A stretch of DNA of 64,000 bases from an uncultured Acidobacteriota bacterium (GTDB taxonomy: Bacteria > Acidobacteriota > Thermoanaerobaculia > Multivoradales > UBA5704), in NCBI GenBank assembly GCA_963761645.1, contig CAVXIG010000039.1, positions 2,495-66,494 on the forward strand. Direction: 5' to 3'. The stretch's first letter is position 1, and each line of letters opens with the position of its first letter. Below are positions 1 through 64,000 of this stretch, piece after piece. The translations under genes were made by a program, and so were the position numbers. The notes beneath the pieces were generated by a model. That model was not told the origin of the DNA, searched no databases, and was given only the letters and a program-made list of their open reading frames with translations.

Positions 1-3000
1 TTGTATCTGTCGCATCGCTTTAACGGGGTCTTCTCGCTTCAGTAAATTCTGATGAAATTTACGCAAAAACTCGGAAGTCGCTTCATCCTCAATTTTCCAA
101 AGAGAACCGACAACTGCTGGCACTCCGATTGCCAAAAGAGGCCTTGCAAGGCTGGAGAGCCCCTCGCTTTGGCTTGTGCCTTCCCCAAAAGAAGAACATG
201 CTGCCAGAATAACGATGCGAGTCCTGGGCAGACTATAGCCATAAAGATCGCGCGCATAGAGAACACTCTGCCCCCCCAATTTTTGCGGGCTCAAGAGAAG
301 CATTGAAAGAAGCGGCTGGTCACTATCTATTATCGCATGACTTGCAAAGTGGATCACGTCGGAGTGACTTGAAAACTTTTTGACTCTTCCAATAGTCGCC
401 GCATTACCGACCAAGATCTTGCTGTAGTTATAAAGAGAAGCCACTTCGCGAGCCTCACGCCGGGCACCTTTGAGGGAGTCAAGACCTGGCCACAGCCTGC
501 GGTCCAAGGTGGGGTCGCCGACTGCGAGAACGCTCCTCAATTGCAGCCCCAAGACACGACTTCTCCCTAGAGACGCTATGTAAGCCACTGCACTGGACAT
601 CGTGGTGACTTGATAGTCCTGAATCAGATAGCGTTGGCGCTCTTCGTTCCACAATGCGGCAAACGGAACAGAATGGAGGGGGCCGTCAGGCACGAATACA
701 ATGCGCTCTCCCTCCCCTAGACGGTTCGAGAAGCCACTGAGCAATTGCCTCCAAAGAACACCCATCTGGCCTTGAAAGCCACCCTCTTCGTGGTGCTCCA
801 TCCTGCGCTTCAATGCCTTCACTTCGCGATCGACCTCATCTCTTGTAACTGTTAGATCAAAATCCTGAACTTCCGACCGGCGAACGAGCCATACATGCGC
901 CTTCTCCCCAAGGAAGAAGTAGTTCACAACAACCGTATCTTCAGGTATGGCAGCCTGAAATGAGAAATAAGATCTTCCGTAGCACCCCCGTTGAAATTCT
1001 GCACAAATGCGGCGTTCGATCTTAAGTACTCGGTATAGCCTAAAGCAGCACGCGAGTTTCCAGATCGCAATTGCAATGTTGTCATTAGATCGAACAAATT
1101 CCGCACGCGATCCAGGAATTGTTCTTGGAGACTTGCTTGCCGTATCTCTCTACGCTGCCTCTGAACGAGGCAAATGGCCCCAGTGAGGTCTCGCCGCGCA
1201 ATGCCTAAGTTGCCTAATCCTGCGTGTGCCTGGGCACGCTGAAAGAGTAGGTCCAGGACCTGATAATCATTATTTGTGCGCCCCCAGAGAGTTGAAGAGC
1301 AGAATTCAGCATCTCAATTGCCGCTTTCGGAGCGTGGTCTATAAGAATATTGCTTTCTGTGAGCAAGAGATCACCTGCCAACGATGAACGAGCATCTTGG
1401 TCGTTGATGTCAGCCAATTGGCTCCTTGCTTTCCTAGGACACGGTGAGCTTTTTCACTCAATCCCAACTCATTGTAAAGTTCGGATACTTTGCGAAGGCT
1501 AGCTACGATAAGAGCAGGCTGACATGCAGCCACACTCTCGGCAGTCATTTCGTCCTGAAACACAAGCGCAGCGTCAATATTGTTGCTCTGCCGCAGCAAA
1601 GCACCCGCCTCGTCCAGAATGATAAACCGCCGACGTGGATCATGAACTTGACCCAGCAATCGCAGCGCCTCCACCTCATGGTGCCAAGCCGACTCTCCAA
1701 GGTCGCGATACGAGGTCGCCATGAGACTCTCAGCAGCGGCTAAATTCTCAAAATCTCTAAACCCCACAAATAGATCTGCCGAACGACGATAAGCGTCCAA
1801 TGCCTCGACTGGTCGCACCGATACCCCGTTAATTAGGCCAATGCTCCACCAAACCATTCCTAATAGCGAAGCTGAATCCTTCGGGTCGTAATCAGTAACC
1901 AATGACTTCAAGGTAACTAAGGCTGGGCCGTATCCAGAAAACCTGCATGTCACAAATGGCAGCACGCAGTCGCGCCCAACCTCTAAAGGTACTTCCACTG
2001 CCCAAAAGCAGGCGATCTGATTCATAAAAAAGGGCACGTGCTTGGCTAAAATTGAGCCCATCCAAAAGTGACTTTCCTTGTTTATAAAGAGCATGTGCCT
2101 TAGCCAAACGATCTGTTCGGCCTGGGTAGAGGCTAGCGTTATAAATTGAAGCTACTGCCATTGAAACTGTGGGGTCTCCGCTCCTGAGAGTCAGAGCCTT
2201 ACCGATTAGTCGTGTAGCATCAAGCAACCGCTCTGCCTCACCACCCCTCCCTAGTGTCCATGCATACCCCCAGTCACCTAGCAAGTTTTCACCATACTCG
2301 CGTAGGGCTTGCGGATTTTGAGTCATGAGGTCTTTTACAACCTCCTCTTCGATCAACGGCGATTTTTTTAGTATTTTACTAATTTCCTCGCTTTTCAATC
2401 CCCCGTCCGGCCACCTAAAGTTCTTCAGGTGAGTCCTAGCCTCGTCTGCCCAAAATGAATCCGAGTCGTACCTTAGATATTTGAGCCAAGCCTTGCGGGC
2501 AATCCATACTAACGCTAGCCTTTCAAGACACAAGGCGCGATTAAAAATTGCCTCCGGCGATTCAGCATTCTTTAACGCTTTGGAAGAAGCGCTGAGGGCT
2601 CTTATAAGGTCGCCATCTCTGGACCTGGATAGATACAATGCAGACAGATCACTCCACATCCATGGCTTCGCCCCCGTAATTTCTGTCGCTCGGGTGAGGG
2701 TTTGAATTGCCAAGTCGAGTTCATTTCCGAAACTGTAGACCAAAGCCTCGTTTGAAAGGCGTTCCGCCCTTGTATCATTTCTGCTGTTCTTTCTGATCAG
2801 GGAAAGAGCTCCCTTCAGTCGCCATCGGGGGAGAGGCTTCCGAACTCGCCGCTCGGGATCAAAGCTTGCGTCCAGCCCATTCCGAACGGCCTTTCCCTCC
2901 AGCGGGCGACTCGAACCCAGCATCTCAATGAGCTGCGCCCTGGACTCGGATATCCCCGCAAGATTCCTTTCTCGTGCCTTACGAGTGCTTATCACGAGCA

Positions 3001-3076
3001 AGCTCACTATCGCCCCGACTAGCAGCAGGACAGCCACGAGCAGTTTGATTGAAAACTTGAACCGCAAGGCGGCCAC
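1..3076 (-). pseudogene. TPR-repeat CHAT-domain (caspase-like) protease with N-terminal membrane anchor; C-terminus runs off the left edge; frame broken about 4 times
   Basis: Own minus-strand translation: TM helix LLVAVLLLVGAIVSLLVI and TPR-like helices (ORFs 1892..3076, 1339..2094, 1214..1417, 924..1106). CHAT hallmarks follow: YFFLGEKAHVWLV, IVFVPDGPLHSVPFAAL, LAVGDPTLD, LKGARREA, catalytic His in VIHFASHA (337-357), Cys in IVILAACSS (196-198), SLWKIEDEAT. Frame changes near 1937, 1415, 1283 and 965; frame still open at position 1. AT-richer than the rest of the window. Confidence 0.8.
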
Positions 3077-3445
3077 CTCTATTGAATGTATACATCGACT
3101 CTAGCACAGAAGTCCTCTGCAAAAATAATGGACAAGTGCGGATATCTTTAGATGTACAGGTGCGAGCTTCGACGGTTCGCCCCTACTCAATAGACAGAAC
3201 GTCTTCACGCTTTCGCACGCGCCTCGAACGCGGTCGGCTCCTCATCGCTACCTCGATCGGGTTGCTAGCCCATTCAACCGCCGGGGTATCACAAGCCCCC
3301 TCGATCGCGTGATGCGCAGTGGCGGCGCGGCGGCTATCCTGAGGACTCGCAGGACAGCCCGGATCGGCCGTCCGAGGATAGAGAGATTCCTATAGAATCC
3401 CTCCTTCTGAAGATCCTGAGAGAAGATCCTCCGTACTAGTCTTCC

Positions 3446-4251
3446 ATGACCACCCTCCCTAATCCCCTTGGCGGCCTGCCCCCCGAGCAGTTCTTCCTCG
3501 GGCACCTGAAGCTCATCGAGGAGATCGTCTCCTTCTGCTGCCGGCGCTCCCGCTTCAGCCGGGAGGAGGCGGAAGACTTCGGGGGACATGTCAAGGTAAA
3601 GCTCATCGAGAACGACTATGCCGTCATCCGGGAATTCCGGGGGAGAAGTAGCCCCAAGACGTACCTTACGACGGTTATCAGGTAATCTCCACAAGGACTA
3701 TCGGAATCACCTCTGGAGGAAGTGGCGAGCCTCGGCCGAGGGGCTGCGGCTGGGCCCTGTGGCGTTGCGGCTGGAGGAGCTGCTCGTACAAGGAGTGGCT
3801 TTCCTTCGACGAGGCTTGCCAGATCCTGTGGACCAACGAAGGAGTAGAGTTGTCCTTGGCGGAGCTCGAGGAGATTCATAGGAAGATCCCACACCGTAGC
3901 CCCAGGCACCTCGTCGGAGAGGAGCGGCTGCAGTCCGAGCCCACCCGGGACCTGAGGCCCGATGAGCGACTCCAGGCCAAAGAGAAGCAGGGGGAGCGGC
4001 GGCGAATCACCATGGCTCTGCGGCGAGTTCTGGACACCCTGCCAAAAGAGGACCAACTCCTCGTCCGGATGCGGACGGAGTACTCGGTGGCCGATATCGC
4101 CCGGATCTGGAAGGTGGAGCAAAAGCCCCTCTACCGGCGACTGACGAAGATTTACGACAAGCTCCGCAAGGAGCTCGAGCGCCAAGGGGTGCGGCGGCAG
4201 GACGTGGATGACATCCTCGGGACTCTGGAGCCGGATTACCCCGACTTCTAG
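3446..4251 (+). CDS. ECF-type sigma-70 family factor, paralog 1, with long linker between region 2 and region 4; frame broken twice
   Basis: Region 2-like EEAEDFGGHVKVKLIENDYAVIREFRGRSSPKTYLTTVI and DYRNHLWRKW. Region 4 HTH LPKEDQLLVRMRTEYSVADIARIWKVEQKPLYRRLTKIYDKLRKEL. ORFs 3446..3685, 3618..3881 and 3850..4251 join near 3680 and 3790. Colinear with the paralog at 5916..6720. Confidence 0.8.
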
Positions 4252-4316
4252 GAAACCGGGTAATCTTCCATAGATGTCCGTCTAATTGATCGACGGGACT
4301 CGAAGCGGTTCAAGAA

Positions 4317-5317
4317 ATGCAGAAATTTGCACCAGAAGACGCAATGCCAATGACCGGGCACCCATCCGCCGAAGAGTTGGCCGCCTACATCGACGGTAAC
4401 CTCGGAAAGGAAGAGGCTGCCCGCGTCACCGCACATTTGGCCTCGTGCGAAGACTGCTACGACGTCTACTCCATGACCGCTCAGTTCCTGCTTGCGGACT
4501 GAACCCGCTCCGCCGGATGAGAACATCGTTCGGTTCCCTCCGCGCAAGCTGAGCCAGAGGCGCCGGTCCTTCATTGGATACAAGACTGCCACCCTTGCCC
4601 GGTGGCTCCCCATCGCCGCGCTTCTCCTGGTCGGCGTTGGAACCGGCTCATTCCAATTCCTGGCCCCTCCTCCAGGGCTGGTGCCGACCAAGCTGGTCCC
4701 ACCCCTCGCGGATCCGTCGAGCGTGGACGGGCGGTTGTGGCTGGGGCCGACCTACCGTGGAGAGGGGGGCGACGAGGAGGTCAAGCTCGACGAAGCAGCT
4801 TTCCGCATGGGGGTTCAGCTCGTGAATCTCCAGGCGAGCCTCAAGGCAGGTAATGCTTCGGCAGCTCAGGACGTGGTGGCGCGCATCCTCGGACTCCTCG
4901 AGCCACAGCCTTTCACCGATGATCTTCAGAAGGGCTATAAAGGGATCACGGCTGCCCTGGAGAACCACAAGCCCCCGAGCGAGCTCCTCCCCGAGGCTTC
5001 CCGGCTGGCGAAGGAGTCCCGGGAAGTGTTCGACTCCACTCCTCTCGACCTCGGCCAATGGGTGGACGCTGGCCGGCTGGCGGCCCTTCGCGCACGACCC
5101 GTCCTTCTTCCAGCGGTCGGACACCCAGAGCTTCCTCCGTCACCTCTACTGGCGCGACAAGCTGGGGCTCGGCGATACCAAGCTCGACCCGGTCTCTCGC
5201 GAGAGCCTCGACCAGATCTCCGAGATCGCGTCCAAGGGCGATCTCCAGGCGTCTGATTACGCCGAGTTGCAACGCCAGTTCGACAAAATCCTCGAAATCT
5301 ACTACCCCGAGACGTAG
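4317..5317 (+). CDS. anti-sigma factor: N-terminal zf-HC2 motif, one TM helix, extracytoplasmic domain; frame broken twice
   Basis: AEELAAYIDGNL...HLASCEDCYDVY (H-x3-C-x2-C), TM WLPIAALLLVGVGTG, located directly downstream of the sigma gene. ORFs 4317..4502, 4492..5256 and 4853..5317 join near 4497 and 5085. Confidence 0.7.
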
Positions 5318-5408
5318 AAGAGCTTGGACAGGCTCCTCGGAACCCTCGGAGGGCCGGTTGTCGCCGAGACGACGAGCCTGCGTGCCAGGACGCGCCTTCC
5401 TGAAGAAA

Positions 5409-5650
5409 GACGGCGCTGAAAATCGCTGGACGGCCATCTGTCTTGCGGAGACGGCGGCGTGGATGGAAAGACGGAGGCCCCAAACTCCAGGACGGCCGCC
5501 GGGGAAGAAAGACGGCCATTCGTCCAGCTAAAAAAGCGTCCGTCCGGCTAAGACGAGACGCCGTCCAACGAAAAACACGGCCGTCCAGCCAAAAATGAAG
5601 CCGTCCAGCCCCAAAAACCGTCCGGAAGGCGAAACCGAGGGCCGTCCAGC
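5409..5650. repeat. Repeat array A: six GACGGC-anchored units followed by seven inverted GCCGTC(CAGC) units, 20-21 bp period
   Basis: GACGGC/GACGGA at 5409, 5429, 5450, 5470, 5491, 5511. Then CCGTCC at about 5520, 5540, 5561, 5581, 5601, 5618, 5642. The polarity switch is at about 5518. A-rich tracts lie between the anchors. The array fills the anti-sigma / sigma-2 intergenic region. Confidence 0.8.
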
Positions 5651-5915
5651 CAGAAATCGCGGCGGCGAGCCTCCCGTCTCAGCTGTCCTTGGTTCTCTCG
5701 GCCAGAGAACAGGTTATCCGGAAAGGAGGAATTCCCGAAAGGCGTCCGTCTAAGTTCACATCGGGGTCAGTCTGGACTCCGTCTGGAGGCTTCTCATCCC
5801 ACAGGAGGAACGAAGGGTGGCAGCGCCCCGCAGCCTTGAACACTTCTCGGAAGGCTCCAAGTCTTTCTCCCGGAGAGGTTTGCATCCCGAGAGAGGAATC
5901 TGCGTACCGGCACCT

Positions 5916-6720
5916 ATGGCGCCTACCCCTCCCCCGTTCGATGGCCGCCCTCCCGAGGAGCTCTTCCTGGAGAACCTGCCCCTCATCGAGCAGATCATCG
6001 GCCACTGCTGCCGGCGATCCCGCCTCAGTCCCCAGGAGGGGGAGGACTTCGGGGGGACGGTCAAGCTCAAGCTCATCGAGGAGGATTACGCCGTATTCCG
6101 CCTGTACCGGGGGGATAGCGCCATGGGGACGTACCTCTCCATCGTCATCGGCCGGCTACTCCTCGACTACCAGAACCACATCTGGACCAAGTGGCGGGCT
6201 TCCGCGAAGGCGAGGCGATCTCGGTCCGGTGGCAGAACGCCTGGAGAGGCTCCTTGGACGGGAAGGCTTCAGCCTCGAGGAGGCCTGCCAGATTCTCCGG
6301 GGCGAGGGGTTGAAGATGTCCGAGTCGGAGCTCGCGGACCTTCGGGCCAGGCTCCCCCCCAAGGTCGTACGGCGCTTCGTTGGGGAAGAGATACTCCAGT
6401 TCAAGGCCTCGCACGGGTTGCGGCCAGACCAGGAGCTGGAGATGAAAGAGCGAAGCATCATCAAACAGCGGGTCCTGAGGGTCCTCGACCGAGTCCTCAA
6501 ATCGCTCCCCGTGGAGGACCTGCTCCTCGTCGGGATGCGGACGAAGTTATCGGTAGCGGATATCGCGCGGCTCCGCCGGATGGAACAGAAGCCTCTCTAT
6601 CCACGACTGAACAAGATCTACAAGAAACTGCGGACGGCGATGGAACGCGAGGGGATCCGGAAACAAGACATCGAAGACATCCTGGGGGGCTCCCTGGGGC
6701 CTGGTCTCCTGGACTTCTAG
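5916..6720 (+). CDS. ECF-type sigma-70 family factor, paralog 2 (long linker); frame broken once
   Basis: MAPTPPPFDGRPPEELFLENLPLIEQIIGHCCRRSRLSPQEGEDFGGTVKLKLIEEDYAVFRLYRG...DYQNHIWTKWRAS (frame of ORF 5817..6791), then LGPVAERLERLLGREGFSLEEACQIL...LPVEDLLLVGMRTKLSVADIARLRRMEQKPLYPRLNKIYKKLRTAM (frame of ORF 5689..6720). Join near 6218. ATG at 5916 aligns with the start of paralog 1. Confidence 0.8.
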
Positions 6721-6723
6721 AGA

Positions 6724-6920
6724 TACGGCCGCGCCTTATCCAAGCTTCTGACGGCTCATCCAAGCTTCCGACGGCCCATTTAAAGTTCTGACGGCTCATC
6801 CAAGGTTCTGACGGCCCGTTGGAAGCTTCGGACAGCCTGCCAGAGTTTCCGACAGCTCGTCAGAAGTTTCGCTGGGCTGTCGGAAGCTTGGATACGCCGT
6901 CAGAAGGTTTGGCAGGCCGA
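6724..6920. repeat. Repeat array B: about seven direct 20-bp units (consensus TCATCCAAGCTTCTGACGGC) plus two inverted units
   Basis: GACGGC/GACAGC at 6750, 6770, 6790, 6810, 6831, 6851. GCTGTCGGAAGCTTGGATA (6876-6894) and CGCCGTCAGAAGGTTTGGCAGG (6895-6916) are reverse complements of the unit. The array fills the whole gap between convergent genes ending at 6720 and 6925. Confidence 0.85.
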
Positions 6921-6924
6921 GGCG

Positions 6925-8325
6925 CTAGCCGGCGGGCTGCCGGTCGGTCTCGTAGAGAGCGGCCAGCTCTTCGACCTGCTTCAGGACCCCTTCCCTTCTC
7001 TTCTTGAGCTCTTCGGCCAGGCGTCTCCTCGTCCTCAGAAGCAGGAAGGCCCTGGCTTCGTGCCAGAAGATGGCGCGGCGGTCGTGGAAGAGGAGGGCGA
7101 TGTAGCCGGTGGGCGGGGCGAGCAGGGTGACGGCCAGGCCGAGCCAGGGATTCAGATAGTGGCCCGCCAGCCAGCCTTCGGCGATCCAGGCGAGGGGCAG
7201 GAAGAGGAAGGAGCCGAAGACTTTGTAGGTGGCCTTCTGATCCCGGTCGCGGATGACCCTCTTCACCAGCTCCCCCACCAGACGGTAGGCCGGGTAGTTG
7301 AGGACGGTCCCCACCGCCGCCAGGGGGAGGTGCACGAGCAGGCGCAGCCAGGTGTGGCCGATGAATTTCAGGACCGGCGAGGGGGGGTAGGCCGCTCCCA
7401 CCTGGTCGTCCCGGAGATCGAAGGCGCGGAGGAGCTCGTCGTACTCCTTGACGCACTGGGCGGCGGCGGCCACTTTCTCCGGGTGGCTCTGCCGCATCTC
7501 CTGATACCCCTCCAGGAAGGCGCGGCGGAAGGCGTACCCCTCGGCGAGACTCCCCCGCGTCGGCAATTCGGCGGCGCGGTGGCGGTAGAGGTCCGCGGCG
7601 CGGGCGATCAGCCGGGCGTCTTCCCAGGTCTCGTAGTTGAGGGTGACCTCTTTCAAGGCGTCGTCGATGCGGGCGGTCAGGGCGCGGGCGGCGGCGACCG
7701 GGTCCTGGGCGTCGAGGGCGATCTCCGGCGCCGGGTCGACCGGCTCCCCCACCTGCAGCAGGACGCGGGAGCGGAAGGTGTGCTTGGAGTCGAAGAGGAG
7801 GCCGACGGGGACGATCCGGATGCCGGTGCCGGGGAACCTGCGCTCGGTCTCCAGGGTGATGCGCGCGGCGCCGGTCTTCAGCGGCTTGAGCGAGGGCTCG
7901 CTGTGGCTCGTCCCCTCGGGGAAGAGGGCGAGCGAGCCCCCCTTGGCCAGCAGCTCGTGGCAGCGGGCGAAGGTGTCGGCGTTCTTGGTGAGGTCGGACC
8001 CCTCGTCCTGCCGGCGGTAGACGGGGATCGCCTGCGCCACGTCGAGGAACGGGCGGACGAACGGGTTCTTCCACAGGGTGCTCTTGGCGAGGAACCGCGG
8101 CGTCACCGGCAGCGGCCCGTACAGCAGGGCCGGATCGATCAGCCCGTTGCCGTGGTTCGCCACCAGCACCAGCGGCCGGTCCCGCGGGATGCGCTCCGCC
8201 CCGGCCACCTCGACCTCGCGGAAGAAGGCCTTGAGGATCAGGCGGACGAAGGCGCGGAGATAGCGGTCGGCGGGACGCATGGGCGCCGGGGAGACGGGCG
8301 GGTCGAGAGGCAGCTCGGCGGCCAT
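6925..8325 (-). CDS. lysophospholipid/glycerol-3-phosphate acyltransferase family protein (PlsC-like) with C-terminal membrane region
   Basis: Acyltransferase motifs VANHGNGLIDP (HX4D) and LFPEGTSH. TM segments near the C-terminus. Start taken at the ATG MAAELPLDP (8325) inside ORF 6925..8763. Intact. Confidence 0.8.
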   Translation of the reverse strand: MAAELPLDPPVSPAPMRPADRYLRAFVRLILKAFFREVEVAGAERIPRDRPLVLVANHGNGLIDPALLYGPLPVTPRFLAKSTLWKNPFVRPFLDVAQAIPVYRRQDEGSDLTKNADTFARCHELLAKGGSLALFPEGTSHSEPSLKPLKTGAARITLETERRFPGTGIRIVPVGLLFDSKHTFRSRVLLQVGEPVDPAPEIALDAQDPVAAARALTARIDDALKEVTLNYETWEDARLIARAADLYRHRAAELPTRGSLAEGYAFRRAFLEGYQEMRQSHPEKVAAAAQCVKEYDELLRAFDLRDDQVGAAYPPSPVLKFIGHTWLRLLVHLPLAAVGTVLNYPAYRLVGELVKRVIRDRDQKATYKVFGSFLFLPLAWIAEGWLAGHYLNPWLGLAVTLLAPPTGYIALLFHDRRAIFWHEARAFLLLRTRRRLAEELKKRREGVLKQVEELAALYETDRQPAG

Positions 8326-8520
8326 GATCGGTTTTTGGGCTCTCCGGCACCTGTTCCATTGAAGTGAGGCGCCCGTTGTGGCGTGGAGTCGCCGGGTACG
8401 TTGCAAGATCTTGCGCACTCTGTCAATCGGCGCTTCGAGAATTTGGGGCTGTGCTACCCTCCCTTTCAAGCAACTGGCAGCGCCGGCCGGCATGGACGGT
8501 CCGGCGACAGGAGACAATCG

Positions 8521-9078
8521 ATGGCCATCAACAACCCTGTACCCGCTAAGAAGAGCACGCTCGATACCGTGGCGAACATCGCCATCATCCTCGTCTGCGC
8601 GATCGCGGCGGTGGTGCTGGTCCGCAACCAGTTCTTCCCCAGGACGCAGCAGCCCGGGATGCCGCCGCAGGTCGAGAAGGGGGAACGGTACGACCAGCTC
8701 AAGGCGGTGGTGCCCGCCGGCAGCAACCGCGCCCTGGTGGTGGCGGTCCAGCCCGGATGCCACTTCTGCAACGAAAGCATCCCGTTCTACAAGAATCTCA
8801 TCGACCAGCGGAACCAGAAGAACTCGGACGTCAAGTTCATCGCCGCCGTCCCCGCGAACGAGAAGCCGGAGGAGGCCCAGAAGCTGGTCGCCGATGAGAC
8901 GCAGAAGTTCACCGCCGGCGGCGCCCAGCCGGACAGCATGGTGAACATCGACTTCGCCTCGATCAAGGTGCCCGGCACCCCGACCCTGCTGCTGGTGGAC
9001 AACACCGGCAAGGTCCTCGACGTCTGGGTCGGCAAGCTCGATCCCAAGGCCGAGCAGGAAGTCCTGAAGACGCTGTAG
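8521..9078 (+). CDS. membrane-anchored thioredoxin-fold thiol:disulfide oxidoreductase (TlpA/ResA-like)
   Basis: TM anchor VANIAIILVCAIAAVVLV, CxxC motif QPGCHFCNES, cis-Pro region VPGTPTLLLVD. ATG at 8521 inside ORF 8383..9078. Confidence 0.7.
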   Translation: MAINNPVPAKKSTLDTVANIAIILVCAIAAVVLVRNQFFPRTQQPGMPPQVEKGERYDQLKAVVPAGSNRALVVAVQPGCHFCNESIPFYKNLIDQRNQKNSDVKFIAAVPANEKPEEAQKLVADETQKFTAGGAQPDSMVNIDFASIKVPGTPTLLLVDNTGKVLDVWVGKLDPKAEQEVLKTL

Positions 9079-9116
9079 GAACGGCGCTCTTCAGGGCTCC
9101 TCGAATCCTCACCCCT

Positions 9117-9158
9117 GGCCCCCTCTCCACGCCGTGGCGAGGGGGATTTCGATTTTTC
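9117..9158 (+). terminator. rho-independent terminator candidate after the thioredoxin-like gene
   Basis: Stem CCCCCTC (9119-9125) pairs with GAGGGGG (9139-9145), followed by ATTTCGATTTTTCT. Confidence 0.6.
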
Positions 9159-9224
9159 TGGCACTCCTCTTGCTTCGGCAACGCCCGAGGGCAATGGCGC
9201 CTGGATGGAAAAAAGGAGTGCATC

Positions 9225-9722
9225 ATGGAGATCGATTCCCTCAGGAAGCTCTACGTGGACGAGCTCAAGGACCTTTACAGCGCTGAGAAGCAGATCCTTC
9301 AGGCCCTTCCGAAGATGATCAAGAAGGCCCAGAACGAGCAGCTCAAGAAGGCCTTCGAGGATCACCGCCAGGTGACCGAGATGCAGGTCGAGCGTCTGGA
9401 CCGCATCTTCGAGATGCTCGGCAAAGCCGCCCGCGGCAAGAAGTGCAAGGCCATGGAGGGGCTGATCGAGGAAGGCAAGGAGATGATGCAGGAGGACATG
9501 GATCCCGAGGTGATGGACGCCGCCCTGATCGGCGCCGCCCAGCGCATCGAGCACTATGAGATGGCGGGCTACGGCACGGTGCGGACCTGGGCCCAGGTCC
9601 TCGGCGAGAAGGAGCAGGCCAAGATCCTGCAGCAGACCCTCGACGAGGAGGGGGACGCGGACAAGCTGCTCACCCGGCTCGCCGAGAGCACGATCAACGT
9701 CGCGGCCGCCGTCGGGGCTTGA
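9225..9722 (+). CDS. DUF892 / YciE-YciF ferritin-like stress protein
   Basis: Intact 165-aa ORF. Family-typical LRKLYVDELKDLYSAEKQILQALPKM...AFEDHRQVTEMQVERLDRIFE...IEHYEMAGYGT. Confidence 0.8.
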   Translation: MEIDSLRKLYVDELKDLYSAEKQILQALPKMIKKAQNEQLKKAFEDHRQVTEMQVERLDRIFEMLGKAARGKKCKAMEGLIEEGKEMMQEDMDPEVMDAALIGAAQRIEHYEMAGYGTVRTWAQVLGEKEQAKILQQTLDEEGDADKLLTRLAESTINVAAAVGA

Positions 9723-9813
9723 CGCTTCTGTAGGGGCCTAAAATCTGTCAGGGGCGCCCCGGCGTGGGCGCCCTGCTGTCTTCCCAGGGTTGTGATAGCT
9801 TCACCGCCCGGCA

Positions 9814-11718
9814 ATGGCCCACCTCCCCTCACACAAGCACGGGACTCGCGACCTCCTCGGCCTCTCTCTGGGCGCCCTGGGGATCGTCTATGGCGACATC
9901 GGCACGAGCCCCCTCTACTCGATGCGCGAGTGCTTCCACGGCGAGCACTCGGTCGACCCCACCCACGACAACGTGCTCGGGGTGCTGTCGCTGGTCTTCT
10001 GGGTGCTCATCGTCACCATCTCGATCAAGTACCTGATCTTCGTCATGCGCGCCGACAACCGGGGCGAGGGGGGGATCCTGGCGCTGATGGCGCTGATCCC
10101 GAAGAAGCTCCGGCGGGTCGGTCCGGAGGGGCACTGGGTGCTGGTGGCGCTCGGCATCTTCGGCGCCGCCCTGCTCTATGGCGACGGCATGATCACGCCG
10201 GCCATCTCGGTGCTCTCGGCGGTCGAGGGGCTCTCGGTGGCGACGCCGTTCTTCAACCCCTACGTGGTGCCGATCACGATCGTCATCCTGTTCGTCCTGT
10301 TCGTGATCCAGCGGCGCGGCACGGCCGGCATCGGCGCTCTCTTCGGCCCGGTGATGATCCTCTGGTTCCTGGTGCTGGCGGTGCTCGGCGTCCTCTGGAC
10401 CCTGCGCTACCCCGCGGTGCTCGGCGCGGTCAATCCGTGGCACGCGGTGGCGTTCTTCGCGGAGAACCGGTGGCGCGGCTTCCTGGTCCTCGGCTCGGTC
10501 TTCCTGGTGGTCACCGGCGGCGAGGCCCTCTACGCGGACATGGGGCACTTCGGGCGGCGGCCGATCCGGCTGGCCTGGTTCACCGTGGTGCTCCCCTGCC
10601 TGCTGCTCAACTACTTCGGCCAGGGCGCGATGCTGCTGACCCACCCCGACGCCGCCAAGAACCCGTTCTTCGAGATGCTGGCCCGGCTCGGCCCTTCCTG
10701 GCTTCTCTACCCGATGGTCGTGCTGGCGACCGTCGCCACCGTCATCGCCTCGCAGGCGGTGATCTCCGGCGCCTTCTCGCTCACCCGGCAGGCGGTGCAG
10801 CTCGGCTACATCCCGCGGATCGCGATCGTCCACACCTCGAAGAAGGAGATCGGCCAGATCTACATCCCGTCGGTCAACTGGCTGCTGATGCTCGCCACCT
10901 TCGCCCTGGTGTTCGGGTTCCAGAAGTCGACCAACCTGGCGGCGGCCTACGGCGTGGCGGTCACCGCCACGATGGTGATCACCACCATCCTCGCCTATGT
11001 CGTCGAACGCCAGGTCTGGGGGTGGCCGCGGTGGCTGGCCGTTCCCCTGACCGCGTTCTTCCTGCTGATCGACAGCTCGTTCTTCGGCGCCAACATCATC
11101 AAGGTGGAGGAAGGCGGCTGGTTCCCGCTGCTGGTCGGTATCGCGGTCTACACGCTGATGGCGACCTGGAAGAAGGGGCGCCAGATCCTCTCCGAGCGGC
11201 TGCGCGAGGAATCCCTGCCGATCGAGAGCTTCGTGGCGCAGGTCAAGCCGGACTCGCCGCACCGGGTCCCCGGCACGGCCGTTTTCCTCGCCCGCGATCC
11301 CAACGGCACGCCGTCCTCGCTGCTCCACAACCTCAAGCACAACAAGGTGCTGCACTCCAAGGTGGTGATCCTGACCCTGGTCACCGAGGAGGTCCCCGCG
11401 GTGGAGCACGAGGAGCAGCTCGAGATCCAGCCGCTGGGCAAGGAGTTCTACCGGGTCCTCGCGCATCACGGTTTCATGCAGACCCCGGAGGTTCCGGACG
11501 TCCTGGCCCTGATGCGGGAGAAGGGGCTCGACCTCAACCTGATGTCGACCACGTTCTTCCTCAGCCGCGAGACCCTGATCCCCAGCAAGGCTCCCGGAAT
11601 GGCCCTCTGGCGTGAGAAACTGTTCACCGTCATGGTCCGCAACGCCCAACGCCCGACCGATTTCTTCCGGATCCCCGCCAACCGCGTGGTCGAGCTGGGG
11701 CTGCAGGTGCGGCTGTAA
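9814..11718 (+). CDS. kup: KUP/HAK/KT potassium uptake transporter, copy 1
   Basis: Intact 634-aa ORF. N-terminal signature [17 protein letters not shown], multiple TM segments, cytoplasmic C-terminal domain (VPGTAVFL...[10 protein letters not shown]...FFLSRETL). Confidence 0.9.
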   Translation: MAHLPSHKHGTRDLLGLSLGALGIVYGDIGTSPLYSMRECFHGEHSVDPTHDNVLGVLSLVFWVLIVTISIKYLIFVMRADNRGEGGILALMALIPKKLRRVGPEGHWVLVALGIFGAALLYGDGMITPAISVLSAVEGLSVATPFFNPYVVPITIVILFVLFVIQRRGTAGIGALFGPVMILWFLVLAVLGVLWTLRYPAVLGAVNPWHAVAFFAENRWRGFLVLGSVFLVVTGGEALYADMGHFGRRPIRLAWFTVVLPCLLLNYFGQGAMLLTHPDAAKNPFFEMLARLGPSWLLYPMVVLATVATVIASQAVISGAFSLTRQAVQLGYIPRIAIVHTSKKEIGQIYIPSVNWLLMLATFALVFGFQKSTNLAAAYGVAVTATMVITTILAYVVERQVWGWPRWLAVPLTAFFLLIDSSFFGANIIKVEEGGWFPLLVGIAVYTLMATWKKGRQILSERLREESLPIESFVAQVKPDSPHRVPGTAVFLARDPNGTPSSLLHNLKHNKVLHSKVVILTLVTEEVPAVEHEEQLEIQPLGKEFYRVLAHHGFMQTPEVPDVLALMREKGLDLNLMSTTFFLSRETLIPSKAPGMALWREKLFTVMVRNAQRPTDFFRIPANRVVELGLQVRL

Positions 11719-11819
11719 ACCCTCCTCTCGCCGGGGGGGACTCCCCGAAGCCGGCTCACCAGGGCCATCACAAGCAGGGCAAGGGTTACCTCTTCGCCCT
11801 CTCGCTCGGCGCCCTGGGG

Positions 11820-13652
11820 GTGGTCTACGGCGACATCGGCACCAGCCCCCTCTACGCGCTGCGCGAGTGCTTCCACGGCGAGCACGGCATCGCTCCCAGC
11901 CACGACAACGTGCTGGGCGTGCTGTCGCTGGTGTTCTGGGCGCTGATCATCATCATCTCGATCAAGTACCTGGTCTTCGTCATGCGCGCCGACAACCGGG
12001 GCGAGGGGGGGATCCTGGCGCTGACCTCGCTGGTGCCCCACGATCTGCGCGAGCACGGGCTCGAGCGGCGGTGGCTGCTGACGGCGCTGAGCCTGTTCGG
12101 CGCCGCCCTGCTCTACGGCGACGGCATGATCACCCCGGCGATCTCGGTGCTCTCGGCGGTCGAGGGCCTGGAGACGGCGACGCCGTTCTTCAACCCCTAC
12201 GTGGTGCCGATCACGCTGGTCATCCTGTTCGCCCTGTTCCTCATCCAGCAGCGCGGCACGGCGGGGATCGGCAAGCTCTTCGGGCCGGTGATGATCCTCT
12301 GGTTCGTCACCATCGGCGTCCTCGGCGTCTTCTGGATTCTCCGCGTCCCCTCCGTCCTCGCGGCGGTCAACCCCTGGCACGCGGTGCGGTTCTTCCTGGT
12401 CAACCGGGGGCACGGCTTCCTGGTGCTCGGCTCGGTCTTCCTGGTGGTCACCGGCGGCGAGTCGCTGTACGCGGACATGGGCCATTTCGGCCGCCGCCCG
12501 ATCCGGATCGCCTGGTTCGCCCTGGTGCTCCCCTCCCTGCTGCTCTGCTACTTCGGCCAGGGCGCCCTGCTGGTGACCCATCAGGACGCCGCCGCGCAGC
12601 CGTTCTACGAGATGGTGCGGCGGCTCGCCCCGGTGCTGCTCTACCCGATGGTCGTGCTCAGCACCGCGGCGGCGATCATCGCCTCGCAGGCGGTGATCTC
12701 GGGGGCCTTCTCGCTGACCCGCCAGGCGGTGCAGCTCGGCTTCATCCCGCGCATCGCGATCGTCCACACCTCGAACGAGGAGATCGGCCAGATCTACATC
12801 CCGTCGATCAACTGGCTGCTCATGCTCGCCACCTTCGGGCTGGTGCTCGGGTTCCAGAAGTCGACCAACCTCGCGGCGGCCTATGGCGTGGCGGTGACCA
12901 ACGCGATGGTCATCACCACCCTGATCGGCTACGTGGTCGCCCGCCACCGCTGGAAGTGGAGCCGGCTCGCGGTGGCGCCGGTGGCGATCACCTTCCTGCT
13001 CATCGACAGCTCGTTCTTCGCCTCGAACATCATCAAGGTCCCCGACGGCGGCTGGTTCCCGCTGCTGGTGGGGGTCTTCGTCTACACCCTGATGTCGACC
13101 TGGAAGCGCGGCCGGCAGATCCTGGCGCAGCGGCTGGCCCAGGAGTCCCTGCCGCTCGACAAGTTCGTGGAGAACGTCCGGCCGGACTCGCCGATCCGCG
13201 TGCCGGGCACGGCGATCTTCCTCTCCCGCGATCCCGCCGGCGTGCCTACCGCCCTGCTGCACAACCTCAAGCACAACAAGGTTCTGCACTCGCGGGTGAT
13301 GGTGCTGACGATGGTCACCGAGGAGGTGCCGGCGGTGCCGGCCGAGGAACGGCTCGAGATCCAGCCGCTCGGCAAGGAGTTCTACCGCGTGATCACCCAC
13401 TACGGGTTCATGCAGAACCCGGGGGTGCCGGAGGTGCTGGAGCTGCTGAAGGAGAAGGGGATCGCGCTCGACGAGATGTCGACCACCTTCTTCCTCAGCC
13501 GCGAGACCCTGATCGCCAGCAAGGTGCCGGGCATGGCGATCTGGCGCGAGAAGCTGTTCGCCCTGATGGTCCGCAACGCCCAGCGCCCGACCGACTTCTT
13601 CCGCATCCCCGTCAACCGGGTGGTCGAGCTGGGGATGCAGGTGCGGTTGTAA
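11820..13652 (+). CDS. kup: KUP/HAK/KT potassium uptake transporter, copy 2 (tandem paralog)
   Basis: Intact 610-aa ORF colinear with copy 1. In-frame homology (AHQGHHKQGKGYLFALSLGALG) continues upstream of the GTG at 11820 to about 11751 without an obvious start codon. Confidence 0.85.
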
Positions 13653-13658
13653 AACCCC

Positions 13659-15210
13659 TCAGTGCACCTCCCCCATCAGCCGCTTGAGCGGGCGGATCAG
13701 GACGACGGCGATCAGGGTGAAGAGCATGCAGACCCCGAAGACGGCGCCGAAGATCTGCGGCAGGGGGAACTTCTCGAACACGCCCGCCACCCGGCCGCCG
13801 ATGAAGTTGCCGAGAGCCGAGGCGAGGAACCAGACCCCCATCATCTGGCTCACCACCCGGGCCGGCGCCAGCTTGGTCATCGTCGAGAGGCCCACCGGGC
13901 TCAGGCAGAGCTCGCCGATGGTGTGCAGCAGGTAGACGGTGAGCAGCCACATCGGCGTCACCTTGCCGCCGGCGGTTCCGGAGGCCAGGGCGGCGCCCAC
14001 CATCACCAGGAAGCCGGCCCCCACGAAGAACAGGCCGTAGGCGAACTTGGTCGGGCTCGACGGCTCGCGGCGGCGCCGGCCGAGAGCGATCCAGAGCCAG
14101 GCGAAAACCGGCGCCAGCATCCAGAGGAAGGCCGAGTTGACCGACTGGAACCAGGCGGGGGGGTACTGGAAGCCGAGGATCGTGTCGCGGGTGAAGCGGT
14201 CGGCGAACAGGTTGAGGGTCGATCCCGCCTGCTCGAAGGCGGACCAGAACAGGGAGGCGAAAAGGAAGAACGCCAGGATCGCCCACAGGTGCTTGCGCTC
14301 CTCGGGCTCCCACTTCTGATTGAACAGATAGACGAAGTAGAGGATGGGGACGAGCGGCAGCAGGTAGCTCATCACGTCGGTGACGGCGAACGGCTGCACC
14401 CAGAGGATGACGGCGAGCAGCGCGACGGCGGCGGCGCCGATCAGGAGGTTGCGGCGGTCGCGGACGCGGGCCGCGGCGTCGGTGGAGGGAGCGAGGCCCG
14501 GTGGTGCCCAGACGCCGCCCGCCGAGGACGTACTGGATGACGCCCAGCGTCATGCCCACCGCCGCGGCGCCGAAGCCCCAGTGCCAGCAACTGTTCGGAT
14601 CGATCCCATGCCCCTGGAGGAAGGCGCGGAACTGGACGCTCTGGGCGAGGAAGCCGCAGACCAGGGGCGCGGCGAAGGCGCCGATGTTGATGCCCATGTA
14701 GAAGAGCGAGAAGCCGGCGTCGCGCCGCGTGTCCTCGGGGCTGTAGAGGCCGCCGACCATGGTGCTGATGTTCGGCTTGAGCAGGCCGGTGCCGCAGACG
14801 ATCAGGAACAGCCCCAGAAAGAAGAAGGGTGTGCCGCGGACGGTCAGGCTCACGTGCCCGAGGGCGATCACGATGCCGCCGATCAGCACGCTGCGCCGCT
14901 GGCCGATGAGCCGGTCGGCGATCCAGCCGCCCGGCAGCGCCGTCAGGTAGACCAGCGAGGTGTAGAGGCCGTAGATCGGCCCCGCCTTCGCCGTACCCCA
15001 CCCCAGCCCGCCCACGGCCGCCGGGGCGGTCATGAAGAGGAGGAGGATGGCGCGCATGCCGTAGAAGCTGAACCGCTCCCACATCTCGGTGAAGAAGAGG
15101 GTCGAGAGGCCCCGAGGGTGTCCGAAAAACCCTCCCAGCTCGGGGACGACGTTGCCGGCGTGCGTGCCGGTCGCCGGATTGGCGATTTCCAGATCAGGGG
15201 TCTTGACCAT
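13659..15210 (-). CDS. POT/PTR2 family di-/tripeptide:proton symporter; frame broken once
   Basis: POT motif [23 protein letters not shown]-part in ORF 13612..15219, C-part in ORF 13659..14399, joined near 14510 ([21 protein letters not shown] bridges them). ATG 15210 is preceded by AGGTGG. Confidence 0.85.
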
Positions 15211-15612
15211 GAGCACCACCTAAAAAAGGGTTGATCTTGCCTGTCTTCGATTCGAGAATCGCGAGCTTACCGCACCCGGGCGCAGCAAGCCCAGTGCCAC
15301 CGGATCCCGCCGGGGCGCTTCCGCCCACCCGTCTTTTTCTGAGGACGAACCCGTACGCGGAACCGTTCACTCCAGAGGTCGATCGCGGGGCGGAAATCCC
15401 TGCTCTTCCTATGGAGAGCGGCATGGCACTCCCTTTGCGATATCCCCTTGGCGGTTACGAGCTTTACCCATCTGACCCGCGGCAGCACACCGCCGCGCGG
15501 CACCCCGGGGGAAGTCGGGCGCCCCCGCCCGGCTTCCCTCCCCTCCTCTTCTCCATCTAGCGCGGCGTAGAATCGCGGGCCTGTCCGCCGCAGAACTCCG
15601 AAGGAGATCGCC

Positions 15613-16726
15613 ATGGCCTCACCCGATCCGCTCTCTCCGCTGCGCGACTCGATCGCCGAAGTGGACCGCGCCCTGCTCGAGCTGCTGCGCCGCCGCATGG
15701 ACCTCGCCGCCGAGGTGGGCCGCGTCAAGGCCGCCGCCGACCTGCCCGTGGTGGTGCGCGACGTCGAGGACCGGGTGCTCGGCCGCGCCCGCCAGCACGC
15801 CGAGGCCTGCGGGGTCTCGGAGGAGGTGATGGCGGAGGTCTTCCAGGGGATCATCCGCGGCTCGGTCGAGCGGCAGTACCGGGTGGGGATCTCGCTGCGC
15901 GAGCAGCGCGGCGAGCGGGTGCTGATCGTCGGCGGCGCCGGCGGCATGGGCGGCTGGTTCCGCGGCTTCCTCGAGCTCGCCGGGCACAGCGTGGACCTCA
16001 CCGACCCCACGCTCGGCACCCTCCCCCGCGCGCCGGGGCGCTTCGCGTCCCTGAGCGAGGTGGCGGACCTCGACGCCTACGCCGCCATCCTGGTCTCGGT
16101 GCCGCTCGGCCGCACCGCGCAGGTGCTGGCGGAGGTGGTCGGCGCGGGAGCCGCGCGGGCTGGTGGTGGAGATCGCCTCGATCAAGGACCCGCTCTCGCC
16201 GGCCCTGGCGCGGGCCCGCGAGCGCGGGGTGCGGGCGTTCGCCCTCCATCCGATGTTCGGACCCAGCAAGTCGCTCTACGAGCCGCTGACCTTCGTGCTC
16301 GCCGCCCAGGGGGACCCGGCCGCCGAGAAGAAGGAGCTGGCGCCGCTGCTGACGCACCCCTACACCAAGCTGGTGGCGGTCCCCTTCCCCCATCACGACC
16401 GCCTGATGGGCTGGCTCCTGGGGCTCGCCCACCTCTCGAACATCCTGTTCGGAGCCGCCATCGCCCAATCGGGGGTGGAGGCGGACGAGCTCCACGCCTG
16501 CGCCTCGACGACGTTCACCCGGCAGGCGACGACCGCGGGGTTCGTGCTCTCGGAGAATCCGGACCTCTACCTCGACATCCAGAATCTCAACCCGCACCGG
16601 CACGAGGTCTACGCCGCGACCCGCGAGGCGCTCGGCCAGATCGAGCGGCAGGTCGAGGAGCGCGACCGCGAGGGGTTCCGGCAGACCTTCGACGCCGCCC
16701 TGCGGGCGCTGACGCGGGAGCGGTAG
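15613..16726 (+). CDS. tyrA: bifunctional chorismate mutase / prephenate dehydrogenase; frame broken once
   Basis: Chorismate mutase helix LRDSIAEVDRALLELLRRRMDLAAEVGRVK, Rossmann IVGGAGGMGGWF, dehydrogenase part IASIKDP...HPMFGP. ORFs 15613.. and 16163..16726 join near 16150. Confidence 0.8.
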
Positions 16727-16746
16727 GAGGGGGAGGGGAAAAAAGG

Positions 16747-16818
16747 CACACGGACGAGCACAGACAAACACGGACGAACACGGACAAACAAAGGTTGAGT
16801 GTCCGTGCTCGTCCGTGT
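16747..16818. terminator. long imperfect hairpin between convergent genes (possible bidirectional terminator / palindromic element)
   Basis: ACACGGACGAGCAC (16748-16761) pairs with GTGCTCGTCCGTGT (about 16805-16818). The loop carries further ACACGGAC direct repeats. Confidence 0.5.
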
Positions 16819-16825
16819 TGCCCTT

Positions 16826-17143
16826 CTAGCCTTTCTTGGCGGCCTTCTTGGCGCTGCTCTTCGCCGGCGCGCTCTTCTTCGCGCTCGCCGCCTTCTTGGC
16901 GGGCTTGGCCGGCTTCTTCTCGGCCTTCGCCTCGCCGGAGGCGGCGGTCTTGGCGGCCGGCGCGTTCTTCTTGCGGACCACCGCGGCGAGCCCCGCCGCG
17001 GCGGCGGCTACGCCGGCGACCGCGGCCGCGGCCGACGCGAGGACGGTCTTGCGGCTCGCGGCCGGCTTCTTGGCGGCCGGCTTGGCTGCTGCGGGCGGGG
17101 CCGGCGGAGCGGTCTTATCGGTCGGCTTCTTGCTTGACGCCAT
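16826..17143 (-). CDS. Lys/Ala/Pro-rich histone H1-like basic protein with central Ala-rich hydrophobic segment
   Basis: MASSKKPTDKTAPPAPPAAAKPAAKKPAASRK - VLASAAAAVAGVAAAAAGLAAVV - RKKNAPAAK...KKPAKPAKKAASAKKSAPAKSSAKKAAKKG. ATG at 17143 inside ORF 16826..17215. Confidence 0.6.
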   Translation of the reverse strand: MASSKKPTDKTAPPAPPAAAKPAAKKPAASRKTVLASAAAAVAGVAAAAAGLAAVVRKKNAPAAKTAASGEAKAEKKPAKPAKKAASAKKSAPAKSSAKKAAKKG

Positions 17144-17222
17144 GGAAAGCTCCTTTCTGGAGAGCCAAACGACAACATTTCCTGCTGCCCCCGGCTTACA
17201 GCAAGAAACGTGCACACGGGCT

Positions 17223-18345
17223 TCAGCAGCCGAGCGCCTGGGCGAGATCCTCGATCAGGTCATCCGGGTGCTCGAGGCCGATCGAGACGCGGATCAGCTC
17301 CGGCGGCGTGCGCGAGCCGGGCCCCTCGCTGGTGGCGCGGTGCTCGATCAGGCTCTCGACGCCGCCGAGCGAGGTGGCGCGGGTGAACAGGCGGGCGCGG
17401 CCCACCGCCGCGAGGGCCGCCTCCCGCCCCCCCGCCACCCGGAAGGAGAGCATGGCGCCGAAGCCCGACATCTGGCGCCGGGCGATCTCGTGCCCGGGAT
17501 GGGAAGGGAGCCCGGGATAGTGCACGGCGGAGACGGCCGGGAGGGCCTCCAGGGCGCGGGCGACGGCGAGCGCTCCCGCGCTCTGGGCCGCCATCCGGCA
17601 GGCGAGGGTGCGCACGCCGCGCAGCACCAGCCAGTCGTTGAACGGCGAGGCGACCGCCCCCAGGATGTGGCGCAGGTGGCCGACCCGCTCCCAGAGCGGA
17701 TCGCGGCGGGCGAAGACGAGGGCGCCCCCCTGGACGTCGCTGTGGCCGCCGAGGTACTTGGTGGTCGAGTGGAGGACGACGTCGGCCCCGTGCTCGATCG
17801 GCCGCTGGAGCACGGGGGTGGCGAAGGTGTTGTCCACCGCCACCAGGGCGCCCGGCCTGGCGGGCGAGGGCGGCGGCGCCCGCCAGATCGACCACGTTGA
17901 GCAGGGGGTTGGACGGCGTCTCCAGCCAGACCAGCCGGGTCTCCGGACGGATCGCCGCCGCGAGGGCCGCGAGGTCCCCCATGGCCACGAAGTCCGACCG
18001 GATCCCCCAGTTGGGGAGGACCTCCCCGGCGGCGGCGCGGAAGCCGTAGTAGACGTCGTCCGGAAACAGGACGTGGGAGCCCGGCGGCAGGGCCTGGAGC
18101 AGGGCGATCCCGGCCGCCATCCCGGAGGCGAAGACGAGCGCCGCCTCCCCCCCCTCGAGAGGGAAGAGGGCCTCCTCGAGCTGCTCCTGGGCGGGGTTCG
18201 ACTCGCGAATGTAGGTGTGGCCGCCGATCGGGACGCTCTCCGGATCGCGGGCGAAGGTGGTGGAGAGATAGATCGGCGGAGCCACCGAACCGGTCGCGGG
18301 ATCGATCCGGTGGCCAGCGTGGACCGCGCGGGTCTCGAAGCGCAT
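17223..18345 (-). CDS. PLP-dependent Cys/Met metabolism enzyme (cystathionine gamma-synthase / gamma-lyase / beta-lyase family); frame broken once
   Basis: MRFETRAVHAG..., PLP-Lys region VLHSTTKYLGGHSD, C-terminal IRVSIGLEHPDDLIEDL. ORF 17260..18588 (N-part from ATG 18345) and ORF 17223..17843 join near 17855. Confidence 0.85.
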
Positions 18346-20036
18346 CAACGGCTCTTCTGCGCGCAGCTCCGGAGGGCGTCTCCCTGGCCGCCCGAAAGGG
18401 CACCCGCCTTGCCCAGGCTCTCGGCGAGGCGGCCGACACAGCCCACGAACGCGTCGTGGCCGTTCGCGTCGACCTTGCAGTCGGCGATCCGGTCGGAGAT
18501 CCGGCAGCCGTCGGAGAACACCGTGTTGTCGACGCCCGAGTCGCAGCCGTCGATGATCACGGTCGGGTTGCTCGACGAGCCGATGCACAGATCGACGCCG
18601 TCCGCCACGCCGTCCTTGTCGGAGAACCAGCCGATGTCGGTCAACTGCTGGCGGGTCAGATCGGGGTCGTGCGTGAGGTCGCCGTTGATCGACGGCTCCA
18701 TCAGCAGGTTGGGGAAGGCGACCGGGTCCCAGTGCGAGTACGACGAGCCGAGGGCGACCGGGTTGGGGGCGTAGAGGAGCACCCGTCCCTGGGCGTCGGC
18801 GCCGGCGCGGATGCGCGGGTTGACGCCGATCGTCGCCGTCGCCTTGCCGCGGGTCGCCTTGGCCCGCAGCTTGTTGCCGTCGGCCAGGCTGATCCGGACC
18901 GCGGGGATGGTGATGCTCGGATCGGTGCCGGAGATCCCGGGGGGCGGACTGCCGGCCACGTTGTCCGCGATGATCACGCCGATCGCGCCGGCGTCCTGGG
19001 CGTTCTTCACCTTGTCCACGAAGTTACAGACGCCGCGGTCGATCAGCGCGATCTTGCCGCGGAGGCTGGAGGAGATCGCCGAGCAGCCATCCGTCGCGGT
19101 CGATTCGCCGCCGGGGCCGTCCTCGTCCGCGTCCTTGGCCAGGAGGACGTTGCCCTTGACCCCCGGCGAGGTGAGAGGCGCGCCGAAGGTGGCGGTGCCG
19201 ACGGCGAAGCTGCCCAGGGAGGCCGGCACGTTGACCGTCACCAGCGGCGTGCCCGACTGCAGCACGTGCGGCGCGGCGGCGCTGACGTTCTTGCCGATCC
19301 AGACCACGTGGTTGGTGTCGACGGTGGCGGCCCGCCGCTGCGCGTCGCTCAGCTTGGGCCAGGCCTTCTTGAAGGTGGTGCTGTAGGTATAGGTGCCGTA
19401 GATGTCCGGAAAACCCTGGAGCTGGGCGCCGGTCGTCTTGTCATAGTAACCGGCGAAGCCCAGGCCGTGGGCGAACTCGTGGAGCAGCACCGTCACCAGG
19501 TCGATGTTGCTGCCGTGGTTGCCGTCCAGGCCGTAATACCAGCCGAGGCTCGGCAGGCAGCTCGCCTTCCCCAGGTCGCTGTTGAACACGGCGACGATGT
19601 CGTCCGCGTTGGTGTTGGTGGCGCCGGGGGACAGGTCGTCGCCCGCCATCTTGTTGGCGAGCGCCACCGGATACCAGGTGTTGCGGAGCTCGGCGTGCGG
19701 AAAGTTGCCGAAGAGCTGGATCGTCGACGCCGCGCCCAGCGTGCCGCTGGTCGCCGTGCAGGACAGGGACTGGAAGGCCGACTGGATGTTGATCGTCACC
19801 GGACTGTCCAGGATGGCTCCCCAGAGGTCGGCGGCATACTGGAAGGCGATGAGCCGCTGCTGGCCGACCGTGGTGCCGGAATTGCCGCCGACCGGCGTCG
19901 CCGGCGCGGGATCGTTGAAGCCGACGCCCGCCGCGTTGGTGTTGACGATGACGATCTCGGCGCCGGCGAAGGACGGGCCCGCGAGCAGCAGCGCGGCGAG
20001 AGCGAAGAGCTGGACGCTCCGGTACGATCTGGTCAT
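18345..20036 (-). CDS. secreted zinc metalloprotease (HExxH) with inserted PA domain and Cys-rich C-terminal domain, copy 1
   Basis: Signal peptide LFALAALLLAGPSFAGA, zinc motif LLHEFAHGLGF, PA domain GKIALIDRGVCNFVDKVKNAQDAGAIGVIIADN, C-terminal 8-Cys domain. Intact. ATG 20036 has GGAGGG upstream (ORF track start is 20042). Confidence 0.8.
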   Translation of the reverse strand: MTRSYRSVQLFALAALLLAGPSFAGAEIVIVNTNAAGVGFNDPAPATPVGGNSGTTVGQQRLIAFQYAADLWGAILDSPVTINIQSAFQSLSCTATSGTLGAASTIQLFGNFPHAELRNTWYPVALANKMAGDDLSPGATNTNADDIVAVFNSDLGKASCLPSLGWYYGLDGNHGSNIDLVTVLLHEFAHGLGFAGYYDKTTGAQLQGFPDIYGTYTYSTTFKKAWPKLSDAQRRAATVDTNHVVWIGKNVSAAAPHVLQSGTPLVTVNVPASLGSFAVGTATFGAPLTSPGVKGNVLLAKDADEDGPGGESTATDGCSAISSSLRGKIALIDRGVCNFVDKVKNAQDAGAIGVIIADNVAGSPPPGISGTDPSITIPAVRISLADGNKLRAKATRGKATATIGVNPRIRAGADAQGRVLLYAPNPVALGSSYSHWDPVAFPNLLMEPSINGDLTHDPDLTRQQLTDIGWFSDKDGVADGVDLCIGSSSNPTVIIDGCDSGVDNTVFSDGCRISDRIADCKVDANGHDAFVGCVGRLAESLGKAGALSGGQGDALRSCAQKSR

Positions 20037-20073
20037 GAACATCCCTCCGTGTTACGGGGTACCTTGAAAAACC

Positions 20074-20079
20074 ATTATA
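20074..20079 (-). promoter_or_regulatory. perfect TATAAT -10 box candidate for protease copy 1
   Basis: Minus strand reads ...CAGCGGTTATAATGGTTTTTCAAGG about 35 nt upstream of the start codon. No good -35 seen. Confidence 0.35.
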
Positions 20080-20093
20080 ACCGCTGGGGAATG

Positions 20094-20126
20094 AAAAAAG
20101 GGCCGGCGCTCGCGCACCGGCCCTTG
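20094..20126 (-). terminator. rho-independent terminator after protease copy 2
   Basis: Minus strand reads AAGGGCCGG-tgcgcgagcg-CCGGCCCTT followed by TTTTCATT. Confidence 0.75.
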
Positions 20127-20153
20127 GTAGCTACGTTGCTTGCGAGCGGTTGA

Positions 20154-21837
20154 TCAATGGCTCGCGCGCGCGGCGCAGCTCTGGATGGCGCCCTTCTGGT
20201 TGCCCGAGATGACGCCCTGCTTCTTGAGCGTGTTGGTGAGGTTCGCGACGCAGCTCACGAACGCGCCATGATTGCCCGCGCCGACCGCGCAGTCGTTGAT
20301 CTGGTCGGTGATGCGGCAGCCGGTGGCGAACGTGGTGTTGGTCACGCCCGAGTTGCAGCCGTCGATGACCACGGTCGCGCTGCGGGAGGAGCCGATGCAC
20401 TGGTCGACGCCGTCGGCGACGCCGTCGCCGTCGGAGAACCAGCCGATGTCGATCATCTCCTGCTTGGTCAGGTCGACGCCGTGGGTCAGGTCGCTGTTGA
20501 TCGAGGGCTCCATCAGCAGGTTGGGGAAGGCGATCGGATCCCAGTGCGAGATCGAGGAGCCGGTGACCACCGGGTTCGGGGCGTTGAGGAGCGCCCGGCC
20601 GGCCGGGTTGGCGCCGGCGCGGACGGCGAGGTTGACGCCGAGCGTCACGTTGACCGTGCCGCTGGCGAGCGCCGTCTTGAGGGCATTGCCGTTGGCCAGG
20701 CTGATCCGGACCGACGGGATGGTGATGGTCGCATCGACGCCGGACATGCCGGCCGGCGGGCTGCCGGCCACGTTGTCGGCGATCAGCACGGCGATGGCGC
20801 CGGCGTTCTGCAGGTTCTTCACCTTGATCGCGAAGCCGCAGGTGCCGCGGTCGACGAGGCCGATTTTGCCGGTGAGGTTGGTGGTGATCGGTCGAGCAGC
20901 CGTCCGTGGTCGACGGGCCGGCGGCGTCCGCCGGATCGAGAGCCAGGAGGACGTCGCCGGTCACGCCCGGCGCGGCGAGGAGCGGGCCGAAGGTCGCGGT
21001 GCCGACCCGGTAGCTGCCCAGGGCGGCGGGCGCGTTCACCGTCACCAGCGGCGTGCCGAGCTGCAGCACGTTGGGAACCGCGGCGGTGACGTTGATGCCG
21101 GTCCAGACCACGTTGTTGGTGTCGATGGTGGCGGTGGCGCGCTGGATGTCCGTCATCTGCGGCCAGGCCTTGTTGAAGGTGGTGCTGAAGGTGTAGGTGC
21201 CGTAGACGTCCGGGAAGCCGGCGAGCTGCGCGCCCGTCACCTTGTTATAGAAGCCGGAGAAGCCCAGGCCGTGGCCGAACTCGTGGAGCAGCACGGTCAC
21301 CAGGTCGATGTTGGTGCCGTGGTTGGCGTCCAGGCCGAGGTACCAGCCGGTCCCGGCCAGGCAGTTGGGCTTGCCGAGATCGCTGTTGAAGCGGGCGATG
21401 ATGTCGTCCGCGCTGGTGCCGTTGGCGCCCGGAGCGAGGTCGGCGCCGGCCAGCTTGTTGGCCAGGGCGACGTGATACCAGGTGTTCAGGAGCTCGGTGT
21501 TCGGGAAGTTGCCGAAGACCTGGATCGCGCCGGCCGAGCCCAGGGTGGCCGCGGTCGCGGTGCAGGCGAGCGGGGTGAAGGACGACTGGATGTAGATCGG
21601 AACCGGGCTGTTCAGGATCGAGCCCCAGATGTCGGCGGCGTACTGGAAGGCGTTCAGCCGCTGCTGGCCGATGGTGGTGCCGGTGTTGCCGCCGACGGGA
21701 ACGGCGGGAGTGGGATCGTTGAAGCCCACGCCGGGAGCGTTGGTGTTGACGATGACGATCTGGGCGGCGCCGAAGACGGGGCCGGTGAGCAGAAGGGCGG
21801 CGATGGCGAAGAGGCCGAGGAGTTTGGTGGTCTTCAT
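20154..21837 (-). CDS. secreted zinc metalloprotease (HExxH) with PA domain, copy 2 (tandem paralog); frame broken once
   Basis: Signal peptide, LLHEFGHGLGF, PA domain GKIGLVDRGTCGFAIKVKNLQNAGAIAVLIADN. N-part in ORF 20131..21837, C-part in ORF 20154..20822, joined near 20885. Confidence 0.8.
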
Positions 21838-21843
21838 GGTGTT

Positions 21844-22267
21844 TTACTTGTCCTCGAAGGCCGGGGCGGCGGTTAGAACGGCATTGGCATCGGCGGCACT
21901 GTCGACGCAGACCTCGCGGACGGAGCCATCCGGCTGTACCTGCGCCATGGAGATGTTCAGGAACGAACTGGAGAGGTCGACCGACATCGTGCCGTCCGCG
22001 AACTGCTTCAGCTCCGGCTGGACGGCTCGAGGCCTTGGTCATTTCCTGGATGCCGGCGACGAGAGCCTTGCTCTCGGCCGCCGTGGGCTGCCGGATCTTG
22101 CCGGTCGCGGGATCGATCGCGACCATCATGCCGGACTGGGCCGCCGGGGCCGGAGCCTTGGCCCGCCGCGCCTTGGCGGCATGAGCCGGAGCCGCGAGGC
22201 TCAGCACCGTCGCGGCGGCGAGACCCAGAGCGGCGATACGAACGCCTTTTCCATACGAATTCGTCAT
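21844..22267 (-). CDS. small secreted protein of unknown function, first gene of the protease cluster; frame broken once
   Basis: MTNSYGKGVRIAALGLAAATVLSLAAPAHA signal peptide, then MVAIDPATGKIRQPTAAESKALVAGIQEM. After a shift near 22030: PELKQFADGTMSVDLSSSFLNISMAQVQPDGSVREVCVDSAADANAVLTAAPAFEDK-stop. GGGAGG lies upstream of ATG 22267. Confidence 0.55.
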
Positions 22268-22818
22268 AACCATCCTCCCGTTAGGGGTTGCATCGAGGCA
22301 CGCTCCGGAGAGGGAACCAGCACCATGCCGGCCAGCGCTCGCGGAACGGAAGATCCAGTCTAAGAAGTAACGAGCCAATGTCTCAGTGCACGGATCCCGG
22401 GGAGCTCGGGACACAGGGGTTCAGATTCGTCGCTTCCAAAGATATCCAGAGACACTCCTGTCGCCGTCCTACGTCCTTCTTCTTTCGGCAACCCGGCTGT
22501 CTCTGTGAGACCCGCGGCTTTGCGTCACCGCCTCGCGGCGGCTTTGCCTTTTCGATGTGTGAGATCTGCGAGTTTGGAGTCGAAGCTGTCTAATGTCAAG
22601 GCTGTTTTTGTAATTCGCTCTCCACAATGGCACAACATGCTCCGGGGGACGGCTATTCCCGGAGTCTGAAAAACCAGCAAGAGAATAAGTTCTGAATATC
22701 GAGCGTCTCTATGAATTTGTTAATAAGCTTCAAGGCAATGGAAGCTGCTCATCAGCGTTTTATTCCCAAACCGGGCCGCCGGCTCGGAAATCTGGCCGGG
22801 TAAAAAATTCAATGCCGT

Positions 22819-24026
22819 TCACAGCAGCTCGACCTCGTACTGCCTCTCGTGGAGCGCCTGGCGCAGCTCGTCGATATGCCCGGCGTTCCGGGTCTCCAGG
22901 GTGACGTCGACCTGGGCCTCCCAGAAGCCGGCGTGCATGAAGACCCGGTCGTGCTGGATGCGCACCACGTTGCCGCCGTGCTGGCCGATCACCTGGAGCA
23001 GCTCGGCCAGCGCCCCCGGACGGTCCGGGACATGGGTGCGGACGCGCACCAGGCGCCGGCTCTCGACCAGGTAGCGGTCGATGATGCGCGCGAGCAGGGC
23101 GACGTCGACGTTGGCGCCCGAGAGGAGCATGACGACGTGGCGCCCCGCCACGTCGGGGATCCGGTGGGCGGCCATGGCGGCCAGGGTGACGGCGGCGGCC
23201 CCCTCGGTGACCGTCTTGCCGGTCTCGACCAGGCGGACCATGGCGGCGCGGATCTCGTCTTCCGAGACGGTGACGACGGCGTCCACAGAGCGGCGGATGT
23301 GCTCGAAGGTGCGCTCGCCGGGCGTCTTGACGGCGATGCCGTCGGCGACCGACCGCTCGGCCGGGCAGACGCGGATCCGGCCGGCCTGGAAGCTCTCGGC
23401 CATCGCCGGGGCGGCCGCGGTCTGGACGCCGTAGATCCGCACCGACGGCCGCTTCGCCTTGATCGCCGTGGCGATGCCGGAGATCAGCCCGCCGCCGCCG
23501 ATGGGGACCACCACCACCTCCACCTCCGGCGTCTGCTCGAGGATCTCGAGGCCGATCGTCCCCTGCCCCGCCATCACCTGCTCGTCGTCGAACGGGTGGA
23601 CGAAGACCAGCCCCCGCTCGCGCTCGAGCCGCCGCGCCTCGTGGTAGGCCTCGTCGAAGATCTCGCCGGCCAGCACGACCTCGCCGCCGAGCCGGCGGGT
23701 GTTCTCGATCTTGATCAGGGGAGTGGTCACCGGCATGACGATGATCGACGGCACCCCGGCCTGGGTGGCGCTGAAGGCCACCCCCTGGGCATGGTTGCCG
23801 GCCGAGGCGGTGATCACCCCCGCCGGACCTCGTCCGCCGGCAGCCCGGCGATCTTGTTGTAGGCGCCCCGGACCTTGAAGGAGCCGGTGAGCTGGAGGGT
23901 CTCGTACTTGAACCAGGCGTGCGCGCCCAGCTCCTCGGAGAAGGCCCACGAGCGCAGGCACGGGGTGGGCTGCACGATCCCGCCGATCCGCGCGCGGGCC
24001 TCCTCGACGTCTTTCAGGGTAATCAT
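22819..24026 (-). CDS. ilvA: threonine ammonia-lyase (threonine dehydratase) with one C-terminal ACT-like regulatory domain; frame broken once
   Basis: PLP-Lys motif TGSFKVRGAYNK, then ITASAGNHAQGVA, PIGGGGLISG, and a C-terminal regulatory domain. ORF 23814..24080 (from ATG 24026) and ORF 22819..23961 join near 23822. Confidence 0.85.
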
Positions 24027-24081
24027 TGCGGTGGTCAGGACTGGAGCCTCGGAAGGCGGCAGTGTAGCAGGAGGAGCCAAC

Positions 24082-24111
24082 GAAAAACCCCTCTCCGGGA
24101 GGAGAGGGGTT
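24082..24111 (-). terminator. rho-independent terminator after the TPR gene
   Basis: Minus strand reads ACCCCTCTCC-tccc-GGAGAGGGGT followed by TTTTCGTT. Confidence 0.75.
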
Positions 24112-24140
24112 CGGGAAATCGCGAGCGGACGAAATTTTTG

Positions 24141-24695
24141 CTAGTGCGGGGAGCTCAGGGCGCCGGCGAGCGCCACGCCGGCCTCGGCGTCGACCGTCTC
24201 GGGGGCCTGTGCGTAGTTCGCGCGCTGGAGCAGAGCCCCGGCCAGGCTGGAGCGGACCTGCCCCTCCATCCGGCCGTCGAGCTGGACCGCCTTGGCGAAA
24301 GCCTCGCGGGCGGCGCCGGTCTCCCCCTTGAGGGTCAGGATGGTGCCGAGCTGGTCGTAGGCGCGGGCCTGGTCCTCGGGAGAGGAGTAGAGGGCCAGCG
24401 CCATGCGGGTCACCTGCAGGGCGGCGTTGTACTGCCGGGCGCCGCTGTAGGCGCGGCCGACGCCGAGCAGGCAGTCGGGGCAGGGGCCGCCGGCGAGCTC
24501 GCTGGCCCGCTCGAACTCGGCCGAGGCCGCCTTGTAATTTCCCTCCTGGACGAGACGCTCGCCTCTCTGCATCGCCCGCGCGGCGTCCTCCTGAAGGGGG
24601 GCGGCATCCTGGGCCCGCGCGGCCGGAGCCAGCGTGAACACGGCCAAGGCTCCGAGAAGCGGCAGGAGGGGGAAGCTGCGATATTTTGGCGTCAT
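24141..24695 (-). CDS. secreted TPR-repeat protein
   Basis: Signal peptide FPLLPLLGALAVFTLAPAARA. TPR-like helices (GNYKAASAEFERA, ARQYNAALQVTRMAL, ARAYDQLGTILTLKGE). ATG 24695 inside ORF 24141..24785. Confidence 0.65.
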   Translation of the reverse strand: MTPKYRSFPLLPLLGALAVFTLAPAARAQDAAPLQEDAARAMQRGERLVQEGNYKAASAEFERASELAGGPCPDCLLGVGRAYSGARQYNAALQVTRMALALYSSPEDQARAYDQLGTILTLKGETGAAREAFAKAVQLDGRMEGQVRSSLAGALLQRANYAQAPETVDAEAGVALAGALSSPH

Positions 24696-24901
24696 CGTCG
24701 GCACTCCTTGTTGTATCTCTAAAAGCTGGGCGGTACGTCTTCGTTTCGGCTCATTCTCGGGAGCGAGCCCGCCCGCCGGACGCAAGGGTCAAAAGCAAAG
24801 AGCGTGCCAGCTAGGGTCAAGAACCTTTCACCGCCCGTCGCCGTTAGCATCCATAGCCGGCAACCCGCCGCGCCCCGTCCGCTTCGACTCAGGAGATCTC
24901 G

Positions 24902-26705
24902 ATGGATTCTCAGCCCGCTGCCGTCCTCGCCGCGCCTCGCGGCTCCTCGCCGGGGCCCTGGCGCTCGCGGCGTTAGCCGCTCCGGCGTTTTCGCTCCAGC
25001 TCCCGGCGCGCCGCCCGCCTGGGTGGTGAAGAGCGACCAGAACACCCAGCTCCTGCTCGACAGCTCGCCCGCTTCGCCCCGAAGGCGCCGGCGAGCTCGG
25101 CGTGCCGGGGCTCGACGAGCAGATCCTCGACCTCAAGCCTGGCTTCGAGGAGCGCGCCGAGGCCGCCTCCCGGAAGGTGCGGGAGGAGCTGAGCCGCCGG
25201 CTGGCCGCGGAGACCGACCCCCGCGTCCGCCAGGACCTCGAGATCCTGATCCAGGCCGGTCGACGACGACCTGAAGGGGAGCGAGCTCGGGCGCAAGTAC
25301 AACCTCCCCTACTCCAACGTCACCCAGACCGTCTTCGGGGGCCTCCGCGCCCTGCTCGACGACCAGGTGGAGCCGGCGCGGCGCCCGGCGGCCCTGGTGC
25401 GCCTGCGCAAGTACGCCGGCATGGCGCCCGGCACCACGCCGCTGACCCGGCTGGCCGAGGAGTACACCCGCGCGAAGCTGAAGAACGCCAAGCTGCGCGG
25501 CCCGTTCAAGGACCGGATCGAGCGTGATCTCGCCAACAACCAGACGGTGGTCGCCGGCATCGAGCGAGCTGTTCAAGAAGTACGGCATCGCCGGGTACGA
25601 GGAGCCCTACGCGAAGCTCAAGGAGCAGCTCGCCGCCTATGACGCGTTCCTGCGCAAGGAGATGCTCCCCCGCGCCGGCGACGACTTCCGCCTGCCGCCG
25701 GAGCTCTACGCCTACAGCCTGCAGCAGGTGGGGATCGACATGCCGGTCGAGGAGCTGGTGCGGCGCGCCGAGGTGGCCTTCAAGGAGATCCAGAGCGAGA
25801 TGGCGACCCTGGCGCCGCTGGTCGCCCGCGAGAAGGGGCTCGGCGTCACCGACTACCGGGGGGTGATCCGCGAGCTGAAGAAGCAGCAGATCACCGGCGA
25901 CGCCGTCCTCCCCTTTTTCCAGGAGCGGATCAAGGCGCTGGAGGAGATCATCCGGCGCGAGGGGATCGTCAGCCTCCCCGACCGGCCGATGAAGTTCCGG
26001 GTGGCCAGCGAGGCCGAGAGCGTGGCGAGCCCCGCGCCGCACATGCAGCCGCCGCGGCTGATCGGCAACACCGGCGAGATGGGCGAGTTCGTGCTGCCGC
26101 TGCGCATCCCGGGTGGGCAGGGGGCTGCGAATCTCACCCTCGACGACTTCACCTACGACGCCTTCGCCTGGCCGGTGACCGCCCACGAGGGGCGTCCCGG
26201 CCACGAGCTCCAGTTCGCGTCGCTGATCGAGGGCGGGGTCTCGAAGGCGCGGGCGATCTTCGCCATGAACAGCGTCAACGTCGAGGGGTGGGCGCTCTAC
26301 GCCGAGGCCGAGGTCAAGCCCTACCTGCCGCTCGACGGCCAGCTCGCCGCCCTGCAGAGCCGGCTGACCCGGGCCGCCCGCGCCCTGCTCGACCCCGGCC
26401 TGCAGAGCGGCCAGGTCACGCGCGAGGAGGCGACGCGCATCCTGCGCGAGGACGTCGGCCTCTCCGAGGGGATGGCCCTCCAGGAGGTGCAGCGCTACAC
26501 CTTCCGCAGCCCGGGGCAGGCGACCGCCTACTTCTGCGGCTACACCCGGCTGATGGAGCTGCGGCAGGAGACCGAGCGCGCCCTGGGTCCGAAGTTCGAC
26601 CGCAGGGCCTACCACGATTTCCTGCTCGCCCAGGGGCTGCTCCCACCCTCCCTGCTGCGCAAGGCGGTGTTCGAGGAATTCGTCCCCCGGCAGCTCAAGA
26701 AATAG
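24902..26705 (+). pseudogene. DUF885 family protein; about five frame changes in the first 670 bp, C-terminal 1.1 kb intact
   Basis: C-part is ORF 25524..26705 with the DUF885 signature AHEGRPGHELQF. N-part pieces: signal-like LLAGALALAALAAPAFS, then LGVPGLDEQILDLKPGFEERAE (ORF 25102), then VEPARRPAALVRLRKYAG...RIERDLANNQTVVAGIE (ORF 25367). Start at 24902 is tentative. Confidence 0.65.
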
Positions 26706-26823
26706 CGGCCGATTGGCACTGCCCTTGCTTGAATCTTCTTCAGGACGTGCTCTGAACCCCGGTTCAGAGCCGTCTTCTTATGCCCTCTGGCACAGTTCTC
26801 ATCCTGAAAGGAGAGGAGACATC

Positions 26824-27421
26824 ATGAGTAAGAACAACAAGAGCCTCGCCATGGCAGCCACCCTGACCGGCCTTCTGATTGTGGGCCCTGCCCTTATCGC
26901 CCAGAGCACATCCACGAGCAGCAGCATGTCGAAAACCACCACGACTACGACCACGATGTCGAAGCTCAGCGCCAGCGACACCAAGTTCATGAAGGAAGCG
27001 GCGATGGGCGGCATGGAGGAGGTCGAGCTCGGGCAGCTCGCGGCTCAGAAGGCTTCCAGCCCGGAGGTCAAGAACTTCGGCCAGCACATGGTCGACGACC
27101 ATTCCAAGGCCAACGACCAGCTCAAGCAGCTCGCCGCCGCAGAAGGGCGTGACGCTGCCGGCGTCGATGTCCGCCTCGCAGAAGCAGGACATGGACAAGC
27201 TCTCCAAGCTCTCGGGCGCCGCGTTCGACAGCGCGTACATCAGCATGATGGTCAAGGACCACAAGAAGGACGTCGCCGAGTTCCAGAAGGAGGCCAAGAG
27301 CGGCAAGGACTCGGACGTCAAGAGCTGGGCTTCCACGACCCTGCCCACCCTGGAGGACCATCTGAAGATGGTGCAGGGCATCTCCTCGTCGATGCACCCG
27401 ATGAAGAGCTCCAAGAAGTAG
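26824..27421 (+). CDS. DUF4142 domain secreted protein; frame broken once
   Basis: Signal/anchor LAMAATLTGLLIVGPALIA and a Ser/Thr-rich linker. Two DUF4142 half-repeats (DTKFMKEAAMGGMEEVELGQLAAQKA...HMVDDHSKAN and FDSAYISMMVKDHKKDVAEFQKEA). Join near 27150. RBS GGAGAGGAG. Confidence 0.75.
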
Positions 27422-27499
27422 CAGACCGGCCCAGGTCGTCCCAGGGGCGGCCTCCGGGCCGCCCTCTGTTCCCCTCCACCTCGACTACAATCCCCCGCC

Positions 27500-28620
27500 A
27501 TGACCGACGGCTCTCTGGACCGGCTCCCCCGGACGCGGGAGGCGATCGAGGCGGGAATCCGCGACGGGCTCCACCTCGGCGCGCAGATCTACGCCTCGCT
27601 GCGGGGCGAGCCGGTGGCCGACGCGGCGCTGGGCGAGGACCGCCCCGGCGCGCCGCTCACCCGCGCTCACCTGATGCTCTGGCTCTCCTCCACCAAGCCG
27701 GTGCCGGCGGTGGCCATCGCCCAGCTCTGGGAGCGCGGGCTGCTCGAGCTCGACGATCCGGTGGCGCGGCACATCCCCGAGTTCGCGGCCAACGGCAAGG
27801 AGGGGATCACCCTCCGCCATCTCCTCACCCACACCGGCGGCATCCGGCTGCTCGACACCGGCTGGCCCCAGGCCTCCTGGGAGGAGATCGTCGCGAAGAT
27901 CTGCGCCATGAAGCCGGAGCCCCGGTGGGTCCCCGGGCAGAAGGCCGGCTACCATCAGGCGTCGAGCTGGTTCATCCTCGGCGAGGTGATCCAGCGCGCC
28001 GGCGGCCGCCCCTTCTCCGCCTACATCCGCGAGGAGATCTTCCAGCCGCTCGGGATGGCCGACTCCTGGATCGGCATGCCCCCCGAACGCTACCTTTCTT
28101 ACCAGGAATCCGGCCGGATCGGGGCGATGTGGAACACCGAGGGGGAGCGAGCCGAAGGACCACGGCTGGGATACCGGAGGAGCGCTGCGTCCGTCCCAGC
28201 CCGGGCGGCAACGGCTACGGCCCCTTGAGCGAGCTGGGGCGCTTCTACGAGATGCTGCTCGGGCGGGGCTCCTGGAACGCCCGCCGCATCCTGCTGCCGC
28301 AGACGGTCGAGGCCTTCACCACCCCGCATCGCATCGGGATGACCGACGTCACCTTCAAGCACGTCCTGGACTGGGGATTGGGTTTCATCGTCAACTCGAT
28401 CCAGTACGGCGCGGAGACGGTGCCCTACGGCTACGGCCACCACGCCTCCCCCCGCGCCTTCGGCCACAGCGGCTACCGCTCGTCCACCGGCTTCGCGGAC
28501 CCGGAGCGCGGCCTCGCCGTGGCGCTGGCCTTCAACGGCACGCCGGCGGGCGACGCCCACGAGCGGCGGATCCGCTCGGTGCTCGACGCGCTCTACGAGG
28601 ATCTGGGGCTGGCCTCTGAC
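27500..28620 (+). CDS. beta-lactamase-fold serine hydrolase (class C / esterase EstB-like family); at least two frame changes, 3' end uncertain
   Basis: SxxK motif WLSSTKPV; C-part GGNGYGPLSELGRFYEMLLGRG...FGHSGYRSSTGFADPERGLAVALAFNG in the frame of ORF 26713..28749. Shifts near 28150 and 28195. The open frame runs on into the opposite-strand Kazal gene, so the true stop is probably near 28617-28626. Confidence 0.7.
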
Positions 28621-28664
28621 CCGTGTGAAGAAGGGGCGGCCCCGCGGGACCGCCCCTGCGGACG

Positions 28665-29044
28665 TCAGACCTCAAGCCGCCGGCTTGCGCAGGCGCCCTT
28701 GCTGGCCTCGCGCACGCCGGCGGTCAGCAGCTCGCACTCGTTCGCGTAGGTCGTGCCGTCGCAGCCGCACACCTTCGCTCCGCCCGTCGGGCAGGGGCTC
28801 TTGACCTTCACGCAGGTGCCGGAGAGATCGGCGACGTTGCACATGTTGGCCGGATACCGGCAGGCCTGCCCTTCCGGGCATCTCAGGCCGGCGATGCCGC
28901 CGCACATGGCGCCCTTGCGTAGCTCGCCTTCGAGGCTCCATAACCGGCCTTGCCCTCCGGACTGGCCCATCCGGAAGTCGCCGCACTGACCAGAAGGACG
29001 AGGACGAGGAGCGTACACAACCTGACGATCGCATTACGAACCAT
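28665..29044 (-). CDS. secreted Kazal-type serine protease inhibitor domain protein; frame broken once
   Basis: ATG 29044 with AGGAGG upstream. Signal peptide MVRNAIVRLCTLLVLVLLVSAA. After a shift (28900-28960): MCGGIAGLRCPEGQACRY...CVKVKSPCPTGGAKVCGCDGTTYANECELLTAGVREASKGAC, which matches the Kazal pattern C-x-VCG-x-DG-x-TY-x-N-x-C. Confidence 0.8.
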
Positions 29045-29117
29045 GACTCAAGCCTCCTTTGGGAAACCGCGTCGACGGTTGAACAGCGGGAACGGCGCGG
29101 CCGTCTTTAAGAATAGC

Positions 29118-29757
29118 TCAAAAGACGACCGAGGAGACCCCCTGCCAGATCCACCAGAGCCCGACGAGGCGAAAGATCCAGAGCAGGTTCCGCACGCCGA
29201 GCAGAAAGAAGTTGTGGACCGGGAAGGGAACCTCGAGCGGGAGAGTGCTCGCGGGCGAAGAAATATCCGAGGGCGGCCACGTTCACCGTGACGCCGACCA
29301 CCAGCTTGAACCAGGTGGTGGCGATCGGCACCGGCGCCGGCTGCCCGGCGGCGGAGGCGGCGAGCGCGGTGAGCAGGAAGAGCAGGGGGAGGAAGATCCC
29401 CAGGCGCAAGGGCCAGCGCCAGGCGTGCAGGAACGAGAAGAACTTCGCCGCGGGCTGGCGGTGCTCCGCGCAGCAGCGGGCCGCGATCTTGCGGGCGCCG
29501 GAGCGCAGCTCGAGCTCCACGGGCGTCCGCGGCGGAACCCGGTTGCACCAGAGGCATTTGACCGCCAGCACCCGCTCCATGTAAGGCCGGGCGAGGAAGC
29601 GGTGAGCGACGATCAGCGCCACGCCGCCCGCCAGGCTCAACCCCACCGGCTCCGGGTGGCGCACGAAGAGGAACAGCACCGCCGGGATGAACAGGAAGAG
29701 GAGGACGCCGGTCGCGTAGATCGCCAACCGGTTGGGCGCGGATCGAGGGGTGGTCAT
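29118..29757 (-). CDS. multi-pass membrane protein of unknown function with cytoplasmic Cys cluster; frame broken once
   Basis: ORF 29107..29757: TM helices (LAIYATGVLLFLFIPAVLFLFV, LSLAGGVALIVA, LGIFLPLLFLLTALAA, FKLVVGVTVNVAALGYFF). Motif CLWCN...CCAEH. After a shift near 29237 the frame continues as LEVPFPVHNFFLLGVRNLLWIFRLVGLWWIWQGVSSVVF-stop (29118). Confidence 0.5.
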
Positions 29758-29791
29758 AGGAGGGGCGGATTATGGCATGGCCCGCGCGGCC

Positions 29792-31025
29792 CTATCCCCT
29801 GCAAACCCCCAGATAACTCCCCCTCACGAACCCCGGAAACACCTGCTCCACCCCGGGGTTGCCCAGCCGGCGCTCCAGGATCTCGCTCGAGCACCGTGCG
29901 GTAGTCGGTGGTCACCGCGAGGTCGCCGGGATCGGCCAGGGCCTCGGGGGCGAGGGTGGGCCAGCGGCCGTGGACCTTCCTGCCGTTGATCCCGCCCCCC
30001 ATCAGGAACATGAAGCTGGCGGTGCCGTGGTCGGTGCCGCCGGAGGCGTTCTCCTCGATGCGGCGGCCGAACTCGGTCATCGTCGCCACCGTGATGTTGC
30101 CGATGCGGTCGTGGAGGTCGGCGTAGAAGGCGTGGAGGCCGGCGCCGAGGTCGGCCAGCAGGCCGGGCATCTGGTCCGACTCGGTGTCGTGCATGTCCCA
30201 GCCGCCGAGGTCGACGCAGGCCACCTCCAGCCCGAGATCGGCCTTGATGAGCTGGCCGATCTGCTTCAGCGCGTTGCCGAAATCGGTGTCCGGATACTCG
30301 GCGCCGTGCTGGGGCTCGTACTGGCCGGGATCGGCGGCGGTCAGCCGCTCGACGGCGCCGAAGGTCTGCAGGGCCTGGACGTCGAGGAAGGTGGTCCCCG
30401 AGTAGAGCGCGGCCAGGGTGCCCTGGAAGCGGGAGATCTGGTCCTCGAACCCCTGGAGGTGGAAGTCGGCGATCGAGGCGAGCGAGGTCGCCGGGATCGT
30501 CCCGCGCAGCGACGCCGGGACGAAGTCGCCGAAGCCGATCGCCCGGAACGGCGAGGTGTTCGCGGCGTCGACGGCCGCGAGGTGGCGGCCGAGCCAGCCG
30601 GAGAGCACCCGCCGCTCGCCGGGCGTGCCGCGCTCCATCCAGTCCATGGAATCGAAATGCGAGTGGTTGTTGACCGGCATCCCGGCGGCGTGGACCACGG
30701 CGAGGCCGCCGTCGTCCCAGACCTCCTTCAGCGGCCCGAGCGACGGGTGGAAGCCGAAGAAGCCGTCGAGGTTGACCGCCCGGTCCGGTCCCGCGCCGGG
30801 CTCGCGGATGCCGATGGTAGGACGGTTGTCGTGGTAGTGGCGGTCGCCGAAGGGGACGACGACGTTGACGCCGTCGGCGCCGCCGCGCAGGAAGATGCAG
30901 ACCAGCGTGTCGCACTGGGAGGCGGCGCGCCCCGGGGCGGCGAAAGCCAGCCGGGGGAACCAGCCCGGCAGGGTGGCGGCGGCGCCCAGGGCGCCGAGGA
31001 ATCCGCGGCGGGTCAGCTTGGACAT
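29792..31025 (-). CDS. DUF1501 family protein (sulfatase-fold, Tat signal); frame broken once near the 3' end
   Basis: Tat-like MSKLTRRGFLGALGAAATL. Family-typical FLRGGADGVN, HFDSMDWME, GGWDMHD, TEFGRR...GTDHG. C-terminus DYRTVL-EILERRLGNPGVEQVFPGF after a shift near 29880. Confidence 0.8.
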
Positions 31026-31042
31026 GGGTCAGGCTCCTCTCG

Positions 31043-32627
31043 TCAGCGCCACTGGAAGTAGGGGGACCCGAGGATCAGGGCGATCAACCCCGGGGCCTGC
31101 CGGTTCAGATACCACCCGGGAACCCGCGCGCCGGCGGGCTTTCCCTGGGCTACGTAGTCGATGAGGCGCGCGCGGTCGGGCTCGTCGAGCCTCCGCTGCA
31201 GGAAGAGGGAGGCCATGGCGTCGACGAGCTGGGCCGAGGTCTTGGCTCCCGAGCGGGCGACGATGCCGCGCACGGGCACCAGCACGTCGTCGCCGAACCA
31301 GCCGAGCGTCAGCGCCGAGGCGAGGTTCCAGCGGTTCAGCAGGCCGTTGGTGTTGGCCCAGGCGGCGCCGACGTCCGGGTAGCCGTTGGGGGGCTCCCAT
31401 TCGAAAGGCACTTGGCCGAGCGGATAGAGGGAGTAGATCAGGTTGTCGAGGCCGTCCGGCGTCACCTGGGCGCCGAGGGCGCGCAGGGCGGCGACCAGGA
31501 ACTCGTAAGGGCGCCGCAGCTTCTGCTCGGCGGCGGCAAAGAATTCGTCGGAGAGCAGGATCGTGCGCAGCACGGCGCGGATGTCGCCGCCGGTCGAGGA
31601 GAAGGTCGCCGCCGCCCGGGTCACCAGCGCGGGGGGCGGGACATCGGCGACGAAACGGCGGCAGAGCTTGGTGCTGATGAAGCGGGCGCAGGCGGGGTGG
31701 CGCGCCAGGGTCTCCAGCACCCGCCGGCCGTCGAGCGCCCCTGGATCGCCGCCGGCGATGGCGACGCCGAGGACGGTCTTCGGCCCCGGGTCGTGGGCGT
31801 CGGCGTTGAACACCCATTCGCCGTCCGTCCCCTCGCCGTTGTAGTCGACCGACCAGCCGGTGAGGCAGCGGGCCACCTCGCGGACGTCGGTCTGGGTATA
31901 GCCGGCGTCGGAGCCGATGGTGTGCAGCTCCATCAGCTCGCGAGCGTAGTTCTCGTTGGGGCCGTCGGCGACGTTGCTCTCGTTGTCGAGGTAGACCATC
32001 ATCGCCGGGCTGTGCGCCGAGGCGAGCAGGAGGTCGCGGAAGCGGCCGAAGGCCAGGAGGCGCGACACCGTGCGGTCGTCCACCGTCTTCAGCACCGCGA
32101 CGTCGTCCTTGAAGTGATACATGCTGAAGTGGTTGTTCCAGAACTCGACCATCGTCTCGTAGAGCTGCCGCTTGCTGAACAGGGCCCGGTAGAGGGTGGC
32201 CCGCTTCAGCTCCATGGCGACCGAGTAGCCGCCGTCGTCAGCCTCCTCGGCGATGTCGTAGAGCTGCCTGGGCCCGCTTGCCTAGCGTGGGGAAGAGAGC
32301 GGCCACCTGGGCCTCGGCCGCGGAGTCGTCGATCCGCTCGGGATGGAGCTGCTCGTCGAGCCAGGCCTCGATCCCCATCTGACGGGCGCGCTCCAGCTCC
32401 CCCGGCCGCACGCCGAACGTCGTGCGGTGGAGCAGGTGCGCCACGCGGTCGGTCGATTGCGAGAACCGGGCGGTGATCCCCGCCAGCTCCTTGACCGGCA
32501 GGAGCCGCGTCGGCTCGCCGGTCGCCAGGCCCTGGGCGGGCCACGGCCGCAGGAACATCGCCGAGGCGATCCCCGCCCCCGCGGTCCCTTTCAACAGCTC
32601 TCTTCGGGACAGCACGTCGCTGCTCAT
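31043..32627 (-). CDS. DUF1800 family protein; frame broken once
   Basis: N-part ORF 32238..32627 (Tat-like SRRELLKGTAGAGIA; HLLHRTTFGVRPGE). C-part ORF 31043..32215 (LFSKRQLYETMVEFWNNHFS...LMELHTIG). Join near 32262. The 17-nt gap to DUF1501 fits the usual DUF1800-DUF1501 pairing. Confidence 0.8.
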
Positions 32628-32979
32628 CCTGATCCTCTCCTACAGGTTGTTGCCCGTAATTGGAGCACGTCCACGGAAGAAGTCTATGCAGTTGTTTGCA
32701 TGAGCGCACGACCCAGCCCCAAGACCTCCAAAAGGTACTCAGGATGGCTCGCGGCTTGCATTTACGGAACTTCCAGATGATGGCCGAGCTGAGAGCGATC
32801 TTCCGCGGTGGCGTGAGGAAGGGAGGAGCGGACAGGCTGCCCGCCTCCTGGGAAGCGCTCGACGAAGGATTTTCCGGCGGTCGAGCTCCGGTGGCCGCCG
32901 GGCGCCGCCAGGCTGGAGATTGCCCAGCCTCCTCCTGCCGGTCGCGGAGTGGGAATCCAATTTTTTCAACTTCTACGAG

Positions 32980-33718
32980 ATGGACGGGCGGCTGGACAGC
33001 CTGTCTGAGCGTGGCGGGCCGTTCGCCGTCGAGATCCTGGGCGGCGGCGAGGAGCTGCCGCGGACGGCGCGCAAGGTCCTCACCCGCTGCCAGCGGTGGA
33101 TGGACCGCCGCAACGGCGCCTCGCGCGGCGAGCTCTTCGACCGCGTGCTGAGCCGGCACCGGCAGGAGCACGATCTTGCGAAGCCGCTGGTGCGGGCCGA
33201 TTACAACCATGCCCTGGACACCTGGCAGTGGGCGCTCCGGCTCGATCCGGGCGGCGGATCTCGCCGTTCAGCTCGCGGCGCTTCTCCACGACGTCGAGCG
33301 CCTGGTCACCGAGGCGGACCGGCGGATCGAGCACCACGCAGACGATTACCAGGCGTTCAAGGACGAGCACGCGGCGCGGGGGGCCGAGATGGCCGGGGCC
33401 CTGCTCGAAGAGGCCGGCGTCGACGCCGGGACGCGGCGGCGGACGGTCCGCCTGATCGCGGGGCACGAGCATGCCGCGGCGCCGGGCGATCCGGACGCCG
33501 GCGCGATCGCCCTGCTCAACGACGCGGACGCGCTCTCCTTCTTCTCGCTCAACAGCGTGGGATATCTCGACTACTTCGGGCCGGAGGCGACCCGGCGCAA
33601 GGTAGCCTACACCCTGCGGCGGCTCCGCCCGGAGGCTCGCCGGCACCTCGACGGCATGCGTCTGCGCCCCGTTGTATCAGAGGAACTGGAGGCCGTCCTG
33701 GAGGGGGTGGTGGCATGA
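32980..33718 (+). CDS. DUF4202-like helical (HD-like) protein; frame broken once
   Basis: ALDTWQWALRLDP-ADLAVQLAALLHDVERL...YQAFKDEHAARGAEMAGALLEEAGVD...ALLNDADALSFFSLN...YFG follows the DUF4202 pattern as I remember it. ORF 32920.. (ATG 32980) and ORF 33176..33718 join near 33250. The stop overlaps the next start (ATGA). Confidence 0.5.
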
Positions 33719-34786
33719 AGCTGGTGATCTTCGGGCTGACGATCAGCTCGTCGTGGGGGAACGGCCACGCCACGCTCTGGCGGGGGCTCTGCCGGGCGCT
33801 GGCGAAGAGCGGCCACCGGGTCGTCTTCTTCGAGCGGGACGTCCCGTACTACGCCATCCACCGCGACCTGCGCGAGCTCCCCGGCACCGACCTGCGCCTC
33901 TATTCGAGCTGGGAGGAGGTGCTCGCCGCGGCCCGCCGGGAGGTGGCGGACGCCGACGCGGCGATGGTGACCTCCTACTGCCCGGACGGCGTCGCGGCCT
34001 GCGAGCTCGTGCTCGCGGACGGACGGCCCGGTCTCCGTCTTCTACGATCTCGATACCCCGGTCACGCTCGAGCGGCTCAGCGCCGGCGAGAAGGTGCCCT
34101 ATCTGCCGGCCGAGGGGCTCGGCGGCTTCGACCTCGTGCTCTCCTACACCGGCGGCCGCGCCCTCGACGAGCTGCGCGAGCGCCTCGGCGCCCGGCGGGT
34201 GGCCCCGCTCTACGGCAGCGTCGATCCGGAGACGCACCGGCCGGCCGCTCCCGTCCCGGCCTTCCAGGCGGATTTCTCCTATCTCGGCACCTACGCCGCC
34301 GACCGCCAGGAGGCGCTCCAGCGGCTCTTCCTGGAGCCGGCCCGGCGGCTGCCGGAGAAGCGGTTCGTGATCGGCGGCGCCCAGTATCCGGTCGACTTCC
34401 CCTGGGGGACCAACGTCTGGTTCGTCCGCCACCTGCCGCCGGCGGACCACCCGGCCTTCTACGCCTCCTCGCCCCTCACCCTCAACGTGACGCGGGCGGC
34501 CATGGCTGGAATGGGCTACTGCCCCTCCGGCCGGCTGTTCGAGGCGGCGGCCTGCGGCACGGCCGCGCTCTCCGACCGCTGGGAGGGGCTCGACCGCTTC
34601 TTCGAGCCGGGCCGGGAGATCTTCACCGCCGGCGGCACGGAGGAGGTCTTCGAGATCCTCTCCCTCCCGCGCCAGGAGATCGACCGGGTCGCCCGCGCCG
34701 CCCGCGAGCGGACGCTCGCCGAGCACACGGCGGAGCGGCGGGCGGCGGAGATGGTGGAGATGCTGCGGGTGGGGGTGCCGGCATGA
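33715..34786 (+). CDS. CgeB-like glycosyltransferase (DUF3880 + Glyco_trans_1_2 architecture); frame broken once
   Basis: MKLVIFGLTISSSWGNGHATLWRGLCRALAKSGHRVVFFERDVPYY... and C-terminal RLFEAAACGTAALSDRWEGLDRFFEPGREIF...RERTLAEHTAERRAAEM. Join near 34020. ATGA overlaps with both neighbours. Confidence 0.7.
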
Positions 34787-35523
34787 GCATCTGGGGGATC
34801 GTTCCCGCCGCCGGCGTGGGGAGCCGCATCCAGCCGCTCGCCTTCTCCAAGGAGCTGCTGCCGGTGGGCAGCCGCCACGACGGCGAGACGGAGCGGCCCA
34901 AGGCGGTCTCGGAGTACCTCGTCGAGCGGATGATCCTCGCCGGCGCCACCCGGATCTGCTTCACGATCTCCGCCGGCAAGTCGGACATCGTCGAGTACTA
35001 CGGCGGCGGCATCGGCCCGGTCCATATCTGCTACGTCGTGCAGCCGGAGCCGCAGGGGCTCTGCGACGCCCTGTTCCGCGCCCTGCCGCTGATCGGCGCC
35101 GGCGACCAGGTGCTGATCGGCCTGCCGGACACCGTCTGGTTCCCGGAGGACGGCCTCTGCCGTCTCGACGCGGACGCGCTCTCCTTCCTCCTCTTCCCCG
35201 TCCGCAACCCCGAGCTGTTCGACGCCGTGGTGACCGACGACGACGGCCGGGTGCTCGAGATCCAGGTCAAGCGGACGGACGCGTCCAGCTCCTGGGTCTG
35301 GGGAGCGTTCCGCATGCCGGCCAAGGTGTTCCACGATCTCCACGCCCTCTGGCGCGAGCGCGACGGACGGGACGTCTACGTCGGCACCCTGATCAACGAG
35401 TGGCTGGCGCGCGGCGGCGTGGCCCGCGGGGTCCGCGCCGGCGAGGCCTATGTAGACGTCGGCACGCTCCACGGCTACCGCGAGGCGATTCAACTTCTGG
35501 AGCGGCGCGAGGTGCTGGCGTGA
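34783..35523 (+). CDS. sugar-phosphate nucleotidyltransferase (NTP_transferase family, RfbA/GalU-like short form)
   Basis: Intact 246-aa reading frame inside ORF 32920..35523. N-terminal GxGxR loop VPAAGVGSRIQPLAFSKELLPV, then QPEPQGLCDAL and GLPDTVW. Confidence 0.75.
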   Translation: MSIWGIVPAAGVGSRIQPLAFSKELLPVGSRHDGETERPKAVSEYLVERMILAGATRICFTISAGKSDIVEYYGGGIGPVHICYVVQPEPQGLCDALFRALPLIGAGDQVLIGLPDTVWFPEDGLCRLDADALSFLLFPVRNPELFDAVVTDDDGRVLEIQVKRTDASSSWVWGAFRMPAKVFHDLHALWRERDGRDVYVGTLINEWLARGGVARGVRAGEAYVDVGTLHGYREAIQLLERREVLA

Positions 35524-36404
35524 TCGAAGCGGTGAAGCTGTGGAACGAGCCGAACAACAAGTCGCACTGGGATTTCGAGATCGATCCCGAATGGAAGCTG
35601 TTCGCCCGCATGGCGACGCTGGCGGGCGACGCCGTCCGCGGCGAGAACGGCACGCTGACCCGCGTCCTCGGCGGCATCTCGCCGATCGACGCCAAGTTCG
35701 TCCTCAACATGAAGGAGCAGGGCGTGCTCGATCACGTCGACGCCATCGCCGTCCACGGCTTTCCGCTCGACTGGAACCACTGGCAGATCAACGAGTGGCC
35801 CGACCGGCTGGCCGAGGTCCAGGCGCTGACCGACCTGCCGGTCTGGGTGACCGAGGTGGGGGTCTCGAGCTTCGGCGCCGAGGAGGTGCAGGAGTTCGGC
35901 CTCCGCCGCACCGCCGAGCTGCTCCTCGGCCGCGCGCCGCGCATCCACTGGTACAGCCTCTACGACCTGCCGCGCGCCTGGCCGGCCACCACCCGCCACC
36001 GCGAGGCCGAGGGCTCGTCCTACTACCGGCACTTCTACATGGGTATCCTGCGCGAGGACGGCACCCCCAAGCTCTCCCTGAAGCACTTCTCCGATTTCAC
36101 GCCCGAGCTCGGCATCTGCCAGTGGTTCCACTTCGAGGACCACCGGCTCGACGACGCCATCCGCTGGCTGCGCCAGCTCGGGGTCAAGCGGCTGCGCACC
36201 GGCCTCTCCTGGGCGGACAGCTTCCGCCCCGGCGCCGACGCCTGGTTCGACCACCAGATGAAGGCCCTCGACGAGTTCGACGTCACCCTCACCTACTGCT
36301 TCACCCCGGAGCACCGCGGCATCCAGCCGCACCACACGAGCCCGCCGCAATGCCTGGAGGAGTACGCGGACTTCTGCGCCCGGATGACGAAGCGGTACGC
36401 GTAA
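35520..36404 (+). CDS. clan GH-A type TIM-barrel glycoside hydrolase-like protein, apparently circularly permuted
   Basis: GTG 35520 overlaps the upstream stop (GTGA). The protein starts at the acid/base motif KLWNEPNN. Nucleophile-like motif LPVWVTEVG. The C-terminal part GVKRLRTGLSWADSF...FDVTLTYCFTPEH...EEYADFCARMTKRYA resembles the usual N-terminal strands. Intact. Confidence 0.6.
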   Translation: MIEAVKLWNEPNNKSHWDFEIDPEWKLFARMATLAGDAVRGENGTLTRVLGGISPIDAKFVLNMKEQGVLDHVDAIAVHGFPLDWNHWQINEWPDRLAEVQALTDLPVWVTEVGVSSFGAEEVQEFGLRRTAELLLGRAPRIHWYSLYDLPRAWPATTRHREAEGSSYYRHFYMGILREDGTPKLSLKHFSDFTPELGICQWFHFEDHRLDDAIRWLRQLGVKRLRTGLSWADSFRPGADAWFDHQMKALDEFDVTLTYCFTPEHRGIQPHHTSPPQCLEEYADFCARMTKRYA

Positions 36405-36419
36405 GCCCGCGCCGTTTTC

Positions 36420-37160
36420 CCTTCCGCGGCGAAGGACCGCCTCAGCTCCGCGAGGCCCGGCTCCTGCAGCCACTCGATCAGAGCTGTCAGGATCCGCTGA
36501 ATGTCCTCCGGACCCCGGCTCTTCTCCAGCCGGAACAACGCCGCGGCCAGATTCCGCAGCGACTCCAACTCGGAGTCGGCGATCTGTGCTTCGTCCAGCA
36601 GGCAATACCGCAACCGCGGGCGGTACTGCTCCAGGCCACCCGGAACCTCCTCGATCAGCTCGGCGAGCTCCCGAACGGCGCCCCAGGGCGCAGTCCCATT
36701 ATAGAGAACCAGCGGCAGAACCGGTGGAAGCTTGCCCGCGGTGGTCAATTGCCGGTGCTGAACGAGGTCCTGATAGAGCAAGCCCACGTAGACCTGCACC
36801 CGGAGAGCCATGAATGGATCCACGGTGGACTGGAATTCGATCAGCAGATAGACGTAAAGCCAGCGGTCCTGTCCCCAGCGGACCCGCCAGACGATGTCGC
36901 TCTCACGGCTGCGCAGCTCCGGAGTGACGTAGCTCCCGGAGATCCGGTCGCGCGCCGAGAAGTCCCGTCCGAACCCAGTCTCGCGGATGCGGCCGGCGCA
37001 CGCAGGTCTCATCCGCCATCTCGGGATGCGAAGAGCCGTCTGGTATCCGAATTATCGTGCTCCGCCACCGCGAGAGGCGACTCAGAACTCGCGGGGGGCG
37101 GTCCGAAGAAATCGCGAGCAGGCGATCAGGGAATCGGCGAGCAGCGCGAGCCACGAATCG
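36420..37160 (-). pseudogene. remnant of an Rpn/YhgA-like PD-(D/E)xK recombination-promoting nuclease / putative transposase (Transposase_31 family)
   Basis: ORF 36293..37012 has SGSYVTPELRSRESDIVWRVRW..WLYVYLLIEFQSTVDPFMALRVQVYVGLLYQDL...LPPVLPLVLYNGTAPW...YRPRLRYCLLD. N-terminal pieces HDNSDTRRLFA / SHPEM / DWV lie in three different frames (37010-37110). The C-terminus is missing and the frame runs into the antisense of the hydrolase gene. Confidence 0.65.
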
Positions 37161-37174
37161 CGCGGCCGGAGAGA

Positions 37175-38495
<1,321 letters not shown>

Positions 38496-38582
38496 GAGGA
38501 TCTCCCTTCGAAGCACACCAACAGCTTCTATAATTCCGTGCAACGCATGTGCCATGAAGATGTAAGAAAATCGTTCCCATGA

Positions 38583-38942
38583 GTGATCCCCGCCCTGACG
38601 ATCCGCCCCATCGTCTGCGTCGACCTGAACGGCGTGCTCGACCGCTACACCGGCTGGAAGCACGAGAAGCACTGGGACCCGCCCCGCCCCGGCTCGGAGG
38701 AGTTCCTGCGCCAGCTCAACGAGAGAGGGTTCCGGGTCGTCGTCTTCACCACCCGCTGGGCGGACGACGCCCGCGCCTGGCTTAGCGGACACGGCCTCGA
38801 CCGCTGGGTCTCCGAGGTGACGGACAGGAAGCCCGCCGCCCACGTCTTCGTCGACGACCGCGCGGTCTGCTTCCGTGGGGACTACGGCGAGACGCTGGAG
38901 GAGATCGCCCGTTTCCGGGCGCATTGGGAGGAAGGGGCGTAA
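38583..38942 (+). CDS. small HAD-fold protein (phosphatase-like; motif I reads D-x-N)
   Basis: Motif I VCVDLNGVLD, motif II VVVFTTR, Lys DRKPAA, motif IV VFVDDR. GTG start at 38583. An ATG at 38579 is in another frame. Confidence 0.55.
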   Translation: MIPALTIRPIVCVDLNGVLDRYTGWKHEKHWDPPRPGSEEFLRQLNERGFRVVVFTTRWADDARAWLSGHGLDRWVSEVTDRKPAAHVFVDDRAVCFRGDYGETLEEIARFRAHWEEGA

Positions 38943-38955
38943 AGGACGGCGAGGA

Positions 38956-40796
38956 CTAAAGCGCCTCCCCCACCCCCTGAGTGATCGCGCGGCGCAGCCG
39001 CTCGGCGTAGCGCTCCATCTCGGAGCGCATCCCGGCCGACTCGGCGGGGGCCGAAGACTCCAGGGCCTCGGCGGCGAGGGTGTGGCGGCCGGTCTGGAAG
39101 GCCAGGTAGGCCAGCCGGTAGAAATCGAGCTGGACCCGCTCGGCGCGCGGCGTGCCGCTCCGGCGGGCCACGGCGTCGGCCAGGAGATCCAGCTCGGCCG
39201 GATCGAGATCGAATTCGACGGCGGCGCCGGCGAGGTCCCAGGCGAGGTCCTGGGGACCGACGAGATCGTTCCCGCGGTGGTGATCGAGGGCGTCGGCCTT
39301 GAGGATCTTGCCGCCGCGCGTGACCAGCCACTCCCAGGCGTGCATCTTGTTATCGGTGAGGACGAGCCGCTCCAGGCGGGCCACCTCCGGCAGCCGGCCG
39401 CGCCAGTCCTTGACGATCCCCGCCAGCATCGGCCCGAGCGCCCGCTGGGTATTGAAGACCATCATCTCGAACAGCTTGACCGGCGTCGCCCCGCGCTCCT
39501 CCACCGCCGCCGGCAGATGGACGGCGCGGCAGGCGAGATAGCCCGCGACGGCGTCGAGCAGGCGGAGGCGGTCGACCTCGGGCGCGAGCGGCAGCGGGCG
39601 AACCTCCTCCAGCCAGGGGCCGACCAGGAAGCCGTGGCGCAGCCCGGCGATCGGCGGGATCAGCCCGGCCTCGCCGAGGACCCGGGCGACCGCCAGCTTC
39701 TCCCGGCCATAGCGGCCGAGCCCGGCGAACTTGAGCAGCCAGCGCCGCCCCCCCGCGGCGAGCAGGTACTTGCGCCGCTCCCCCTGGACGTCCGCCGCCG
39801 GCCACAGGGAGCGGTCGGGGAAGAGCTTCTCCCGCCAGCGGCCGGCGCTGAGATCCTCCAGCGCCCCCTCCGGCTCGCCGGTCAGGTCTTTCACCCAGCT
39901 CGCCAGCGGCCAGCGCGCCCGAGGGAGAGGCGAAGAGGTCCTCGAACTCGACCACCTGCCGGCGCGCCCGCTCCCAGCGCGCCCGGTGGCGCTCGCTGGA
40001 GTAGGGGCCCAGGCCGCCGCGGTGGCTGGGGAAGAAGGAGATCGACTCCGGCGCCACCCCGCGGTCCTCCAGCCAGTCGGCCACGCAGCCGAAGGAGCTG
40101 CCGGAGAGCCCCGGCCCCTCGTCCACCACGGCGTAGCGCGGCCGGGCGCCGCCGCCGCTCTCGCCGAGCAGCTCGCGCCCGAGCCACTGGCTGATCCCGA
40201 CCTTGCGCGAGAAGGGGTGCCCCTCGGGGCGCACGCTGGCGATGGTGGCCTGCTCGCCCGCCACCGCCGCCACCGCGGCGGCAAGCCCGGTGCCGATACT
40301 GCGGATGCCGATCACCCGCAGCGGCCCCGCTCTCACCCTCCCCGCGCAACGCGGTCTCGGCGGCGGCAAAAGTAGGTCTCGGGATAGAGGCCGTAGAAGG
40401 CGTACCCCTCGGGAACGGAGACCTCGATCGTCTCGGGGAGCGCGGCGGCGAGGAGCTCGTCGAGCGCGCGCTCGATCGGCGCCGTGGCGAAGCGCGCGTC
40501 CTCTCCCGCGGGGAGGGAGCCGAAGGTGCGGAACGAGGGGAGCAGCACCGCGGCGACTGCCCGGGTCAGCCGCGAGGCCGCCTCCCCCACCGGGCTCGGC
40601 CGCTCGTCGCCGTTCAGCGCGAGCTGCTGGTCGAGCAATCCCTGCTCCAGCTCCCCGGCCTCGACCAGCAGCTCGGCCAGGATGGCGTGGCGCTCGATCC
40701 GCGGCGGGTGGTCACCAGCCGTTCCAGGCCGGCACGCATCGCCGCAACCTTCTCCCGGGGGTCTTCGACCCGCTTGGCATCTCCGTAGACGAGCAT
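38956..40796 (-). CDS. uncharacterised ~613-aa protein: N-terminal helical region, PRTase-like domain, C-terminal protein-kinase/APH-like domain; frame broken about 4 times
   Basis: Pieces: MLVYGDAKRVEDPREKVAAMRAGLERL (from ATG 40796); IERHAILAELLVEAGELEQ...YAFYGLYPETYF; LRVIGIRSIGTGLAAAVAAV...RYAVVDEGPGLSGSSF (PRPP-loop-like); WVKDLTGEPE...RRWLLKFAGLG...LTDNKMHAWEWL...LKADALDHHRGNDLVGPQDLAWDLAGA. Shifts near 40715, 40368, 40325 and 39905. Confidence 0.5.
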
Positions 40797-40834
40797 GAGC
40801 GTCCAGTGTGAATGCAAACGGCGGACCGAAACGG

Positions 40835-41480
40835 CTACTTGCCGAGCGCCGCCTCGGCCGCCGGCAGGGCGAGCCGGGCCCATTCGGCGTACATCGCGCC
40901 CGAGGGGTGGAGGCCGTCCCCGGCGACCAGCGAGCGCTCGGCCGCCGCCTTGCGGGAGATCGGGGTGACGTCCACATAGCGGGCGCCCGCGCGCGCCGTC
41001 TCCTCGCGGTTGATCTGGTTGAAGCGGTCGATCTCGGCGGCGATCTTCCCCCGGTCGCGGCCGCTCTTTTCCGCGAAGGGGGTGACGCCCCAGTCGGGGA
41101 TCGAGAGCACGACCACGCGCTCCGCCCGCCCGCCGGCGAACCCGACCGCCCGCCGCAGCATCGCCACGAAATCGGCCCGGTAGGCCTCCGCGTCCCCTCC
41201 CCGATACTGGTCGTTGACGCCGATCAGCAGCGTCACCAGCTCGTAAGTAGCCCTGAGGGGCCGCGGCATCGATCCCCTGGGAGAGCTCGCGAACGGTCCA
41301 GCCGGTCCGCGCCACGATCTCCGGGTCGGCGACCGCCACTCCCCGCTCCCGCAGCAGCGCCGCCAGCCGGACCGGCCAGCGGTCGGCCGCATCCACGCTC
41401 TCCCCGATCGTGTAGGAATCGCCCAGGGCGAGGTAGCGCGGTGGCCTGGGCGCGTCCTGACAAGAGCATGATCCCGGCAA
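40835..41480 (-). CDS. SGNH/GDSL hydrolase family protein; frame broken once
   Basis: Block I YLALGDSYTIGE, block III LIGVNDQY, block V GDGLHPS. ORFs 40614..41480 and 40835..41506 join near 41265. A signal-peptide-like SWLTLIAGIMLLS exists in a third frame, so the start is uncertain. Confidence 0.7.
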
Positions 41481-41504
41481 TCAACGTGAGCCACGATACT
41501 TGAC

Positions 41505-42014
41505 ATGTCAACTATGTACCCCTACAATGATTCCTGGATGGAAGACCTGAGCCCATTGCAGCGGGAGATCCGGCAGGGAAAGCCCTTCCGCTCCCGCGGA
41601 CAGGAGGTGGTCGTGTCGCTGCTTCGCACGGCGGACCTCGTCCGGCGCGTGGTGGGCCGGACGCTGGAGCCGTATGACATCACGGCCCAACAATACAACG
41701 TGCTGCGCATCCTGCGCGGCGCGGGCGAGCAGGGGCTGCCGACGCTGGAGATCGCCGATCGGATGATCGAGCAGGCGCCCGGCGTCACCCGGCTCCTCGA
41801 CCGCCTCGAGGCCAAGGGGTTCGTGCGCCGGCAGCGCTGCGCCCAGGACCGGCGGCAGGTGCTCTGCTGGCTCACCCCCGCCGGTCTCGAGCTGGTGGAG
41901 CGGCTGGACGAGCCCGTCGACTCCGCGGATGCCGAGGCCGTCGCCATGCTGAGCCCCGAGGAACAGGACCGTCTGCTCCGGATGCTGGACGCGATCCGCG
42001 CCAGCCGCCGGTAA
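41505..42014 (+). CDS. MarR family transcriptional regulator
   Basis: Winged-helix core ITAQQYNVLRILRGAGEQGLPTLEIADRMIEQAPGVTRLLDRLEAKGFVRRQRCAQDRRQVL. Intact. Divergent from the SGNH gene. Confidence 0.85.
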   Translation: MSTMYPYNDSWMEDLSPLQREIRQGKPFRSRGQEVVVSLLRTADLVRRVVGRTLEPYDITAQQYNVLRILRGAGEQGLPTLEIADRMIEQAPGVTRLLDRLEAKGFVRRQRCAQDRRQVLCWLTPAGLELVERLDEPVDSADAEAVAMLSPEEQDRLLRMLDAIRASRR

Positions 42015-42098
42015 AAAAATTTCGTCGAAAGGTTGAACCGACAACCTTTAACCCGACACTCATCCCCCAGGGGAACTTTAATTCAGGAGGAAACGCCG

Positions 42099-42707
42099 AT
42101 GACCAGAAAACTTTTCGCCGCCGCTGTTCTCACCACCCTCGCCGCCCTGCCGCTGCAGGCGGAGAGCTACAAGATCGATCCCAGCCATTCGGAGGTGGGT
42201 TTCACCATCCGCCACATGGTCTCCAACGTCCGCGGGCGCTTCAACGACTTCTCGGGCACGGTCGACATGGACCCCAAGGCTCCGCAGAAGGGCTCGGTCG
42301 AGTTCAGCGTCAAGACCACGAGCATCGACACCGGCAACGCCGACCGCGACAAGCACCTGCGCACGGCCGACTTCTTCGACGTCGAGAAGTACCCCGAGAT
42401 CACTTTCAAGAGCGATTCGGTCAAGCCCACCGGCAAGAACACGTACAACGTGACCGGCACCCTGACGATGCACGGCGTCAGCAAGAAGGTCACGCTGCCG
42501 GTGACCTTCAACGGCGAGGGCAAGGACCCCTGGGGCAACACCCGGGCCGGCTTCGAGACCGCGACCAAGCTCGACCGCAAGGCAGTACGGCATCGTCTGG
42601 AACAAGGCGATCGACAACGGCGGCGTGCTCCTGGGCGACGACGTGAACGTCTCCATCAACCTGGAGACCGTCAAGGCGGCCCCCGCCGCGGCGCGAAGGG
42701 CAAGTAA
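42099..42707 (+). CDS. YceI family periplasmic polyisoprenoid-binding protein; two compensating frame changes
   Basis: AGGAGG RBS and signal peptide. [30 protein letters not shown]...[27 protein letters not shown]. The segment [28 protein letters not shown] is in the frame of ORF 42625, between about 42580 and 42690. Confidence 0.8.
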
Positions 42708-42768
42708 GGCAACGGACGGTCCGGGCGGGCTGGGCAACCAGCCCCCCTTCCTCTATATACAGGGCTCC

Positions 42769-43246
42769 GTGAAGACCAACGCCGCCCGCCTCCTCGACTC
42801 CCTCGGCATCCCCTACGAGCTGCGCGACTACGAGGTCGATCCCGACGACCTCGCGGCCGAGTCCGTGGCCCGCAAGATCGGGCTCCCTCCCGAGCAGGTG
42901 TTCAAGACCCTGGTGGCCCGCGGGGACCGCACGGGCGTGCTGCTCGCCGTGGTGCCGGGGGACGCGGAGCTGGACCTGAAGGCGCTCGCCCGCGTCATCC
43001 GGCGACCGCAAGGTGGAGGTGGTGCCGCTGCGGGAGGTGACGCCGCTCACCGGCTACGTGCGCGGCGGGGTCACGGCGCTCGCCGGCAAGAAGGACTACC
43101 CCGTCTTCGTGGACGAGACGATCGAGCTGTTCGACGAGATCTCGGTCTCGGCGGGCGTCCGCGGCACCCAGCTCCTGCTCGCGCCGGCCGACTACCTGCG
43201 CGCCGTCCGCGGCACCGTGGGAGCGATCGCCAAGGACAAGGAGTAG
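42769..43246 (+). CDS. ybaK: YbaK/EbsC-type Cys-tRNA(Pro) deacylase; frame broken once
   Basis: GTG start, [22 protein letters not shown]...[22 protein letters not shown], then after a shift near 42997 [27 protein letters not shown]...ISVSAGVRG. Confidence 0.75.
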
Positions 43247-43458
43247 CGCCGTAGTATATTGTCAGGGTTGCATGCGTCGCTCCGATCGGGGCTCCACGGC
43301 CATGTCCACTCTCTCTCCCGCTCCTACACTGACCGCCGCCGAGCTGATGCGGCAACTGGGATTCAAGTTCCCAGCCGCCGAGGGCCTGACCGCGTCGCGG
43401 GCGGGCGCGCCAGGACGCTCCGCCGGTCCGCGAGATCCGGCCGGCGCCGGCGCGGCGG

Positions 43459-44440
43459 ATGCTCCACGTCACCAACGGCGACAGTCGCGGCCGGGACGAT
43501 CCGCGTCTCCGGGGTCGTCGGGGAGAGGGGCGAGGTCGCGGTCACCGCCGACCTGCTCCACGAGGGCCCGGCCCCCGGCGGCCTCCCGCCGGAACGATGG
43601 CGGAAGGTGCGCGCCCGCTACCTCGCCGAGAGCGGCTACGACGACTACGACTCCTGCCTCGCCCGGCTCACCCGCTGGGACCACACCCTCGAGGACTTCC
43701 GCTCCTACGACGAGGTCGTCCTCTGGTTCGAGCACGACCTGTTCGACCAGCTCCTGCTGATCCGCGCCCTCGATTTCTTCGCCGGCCGCAGCCTCGGAGA
43801 CACGGAGCTGTCGCTGATCTGCATCGGCGAGTTCCCCGGGATCGAACCCTTCCACGGCCTGGGACAGCTCACGCCCCAGCAGATGGCCACCCTGCTGCCG
43901 CGGCGCCAGCGGGTCGACGAGGAGCAGAAGCTCCTGGCGCGCGACGCCTGGCGGGCCTTCCGCGCCCCGGACCCCACCGCCCTGGTGGCGATCTTCGGGC
44001 GCGACACCTCCCCGCTCCCCTTCCTCGCCGGGGCGCTGCGCCGGCATCTCGAGGAGTTCCCCGCGGTCGCCAACGGCCTCTCGCGCTCCGAGCGGCAGAT
44101 CCTGAGCGCGGTCAGCGCGGGGGCCGCGACCTTCGAGGAGGTCTTCCGCGCCACGCAGGCCATGGAGGAGCGGGTCTACATGGGGGACAGCTCCTTCGAT
44201 CGCATCCTGCGCGAGCTCGCCGCGCCCCCCCGCCCCCTCCTCCGCCTGGAGCCGGGCGCCCAGGGCTCCCTGCGCTCGCTGCGGATCGCGCTCACCGCCA
44301 GCGGCCGCGGGGTCCTCGAGGGGCGGGACGACTGGGTGCGCAGCCGCGGCATCGACCGCTGGCTCGGCGGCGTTCACCTCCAGGGCGCCGAGGCGGCCTG
44401 GCGGTGGGACACTGAAACGAAACGGCTGTTCCGCACGTAG
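43459..44440 (+). CDS. DUF1835 / DUF3658 domain protein; frame broken once
   Basis: MLHVTNGDS then (shift near 43485) AAGTIRVSG...DLLHEGP...YDEVVLWFEHDLFDQLLLIRAL...GLSRSERQIL. Confidence 0.65.
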
Positions 44441-44515
44441 GGGTGCGAGAGGGGGCCTGGAATAGCGGATCGCCCCCGCTCCGTTTTGCTGCTCATACTT
44501 CGGAGATCAAACCCC

Positions 44516-45694
44516 ATGCATGCACACCCGGCTCGCGTTTGGATACGACAAGCTGTCATCTATATGGCCCTGTTCCTGGGCATTGCAGTCCTGCCCGCCG
44601 CCGCCCGGCCGGCGTCCATCCTCGACGACGAGCAGTTCCGCGCCGACGTCCGGCAGGGGCTCGACCACCTCTACGACATGGACTACGACGGCGCCAACGC
44701 CGCTTTCGCCATGATCGAGCAGCACTACCCGGGCCACCCCGTCGGCCCGTTCCTGCGCGCGCTTCACCCCTGGTGGGAGATCCTGGTCGATCCCGACGAC
44801 AACTCCCAGGACGACGCCTTCTTCCACGCCATGGACGAGGTGATCAAGCGCTGCGACCGGCGGCTCAAGGCCGATCCGCAGGATCTCGACGGCATGTTCT
44901 TCAAGGCCGGCGCCCTGGCGTTCCGCGGCCGGCTGAACACCGACCGCAAGAGCTGGCTGCGCGCGGCGCTCGACGGCCGCAAGGCGCTCCAACTGCTCGA
45001 GGAGGTCCGCAAGCGCGACCCGGAGAACCCCGATCTGCTGCTGGGGATCGGTCTCTTCGACTACCTGGCGGACGTGGCGCCCAGCCAGTACCCGGTCCTG
45101 AAGCCGTTCACCCGCTTCTTCCCCAAGGGGAGCCGCGAGCGGGGGCTGCGGGAGATCGCCGAGGCGGTCGAGAAGGGGCAGTTCGTGCAGGCCGAGGCGG
45201 CCTTCTGCCTGGTGCAGATCCACTACATCTTCGAGCACGACTACGCGACCTCGCTGCACTACGCCCGCTGGCTGCGCGACCGCTACCCGAACAACGCCCT
45301 CTTCCACGTCTACGAGGGGCGCACCCTCGCCCGCCTGAATCTCTGGCCGGACGAGCACCAGTCCCTGCTCGACGTGCTGGAGCGGCATTCGGAGGGGAAG
45401 CCCGGCTATCGCGGCGACGTGATGACGCAGGCCCTCTACGTGCTCGGCCGGGACGATGTGCGGTGGCGGCAGTTCGGCGAGGCGATCCCGGTGCTCTCGC
45501 GGCTCGAAGGGCTCCCCGCGGGCACGGCCGGCGACTACAAGGCCTACGGCCGCCTCTACCGGGGGATGGCCCTCGACGCCCTCGGCCGGCGCGAGGAGGC
45601 CGTCTACTGGTACAACCGGGCGATGGCGTCGAAGCCCCCCGGCGAGGTCCGCGACAAGGCGCGGACCTACCTCAGGGCTCCCTATCCGGGCTGA
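44516..45694 (+). CDS. secreted helical-repeat (TPR-like) protein of unknown function
   Basis: Intact ORF. Signal/anchor AVIYMALFLGIAVLPAAA and helical-repeat composition. ATG 44516 inside ORF 44486..45694. Confidence 0.5.
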   Translation: MHAHPARVWIRQAVIYMALFLGIAVLPAAARPASILDDEQFRADVRQGLDHLYDMDYDGANAAFAMIEQHYPGHPVGPFLRALHPWWEILVDPDDNSQDDAFFHAMDEVIKRCDRRLKADPQDLDGMFFKAGALAFRGRLNTDRKSWLRAALDGRKALQLLEEVRKRDPENPDLLLGIGLFDYLADVAPSQYPVLKPFTRFFPKGSRERGLREIAEAVEKGQFVQAEAAFCLVQIHYIFEHDYATSLHYARWLRDRYPNNALFHVYEGRTLARLNLWPDEHQSLLDVLERHSEGKPGYRGDVMTQALYVLGRDDVRWRQFGEAIPVLSRLEGLPAGTAGDYKAYGRLYRGMALDALGRREEAVYWYNRAMASKPPGEVRDKARTYLRAPYPG

Positions 45695-46982
45695 TGGCCG
45701 GGGTAACGGCCGGAGGGGTGGCGGGCCGTCTGCGCAGCATGTAGATCACCCCGCCGACGGCCAGGGCGATGGCGCCGGCGATCAGGTTCTCCTTCTTCGC
45801 GCTCGCCGCGAAGACCAGGCAGAGCAGCGCGGCGGCGATCGGGATCAGCGGTCCGCCCGGCAGGCGGACCGCGCCCTGCCGCGGCAGCTTGCGGCGCAGC
45901 ACCGGCACCGCCAGGGCGGTGCCGAAGTAGGTCGCGAGCCGCGCCACGGCCGACAGGGTGGCGAGCGCCTCGAAGGAGCCGGTGAAGGCGAGCGGCAGGG
46001 CGATCGCGGTCTGCACCAGGATCGCCGCCGCCGGCGTGCGGTAGCGCGGATGGAGGGCCGACAGGAAGCGGGGCCCGAAGCCGTCCTGGGCCAGGGCGAA
46101 GAGATAGCGCGGCCCGGAGAGCACCGTGTTGCTGTTGGTGCCGAGGATCGAGATCACCCCGCCGATCGTCATCAGCAGGCCCCCCCCGCTGCCCATGAAG
46201 CGCGCGGCGGCATCGGCCAGCGGGGTCTGCGAGCCCACCACGCCGGGGAGGGTGCCGAGGGCCACCCACTGCACACCCGAGTAGATCAGGGTGACGATGA
46301 CGATCTGCACGATGAGGGCGAACGGCACGTCACGGCGCGGGTTCTTGAACTCGCCGGCCGGGGCCGCCGTGTTCTCGAACCCGGCGTAGGCGAAGAGGAG
46401 GAGCAGCACGGCGTCCCCCAGGGTTCCGGATCCCGGCTTGGCGGCGACGGAGGTCGCGAGGCTGGTCGAGACGTAGAAGATCCCGACGAAGACGAAGAGC
46501 AGGAGCGGCAGGGTCTTGGTGATCGCCAGGAAGACCGCCGTGCGCACGCCCGACTTGACCCCGATGATGTTGATCCCGGTCAGGATGAGCACCGGCAGGA
46601 CGATCGCGAGCCCCCTCCCCAACCCCACGTTGGCGGCCGGCCAGAGATAGCCGAGCGCCCGCGCGAAGCCCACGGACAGCGAGGAGACCGAGGCGACCCG
46701 GGCGAGCCAGGTCATCCACCCCACCTCGAAGCCGATCAGCTCGCCGAACGCCTCGCGGGTGTAGACGTAGGCGCTCCCCGGGCGGTCGAAGTAGCTCCCC
46801 GCCTCGGCGAAGCAGAGCACCAGCAGGAGCACGGCGAAGCCGGCGATCACCACCGCCCCCACGCTCGCCGCGCCCAGGATGGCCGCCGCCGCCGCCGGCA
46901 GCAGGTAGACGCCGCTGCCGATGACGTCGTTGACCGAGAAGCCGACGATCTCCCAGCGGGAGACCGCGCGGCGCATGCTCAC
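45672..46982 (-). CDS. APC superfamily amino acid/polyamine permease
   Basis: Intact 436-aa ORF, about 12 TM segments, N-terminal VNDVIGSGVYLLPAAAA typical of APC carriers. Confidence 0.8.
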   Translation of the reverse strand: MSMRRAVSRWEIVGFSVNDVIGSGVYLLPAAAAAILGAASVGAVVIAGFAVLLLVLCFAEAGSYFDRPGSAYVYTREAFGELIGFEVGWMTWLARVASVSSLSVGFARALGYLWPAANVGLGRGLAIVLPVLILTGINIIGVKSGVRTAVFLAITKTLPLLLFVFVGIFYVSTSLATSVAAKPGSGTLGDAVLLLLFAYAGFENTAAPAGEFKNPRRDVPFALIVQIVIVTLIYSGVQWVALGTLPGVVGSQTPLADAAARFMGSGGGLLMTIGGVISILGTNSNTVLSGPRYLFALAQDGFGPRFLSALHPRYRTPAAAILVQTAIALPLAFTGSFEALATLSAVARLATYFGTALAVPVLRRKLPRQGAVRLPGGPLIPIAAALLCLVFAASAKKENLIAGAIALAVGGVIYMLRRRPATPPAVTPAISPDREP

Positions 46983-47048
46983 GCCTGGGGTGCGGACGGG
47001 GGAGGGCTGGAGTCGATCAAGCCCGGTGATGGTATCCGAAAAAGCCGA

Positions 47049-47152
47049 ACAAGGGACGAAAGGGACAGCAGGGACATCAGGGACGAAGAACGCTACGCTC
47101 TTGGCGGTCTGCTTTTGTCTCTGATGTCCCTCCTGTCCCTTCGTCCCTTGTT
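47049..47152. repeat. about 31-bp-stem hairpin built from GGGAC short repeats, between two minus-strand transporter genes
   Basis: ACAAGGGACGAAAGGGACAGCAGGGACATCAG (47049-47080) pairs with CTGATGTCCCTCCTGTCCCTTCGTCCCTTGT (47121-47151), with one bulge, one mismatch and a 40-nt loop. Confidence 0.7.
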
Positions 47153-47163
47153 GTCCTCGTTCG

Positions 47164-48430
47164 CTAAACCTCGATCCGCGCGCCGACCGTCTCGGGCAGC
47201 ACCCAGACCCACAGCCCCGCCAGGGCGGCGAAGCCGGCGGCCAGCGCCACCCCTCCCGCCAGACCCCAGCGGCCGGCGACGCCGGCGATGACCAGCGGCG
47301 CCACGAACTGCACGCCGCGGGTGACGTTCATGATGATCGACATCGCCGCGCCCCGCACCCGCGTCGGGAAGATCTCCGAGAAGTAGGGCCCGTAGCAGGA
47401 CCAGGTCCCCGTCCCCACCCCGGCGATGAACATGCAGGCGAGCCCCACGGCCGGGCGCGACGCCAGGACGTCCCAGAACAGGGTCACCATCAGCAGGCCC
47501 GCGGCCGTCATCGCGCAGTAGAGCGCGAAGGCGCGCCGCCGGCCGATCGAATCCGAGATCCAGCCGAAGGTGAGGTACCCCAGCAGCGAGCCGGCCACGA
47601 AGGTCAGCGTCCACCAGCCGGAGCCGAAGATCGACAGCCCGCGGTCCTTCTGGAGATAGCGCGGCAGCCAGACGATGGCGAACCAGTAGGCCGACATGTT
47701 GAGGATGGTCAGGATGAAGGCCCTGGTGAAGAGCCCCGCGAGGTCCGCCCCCACGAGCTGCGCCAGGATCGGGCGCCGGTCGCGGGCGCCGAGCTCGCCC
47801 GCGCCCAGCCGCCGGCGGTGCTCGAGCCAGAGGTCGGACTCCGGGAGGCGCTTCCAGGCGAGCAGCACCAGGATCGGCGCCGCCGAGAGCAGGAAGATCG
47901 GACGCCATCCCAGGTGGGGCGCCAGGAAGGAGCCGACGATGGTGGCGAGGCCGAGCCCGGCCGGCGCGCCGCTCTGGGCGATGGCGCCATAGCGCCCGCG
48001 CAGGGCCGGCGGGAAGGTCTCCCCCAGCATCGCCTGCCCCGCTCCCCAGGTGCCGCCGATGCCGAGGCCGGCGAAGCGCCCGGGCGGCGAGCAGCCAGCC
48101 GAAGCCAGGAGCGAAGGCGCAGGCCGCGTTGCCCAGCGAGAAGGCGGCGATCGAGATGGCCATCGAGGCGCGGCGCCCGAGCCGGTCGCTCATCCAGCCG
48201 AAGAGGAGCCCGCCGACGCCGGTCATCCCGACGCCGACGGCGGTGAGGGTCGCGAGGTCCGCCTCCGTTGCGCCCGAGCTCCCCCTGGATCTGCGGCAGC
48301 AGGAAGGAGAGGAGGGTCAGGGAGTAGAATCCCGTGCACCAGATCCCCCACGCGGCGGCGAGGATCCATCGATGCGCCGCGACCGGGCGGTCGTGGTCGC
48401 TGAGGCGCGCTGGAGCGGACTTCGGTGCGG
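47164..48430 (-). CDS. MFS transporter; two or three frame changes, start uncertain
   Basis: ORF 47164..48030 (C-half). N-half pieces GVGMTGVGGLLFGWMSDRLGRRASMAISIAAFSLGNA (MFS motif A-like DRLGRR) and WILAAAWGIWCTGFYSLTLLSFLLPQIQGELG. Confidence 0.7.
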
Positions 48431-48464
48431 TGAGCAAAGCCCGGACATCGTAACCGAAAATGCC

Positions 48465-49374
48465 ATGAGATCCCCCCTTCTCCTCGCTGCTGCTGCTCCT
48501 CCTCGCGATCCCCTCCACGGCTCAAAGCGATGCGCGCGGCGAGCTCCTGCGGCGGATCAACGCCGAGCGGCAGCGGGCGGGCTCGCCGCCGCTCCGCCTC
48601 TCCCCCGAGCTCACCCGCGCCGCCCAGGCGCACGCGGCCGAGGTCGCCGCCCGCGGCTCGCTCAAGCTGCGGGCGGGCTCCACCGAGGAGATGCGCGAGC
48701 GGCTGAAGCGCGCCGGCTATCAGGCCCACGCCTGGACGGAGAGCCTGGCGGCCACCTCCGGCGGCCTCGAATCGGTGCTGCGCGACTTCCGGAAGGGGGA
48801 CCCCGAGACCTGGCGCAAGCTCCTGGACCCCGAGTACCGGGACCTCGGGATCGGCCTCGACCGGGTCGGGCGGACGCCGCTCTACACCTTCCTCTTCGCC
48901 GTGCCGCAGGCCGACTGGTTCGCGCGCCGGACGGCGGGGCTCCACGACCTCGCCCGGGTGCGCGCCGAAATGCTGGCGAGCGTCAACGCCGAGCGGAAGA
49001 AGGCCGGCGCCCGGCCCTTGCGTCCAGAACGCCCGCCTCGACCGGGCGGCCCAGCGCCATGCCGAGGACATGCTGGCCCGCGCCTACTTCGCCCACCGGA
49101 GCCCGGAGGGGAAGAGCGTGCGCGAGCGGTCACGCGAGGCGGGCTATGAATGGCGGATGATCGGCGAGAACATCGCCGAGGGTCAGTTCACGGTGGCGGA
49201 GGTGATGGACACCTGGATGCACAGCCCCGGCCACCGGCGCAACATCCTCGATCCCGGCTTCCGGGAGCTGGGCGTCGGCCTCGCGATGGGGAAGAGGGGG
49301 CGAGGGGCGGGAGGAGTGGCTGGCAGAGTGGAGTGGAGTGGCAGGCCGTACCGCGGACCATCCCGACAGACTAA
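48465..49374 (+). CDS. secreted protein with two CAP/SCP (PR-1, YkwD-like) domains; about three frame changes
   Basis: ATG 48465 is followed by a C-run frameshift into the signal peptide FSSLLLLLLAIPSTAQS. Domain 1: LLRRINAERQRAGSPPLRLSPELTRAAQAHA. Domain 2: MLASVNAERKKAGA...AQRHAEDMLARAYFAHRSPEGK...WMHSPGHRRNILDPGFRELGVG. The 3' end is uncertain. Confidence 0.7.
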
Positions 49375-50222
49375 TGCACGTGGCGGGTCCCGGCCTCTTT
49401 GATCAGCCCCTCGATCGCCGCGTGGTCCGGCGCCTCGGGCTCGAGGGCGAGATAGCACTCGAGATCCGCGATCCCCCGCGCCGGGTCCCCCCAGCGCAGC
49501 GACAGCAGGCCACGGTCGCGCCGCGCCCCCACGTCGTCCGGATCGAGCAGCAGGACGCGGTCGAGGGCGCCGATGGTGCGCAGGAACTCGCCGCGATGGA
49601 GATAGACCCGCCGCAGGTTGTTGAGCATGCGGATCAGGATGTGGCGCGGGCTCGCCGGCTTCAGCAGGCGCGGATCGAAAGCCAGCGTGCCGCCGCTCAG
49701 CCGGTCGAGCATCGCCCGGCAATCCTCCTCGGTGAGCAGCCGGCCGCCGTCGAAGGGGTCGAAGAGGAGGCGCGGGCAGAGCGAATGGCGCAGCAGGAAG
49801 TGGCCGGGGAACCCGACGCCGTCGAGCGGCACCCCGGCCCGCCGGCCGACCTCCATATAGACCAGCGCGAGGGTGATCGGGATCCCCAGCCCGCGGGCGA
49901 GCACCTCGTTGAGCAGGCTGTTGCGGGGATCGTAGTAGTCCTCGGCGTTGCCGCGCAGCCCGACCTCGTCGACCAGGAAGCCGGCGAGCCGCTCCACCCG
50001 GCCGAGCTCGTCGGGCACCCTCTCCAGACGCGGACGCAGCCGGGCGGCCATCTCGTCCAGCCGGGCGAGCCAGAGGGCCGGATCGAGCCCGGGCTGCTCC
50101 TCGGCGGCGATCCAGAGCGCCGCCTCGGCGAGATCGATGTGCTCGTCGGGCAGCTCGGCGATCGCCGCGAAGCGCTCGCGGGGCGAAGAAGAGGAGGGAG
50201 GAGGGGTCGTATGCATGGCCAT
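49371..50222 (-). CDS. SirB1/YchA-like protein (transglutaminase-like N-domain + TPR-like C-domain)
   Basis: Intact 283-aa ORF. DYYDPRNSLLNEVLARGLGIPITLALVYMEVGRRAGVPLDGVGFPGHFLLR. Confidence 0.75.
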   Translation of the reverse strand: MAMHTTPPPSSSSPRERFAAIAELPDEHIDLAEAALWIAAEEQPGLDPALWLARLDEMAARLRPRLERVPDELGRVERLAGFLVDEVGLRGNAEDYYDPRNSLLNEVLARGLGIPITLALVYMEVGRRAGVPLDGVGFPGHFLLRHSLCPRLLFDPFDGGRLLTEEDCRAMLDRLSGGTLAFDPRLLKPASPRHILIRMLNNLRRVYLHRGEFLRTIGALDRVLLLDPDDVGARRDRGLLSLRWGDPARGIADLECYLALEPEAPDHAAIEGLIKEAGTRHVH

Positions 50223-50332
50223 CCCTGAAAAGGATAGCGGATCGCTTCTGATTCCCGTTCACGGGTCCGATGTATCGTTATTGTGAAGATATCGAGGACG
50301 TTGCTTGCACCGTAAAGGAGAGGGAGGGAGCC

Positions 50333-50935
50333 ATGGACCGCATCCAGGTGGGCATTCTGATTTTCGACGACGTCGAGGTACTGGACTTCGCGGGACCTTT
50401 CGAGGTCTTCTCGCGCACCCGCCTCACCCCAGGGGTCGAGTCCCGCCGCTCCGAGCAGAGCGCGCCGTTCCGCGTGTTCACGATCGCCCGCACCCGGGAG
50501 CCGATCACCGCGACCGGCGGCCTCGCCGTCATCCCCCACCACGCCTTCGCCGACAACCCGTGGATCGACCTCCTCCTGGTGCCGGGCGGATTCGGCACCC
50601 GCACCCTCCTCCATGACGAGGAGATGCTCGGCTGGATCCGGCGGACGGCCGCGGCGGCGCGCCAGGTCTCCTCGGTCTGCACCGGCGCCCTGCTGCTCGC
50701 CCAGGCCGGCCTCCTCAAGGGGCACCGCGCCACCACCCACTGGGCCTCCCTCGACCTCCTCGCCTCCCTCGACGCCGAGATCACGGTCGAGCGCGACGAG
50801 CGGGTGGTCGACGACGGCATCATCACCTCGGCCGGCGTCGCCTCCGGGATCGACATGTCCTTCCACATCGTCGAGACCATCTTCGGCCGCGAGGTGGCCG
50901 ACGAGACGGCGCGGTATATCGAATACAGGCGGTAG
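50333..50935 (+). CDS. DJ-1/PfpI (ThiJ) family protein
   Basis: Nucleophile elbow VSSVCTGALLLAQAGLL and flanking LLLVPGG. ATG 50333 has a GGAGAGGGAGGGAG RBS. Intact. Confidence 0.8.
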   Translation: MDRIQVGILIFDDVEVLDFAGPFEVFSRTRLTPGVESRRSEQSAPFRVFTIARTREPITATGGLAVIPHHAFADNPWIDLLLVPGGFGTRTLLHDEEMLGWIRRTAAAARQVSSVCTGALLLAQAGLLKGHRATTHWASLDLLASLDAEITVERDERVVDDGIITSAGVASGIDMSFHIVETIFGREVADETARYIEYRR

Positions 50936-51084
50936 TATGAGTCGTCTCGCTGTCAAGATGTGAGCTCACGAGACTCATCCTGAGTGGCCAGCACGCAAGT
51001 CTGGAATGGACGCCCCCTCCCCTTGGTTATCCTGATACGAGACCACGACCCCTCTGAGGCGCCGCGGTCGACAAGGAGATCCAG

Positions 51085-53599
<2,515 letters not shown>

Positions 53600-53630
53600 G
53601 CCGTCCCTGATCGTTCGGCTCAGTCTCCAC

Positions 53631-53668
53631 GGCCGCCGCCCCTCCCGGGACGGCGGCATTTTTGTTTT
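53631..53668 (+). terminator. rho-independent terminator after lon
   Basis: GCCGCCG (53633-53639) pairs with CGGCGGC (53651-53657), followed by ATTTTTGTTTTCC. Confidence 0.8.
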
Positions 53669-53674
53669 CCGTTC

Positions 53675-54303
53675 TCAGGCGCCGAACCGCCAGCCGAAGA
53701 TCAGGCTGGCTTCATAGTCGGTCGCCTCGTAGGAGACCGCGAGATTGTCGTCCCCCGAAAGCGAGGCCTCGTCGTCGAAGTAACGGCGAACCCGGGCCTC
53801 CGGACGGACGAAGACCGATCGCTGATCTGCCACTGGTACGCCAGGCCGAGGTGGGCCGTGAGGATGTTCGAGGTGTCGGATTCCGAGAAGGTCTGGCCGA
53901 AGATCGGCCCGCGGATCCTGGTATCCAGCCGGGCGACGCCGGGGCCGCCGAAGACCAGGAAATTGCCCCCGTGTGGAAACCATTGCAAGGAGAGGTCGAG
54001 GTTGTAGAGGTCGACCTTGAAATCGTCGAATCCGAAGTCAGGGCCTGACACTCCTTCATCCAGGGGGAGGGCATCCGCCAGATCCACCTTGCTCAAGGCA
54101 GCTTCGAAACCGAAGCTGGGATGGAAGCGATAGCCGCCCCGGAGACCGTATACCTCGGTCCGGTCCAGGTCGTCCTCGTCGGGCTGATAGATGCCGGCGG
54201 AGATGCCGAAGCTGCTCTGAGCCCGGACCGGAGCCAAGCCGCCACCGAAGACGAGGCCCGCGATCAGCAGGGCCCCGGTGCTCCAGATCAACTGTGTGCG
54301 CAT
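53675..54303 (-). CDS. small outer-membrane beta-barrel protein (OmpA-barrel/OmpW-like); frame broken once
   Basis: Signal peptide, alternating beta-strand pattern, C-terminal YEASLIFGWRFGA ending in an aromatic-x-x-A type signal. ORFs 53701..54336 (ATG 54303) and 53675..53983 join near 53824. Confidence 0.7.
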
Positions 54304-54426
54304 GAGAGTCTCCTTTTGGGTTGAAACCAACATCAAAAAGCCAACCCTTCCTATTGCAGGACGAGCGCCATGGGCACTTTATTCGTAAATCCTTCTATAC
54401 ATTATAGCTTACAGCCTTCTCCGGCT

Positions 54427-54540
54427 GACCCGGGCCGTGGCGGCCGGGTCGCGCCGTCCGTGATTCTCGACGGCGCGTCTGCTTTTTCCTACTTACACGA
54501 CGGACCGCCGCCCCTTGCGGGACGGCGGCATTCTTACTTC
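54427..54540 (+). other. three consecutive GC-rich hairpins on the plus strand with no upstream plus-strand gene (two look like terminators)
   Basis: GACCCGG...CCGGGTC (54427-54450). GCGCCGTC...GACGGCGC (54451-54476) followed by GTCTGCTTTTTCC. CCGCCGCCCC-ttgc-GGGACGGCGG (54505-54528) followed by CATTCTTACTT; this last stem is nearly identical to the lon terminator stem. Confidence 0.45.
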
Positions 54541-54562
54541 AGGCTGTTTTGGGGGATCGGTA

Positions 54563-54925
54563 TCAGCAGGAGAAGCTGGTCGCCGGGGCCGGGCCACAGC
54601 TCGAAAAGCAGTCGATCCGGGCGTCGAAGCAGTCGGACAGGCAGGAGTCGCGGACCGTGCAGTGGCTCCTGCAGGTGTTGTACTGCGCCGTGCAGCTGTT
54701 CCTGCAGGCAGTGTAGGCGTTGAGGGCGACGCAGTCGTGGGTCTGCCCGCAGCAGGTGACGCTGCCGCTCGAGCTCGAGCAGGTGCCGGTCGCCACGGTA
54801 CAGGTCAGCGTGCCCCCCGAGCAGGTCGCCGTACAGGTCTGGGTCGCCGAGACCAGCGTCGGCCCGCCCCAGGTGGCCAGGAACACCACGGTCATCAATC
54901 CGATCATCACAAAAGCTCTGCGCAT
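54563..54925 (-). CDS. secreted 16-Cys mini-protein (about 92-aa mature) with four C-x3-C pairs
   Basis: Intact ORF. Signal peptide MRRAFVMIGLMTVVFLATWG. Thr/Ser/Cys-rich segment TQTCTATCSGGTLTCTVATGTCSSSSGSVTCC, then CRNSC-x6-CRSHC-x5-CLSDC-x6-CFSSC. Confidence 0.6.
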   Translation of the reverse strand: MRRAFVMIGLMTVVFLATWGGPTLVSATQTCTATCSGGTLTCTVATGTCSSSSGSVTCCGQTHDCVALNAYTACRNSCTAQYNTCRSHCTVRDSCLSDCFDARIDCFSSCGPAPATSFSC

Positions 54926-55100
54926 GGACTCCTCCTGTCAGTTGGACCCGTTAAAGCCGCGAATCTCTCCTCTCCTTCTCCGGTGCCCGGAGGACCCGGT
55001 ACCGTGCCGCAGCAGACAGGAAGATGCTATTCTCCCGGCTCCCGGACGCAGGGGGCGGCCGGTCTGGCGGCAGATCGGGGGCGCGCTGAACCGCCCCTCC

Positions 55101-55352
55101 GGACTTCTGGAACGGTTCCCCCAAGCTCGGAGACGGCCGCCCTTTTCGTTTCGCCGCCTCCCCGGAGCCGTGCGACGGTTCCCCGTAGCGCGGAGACGCC
55201 TCCCCAATTTGGACGGCCGTTTCCCCCAAGGCTCTGGACGTCTCCCCCACTGGTGAGACCGCTTCCCCAATTCCGAAAGTCGGTTCCCCCAAGCTTCCGG
55301 ACGCCTCCCCCACTCTCACCGGCGGCTGCCCTATTTCGACGGCCACCCCCCT
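55101..55352. repeat. Repeat array C: about 12 tandem units of exactly 21 nt (consensus CAAGCTTCCGGACGCCTCCCC), same family as arrays A and B
   Basis: Unit boundaries at 55101, 55122, 55143, 55164, 55185, 55206, 55227, 55248, 55269, 55290, 55311, 55332. Each unit ends in (T)TCCCC and most contain GACGNC. Lies 175-430 nt upstream of the Cys-rich gene. Confidence 0.85.
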
Positions 55353-55643
55353 TTCGGTTTGACAGCGCTCAAAACGTTTCGTGCACCGCCAGCCGGGTTT
55401 CATGACATCCCGGAGCGGCTCCGGTATCTTCCACGCGCCTTCAGCGGTAGCTCGAAGAGCGACAACGTTCTCCGCGAAAGATTCCAGGGCAGGCTCGCGA
55501 GGTTTCAGGCTGGCGCGGAGAGCCTGGCGGGTGGCGCAGAAGCTTTCCGGGCCTTGTTCTGCCCTGACGAAGTAATAGATTCGCGCATCGCAAGGTAACC
55601 AGAGTCCGCCTACAGCTCCCATTCCGGGACAGCCCGGGTCTTC

Positions 55644-56147
55644 CTACATGATCGGCCCGTCTTTCCTCGACTCGGCCTGCGGCAGGAGACGGTCGCGGTC
55701 GTGGGGCGGGTCTTCGTGGTCGGGGAGAACGTCCTTCGGCCACTCCTTCAGCCAGCTCCGGCGCTCCTGTTCGCTGGCGTAGTACTTCATGTAGAGGAGC
55801 GTGTGCTCCTCGCTCCCGCTGCCGACCATGTCGATGTGGCAGGCGTAGGCCGCGTTGTCGGGCATCAGGACCGTCGGCTCCTGGAGCAGATCGCCCCACA
55901 GCTCGGCATACAGCTCGCGGTCACTCAGATGGTTGGTGTTGTGCAGGAAGGTCCCCATCAGCGCGAGCATGTTGATGACCTCCCACAGCTTGCCGCCGAG
56001 CCGCGCGTCGTCCAGCTCGTCCGGCGGCGGCAGGGCCACGCCGGCCTCGGGCAGCACCTCGGACAAGGGCCTCGGCTCCTGCTGCTCGAAAGCGGCAATG
56101 TAGTCCGCGAACTGGTCCTCGAGATCCTCCGGATCATCCTTTGACAT
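55644..56147 (-). CDS. conserved-looking hypothetical protein (167 aa, acidic), last gene of the amidohydrolase operon
   Basis: Intact ORF starting 10 nt after the upstream stop, with typical GC3-rich codon usage. No motif recognised. Confidence 0.5.
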   Translation of the reverse strand: MSKDDPEDLEDQFADYIAAFEQQEPRPLSEVLPEAGVALPPPDELDDARLGGKLWEVINMLALMGTFLHNTNHLSDRELYAELWGDLLQEPTVLMPDNAAYACHIDMVGSGSEEHTLLYMKYYASEQERRSWLKEWPKDVLPDHEDPPHDRDRLLPQAESRKDGPIM

Positions 56148-56156
56148 ACCGTCCCC

Positions 56157-58190
<2,034 letters not shown>

Positions 58191-58274
58191 CGGATTTTCC
58201 CCCAATCCCAGCAAGCCCCTCGAACGAGGGGACAAAAACGGCAATGTGACAGCGATGTTACAACGGATACATCT

Positions 58275-60347
58275 TCATGAGATAGGTTTCACGCCCAGGG
58301 TTTGCCAGATCGCGTTCGAATCGTAGGTAAGTCCGTTCTTTACGGTCAATACGACTCTGCGGATGTCAGAGATACGATTCAGCGGGTCTCCGTCCACCAG
58401 GATCATGTCGGCCAGCTTGCCCGGGGCGATCGAGCCGAGCTCCTGATCCCGCTTCATGACCCGCGCCCCGCCGAGGGTGGCGATGCGCAGCGCCTCGGGA
58501 GCCGGGATGCCGGAGTCCACGTAGAGCTCGAGCTCGCGGTGGAGAGCGAAGCCGGCCAGGCTGTCGGTGCCGGCGACGATCGTCACGCCGGCATCGTGGA
58601 GGGCCTTCACCATGTTCTGCATCGCCCGGTACGAATCGCGGTAGCGCTGCACCTGGTCGGCCGGCGGGTTGAGGCCGCCGCCGTAAAGGCTGCGCCGCAC
58701 CTGCGGCGGCAGGCGGTCCGCCACCGCGGCGAAGCCGGGATCGACCTCGCCGGGCTGGCCCTTGAACATCCCCTCGAAGGTGGCGAGCGTAGGGTCGGAG
58801 ACGATGCCGCGCTCCTTGAGCAGAGCGATGAAGCTCTTCACCCGGTCGGAACGGAGGTCGAGCTCGGCCCCATGCTTGGCCACTTCCACGAAGCGGGACG
58901 GAGTGCGGGTGTCGATCTTGGGATCGAGGAAGTTGAGCATCAGGAAGTTGACGTGCTGGATCTCGTCGAACCCGGCGCGCACCGCCTGCTCGGCGTTCAT
59001 ACCGTTGGGGATATGGCCGGAGACCCGCAGGCCCAGCTCGTGGGCGCGCTTGACGATCGGCGGCACCAGCTTGGGATCGAGCGAGCTGTAGAGCTTGATC
59101 TGCACGTAGCCGAGCTTGGCGTAGCGCTCCACCCAATCCAGCGCCTCCCGCTCGGTCGAGACCAGGACTTTGGTCGGGCCGGCGTAGGGGCCGGGGCCGT
59201 CGATGAAGCCGGCCATCAGCACGCGCGGCCCCATCCCCTCACCCGTTTCCCAGCGCCGGCGCATGTCCTGGAGCTCGTCGATGTCGTTGGCGAGATCGCG
59301 CACGCTGGTCACGCCCGCCGCCAGATTGAACAGCCCGTCCGACTCGGAGAGGTGGACGTGCATGTCCCAGAGCCCCGGCAGGAGCGTCTTGCCGCGGGCG
59401 TCGATCACCTCCACGCCGGGGGGCACCCTGACCTCGCCGTCCTTGCCGACCGCCTGGATACGGTCGCCGGCGACGATCACGGTCATGTCCGGCTGGATCG
59501 CCAGGGTCGCCGGATCGAACAGCCGGGCGTGGCGGATGGCGAGCCCGCCCCCCTGGGGGTGATGGGTGAGCCTGGCGGCGAGATCCTTGTAGCGCGCCTT
59601 CTCGGCCTCGCCCTGAACACGGGTGAGCTCCGGCACCACGTCCACCCAGCCGTCGCGGAAGAGCGACGCCCACCCTCCGACCGAGGCGAAGAGGTCACGA
59701 TTCTCGTCGAGCCAGACATAGCCGGGGGTGAAGCCCAGCCCGGAGAGCGCGTAGAGATGGACCTTCCGGGAGGTTCCACCGTTGCGGACCTCGCGGGAGT
59801 CGAGCTCCTCGATCCGCGCCTCGCCCGTGGGAAGGAGCGGCAGGCGATGATCCGGGGCCGCCAGCAACGCCTTCGCCAGCAGGGCCGCCTCCTGGGGCGG
59901 ACCGTTCAGGCTGAGAAAGAAGGCGGGCTCGCGGACCTCGCGCTCCCCCTTCTCCGCCGTGCTCTTCCAGGAGGCCCGGATCCCCTCGCGCTCGAACCGT
60001 TCCTCGACCGGGCTCTTCAGGTAGTCGTTGCCGGTGGTCTCGACGAACGTCGGCAGCCCGGCGGCGTCGAGCCGGTACCGGCTGGTGGTGTTCGGTCCGC
60101 GCCCGCGGTCGTTGAACTCGAAGGTGTGGACCTGGGTGCCGTCGGCCTCGACGCGGGAAGCCGCGGAGCCGGCCCGGTTGCCGGAGAAGAGGAACCCATA
60201 GTGGATCTCCCGCGGCTCAGAGGCCAGGGTTACCGGCATGGCGGCCGGGGCGGCCGGCGTGGAAGCCGGCGGCGGCGCCGTGCGGCAGCCGGCCAGGGAC
60301 AGGCCGGCGAGGATGGCGAAAACGATGGGCGACCGGGTACTCCGCAT
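58275..60347 (-). CDS. amidohydrolase superfamily lipoprotein with N-terminal extra domain, copy B (tandem paralog)
   Basis: Intact. Lipobox AGLSLAGC. LPGLWDMHVHL, SGHIPNG, VAGTDS. Colinear with copy A. Confidence 0.8.
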   Translation of the reverse strand: MRSTRSPIVFAILAGLSLAGCRTAPPPASTPAAPAAMPVTLASEPREIHYGFLFSGNRAGSAASRVEADGTQVHTFEFNDRGRGPNTTSRYRLDAAGLPTFVETTGNDYLKSPVEERFEREGIRASWKSTAEKGEREVREPAFFLSLNGPPQEAALLAKALLAAPDHRLPLLPTGEARIEELDSREVRNGGTSRKVHLYALSGLGFTPGYVWLDENRDLFASVGGWASLFRDGWVDVVPELTRVQGEAEKARYKDLAARLTHHPQGGGLAIRHARLFDPATLAIQPDMTVIVAGDRIQAVGKDGEVRVPPGVEVIDARGKTLLPGLWDMHVHLSESDGLFNLAAGVTSVRDLANDIDELQDMRRRWETGEGMGPRVLMAGFIDGPGPYAGPTKVLVSTEREALDWVERYAKLGYVQIKLYSSLDPKLVPPIVKRAHELGLRVSGHIPNGMNAEQAVRAGFDEIQHVNFLMLNFLDPKIDTRTPSRFVEVAKHGAELDLRSDRVKSFIALLKERGIVSDPTLATFEGMFKGQPGEVDPGFAAVADRLPPQVRRSLYGGGLNPPADQVQRYRDSYRAMQNMVKALHDAGVTIVAGTDSLAGFALHRELELYVDSGIPAPEALRIATLGGARVMKRDQELGSIAPGKLADMILVDGDPLNRISDIRRVVLTVKNGLTYDSNAIWQTLGVKPIS

Positions 60348-60373
60348 AGGGATCTCCTTGACTGAGCTCGGAA

Positions 60374-60379
60374 ATTATA
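60374..60379 (-). promoter_or_regulatory. perfect TATAAT -10 box candidate upstream of the amidohydrolase operon
   Basis: Minus strand reads CCCCATATAATTTCCGAGCTCAGTCAAGGAGATCCCTATG. The AT-richer 115-bp gap is the only promoter-sized space. Confidence 0.4.
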
Positions 60380-60462
60380 TGGGGAGAGGTTCGGAGAACC
60401 CGCTCAAATCTACAGCTTTGTTGCTAATTTAGAATTTTTGATGTCCTCGCCCTATCGCCTGA

Positions 60463-60951
60463 TCATTGCCCGATCTGCTGGAGCAGCCGGTCGACCGGCA
60501 CCTTCCCCGACTGGGTGACCGGCACGGTGACCTCGCCCAGCACCGGAACGGCGAAGCGGAGATCGGCGTCGAGGGTGTACTCGGGGTCCTTGCGCCCCTG
60601 GAGGGTGCGGACGACGCGGTAGAGGTCCTCGAACTTGATGGTCACCGGCAGCTCGACGGCGGTGCGGCCGCTGGCGGCGATCGTCACCTGCCGGTCGTGC
60701 CGTCCGGTAGAGCAGGGGCTCGCCGTTGAGCCGCAGCCGGTAGCCGATGCCGTCGAGCACGAGGTCCACGGCGTTGGGGTTGTCCACCCGGAACTGCACG
60801 AGCACGTCGGCCCCGGTGAGATTCGTCCCCAGCAGCTTGACGCCGGTGACGTCGACCTCGGGCGCGGCCATCTCGGAGAGGGTGGAGAGACCCGCGCAGC
60901 CGGCGAAGGTGAGAAGCGCGGCGAAGAGGAGGAGGCGGAGGGGCGGTTCAT
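60463..60951 (-). CDS. LEA_2 (late embryogenesis abundant / water-stress) domain lipoprotein; two compensating frame changes
   Basis: MNRP then (shift near 60938) LRLLLFAALLTFAGCAGLS (lipobox), EVDVTGVKLLGTNLTGADVLVQFRVDNPNAVDLVLDGIGYRLRLNGEPLL. Then (shift near 60700) RQVTIAASGRTAVELPVTIKFEDLY...YTLDADLRFAVPVLGEVTVP. Confidence 0.75.
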   Translation of the reverse strand: MNRPSASSSSPRFSPSPAARVSPPSPRWPRPRSTSPASSCWGRISPGPTCSCSSGWTTPTPWTSCSTASATGCGSTASPCSTGRHDRQVTIAASGRTAVELPVTIKFEDLYRVVRTLQGRKDPEYTLDADLRFAVPVLGEVTVPVTQSGKVPVDRLLQQIGQ

Positions 60952-60996
60952 GGGCGGGCTCCTTTCATCTGATCACCCTACCACTCACTTCATCAC

Positions 60997-61666
60997 CTAC
61001 CACTCTACGCAGAGCTTGAGCCGGAGGTCCCGCTGCCGGTCGCGGTAGAACAGGCACCCCTCGCGCCGGCCGTGGAGATAGAGGTCGCGCAGGATCTCGA
61101 CGTCCTTCCGGCAATATTCCTCCACGAGGTCGAGCCGCCCCTGGCGGACCCATTCGAGGGATTGCAGGCCGTCGGCGGATTTCCCGATCCCCAGCGTCTC
61201 CTGGGCGAGATGGCCCATCCCCACCCGGAAGCCGAGGCGCGAGGCGACGTCCTCCAGCAGGTCGAGCGTCGGCAGGGTGCGCGAGAAGTCCTCCCCCGTA
61301 TAGCCGGCGAGGACCAGGTAGTCGAAGCGCTTGATGTTGTAGCCGATCACCAGGGAGGCCCCGCGCAGGGCGTCCACCAGGGCGCGCACCCGGGCTTCGG
61401 GGTAGACCTCCAGCCGCCCCTCCTCCAGGAAGCAGACCACCCCGACGGCGACCCCCATGCGGTAGGCCTTGTGCCAGCCGCCTACGTCGGCGGCGGAGCG
61501 GAGGGTCTCGAGGTCGAAGAGGACGGTGCGGCGCTGGCCGCCGTTCCCCACCGTCCGCGCGGGGATCAGAACCGGGCGCTGGAGCAGGAAGGGCTCGGCC
61601 CGGATCGGCTCGAACGCGGGCGCCGGGCCGGTCCGGAGATGGGCGTGGCGGCCGCCGGGGCGGCAT
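60997..61666 (-). CDS. RNase H-fold DEDD 3'-5' exonuclease domain protein (MrfB/YprB-like); start uncertain
   Basis: Exo I RTVLFDLETL, then VIGYNIKRFDYLVL and YCRKDVEILRDLY (frame of ORF 60997..63648). The only ATG (61666) is in another frame. Immediately downstream of the DUF1998 helicase. Confidence 0.65.
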
Positions 61667-64000
61667 TTTCCCCCTCTCCCGGTGAGGGAGGGAGGGAGGG
61701 GACGGGAGAGGGGGCGGGGGTGAGGGTCCGAGAAGGCCGCATCTCCACCACCTCCTCCGCCACCACCAGGGTCACCGTCACCGGCTCCCCCCAGGGCACC
61801 GCCGGCTCCTCGCGCCCGAGCAGCAGGCGCAGCACCCGGGCCGCGCCGGGCTTGTCGAGCGGGCGGTTGCCGTTGCCGCACTTGGGGGACTGGACGCACG
61901 AGGGGCACCCCTTCTCGCACGGGCACCCCTCGATCAGCAGCAGCACCCGCCCGAGCAGGTCCGACAGGTCCTCGAAACCGCGCGCGGCGATCCCCACTCC
62001 CCCCGGGTGGCCGTCGTAGATGAAGACGGCGCCGGTGCCCATCTGCGGGTGCAGGGGGTAGGAGATGCCGCCGATGTCCCCGCGGTCGCAGAGCGCCAGG
62101 ATCGGAAAGAGCGAGATGCCGGCGTGCTCGGAGGCGTGGAGCGAGCCGAGGAAGTGCTCCCCCCGCTGGCGCAGGGTCTCCTCGGCCGGCCGCGGCGCCG
62201 CCCACCAGAGCCCCACCGTCTCGAACTCGACGGGGGGGAGGTCGAGCGGCGTCTGGTCGATCACCTCCTGGCCGTGGATGCGCTTGCGCTCGAAGCCGAC
62301 CACCCGCTCGGTCACCTTGAGGCGGCCGAGCCAGGCCTGGAGCGGCCCCACGCTCTTCTCCTCCAGCACCTCCAGGATCTCGGTCTCCTTCTCGGTCAGC
62401 GGCGTCGTGAAGTAGTCGAGGTCCGCCGCCTCGGCCAGCGCCCGCCGCTCCTCGCGCTCCAGCGCCGAGACCAGGAACTGCCGGCCGGCATGGAGATAGA
62501 CCGCGCCGGGGTGGCACTCGTGGAGCGCGCGCACGCCGTCGACGGTGCCGATCGTGCGGCCGCCGGCCATGATGGCGAAGGTCTCCCCCGCCCCCCGCAG
62601 GTTGACGTGGCGCTGCGGCCGGCGGCGCAGGGAGAAGATCTCGTCCCCCTCGGCGGCGGCGAGCAGGTGCCCCTGGCGCAGCAGCTTCTCCACCCGCGCC
62701 TGGTGCGGCGCGAGGTAGTCGCGGTCGTCCCCGCAGAGCGGCATCTCGGAGGCGGCGCAGACCAGGTGCGCCCGCGACACCGGATCGTTGACCGGATCGA
62801 CGATCAGCCGCTCGCAGGGGCGCTCGAGGAACTGCTCGGGGTGGTCGAGGAAGTACTGGTCGAGCGCGTCGGGCATCGCCACCAGGGCGGTGATCGACTC
62901 GCGGCCGGCGCGCCCCACCCGTCCCGAGCGCTGCCAGGTGGCCATCATGCTGCCGGGATAGCCGACGAGGATGCAGGCGTCGAGGCCGCCGACGTCGATC
63001 CCCATCTCCAGCGCCGAGGTGGAGATGACGCCGTCGAGCTTCCCCTCGAAGAGCGACTGCTCGATCCGCCGCCGCTCCTCGGCGAGGAAGCCGGCGCGGT
63101 AGCTCGCCACCCGCGAGGCGAGCGCCGGCTCCTGCCGCCGCAGCCAGGAGTAGAGGAGCTCGGTGATCCGCCGCGCCTTGGTGAAGACGATCGTCTTCAG
63201 CCCGGCGTTGATGAAGCGGATGAAGAGCTGGAGCGCGGTGGTGTACGGGCTCGCCTCCGGCCGGAAGAGCAGCAGGTGGCGGTCCTCCCGCGGCGACCCC
63301 GACTCGGTGATCCAGTGGAACTTCCGCCCGGTGAGAGTCTCGGCGAACTCGCCGGCGTTGGCGGCGGTCGCCGAGGAGGCGATCAGCACCGGGTCCGATC
63401 CCACCGAGCGGCAGAGGCGGAAGAAGCGCTGGAGGACGTGGTGGAAGTGGCTGCCGAAGATCCCGCGATAGGTGTGCAGCTCGTCGAGCACGATCCAGCG
63501 CAGGTCGGCGAGGAACGGCCCCCAGCCGGTCCAGTGGCCGAGGACGCCGAGATGGAGCATGTCCGGGTTGGAGATCACCACCCGCGGGAAGTTCTTGCGG
63601 ATCGCCGTCCGCTTCGACCCCGGGGTGTCGCCGTCGTAGATCTCGCACCCCGCGACCTCCGGCGGCAGCCCCGCGGCCTCGGCCAGGCGGAGGAACTTCC
63701 CCCGCTGATCCTGCCCCAGGGCCTTCAGGGGGAAGAGGAACAGGCCATGCCCGGGTCCCCCCCGCGCCGCCTCCTCCAGGGGAGGAACCTGAAAGACCAG
63801 CGATTTGCCCGAGGCCGTGGGAGTGGTGACCAGCACGTTCTCCCCCCGCCGCACGGCCTCGATCCCCGCCGTCTGATGCGTCCAGAGGCGCGGCACGCCC
63901 CCTCTCCCCAGCGCCCGGGAGATCGACTCCGGCAGCTCCAGATCGCCATAGCGGGCCTCGCTCCCCGGCAGGTGCGTGGTGTAGAGGAGCTGGGGGCCGA
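61566..64000 (-). CDS. DEAD/DEAH-box helicase with C-terminal DUF1998 (MZB) zinc domain (MrfA/YprA-like); N-terminus runs off the right edge
   Basis: Walker A TPTASGKS, DExH VLDELH, motif III SAT, motif VI QRSGRVGRAG. DUF1998 four-Cys CPCEKGCPSCVQSPKCGNGN. The frame stays open upstream of 63896 to position 64000 (HLPGSEARYGDLELPESISRALGRGGV). Confidence 0.85.
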   Translation of the reverse strand, partial: GPQLLYTTHLPGSEARYGDLELPESISRALGRGGVPRLWTHQTAGIEAVRRGENVLVTTPTASGKSLVFQVPPLEEAARGGPGHGLFLFPLKALGQDQRGKFLRLAEAAGLPPEVAGCEIYDGDTPGSKRTAIRKNFPRVVISNPDMLHLGVLGHWTGWGPFLADLRWIVLDELHTYRGIFGSHFHHVLQRFFRLCRSVGSDPVLIASSATAANAGEFAETLTGRKFHWITESGSPREDRHLLLFRPEASPYTTALQLFIRFINAGLKTIVFTKARRITELLYSWLRRQEPALASRVASYRAGFLAEERRRIEQSLFEGKLDGVISTSALEMGIDVGGLDACILVGYPGSMMATWQRSGRVGRAGRESITALVAMPDALDQYFLDHPEQFLERPCERLIVDPVNDPVSRAHLVCAASEMPLCGDDRDYLAPHQARVEKLLRQGHLLAAAEGDEIFSLRRRPQRHVNLRGAGETFAIMAGGRTIGTVDGVRALHECHPGAVYLHAGRQFLVSALEREERRALAEAADLDYFTTPLTEKETEILEVLEEKSVGPLQAWLGRLKVTERVVGFERKRIHGQEVIDQTPLDLPPVEFETVGLWWAAPRPAEETLRQRGEHFLGSLHASEHAGISLFPILALCDRGDIGGISYPLHPQMGTGAVFIYDGHPGGVGIAARGFEDLSDLLGRVLLLIEGCPCEKGCPSCVQSPKCGNGNRPLDKPGAARVLRLLLGREEPAVPWGEPVTVTLVVAEEVVEMRPSRTLTPAPSPVPSLPPSPGEGENAAPAAATPISGPARRPRSSRSGPSPSCSSARF
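61686..61726 (+). other. G-quadruplex-prone tract (eight G3-G5 runs) on the plus strand at the helicase/exonuclease junction
   Basis: GGGAGGGAGGGAGGGGACGGGAGAGGGGGCGGGGGTGAGGG read directly. On the coding (minus) strand it encodes the Pro/Ser-rich tail of the helicase. Confidence 0.6.

Follow-up and report, generated by a model that had tools for sequence, protein, structure and literature searches.

Gene content and reading frames of the locus

The locus belongs to a soil acidobacterium of the Thermoanaerobaculia and was analyzed within a 64-kb stretch of DNA, referred to here as the window. One arm of it consists of four genes on the forward strand. The first (positions 32777 to 33718) encodes a protein of ~313 amino acids after repair of its reading frame, beginning MMAELRAIF, in which an N-terminal extension precedes a DUF4202 domain with an HD-type metal-dependent phosphohydrolase fold (PF13875, 1e-20; HD, 9e-4). 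The initial annotation had started this gene at 32980, but tblastn and comparison with relatives showed that ATG to be internal and placed the true start at ~32777; the orthologs in L167 and L001 are intact and 323 to 333 amino acids long. The second gene (33715 to 34786) encodes a CgeB-like GT-B glycosyltransferase (Glyco_trans_1_2; PF13524, 1e-39), which after repair has 356 amino acids and is 98% identical to P0001 over 100% of its length. It is followed by an intact gene (34783 to 35523) for a 246-amino-acid sugar-1-phosphate nucleotidyltransferase (PF00483, 2e-9) that is distantly RmlA-like; its closest solved structure is RmlA 1lvw (1e-10), and its scores against NCBIfam equivalog models all fall far under the cutoffs. 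The fourth gene (35520 to 36404), also intact, encodes a barrel protein of 294 amino acids, p294. The four genes are coupled by the three start/stop overlaps originally reported, all of them exact (ATGA at 33715 to 33718, ATGA at 34783 to 34786, and GTGA at 35520 to 35523).

This arm converges on a reverse-strand gene for myo-inositol-1-phosphate synthase (MIPS; 37175 to 38495; PF07994, 1e-99; PF01658, 9e-32), whose product has 439 amino acids after repair of one frameshift (~38210) and is 89 to 92% identical, in two frames by tblastn, to the intact MIPS of L001. The convergence had been described before, but the direct adjacency that went with it was mistaken, a truncated YhgA/Rpn-type (Transposase_31) gene on the reverse strand having been overlooked (36414 to 37174; PF04754, 6e-23, model positions 42 to 194 only). 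Homology to L167 stops at 36413 and homology to L001 restarts at 37175, and the insert stands where close relatives carry PIG-L, GT4, and Acetyltransf_6 genes; the PIG-L, GT4, and acyltransferase genes were lost from the window strain to the transposase insertion. Beyond MIPS lie genes for a small HAD-fold protein, a large protein (p612), an SGNH/GDSL hydrolase, and a MarR-family regulator.

About 10 single-base insertions (+1 nucleotide) disrupt the reading frames of the locus. Compared with its closest relative, L167 (95.6% nucleotide identity), the window carries insertions at 32861, 32921, and 33252 in gene 1 and one at 34016 in gene 2; tblastn revealed more frameshifts in the genes for MIPS, p612 (three), and the SGNH hydrolase, and only the nucleotidyltransferase, barrel, HAD, and MarR genes are intact. 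It could be that the window copy is a decaying pseudogene island, with real frameshifts, heading toward the full deletion found in sister strain L004, which lacks the entire 6.3-kb cassette (32692 to 38961) within flanks that are 92 to 96% identical at the nucleotide level. The number of frameshifts and the YhgA fragment in place of three genes agree with such decay. However, the flanking DUF1501, DUF1800, and YceI genes and other backbone genes in the window are frameshifted at similar density, the repaired frames have no stop codons, and most of the codon changes that separate the window from L167 in the barrel gene are synonymous (17 synonymous versus 6 nonsynonymous; 11 versus 9 in the nucleotidyltransferase gene). 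This pattern fits assembly indel errors, and we consider decay improbable; if the frameshifts were real, the window copy would be dead.

Third-position GC supports coding on the annotated strands, and the genes originally listed are real. Pfam matched the DUF4202, CgeB-like, NTP_transferase, MIPS, and SGNH assignments, whereas the barrel and HAD proteins matched weakly and p612 not at all. None of the locus genes matched an equivalog NCBIfam model, and neither the literature found nor curated families name a product of the cassette. The genes form, in keeping with the initial annotation, an uncharacterized sugar-nucleotide and glycosyltransferase set on which no paper was found.

A circularly permuted GH-A-like barrel

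The p294 protein is a circularly permuted (β/α)8 barrel resembling clan GH-A. Its residues 1 to 185 correspond to residues 111 to 293 of the nonpermuted P0298, and its residues 197 to 294 correspond to residues 10 to 109; strands 4 to 8 therefore come first and strands 1 to 3 last, in place of the canonical order from 1 to 8. The alternative reading of a truncated gene was rejected, as the protein is complete. An AF2 model (pLDDT 81) has eight strand-helix units, and Foldseek searches with it returned TIM barrels, among which GH10 and GH2 gave the closest local superpositions (3.9 to 4.2 Å). The Glyco_hydro_cc match is weak (5e-4) and marginal, scoring 20.2 bits where the cutoff is 21; a nonpermuted relative scored 22.2. 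The motifs WNEPNN and TE(V)G show no variation. W8, N9, P11, and E112 are conserved in all 16 permuted and nonpermuted sequences compared, and E10 is conserved in at least 90% of these and invariant in a 10-sequence subset. The protein has the GH-A catalytic pattern of an Asn-Glu acid/base after strand 4 and a Glu nucleophile after strand 7, and it shares with retaining clan GH-A hydrolases of the GH5, GH10, GH39, and GH53 type the Arg of strand 2 and the His of strand 6. Unlike clan GH-A enzymes, it is permuted, is cytoplasmic, is marginal in Pfam, and is 70 to 83% identical across at least 10 phyla; no signal peptide is visible. Orthologs of the barrel are labeled “beta-xylosidase” in RefSeq/GenBank.

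Conservation of the cassette across phyla

Eighty barrel loci were compared. A TIGR04290 methyltransferase was present in 63, the CgeB-like glycosyltransferase in 57, and the nucleotidyltransferase in 46; rarer genes were those for DUF4202 (12/80), MIPS (9/80), and the HAD protein (2/80). The glycosyltransferase, nucleotidyltransferase, and permuted barrel genes are contiguous in the window (33715 to 36404) and keep the same order in 46 to 57 of the 80 genomes, in many phyla. The conserved core consists of these three and the methyltransferase, and the quartet first proposed as a unit has to be revised, since the core lacks DUF4202 and includes the methyltransferase. The methyltransferase of L005 scored 329.8 against TIGR04290 (cutoff, 300), and tblastn found no copy in the window. 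The window cassette occupies the same neighborhood as TIGR04290, a hypothetical equivalog (“Rta_06860 family”), and in most phyla the methyltransferase directly precedes the barrel, in contrast to the window and the Thermoanaerobaculia arm generally, where no methyltransferase gene separates the nucleotidyltransferase from the barrel.

Fuller relatives (L001, L009, L087, and L167) carry GT4, PIG-L deacetylase, and acyltransferase genes within the operon. The GT4 proteins are nearest to enzymes that add sugars to soluble small molecules, namely, glucosylsucrose synthase 7FG9 (1e-39) and a BH4 glucosyltransferase (PMC9909042); the PIG-L proteins are only distantly like MshB (4e-4). The presence of three paralogous CgeB-like glycosyltransferases per operon in some relatives suggests that more than one sugar is added. 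In the window, this widespread and uncharacterized cassette is present in reduced form.

On the pSymB chromid of Sinorhizobium meliloti and in Hymenobacter, the barrel lies beside genes encoding a polysaccharide pyruvyl transferase and an FrhB-like protein, with several glycosyltransferases nearby. The name CgeB, moreover, derives from spore-surface glycosylation in Bacillus. Both observations would suit a role in making cell-surface polysaccharide or in protein glycosylation, in which the barrel would be a processing glycosidase and MIPS would serve envelope inositol lipids or be incidental. We regard this role as quite improbable, since neither the window nor the surveyed Thermoanaerobaculia loci contain Wzx, Wzy, or Wza, an ABC exporter, or an initiating phosphoglycosyl transferase, the cassette in these loci encodes no signal peptides (the barrel included) or membrane proteins, and the accessory GT4 is similar to glycosyltransferases that act on small molecules. 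All cassette products look soluble, and the 64-kb window was found to contain no exporter, polymerase, or polyprenyl-phosphate transferase. The Bacillus spore-crust pathway itself was rejected: the PF13524 domain alone is shared, the host is an acidobacterium, and the window has neither a sporulation context nor cge/sps-like neighbors. The genes map to no known polysaccharide or spore-coat pathway, an origin that the initial annotation had set against its own proposal.

Linkage of MIPS to the cassette

MIPS lies within 10 kb of the barrel in 9 of the 80 loci, compared with ~0.3 expected by chance according to our own estimate, which takes one MIPS gene per 5-Mb genome. The linkage takes four different forms in two phyla: MIPS is convergent in the Thermoanaerobaculia, divergent and upstream of DUF4202 in other Acidobacteriota, divergent and upstream of the methyltransferase in Archangium, and inside the operon between the nucleotidyltransferase and the barrel in a Myxococcota metagenome-assembled genome. 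In L009, the nucleotidyltransferase (7784 to 8590) is followed by MIPS (8595 to 10004) and the barrel (from 10001), with the MIPS coding sequence overlapping the barrel start. Because the adjacency recurs in all of these lineages, it is not coincidental. Dehydrogenases associated with the cassette have the inositol enzymes IolG and IolM as their top NCBIfam matches, which are subthreshold.

The recurrence favors the original proposal of a glycosyl-inositol(-phosphate) product, although it concerns a minority of loci: 71 of the 80 have no MIPS within that range, and the HAD protein, a candidate phosphatase, has an atypical DxN motif (see below). The barrel's proximity to pyruvyl transferase genes in Bacteroidota and Sinorhizobium also speaks against an inositol pathway. 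The glycosyltransferase and nucleotidyltransferase are 54 to 79% identical whether or not MIPS is nearby; inositol phosphate would therefore be at most a lineage-specific acceptor, or one supplied from elsewhere, and the similarity of these enzymes in loci without nearby MIPS argues for a common acceptor that is not necessarily inositol.

In a rival reading, which we hold to be rather unlikely, the product would be a glycoside or short oligosaccharide, cytoplasmic and often methylated, built on an acceptor other than inositol, and MIPS and the HAD protein would be lineage-specific additions that supply a side branch or serve some separate purpose. The prevalence of the core genes, with the barrel in all 80 loci, the apparent solubility of the products, and the several sugars suggested by the CgeB-like paralogs would all fit; MIPS inside the L009 operon and its adjacency in four independent arrangements would not, nor would the missing methyltransferase in the window lineage. 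With similar reservation, such a cassette might be a functional analog of the mycobacterial polymethylated polysaccharide clusters. Those for MMP (ManT, MeT1, MeT3, and MmpH) and MGLP likewise combine a cytoplasmic glycosyltransferase, methyltransferase, hydrolase, and acyltransferase, and MGLP synthesis starts from a small glycoside primer that comes from a two-step phospho-acceptor route. However, MmpH is an (α/α)6 barrel and ManT a GT4 enzyme, so that the key parts are not homologous to those of the cassette and the likeness is one of analogy (PMC9883506).

The HAD, p612, SGNH, and MarR arm

The intact HAD gene (38583 to 38942, forward strand) encodes a minimal, cap-less protein of 116 to 119 amino acids with weak Pfam and NCBIfam HAD matches. 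The segments vDLNGvLD, FTTR, DRKPAAHVFVDD, and AHWE are invariant across 73 homologs. Motif I is an invariant DLNGV (DxN), with Asn at +2 in place of the DxDx(T/V) of HAD phosphatases, whereas motifs II (TT), III (K), and IV (DD) are all present. The initial annotation had tied this protein to MIPS, but its steadiest partner is p612, found in 34 of 40 evaluable loci, versus divergent MIPS in 12 of 38, and this also weighs against an inositol pathway. In L115, L123, and L130, the HAD gene has become part of the operon itself, in the position following the barrel.

The p612 gene (38956 to 40796, reverse strand) yields ~610 amino acids once its three frameshifts are mended, and the protein has no sequence match in Pfam, NCBIfam, or PDB. 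It had been guessed to be PRTase-like and kinase-like, and Foldseek searches with an AF2 model (pLDDT 87.7) bear out that fold: a helical N terminus is followed by a PRTase-like domain and a predicted bilobal small-molecule kinase of the choline-kinase/APH fold, with matches to LicA (3.6e-8), APH(9), maltokinase, glucosamine kinase, and NahK. The PRTase part weakly matches UPRT 1i5e (4e-3), and a conserved hydrophobic strand with DEGPGxSGSS resembles a PRPP loop. Residues in both halves are conserved across phyla, including K342, D481, and D501 of the kinase. Relative to the HxDxxxxN loop, Asn lies at +1 and not +5, and E488 is conserved instead; D481 and D501 are kept.

The SGNH/GDSL hydrolase gene (40835 to 41480, reverse strand; PF13472, 2e-24), which shares an operon with p612 and lies upstream of it, has one frameshift (~41252), being matched in two frames by tblastn, and an uncertain start; it occurs in the closest relatives only. 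A MarR-family gene (41505 to 42014, forward strand; PF01047, 6e-13) diverges from this operon, keeps its position in L001, L004, and L109, and is probably the local regulator of the arm. Sister strain L004 retains SGNH-p612-MarR but not the cassette, a further point against an inositol pathway.

Comparison with known pathways

The early steps of mycothiol synthesis employ the MIPS Ino1, the GT4 enzyme MshA, the phosphatase MshA2, and the PIG-L deacetylase MshB. The locus is similar in that MIPS provides a phospho-acceptor and candidate glycosyltransferase and phosphatase genes lie nearby, and in L001, L009, L087, and L167 the GT4, PIG-L, and acyltransferase genes share one operon. Mycothiol biosynthesis was nevertheless rejected. 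The window lacks GT4 and PIG-L (tblastn) as well as MshC and MshD, no ligase or GNAT match was found by Pfam among the locus genes, and the glycosyltransferase belongs to PF13524, unlike MshA. The relatives' GT4 scored 55.4 bits against MshA TIGR03449 (cutoff, 462.5), nearer to glucosylsucrose synthase, and the window MIPS scored 22 bits against mycothiol_INO1 TIGR03450 (cutoff, 638).

The logic of an NDP donor and a phospho-acceptor followed by a phosphatase is that of GpgS/GpgP, MpgS/MpgP, and the di-myo-inositol-phosphate pathway (MIPS, IPCT, and DIPPS), the last of which also resembles the locus in the clustering of MIPS with a nucleotidyltransferase. The locus differs from these in its glycosyltransferase family, in its DxN phosphatase candidate, and in having the permuted barrel, DUF4202, and the PRTase-kinase fusion in addition. 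It also has no CDP-alcohol phosphatidyltransferase: the motif D..DG..AR...G...D...D is absent from all six frames of the 64-kb window, and no such Pfam match occurs in the locus, as the initial annotation had concluded. A DIPPS-type pathway was rejected on this basis.

Both IPCT and LicC are members of the nucleotidyltransferase fold. The nucleotidyltransferase might thus make NDP-inositol from inositol phosphate, as IPCT does, and the GT-B enzyme might transfer inositol phosphate in a TagF-like reaction. The coupling of the nucleotidyltransferase to MIPS in L009 and the likeness of p612 to LicA, the partner of LicC, are in keeping with this, but we think it very improbable given the missing CDP-alcohol phosphatidyltransferase, the closer similarity of the enzyme to RmlA-type hexose-1-phosphate enzymes, and its conservation in many genomes without nearby MIPS. 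The pairing of a choline-kinase/APH-fold kinase with an NTP_transferase-fold enzyme in one locus recalls AmgK-MurU, LicA-LicC, and NahK-GlmU; unlike those kinases, p612 has an additional conserved PRTase-like domain, lacks canonical HxDxxxxN spacing, and lies on the opposite arm with the HAD protein as its constant neighbor.

A proposed pathway and its significance

The analysis establishes what the genes are, their folds, the barrel's permutation, conservation, synteny, and structural variants. For the product we tentatively favor a pathway to a cytoplasmic glycoside in which, for this lineage, inositol phosphate would serve as the acceptor; all enzymatic steps, including the one on inositol, are proposed. 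MIPS would convert glucose-6-phosphate to inositol-3-phosphate, the RmlA-like nucleotidyltransferase would supply an NDP-hexose, and the CgeB-like enzyme would transfer the sugar to inositol (phosphate). The phosphate might then be removed by the HAD protein, the HD-fold DUF4202 protein, or both. The barrel, having kept its presumptive acid/base and nucleophile Glu residues, may trim, transglycosylate, or recycle the glycoside, and the kinase half of p612 could rephosphorylate free sugar or cyclitol for return through the nucleotidyltransferase, following the logic of AmgK-MurU and LicA-LicC. In fuller relatives, the combination of GT4, PIG-L, and FemAB-like acyltransferase points to an aminosugar branch with deacetylation followed by reacylation, and methyltransferase, oxidoreductase, and epimerase genes may contribute further.

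More speculatively, and with rather low confidence, the permuted-barrel cassette may define an unknown pan-bacterial class of cytoplasmic metabolites in which the barrel performs a new, nonhydrolytic key step; such a step would account for its 70 to 83% identity across phyla. Such a metabolite might be an aminosugar-cyclitol glycoside, acylated or methylated, that acts like a low-molecular-weight thiol, stress solute, or primer. The cassette meant here is the core, with or without PIG-L, GT4, the FemAB-like acyltransferase, and the PRTase-kinase/HAD pair.

That a set so conserved from Acidobacteriota to Myxococcota, Verrucomicrobiota, Proteobacteria, and Bacteroidota still lacks a product assignment points to a real gap in the picture of bacterial carbohydrate metabolism. 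An inositol- or aminosugar-based soluble glycoside, should that be the product, would give soil bacteria a new stress-protectant or redox-buffer-like metabolite. The window itself is of more modest interest, as a trimmed copy in sequence with many single-base insertions. Three enzymes are novel (the circularly permuted GH-A barrel, the PRTase-kinase fusion, and the DxN HAD protein), and orthologs in the tractable hosts S. meliloti, Myxococcus, and Sorangium make the question directly testable.

Gene content and reading frames of the locus

The initial annotation described a four-gene arm, encoding a DUF4202 protein, a CgeB-like glycosyltransferase, a nucleotidyltransferase and a TIM barrel, converging on myo-inositol-1-phosphate synthase (MIPS); this observation is real but needed corrections. 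Because the G+C content of the window is ~70%, lists of open reading frames taken raw are uninformative. Third-position GC confirmed that the strands assigned to the genes are truly coding and revealed that the reading frame shifts again and again, and frames were spliced manually before the Pfam search. The repaired frames matched DUF4202/HD, Glyco_trans_1_2 (CgeB-like), NTP_transferase, MIPS, SGNH and MarR, with a marginal match to Glyco_hydro_cc, a weak one to HAD and a fragment of the YhgA-type Transposase_31 family. No Pfam family was found for the ~610-aa protein (p612; 38956-40796, minus strand), and no NCBIfam equivalog for any protein of the locus, in agreement with the earlier statement that the non-MIPS genes match no characterized enzyme. 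The ATGA, ATGA and GTGA overlaps within the arm are exact, and the motif of CDP-alcohol phosphatidyltransferases, reported as missing, occurs in no frame of the 64-kb window. The first gene had been started at 32980, where the ATG is internal; its true start lies at ~32777.

The frameshifts look like assembly indel errors rather than decay. Once repaired, the glycosyltransferase matches an intact metagenomic protein along its entire length at 98% identity, and its relatives bear the name Thermoanaerobaculia (Acidobacteriota). L167, the contig that encodes this metagenomic protein, shares 95.6% identity with window positions 32730-36413; by nucleotide alignment, the window carries single extra bases (+1) at 32861, 32921, 33252 and 34016, outside long homopolymers, and there are two in-frame 3-nt indels as well. 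Searches by tblastn with intact proteins of a close relative (L001) located more shifts in the genes for MIPS (~38210), p612 (three, at ~39920, ~40340 and ~40702) and the SGNH hydrolase (~41252) and likewise in the flanking DUF1501, DUF1800 and YceI genes. Assembly error fits better than decay because shifts fall both within and beyond the locus, because the repaired frames contain zero stop codons and because most codon changes relative to L167 in the barrel gene are synonymous (17 versus 6; 11 versus 9 in the nucleotidyltransferase gene). The reading of the locus as a pseudogene is given a smaller weight than either main reading of its product discussed below. Across the window, frameshifts occur about once per 1 to 2 kb (e.g., 9799/11616, 25250/25482, 29883, 32268, 42511-42581 and 45672/47164).

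The cassette in close relatives

In the closely related loci L001 and L087/L088, the arm runs DUF4202, glycosyltransferase, nucleotidyltransferase, barrel, PIG-L, GT4 and Acetyltransf_6 and is convergent with MIPS, beyond which lies a small HAD-fold gene convergent with p612-SGNH, followed by MarR. Window positions 36414-37174 stand in place of the PIG-L, GT4 and Acetyltransf_6 genes, and a truncated YhgA/Rpn-type fragment (Transposase_31, PD-(D/E)XK; 36293-37051, minus strand) sits exactly at that site. The window carries a trimmed copy of the cassette, in error-prone sequence. In two other relatives (L005 and L006), the barrel gene abuts MIPS, with PIG-L, GT4 and Acetyltransf_6 absent between them. 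In L003 and L005, p612 closes a ten-gene operon that includes a Zn-dehydrogenase, Gfo/Idh/MocA, two epimerase/dehydratases, CgeB-like glycosyltransferases, a TIGR04290 methyltransferase and GT4.

The cassette is a strain-level presence/absence polymorphism, since L004 (GCA_039918595.1), with flanks 92 to 96% identical to the window, has 186 bp (8011-8196) instead of the 6.27 kb from DUF4202 through HAD (window 32692-38961). The L002 arm was considered as a case lacking MIPS; this was ruled out, as one contig carries both, ~10.6 kb apart. On that 3.6-Mb contig, shared by L003 and L002, the four-gene and MIPS arms are separated by toxin-antitoxin genes (PemK, BrnA, HTH, DUF433 and Uma2) spanning ~10 kb, which suggests an insertion hotspot at the cassette.

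Conservation across phyla

The cassette is a very strongly conserved, modular set of soluble enzymes. Scanning a single genome for each species gave at least 569 barrel relatives, of which the best 80 are full-length and permuted, at 70 to 83% identity. These 80 are spread over Acidobacteriota, Gemmatimonadota, Myxococcota (Sorangium, Myxococcus and Archangium), Verrucomicrobiota, Alpha-, Beta- and Gammaproteobacteria, Bacteroidota, Armatimonadota, Planctomycetota and Desulfobacterota. When their loci were searched by tblastn, the most frequent components were the TIGR04290 methyltransferase (63 of 80), the CgeB-like glycosyltransferase (57) and the nucleotidyltransferase (46), followed by a second GT4 (33), epimerases (29), Zn-dehydrogenase and p612-like proteins (24 each), PIG-L (19), Gfo/Idh/MocA (18), GT4 (17) and an acyltransferase (10). 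The usual gene order is glycosyltransferase, nucleotidyltransferase, methyltransferase and barrel, with or without PIG-L, GT4 and acyltransferase.

The physical linkage of the cassette to MIPS is recurrent yet facultative. DUF4202 was present in only 12, MIPS in 9 and HAD in 2 of the same 80 loci. MIPS occupies several distinct arrangements, the most telling of which is a Myxococcota operon (L009) reading PIG-L, GT4, acyltransferase, CgeB-like glycosyltransferase, nucleotidyltransferase, MIPS and barrel, in which MIPS overlaps the start of the barrel gene. In Hymenobacter, the barrel gene lies away from glycosyltransferases and MIPS is 5 kb off; with 5 to 6 kb of unrelated genes between them, the closeness of the two in Bacteroidota is weak evidence of linkage. 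On Sinorhizobium meliloti pSymB, at position ~257 kb in strain 1021, a barrel with 72% identity, annotated as a "beta-xylosidase," neighbors glycosyltransferases, an epimerase, a Zn-dehydrogenase, Gfo/Idh/MocA and a pyruvyl transferase. A pair of genes for an FrhB-like protein (F420 hydrogenase beta-subunit family) and a polysaccharide pyruvyl transferase follows the barrel gene on the opposite strand both on pSymB (L086, 12876-15351) and in Hymenobacter (L076, 12021-14515), two distant phyla; no literature on the pSymB pyruvyl transferase and F420 genes was found.

The permuted barrel

The barrel gene (35520-36404) is intact and encodes a full-length protein of 294 aa. Residues 1-185 correspond to residues 111-293 of nonpermuted ~320-aa relatives and residues 197-294 to residues 10-109, and this swapped order shows that the barrel is a clean circular permutant starting at the WNEPNN strand. 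An exhaustive HMMER scan gave 1,212 cluster representatives. Taking the window protein together with relatives P0298, P0360, P0363 and P0378, the family comes in two forms, one permuted at 294 aa and one of canonical topology at ~320 aa, and some nonpermuted relatives are fused to an NAD-dependent epimerase/dehydratase. Both topologies keep Asn-Glu as acid/base and, in TEVG, the Glu that is the nucleophile; N9 and E112 never vary, and E10 is constant in a set of 10 sequences and nearly so in one of 16. The AlphaFold model is a TIM barrel (pLDDT 81), for which Foldseek returned generic TIM barrels only (E ~1e-4; best local fits GH10 and GH2), as is to be expected of a permutant, and allowed no assignment to a GH family. 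A sequence search of the PDB gave no significant match, and no described circular permutation within clan GH-A was found. MmpH, from the mycobacterial cluster for methylmannose polysaccharide, is an (alpha/alpha)6 barrel and was therefore dismissed as a counterpart.

The large kinase-like protein and the HAD protein

In the AlphaFold model of p612 (pLDDT 87.7), Foldseek matched the C-terminal half to choline kinase LicA (4e-8), APH(9), maltokinase, glucosamine kinase and NahK, and the middle weakly to uracil PRTase (4e-3). Homologs of 575 to 605 aa in several phyla (31 to 58% identity) keep a PRPP-loop-like stretch, DEGPGxSGSS, and the kinase residues K342, D481, D501 and H505. Sequence searches of the PDB gave no significant match for p612, either as a single sequence or as a 34-sequence profile, or for the CgeB-like glycosyltransferase. 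The HAD protein (38583-38942, plus strand) has motifs II to IV, and its motif I is an invariant DxN. In a metagenome scan seeded with HAD, a p612-like gene was convergent with it at 34 of 40 evaluable loci; upstream lay divergent MIPS (12/38), the barrel gene directly and on the same strand (6/38) or unrelated genes (18/38). The mobile-looking HAD-p612 pair was considered as a defense system, and PADLOC returned zero matches for these proteins. On one metagenome contig (L137, 7328-8023), a gene for a histidine phosphatase (His_Phos_1) separates HAD from the p612-like gene, and in Hymenobacter such a gene stands directly upstream of MIPS (L076, 14841-15443); its product is a further candidate phosphatase of the system.

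Possible product of the cassette

The proposed inositol/NDP-sugar pathway is supported in part. We hypothesize that a hexose would be transferred from an NDP-hexose to inositol (phosphate), that dephosphorylation would follow and that the barrel and the kinase might serve turnover and salvage. A small-molecule product is supported because glucosylsucrose synthase and BH4 glucosyltransferase (PMC9909042) are the nearest matches of the relatives' GT4 and because the best matches of cassette-associated dehydrogenases, all below threshold, are IolG and IolM. Most cassettes have no MIPS nearby, which disfavors inositol as the general acceptor and counts toward a non-inositol glycoside or oligosaccharide, the reading that we rank second and put well below even chances. 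An inositol glycoside in the lineage of the window is our tentative first choice, held at somewhat under even chances. Surface-glycan and NDP-inositol readings carry smaller weights; no exporter or polymerase was found near the cassette.

By analogy, the cassette would work most like the early steps of mycothiol synthesis or two-step solute pathways and may combine an activation pair similar to AmgK-MurU or LicA-LicC. It fails the defining features of every system compared: MshA of mycothiol synthesis and DIPPS of di-myo-inositol-phosphate synthesis are absent, its glycosyltransferase is of another family, its HAD has DxN and its barrel is permuted. It belongs to an unnamed neighborhood for which NCBI uses the hypothetical-equivalog methyltransferase TIGR04290 as a marker. 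Literature searches returned nothing on the TIGR04290/Rta_06860 family or on DUF4202 or CgeB with a nucleotidyltransferase and inositol. The cassette family is broadly conserved and uncharacterized.

Other features of the window

The minus strand carries a c-di-GMP-I-GGC riboswitch aptamer at 22483-22557 (67.6 bits against a gathering score of 59), with two genes for PA-domain proteins (18345-20960) downstream of it on that strand. Two full-length Kup-type K+ transporter genes (each K_trans, E ~1e-190) stand in tandem at 9799-13652 (plus strand) and are followed on the other strand by a POT-family transporter gene. Positions 1-6800 have a low GC content (51 to 62% versus 70%) and TPR-like open reading frames and may be foreign DNA; two paralogous open reading frames there (3850-4251 and 5689-6720) have C termini resembling sigma-factor region 4.
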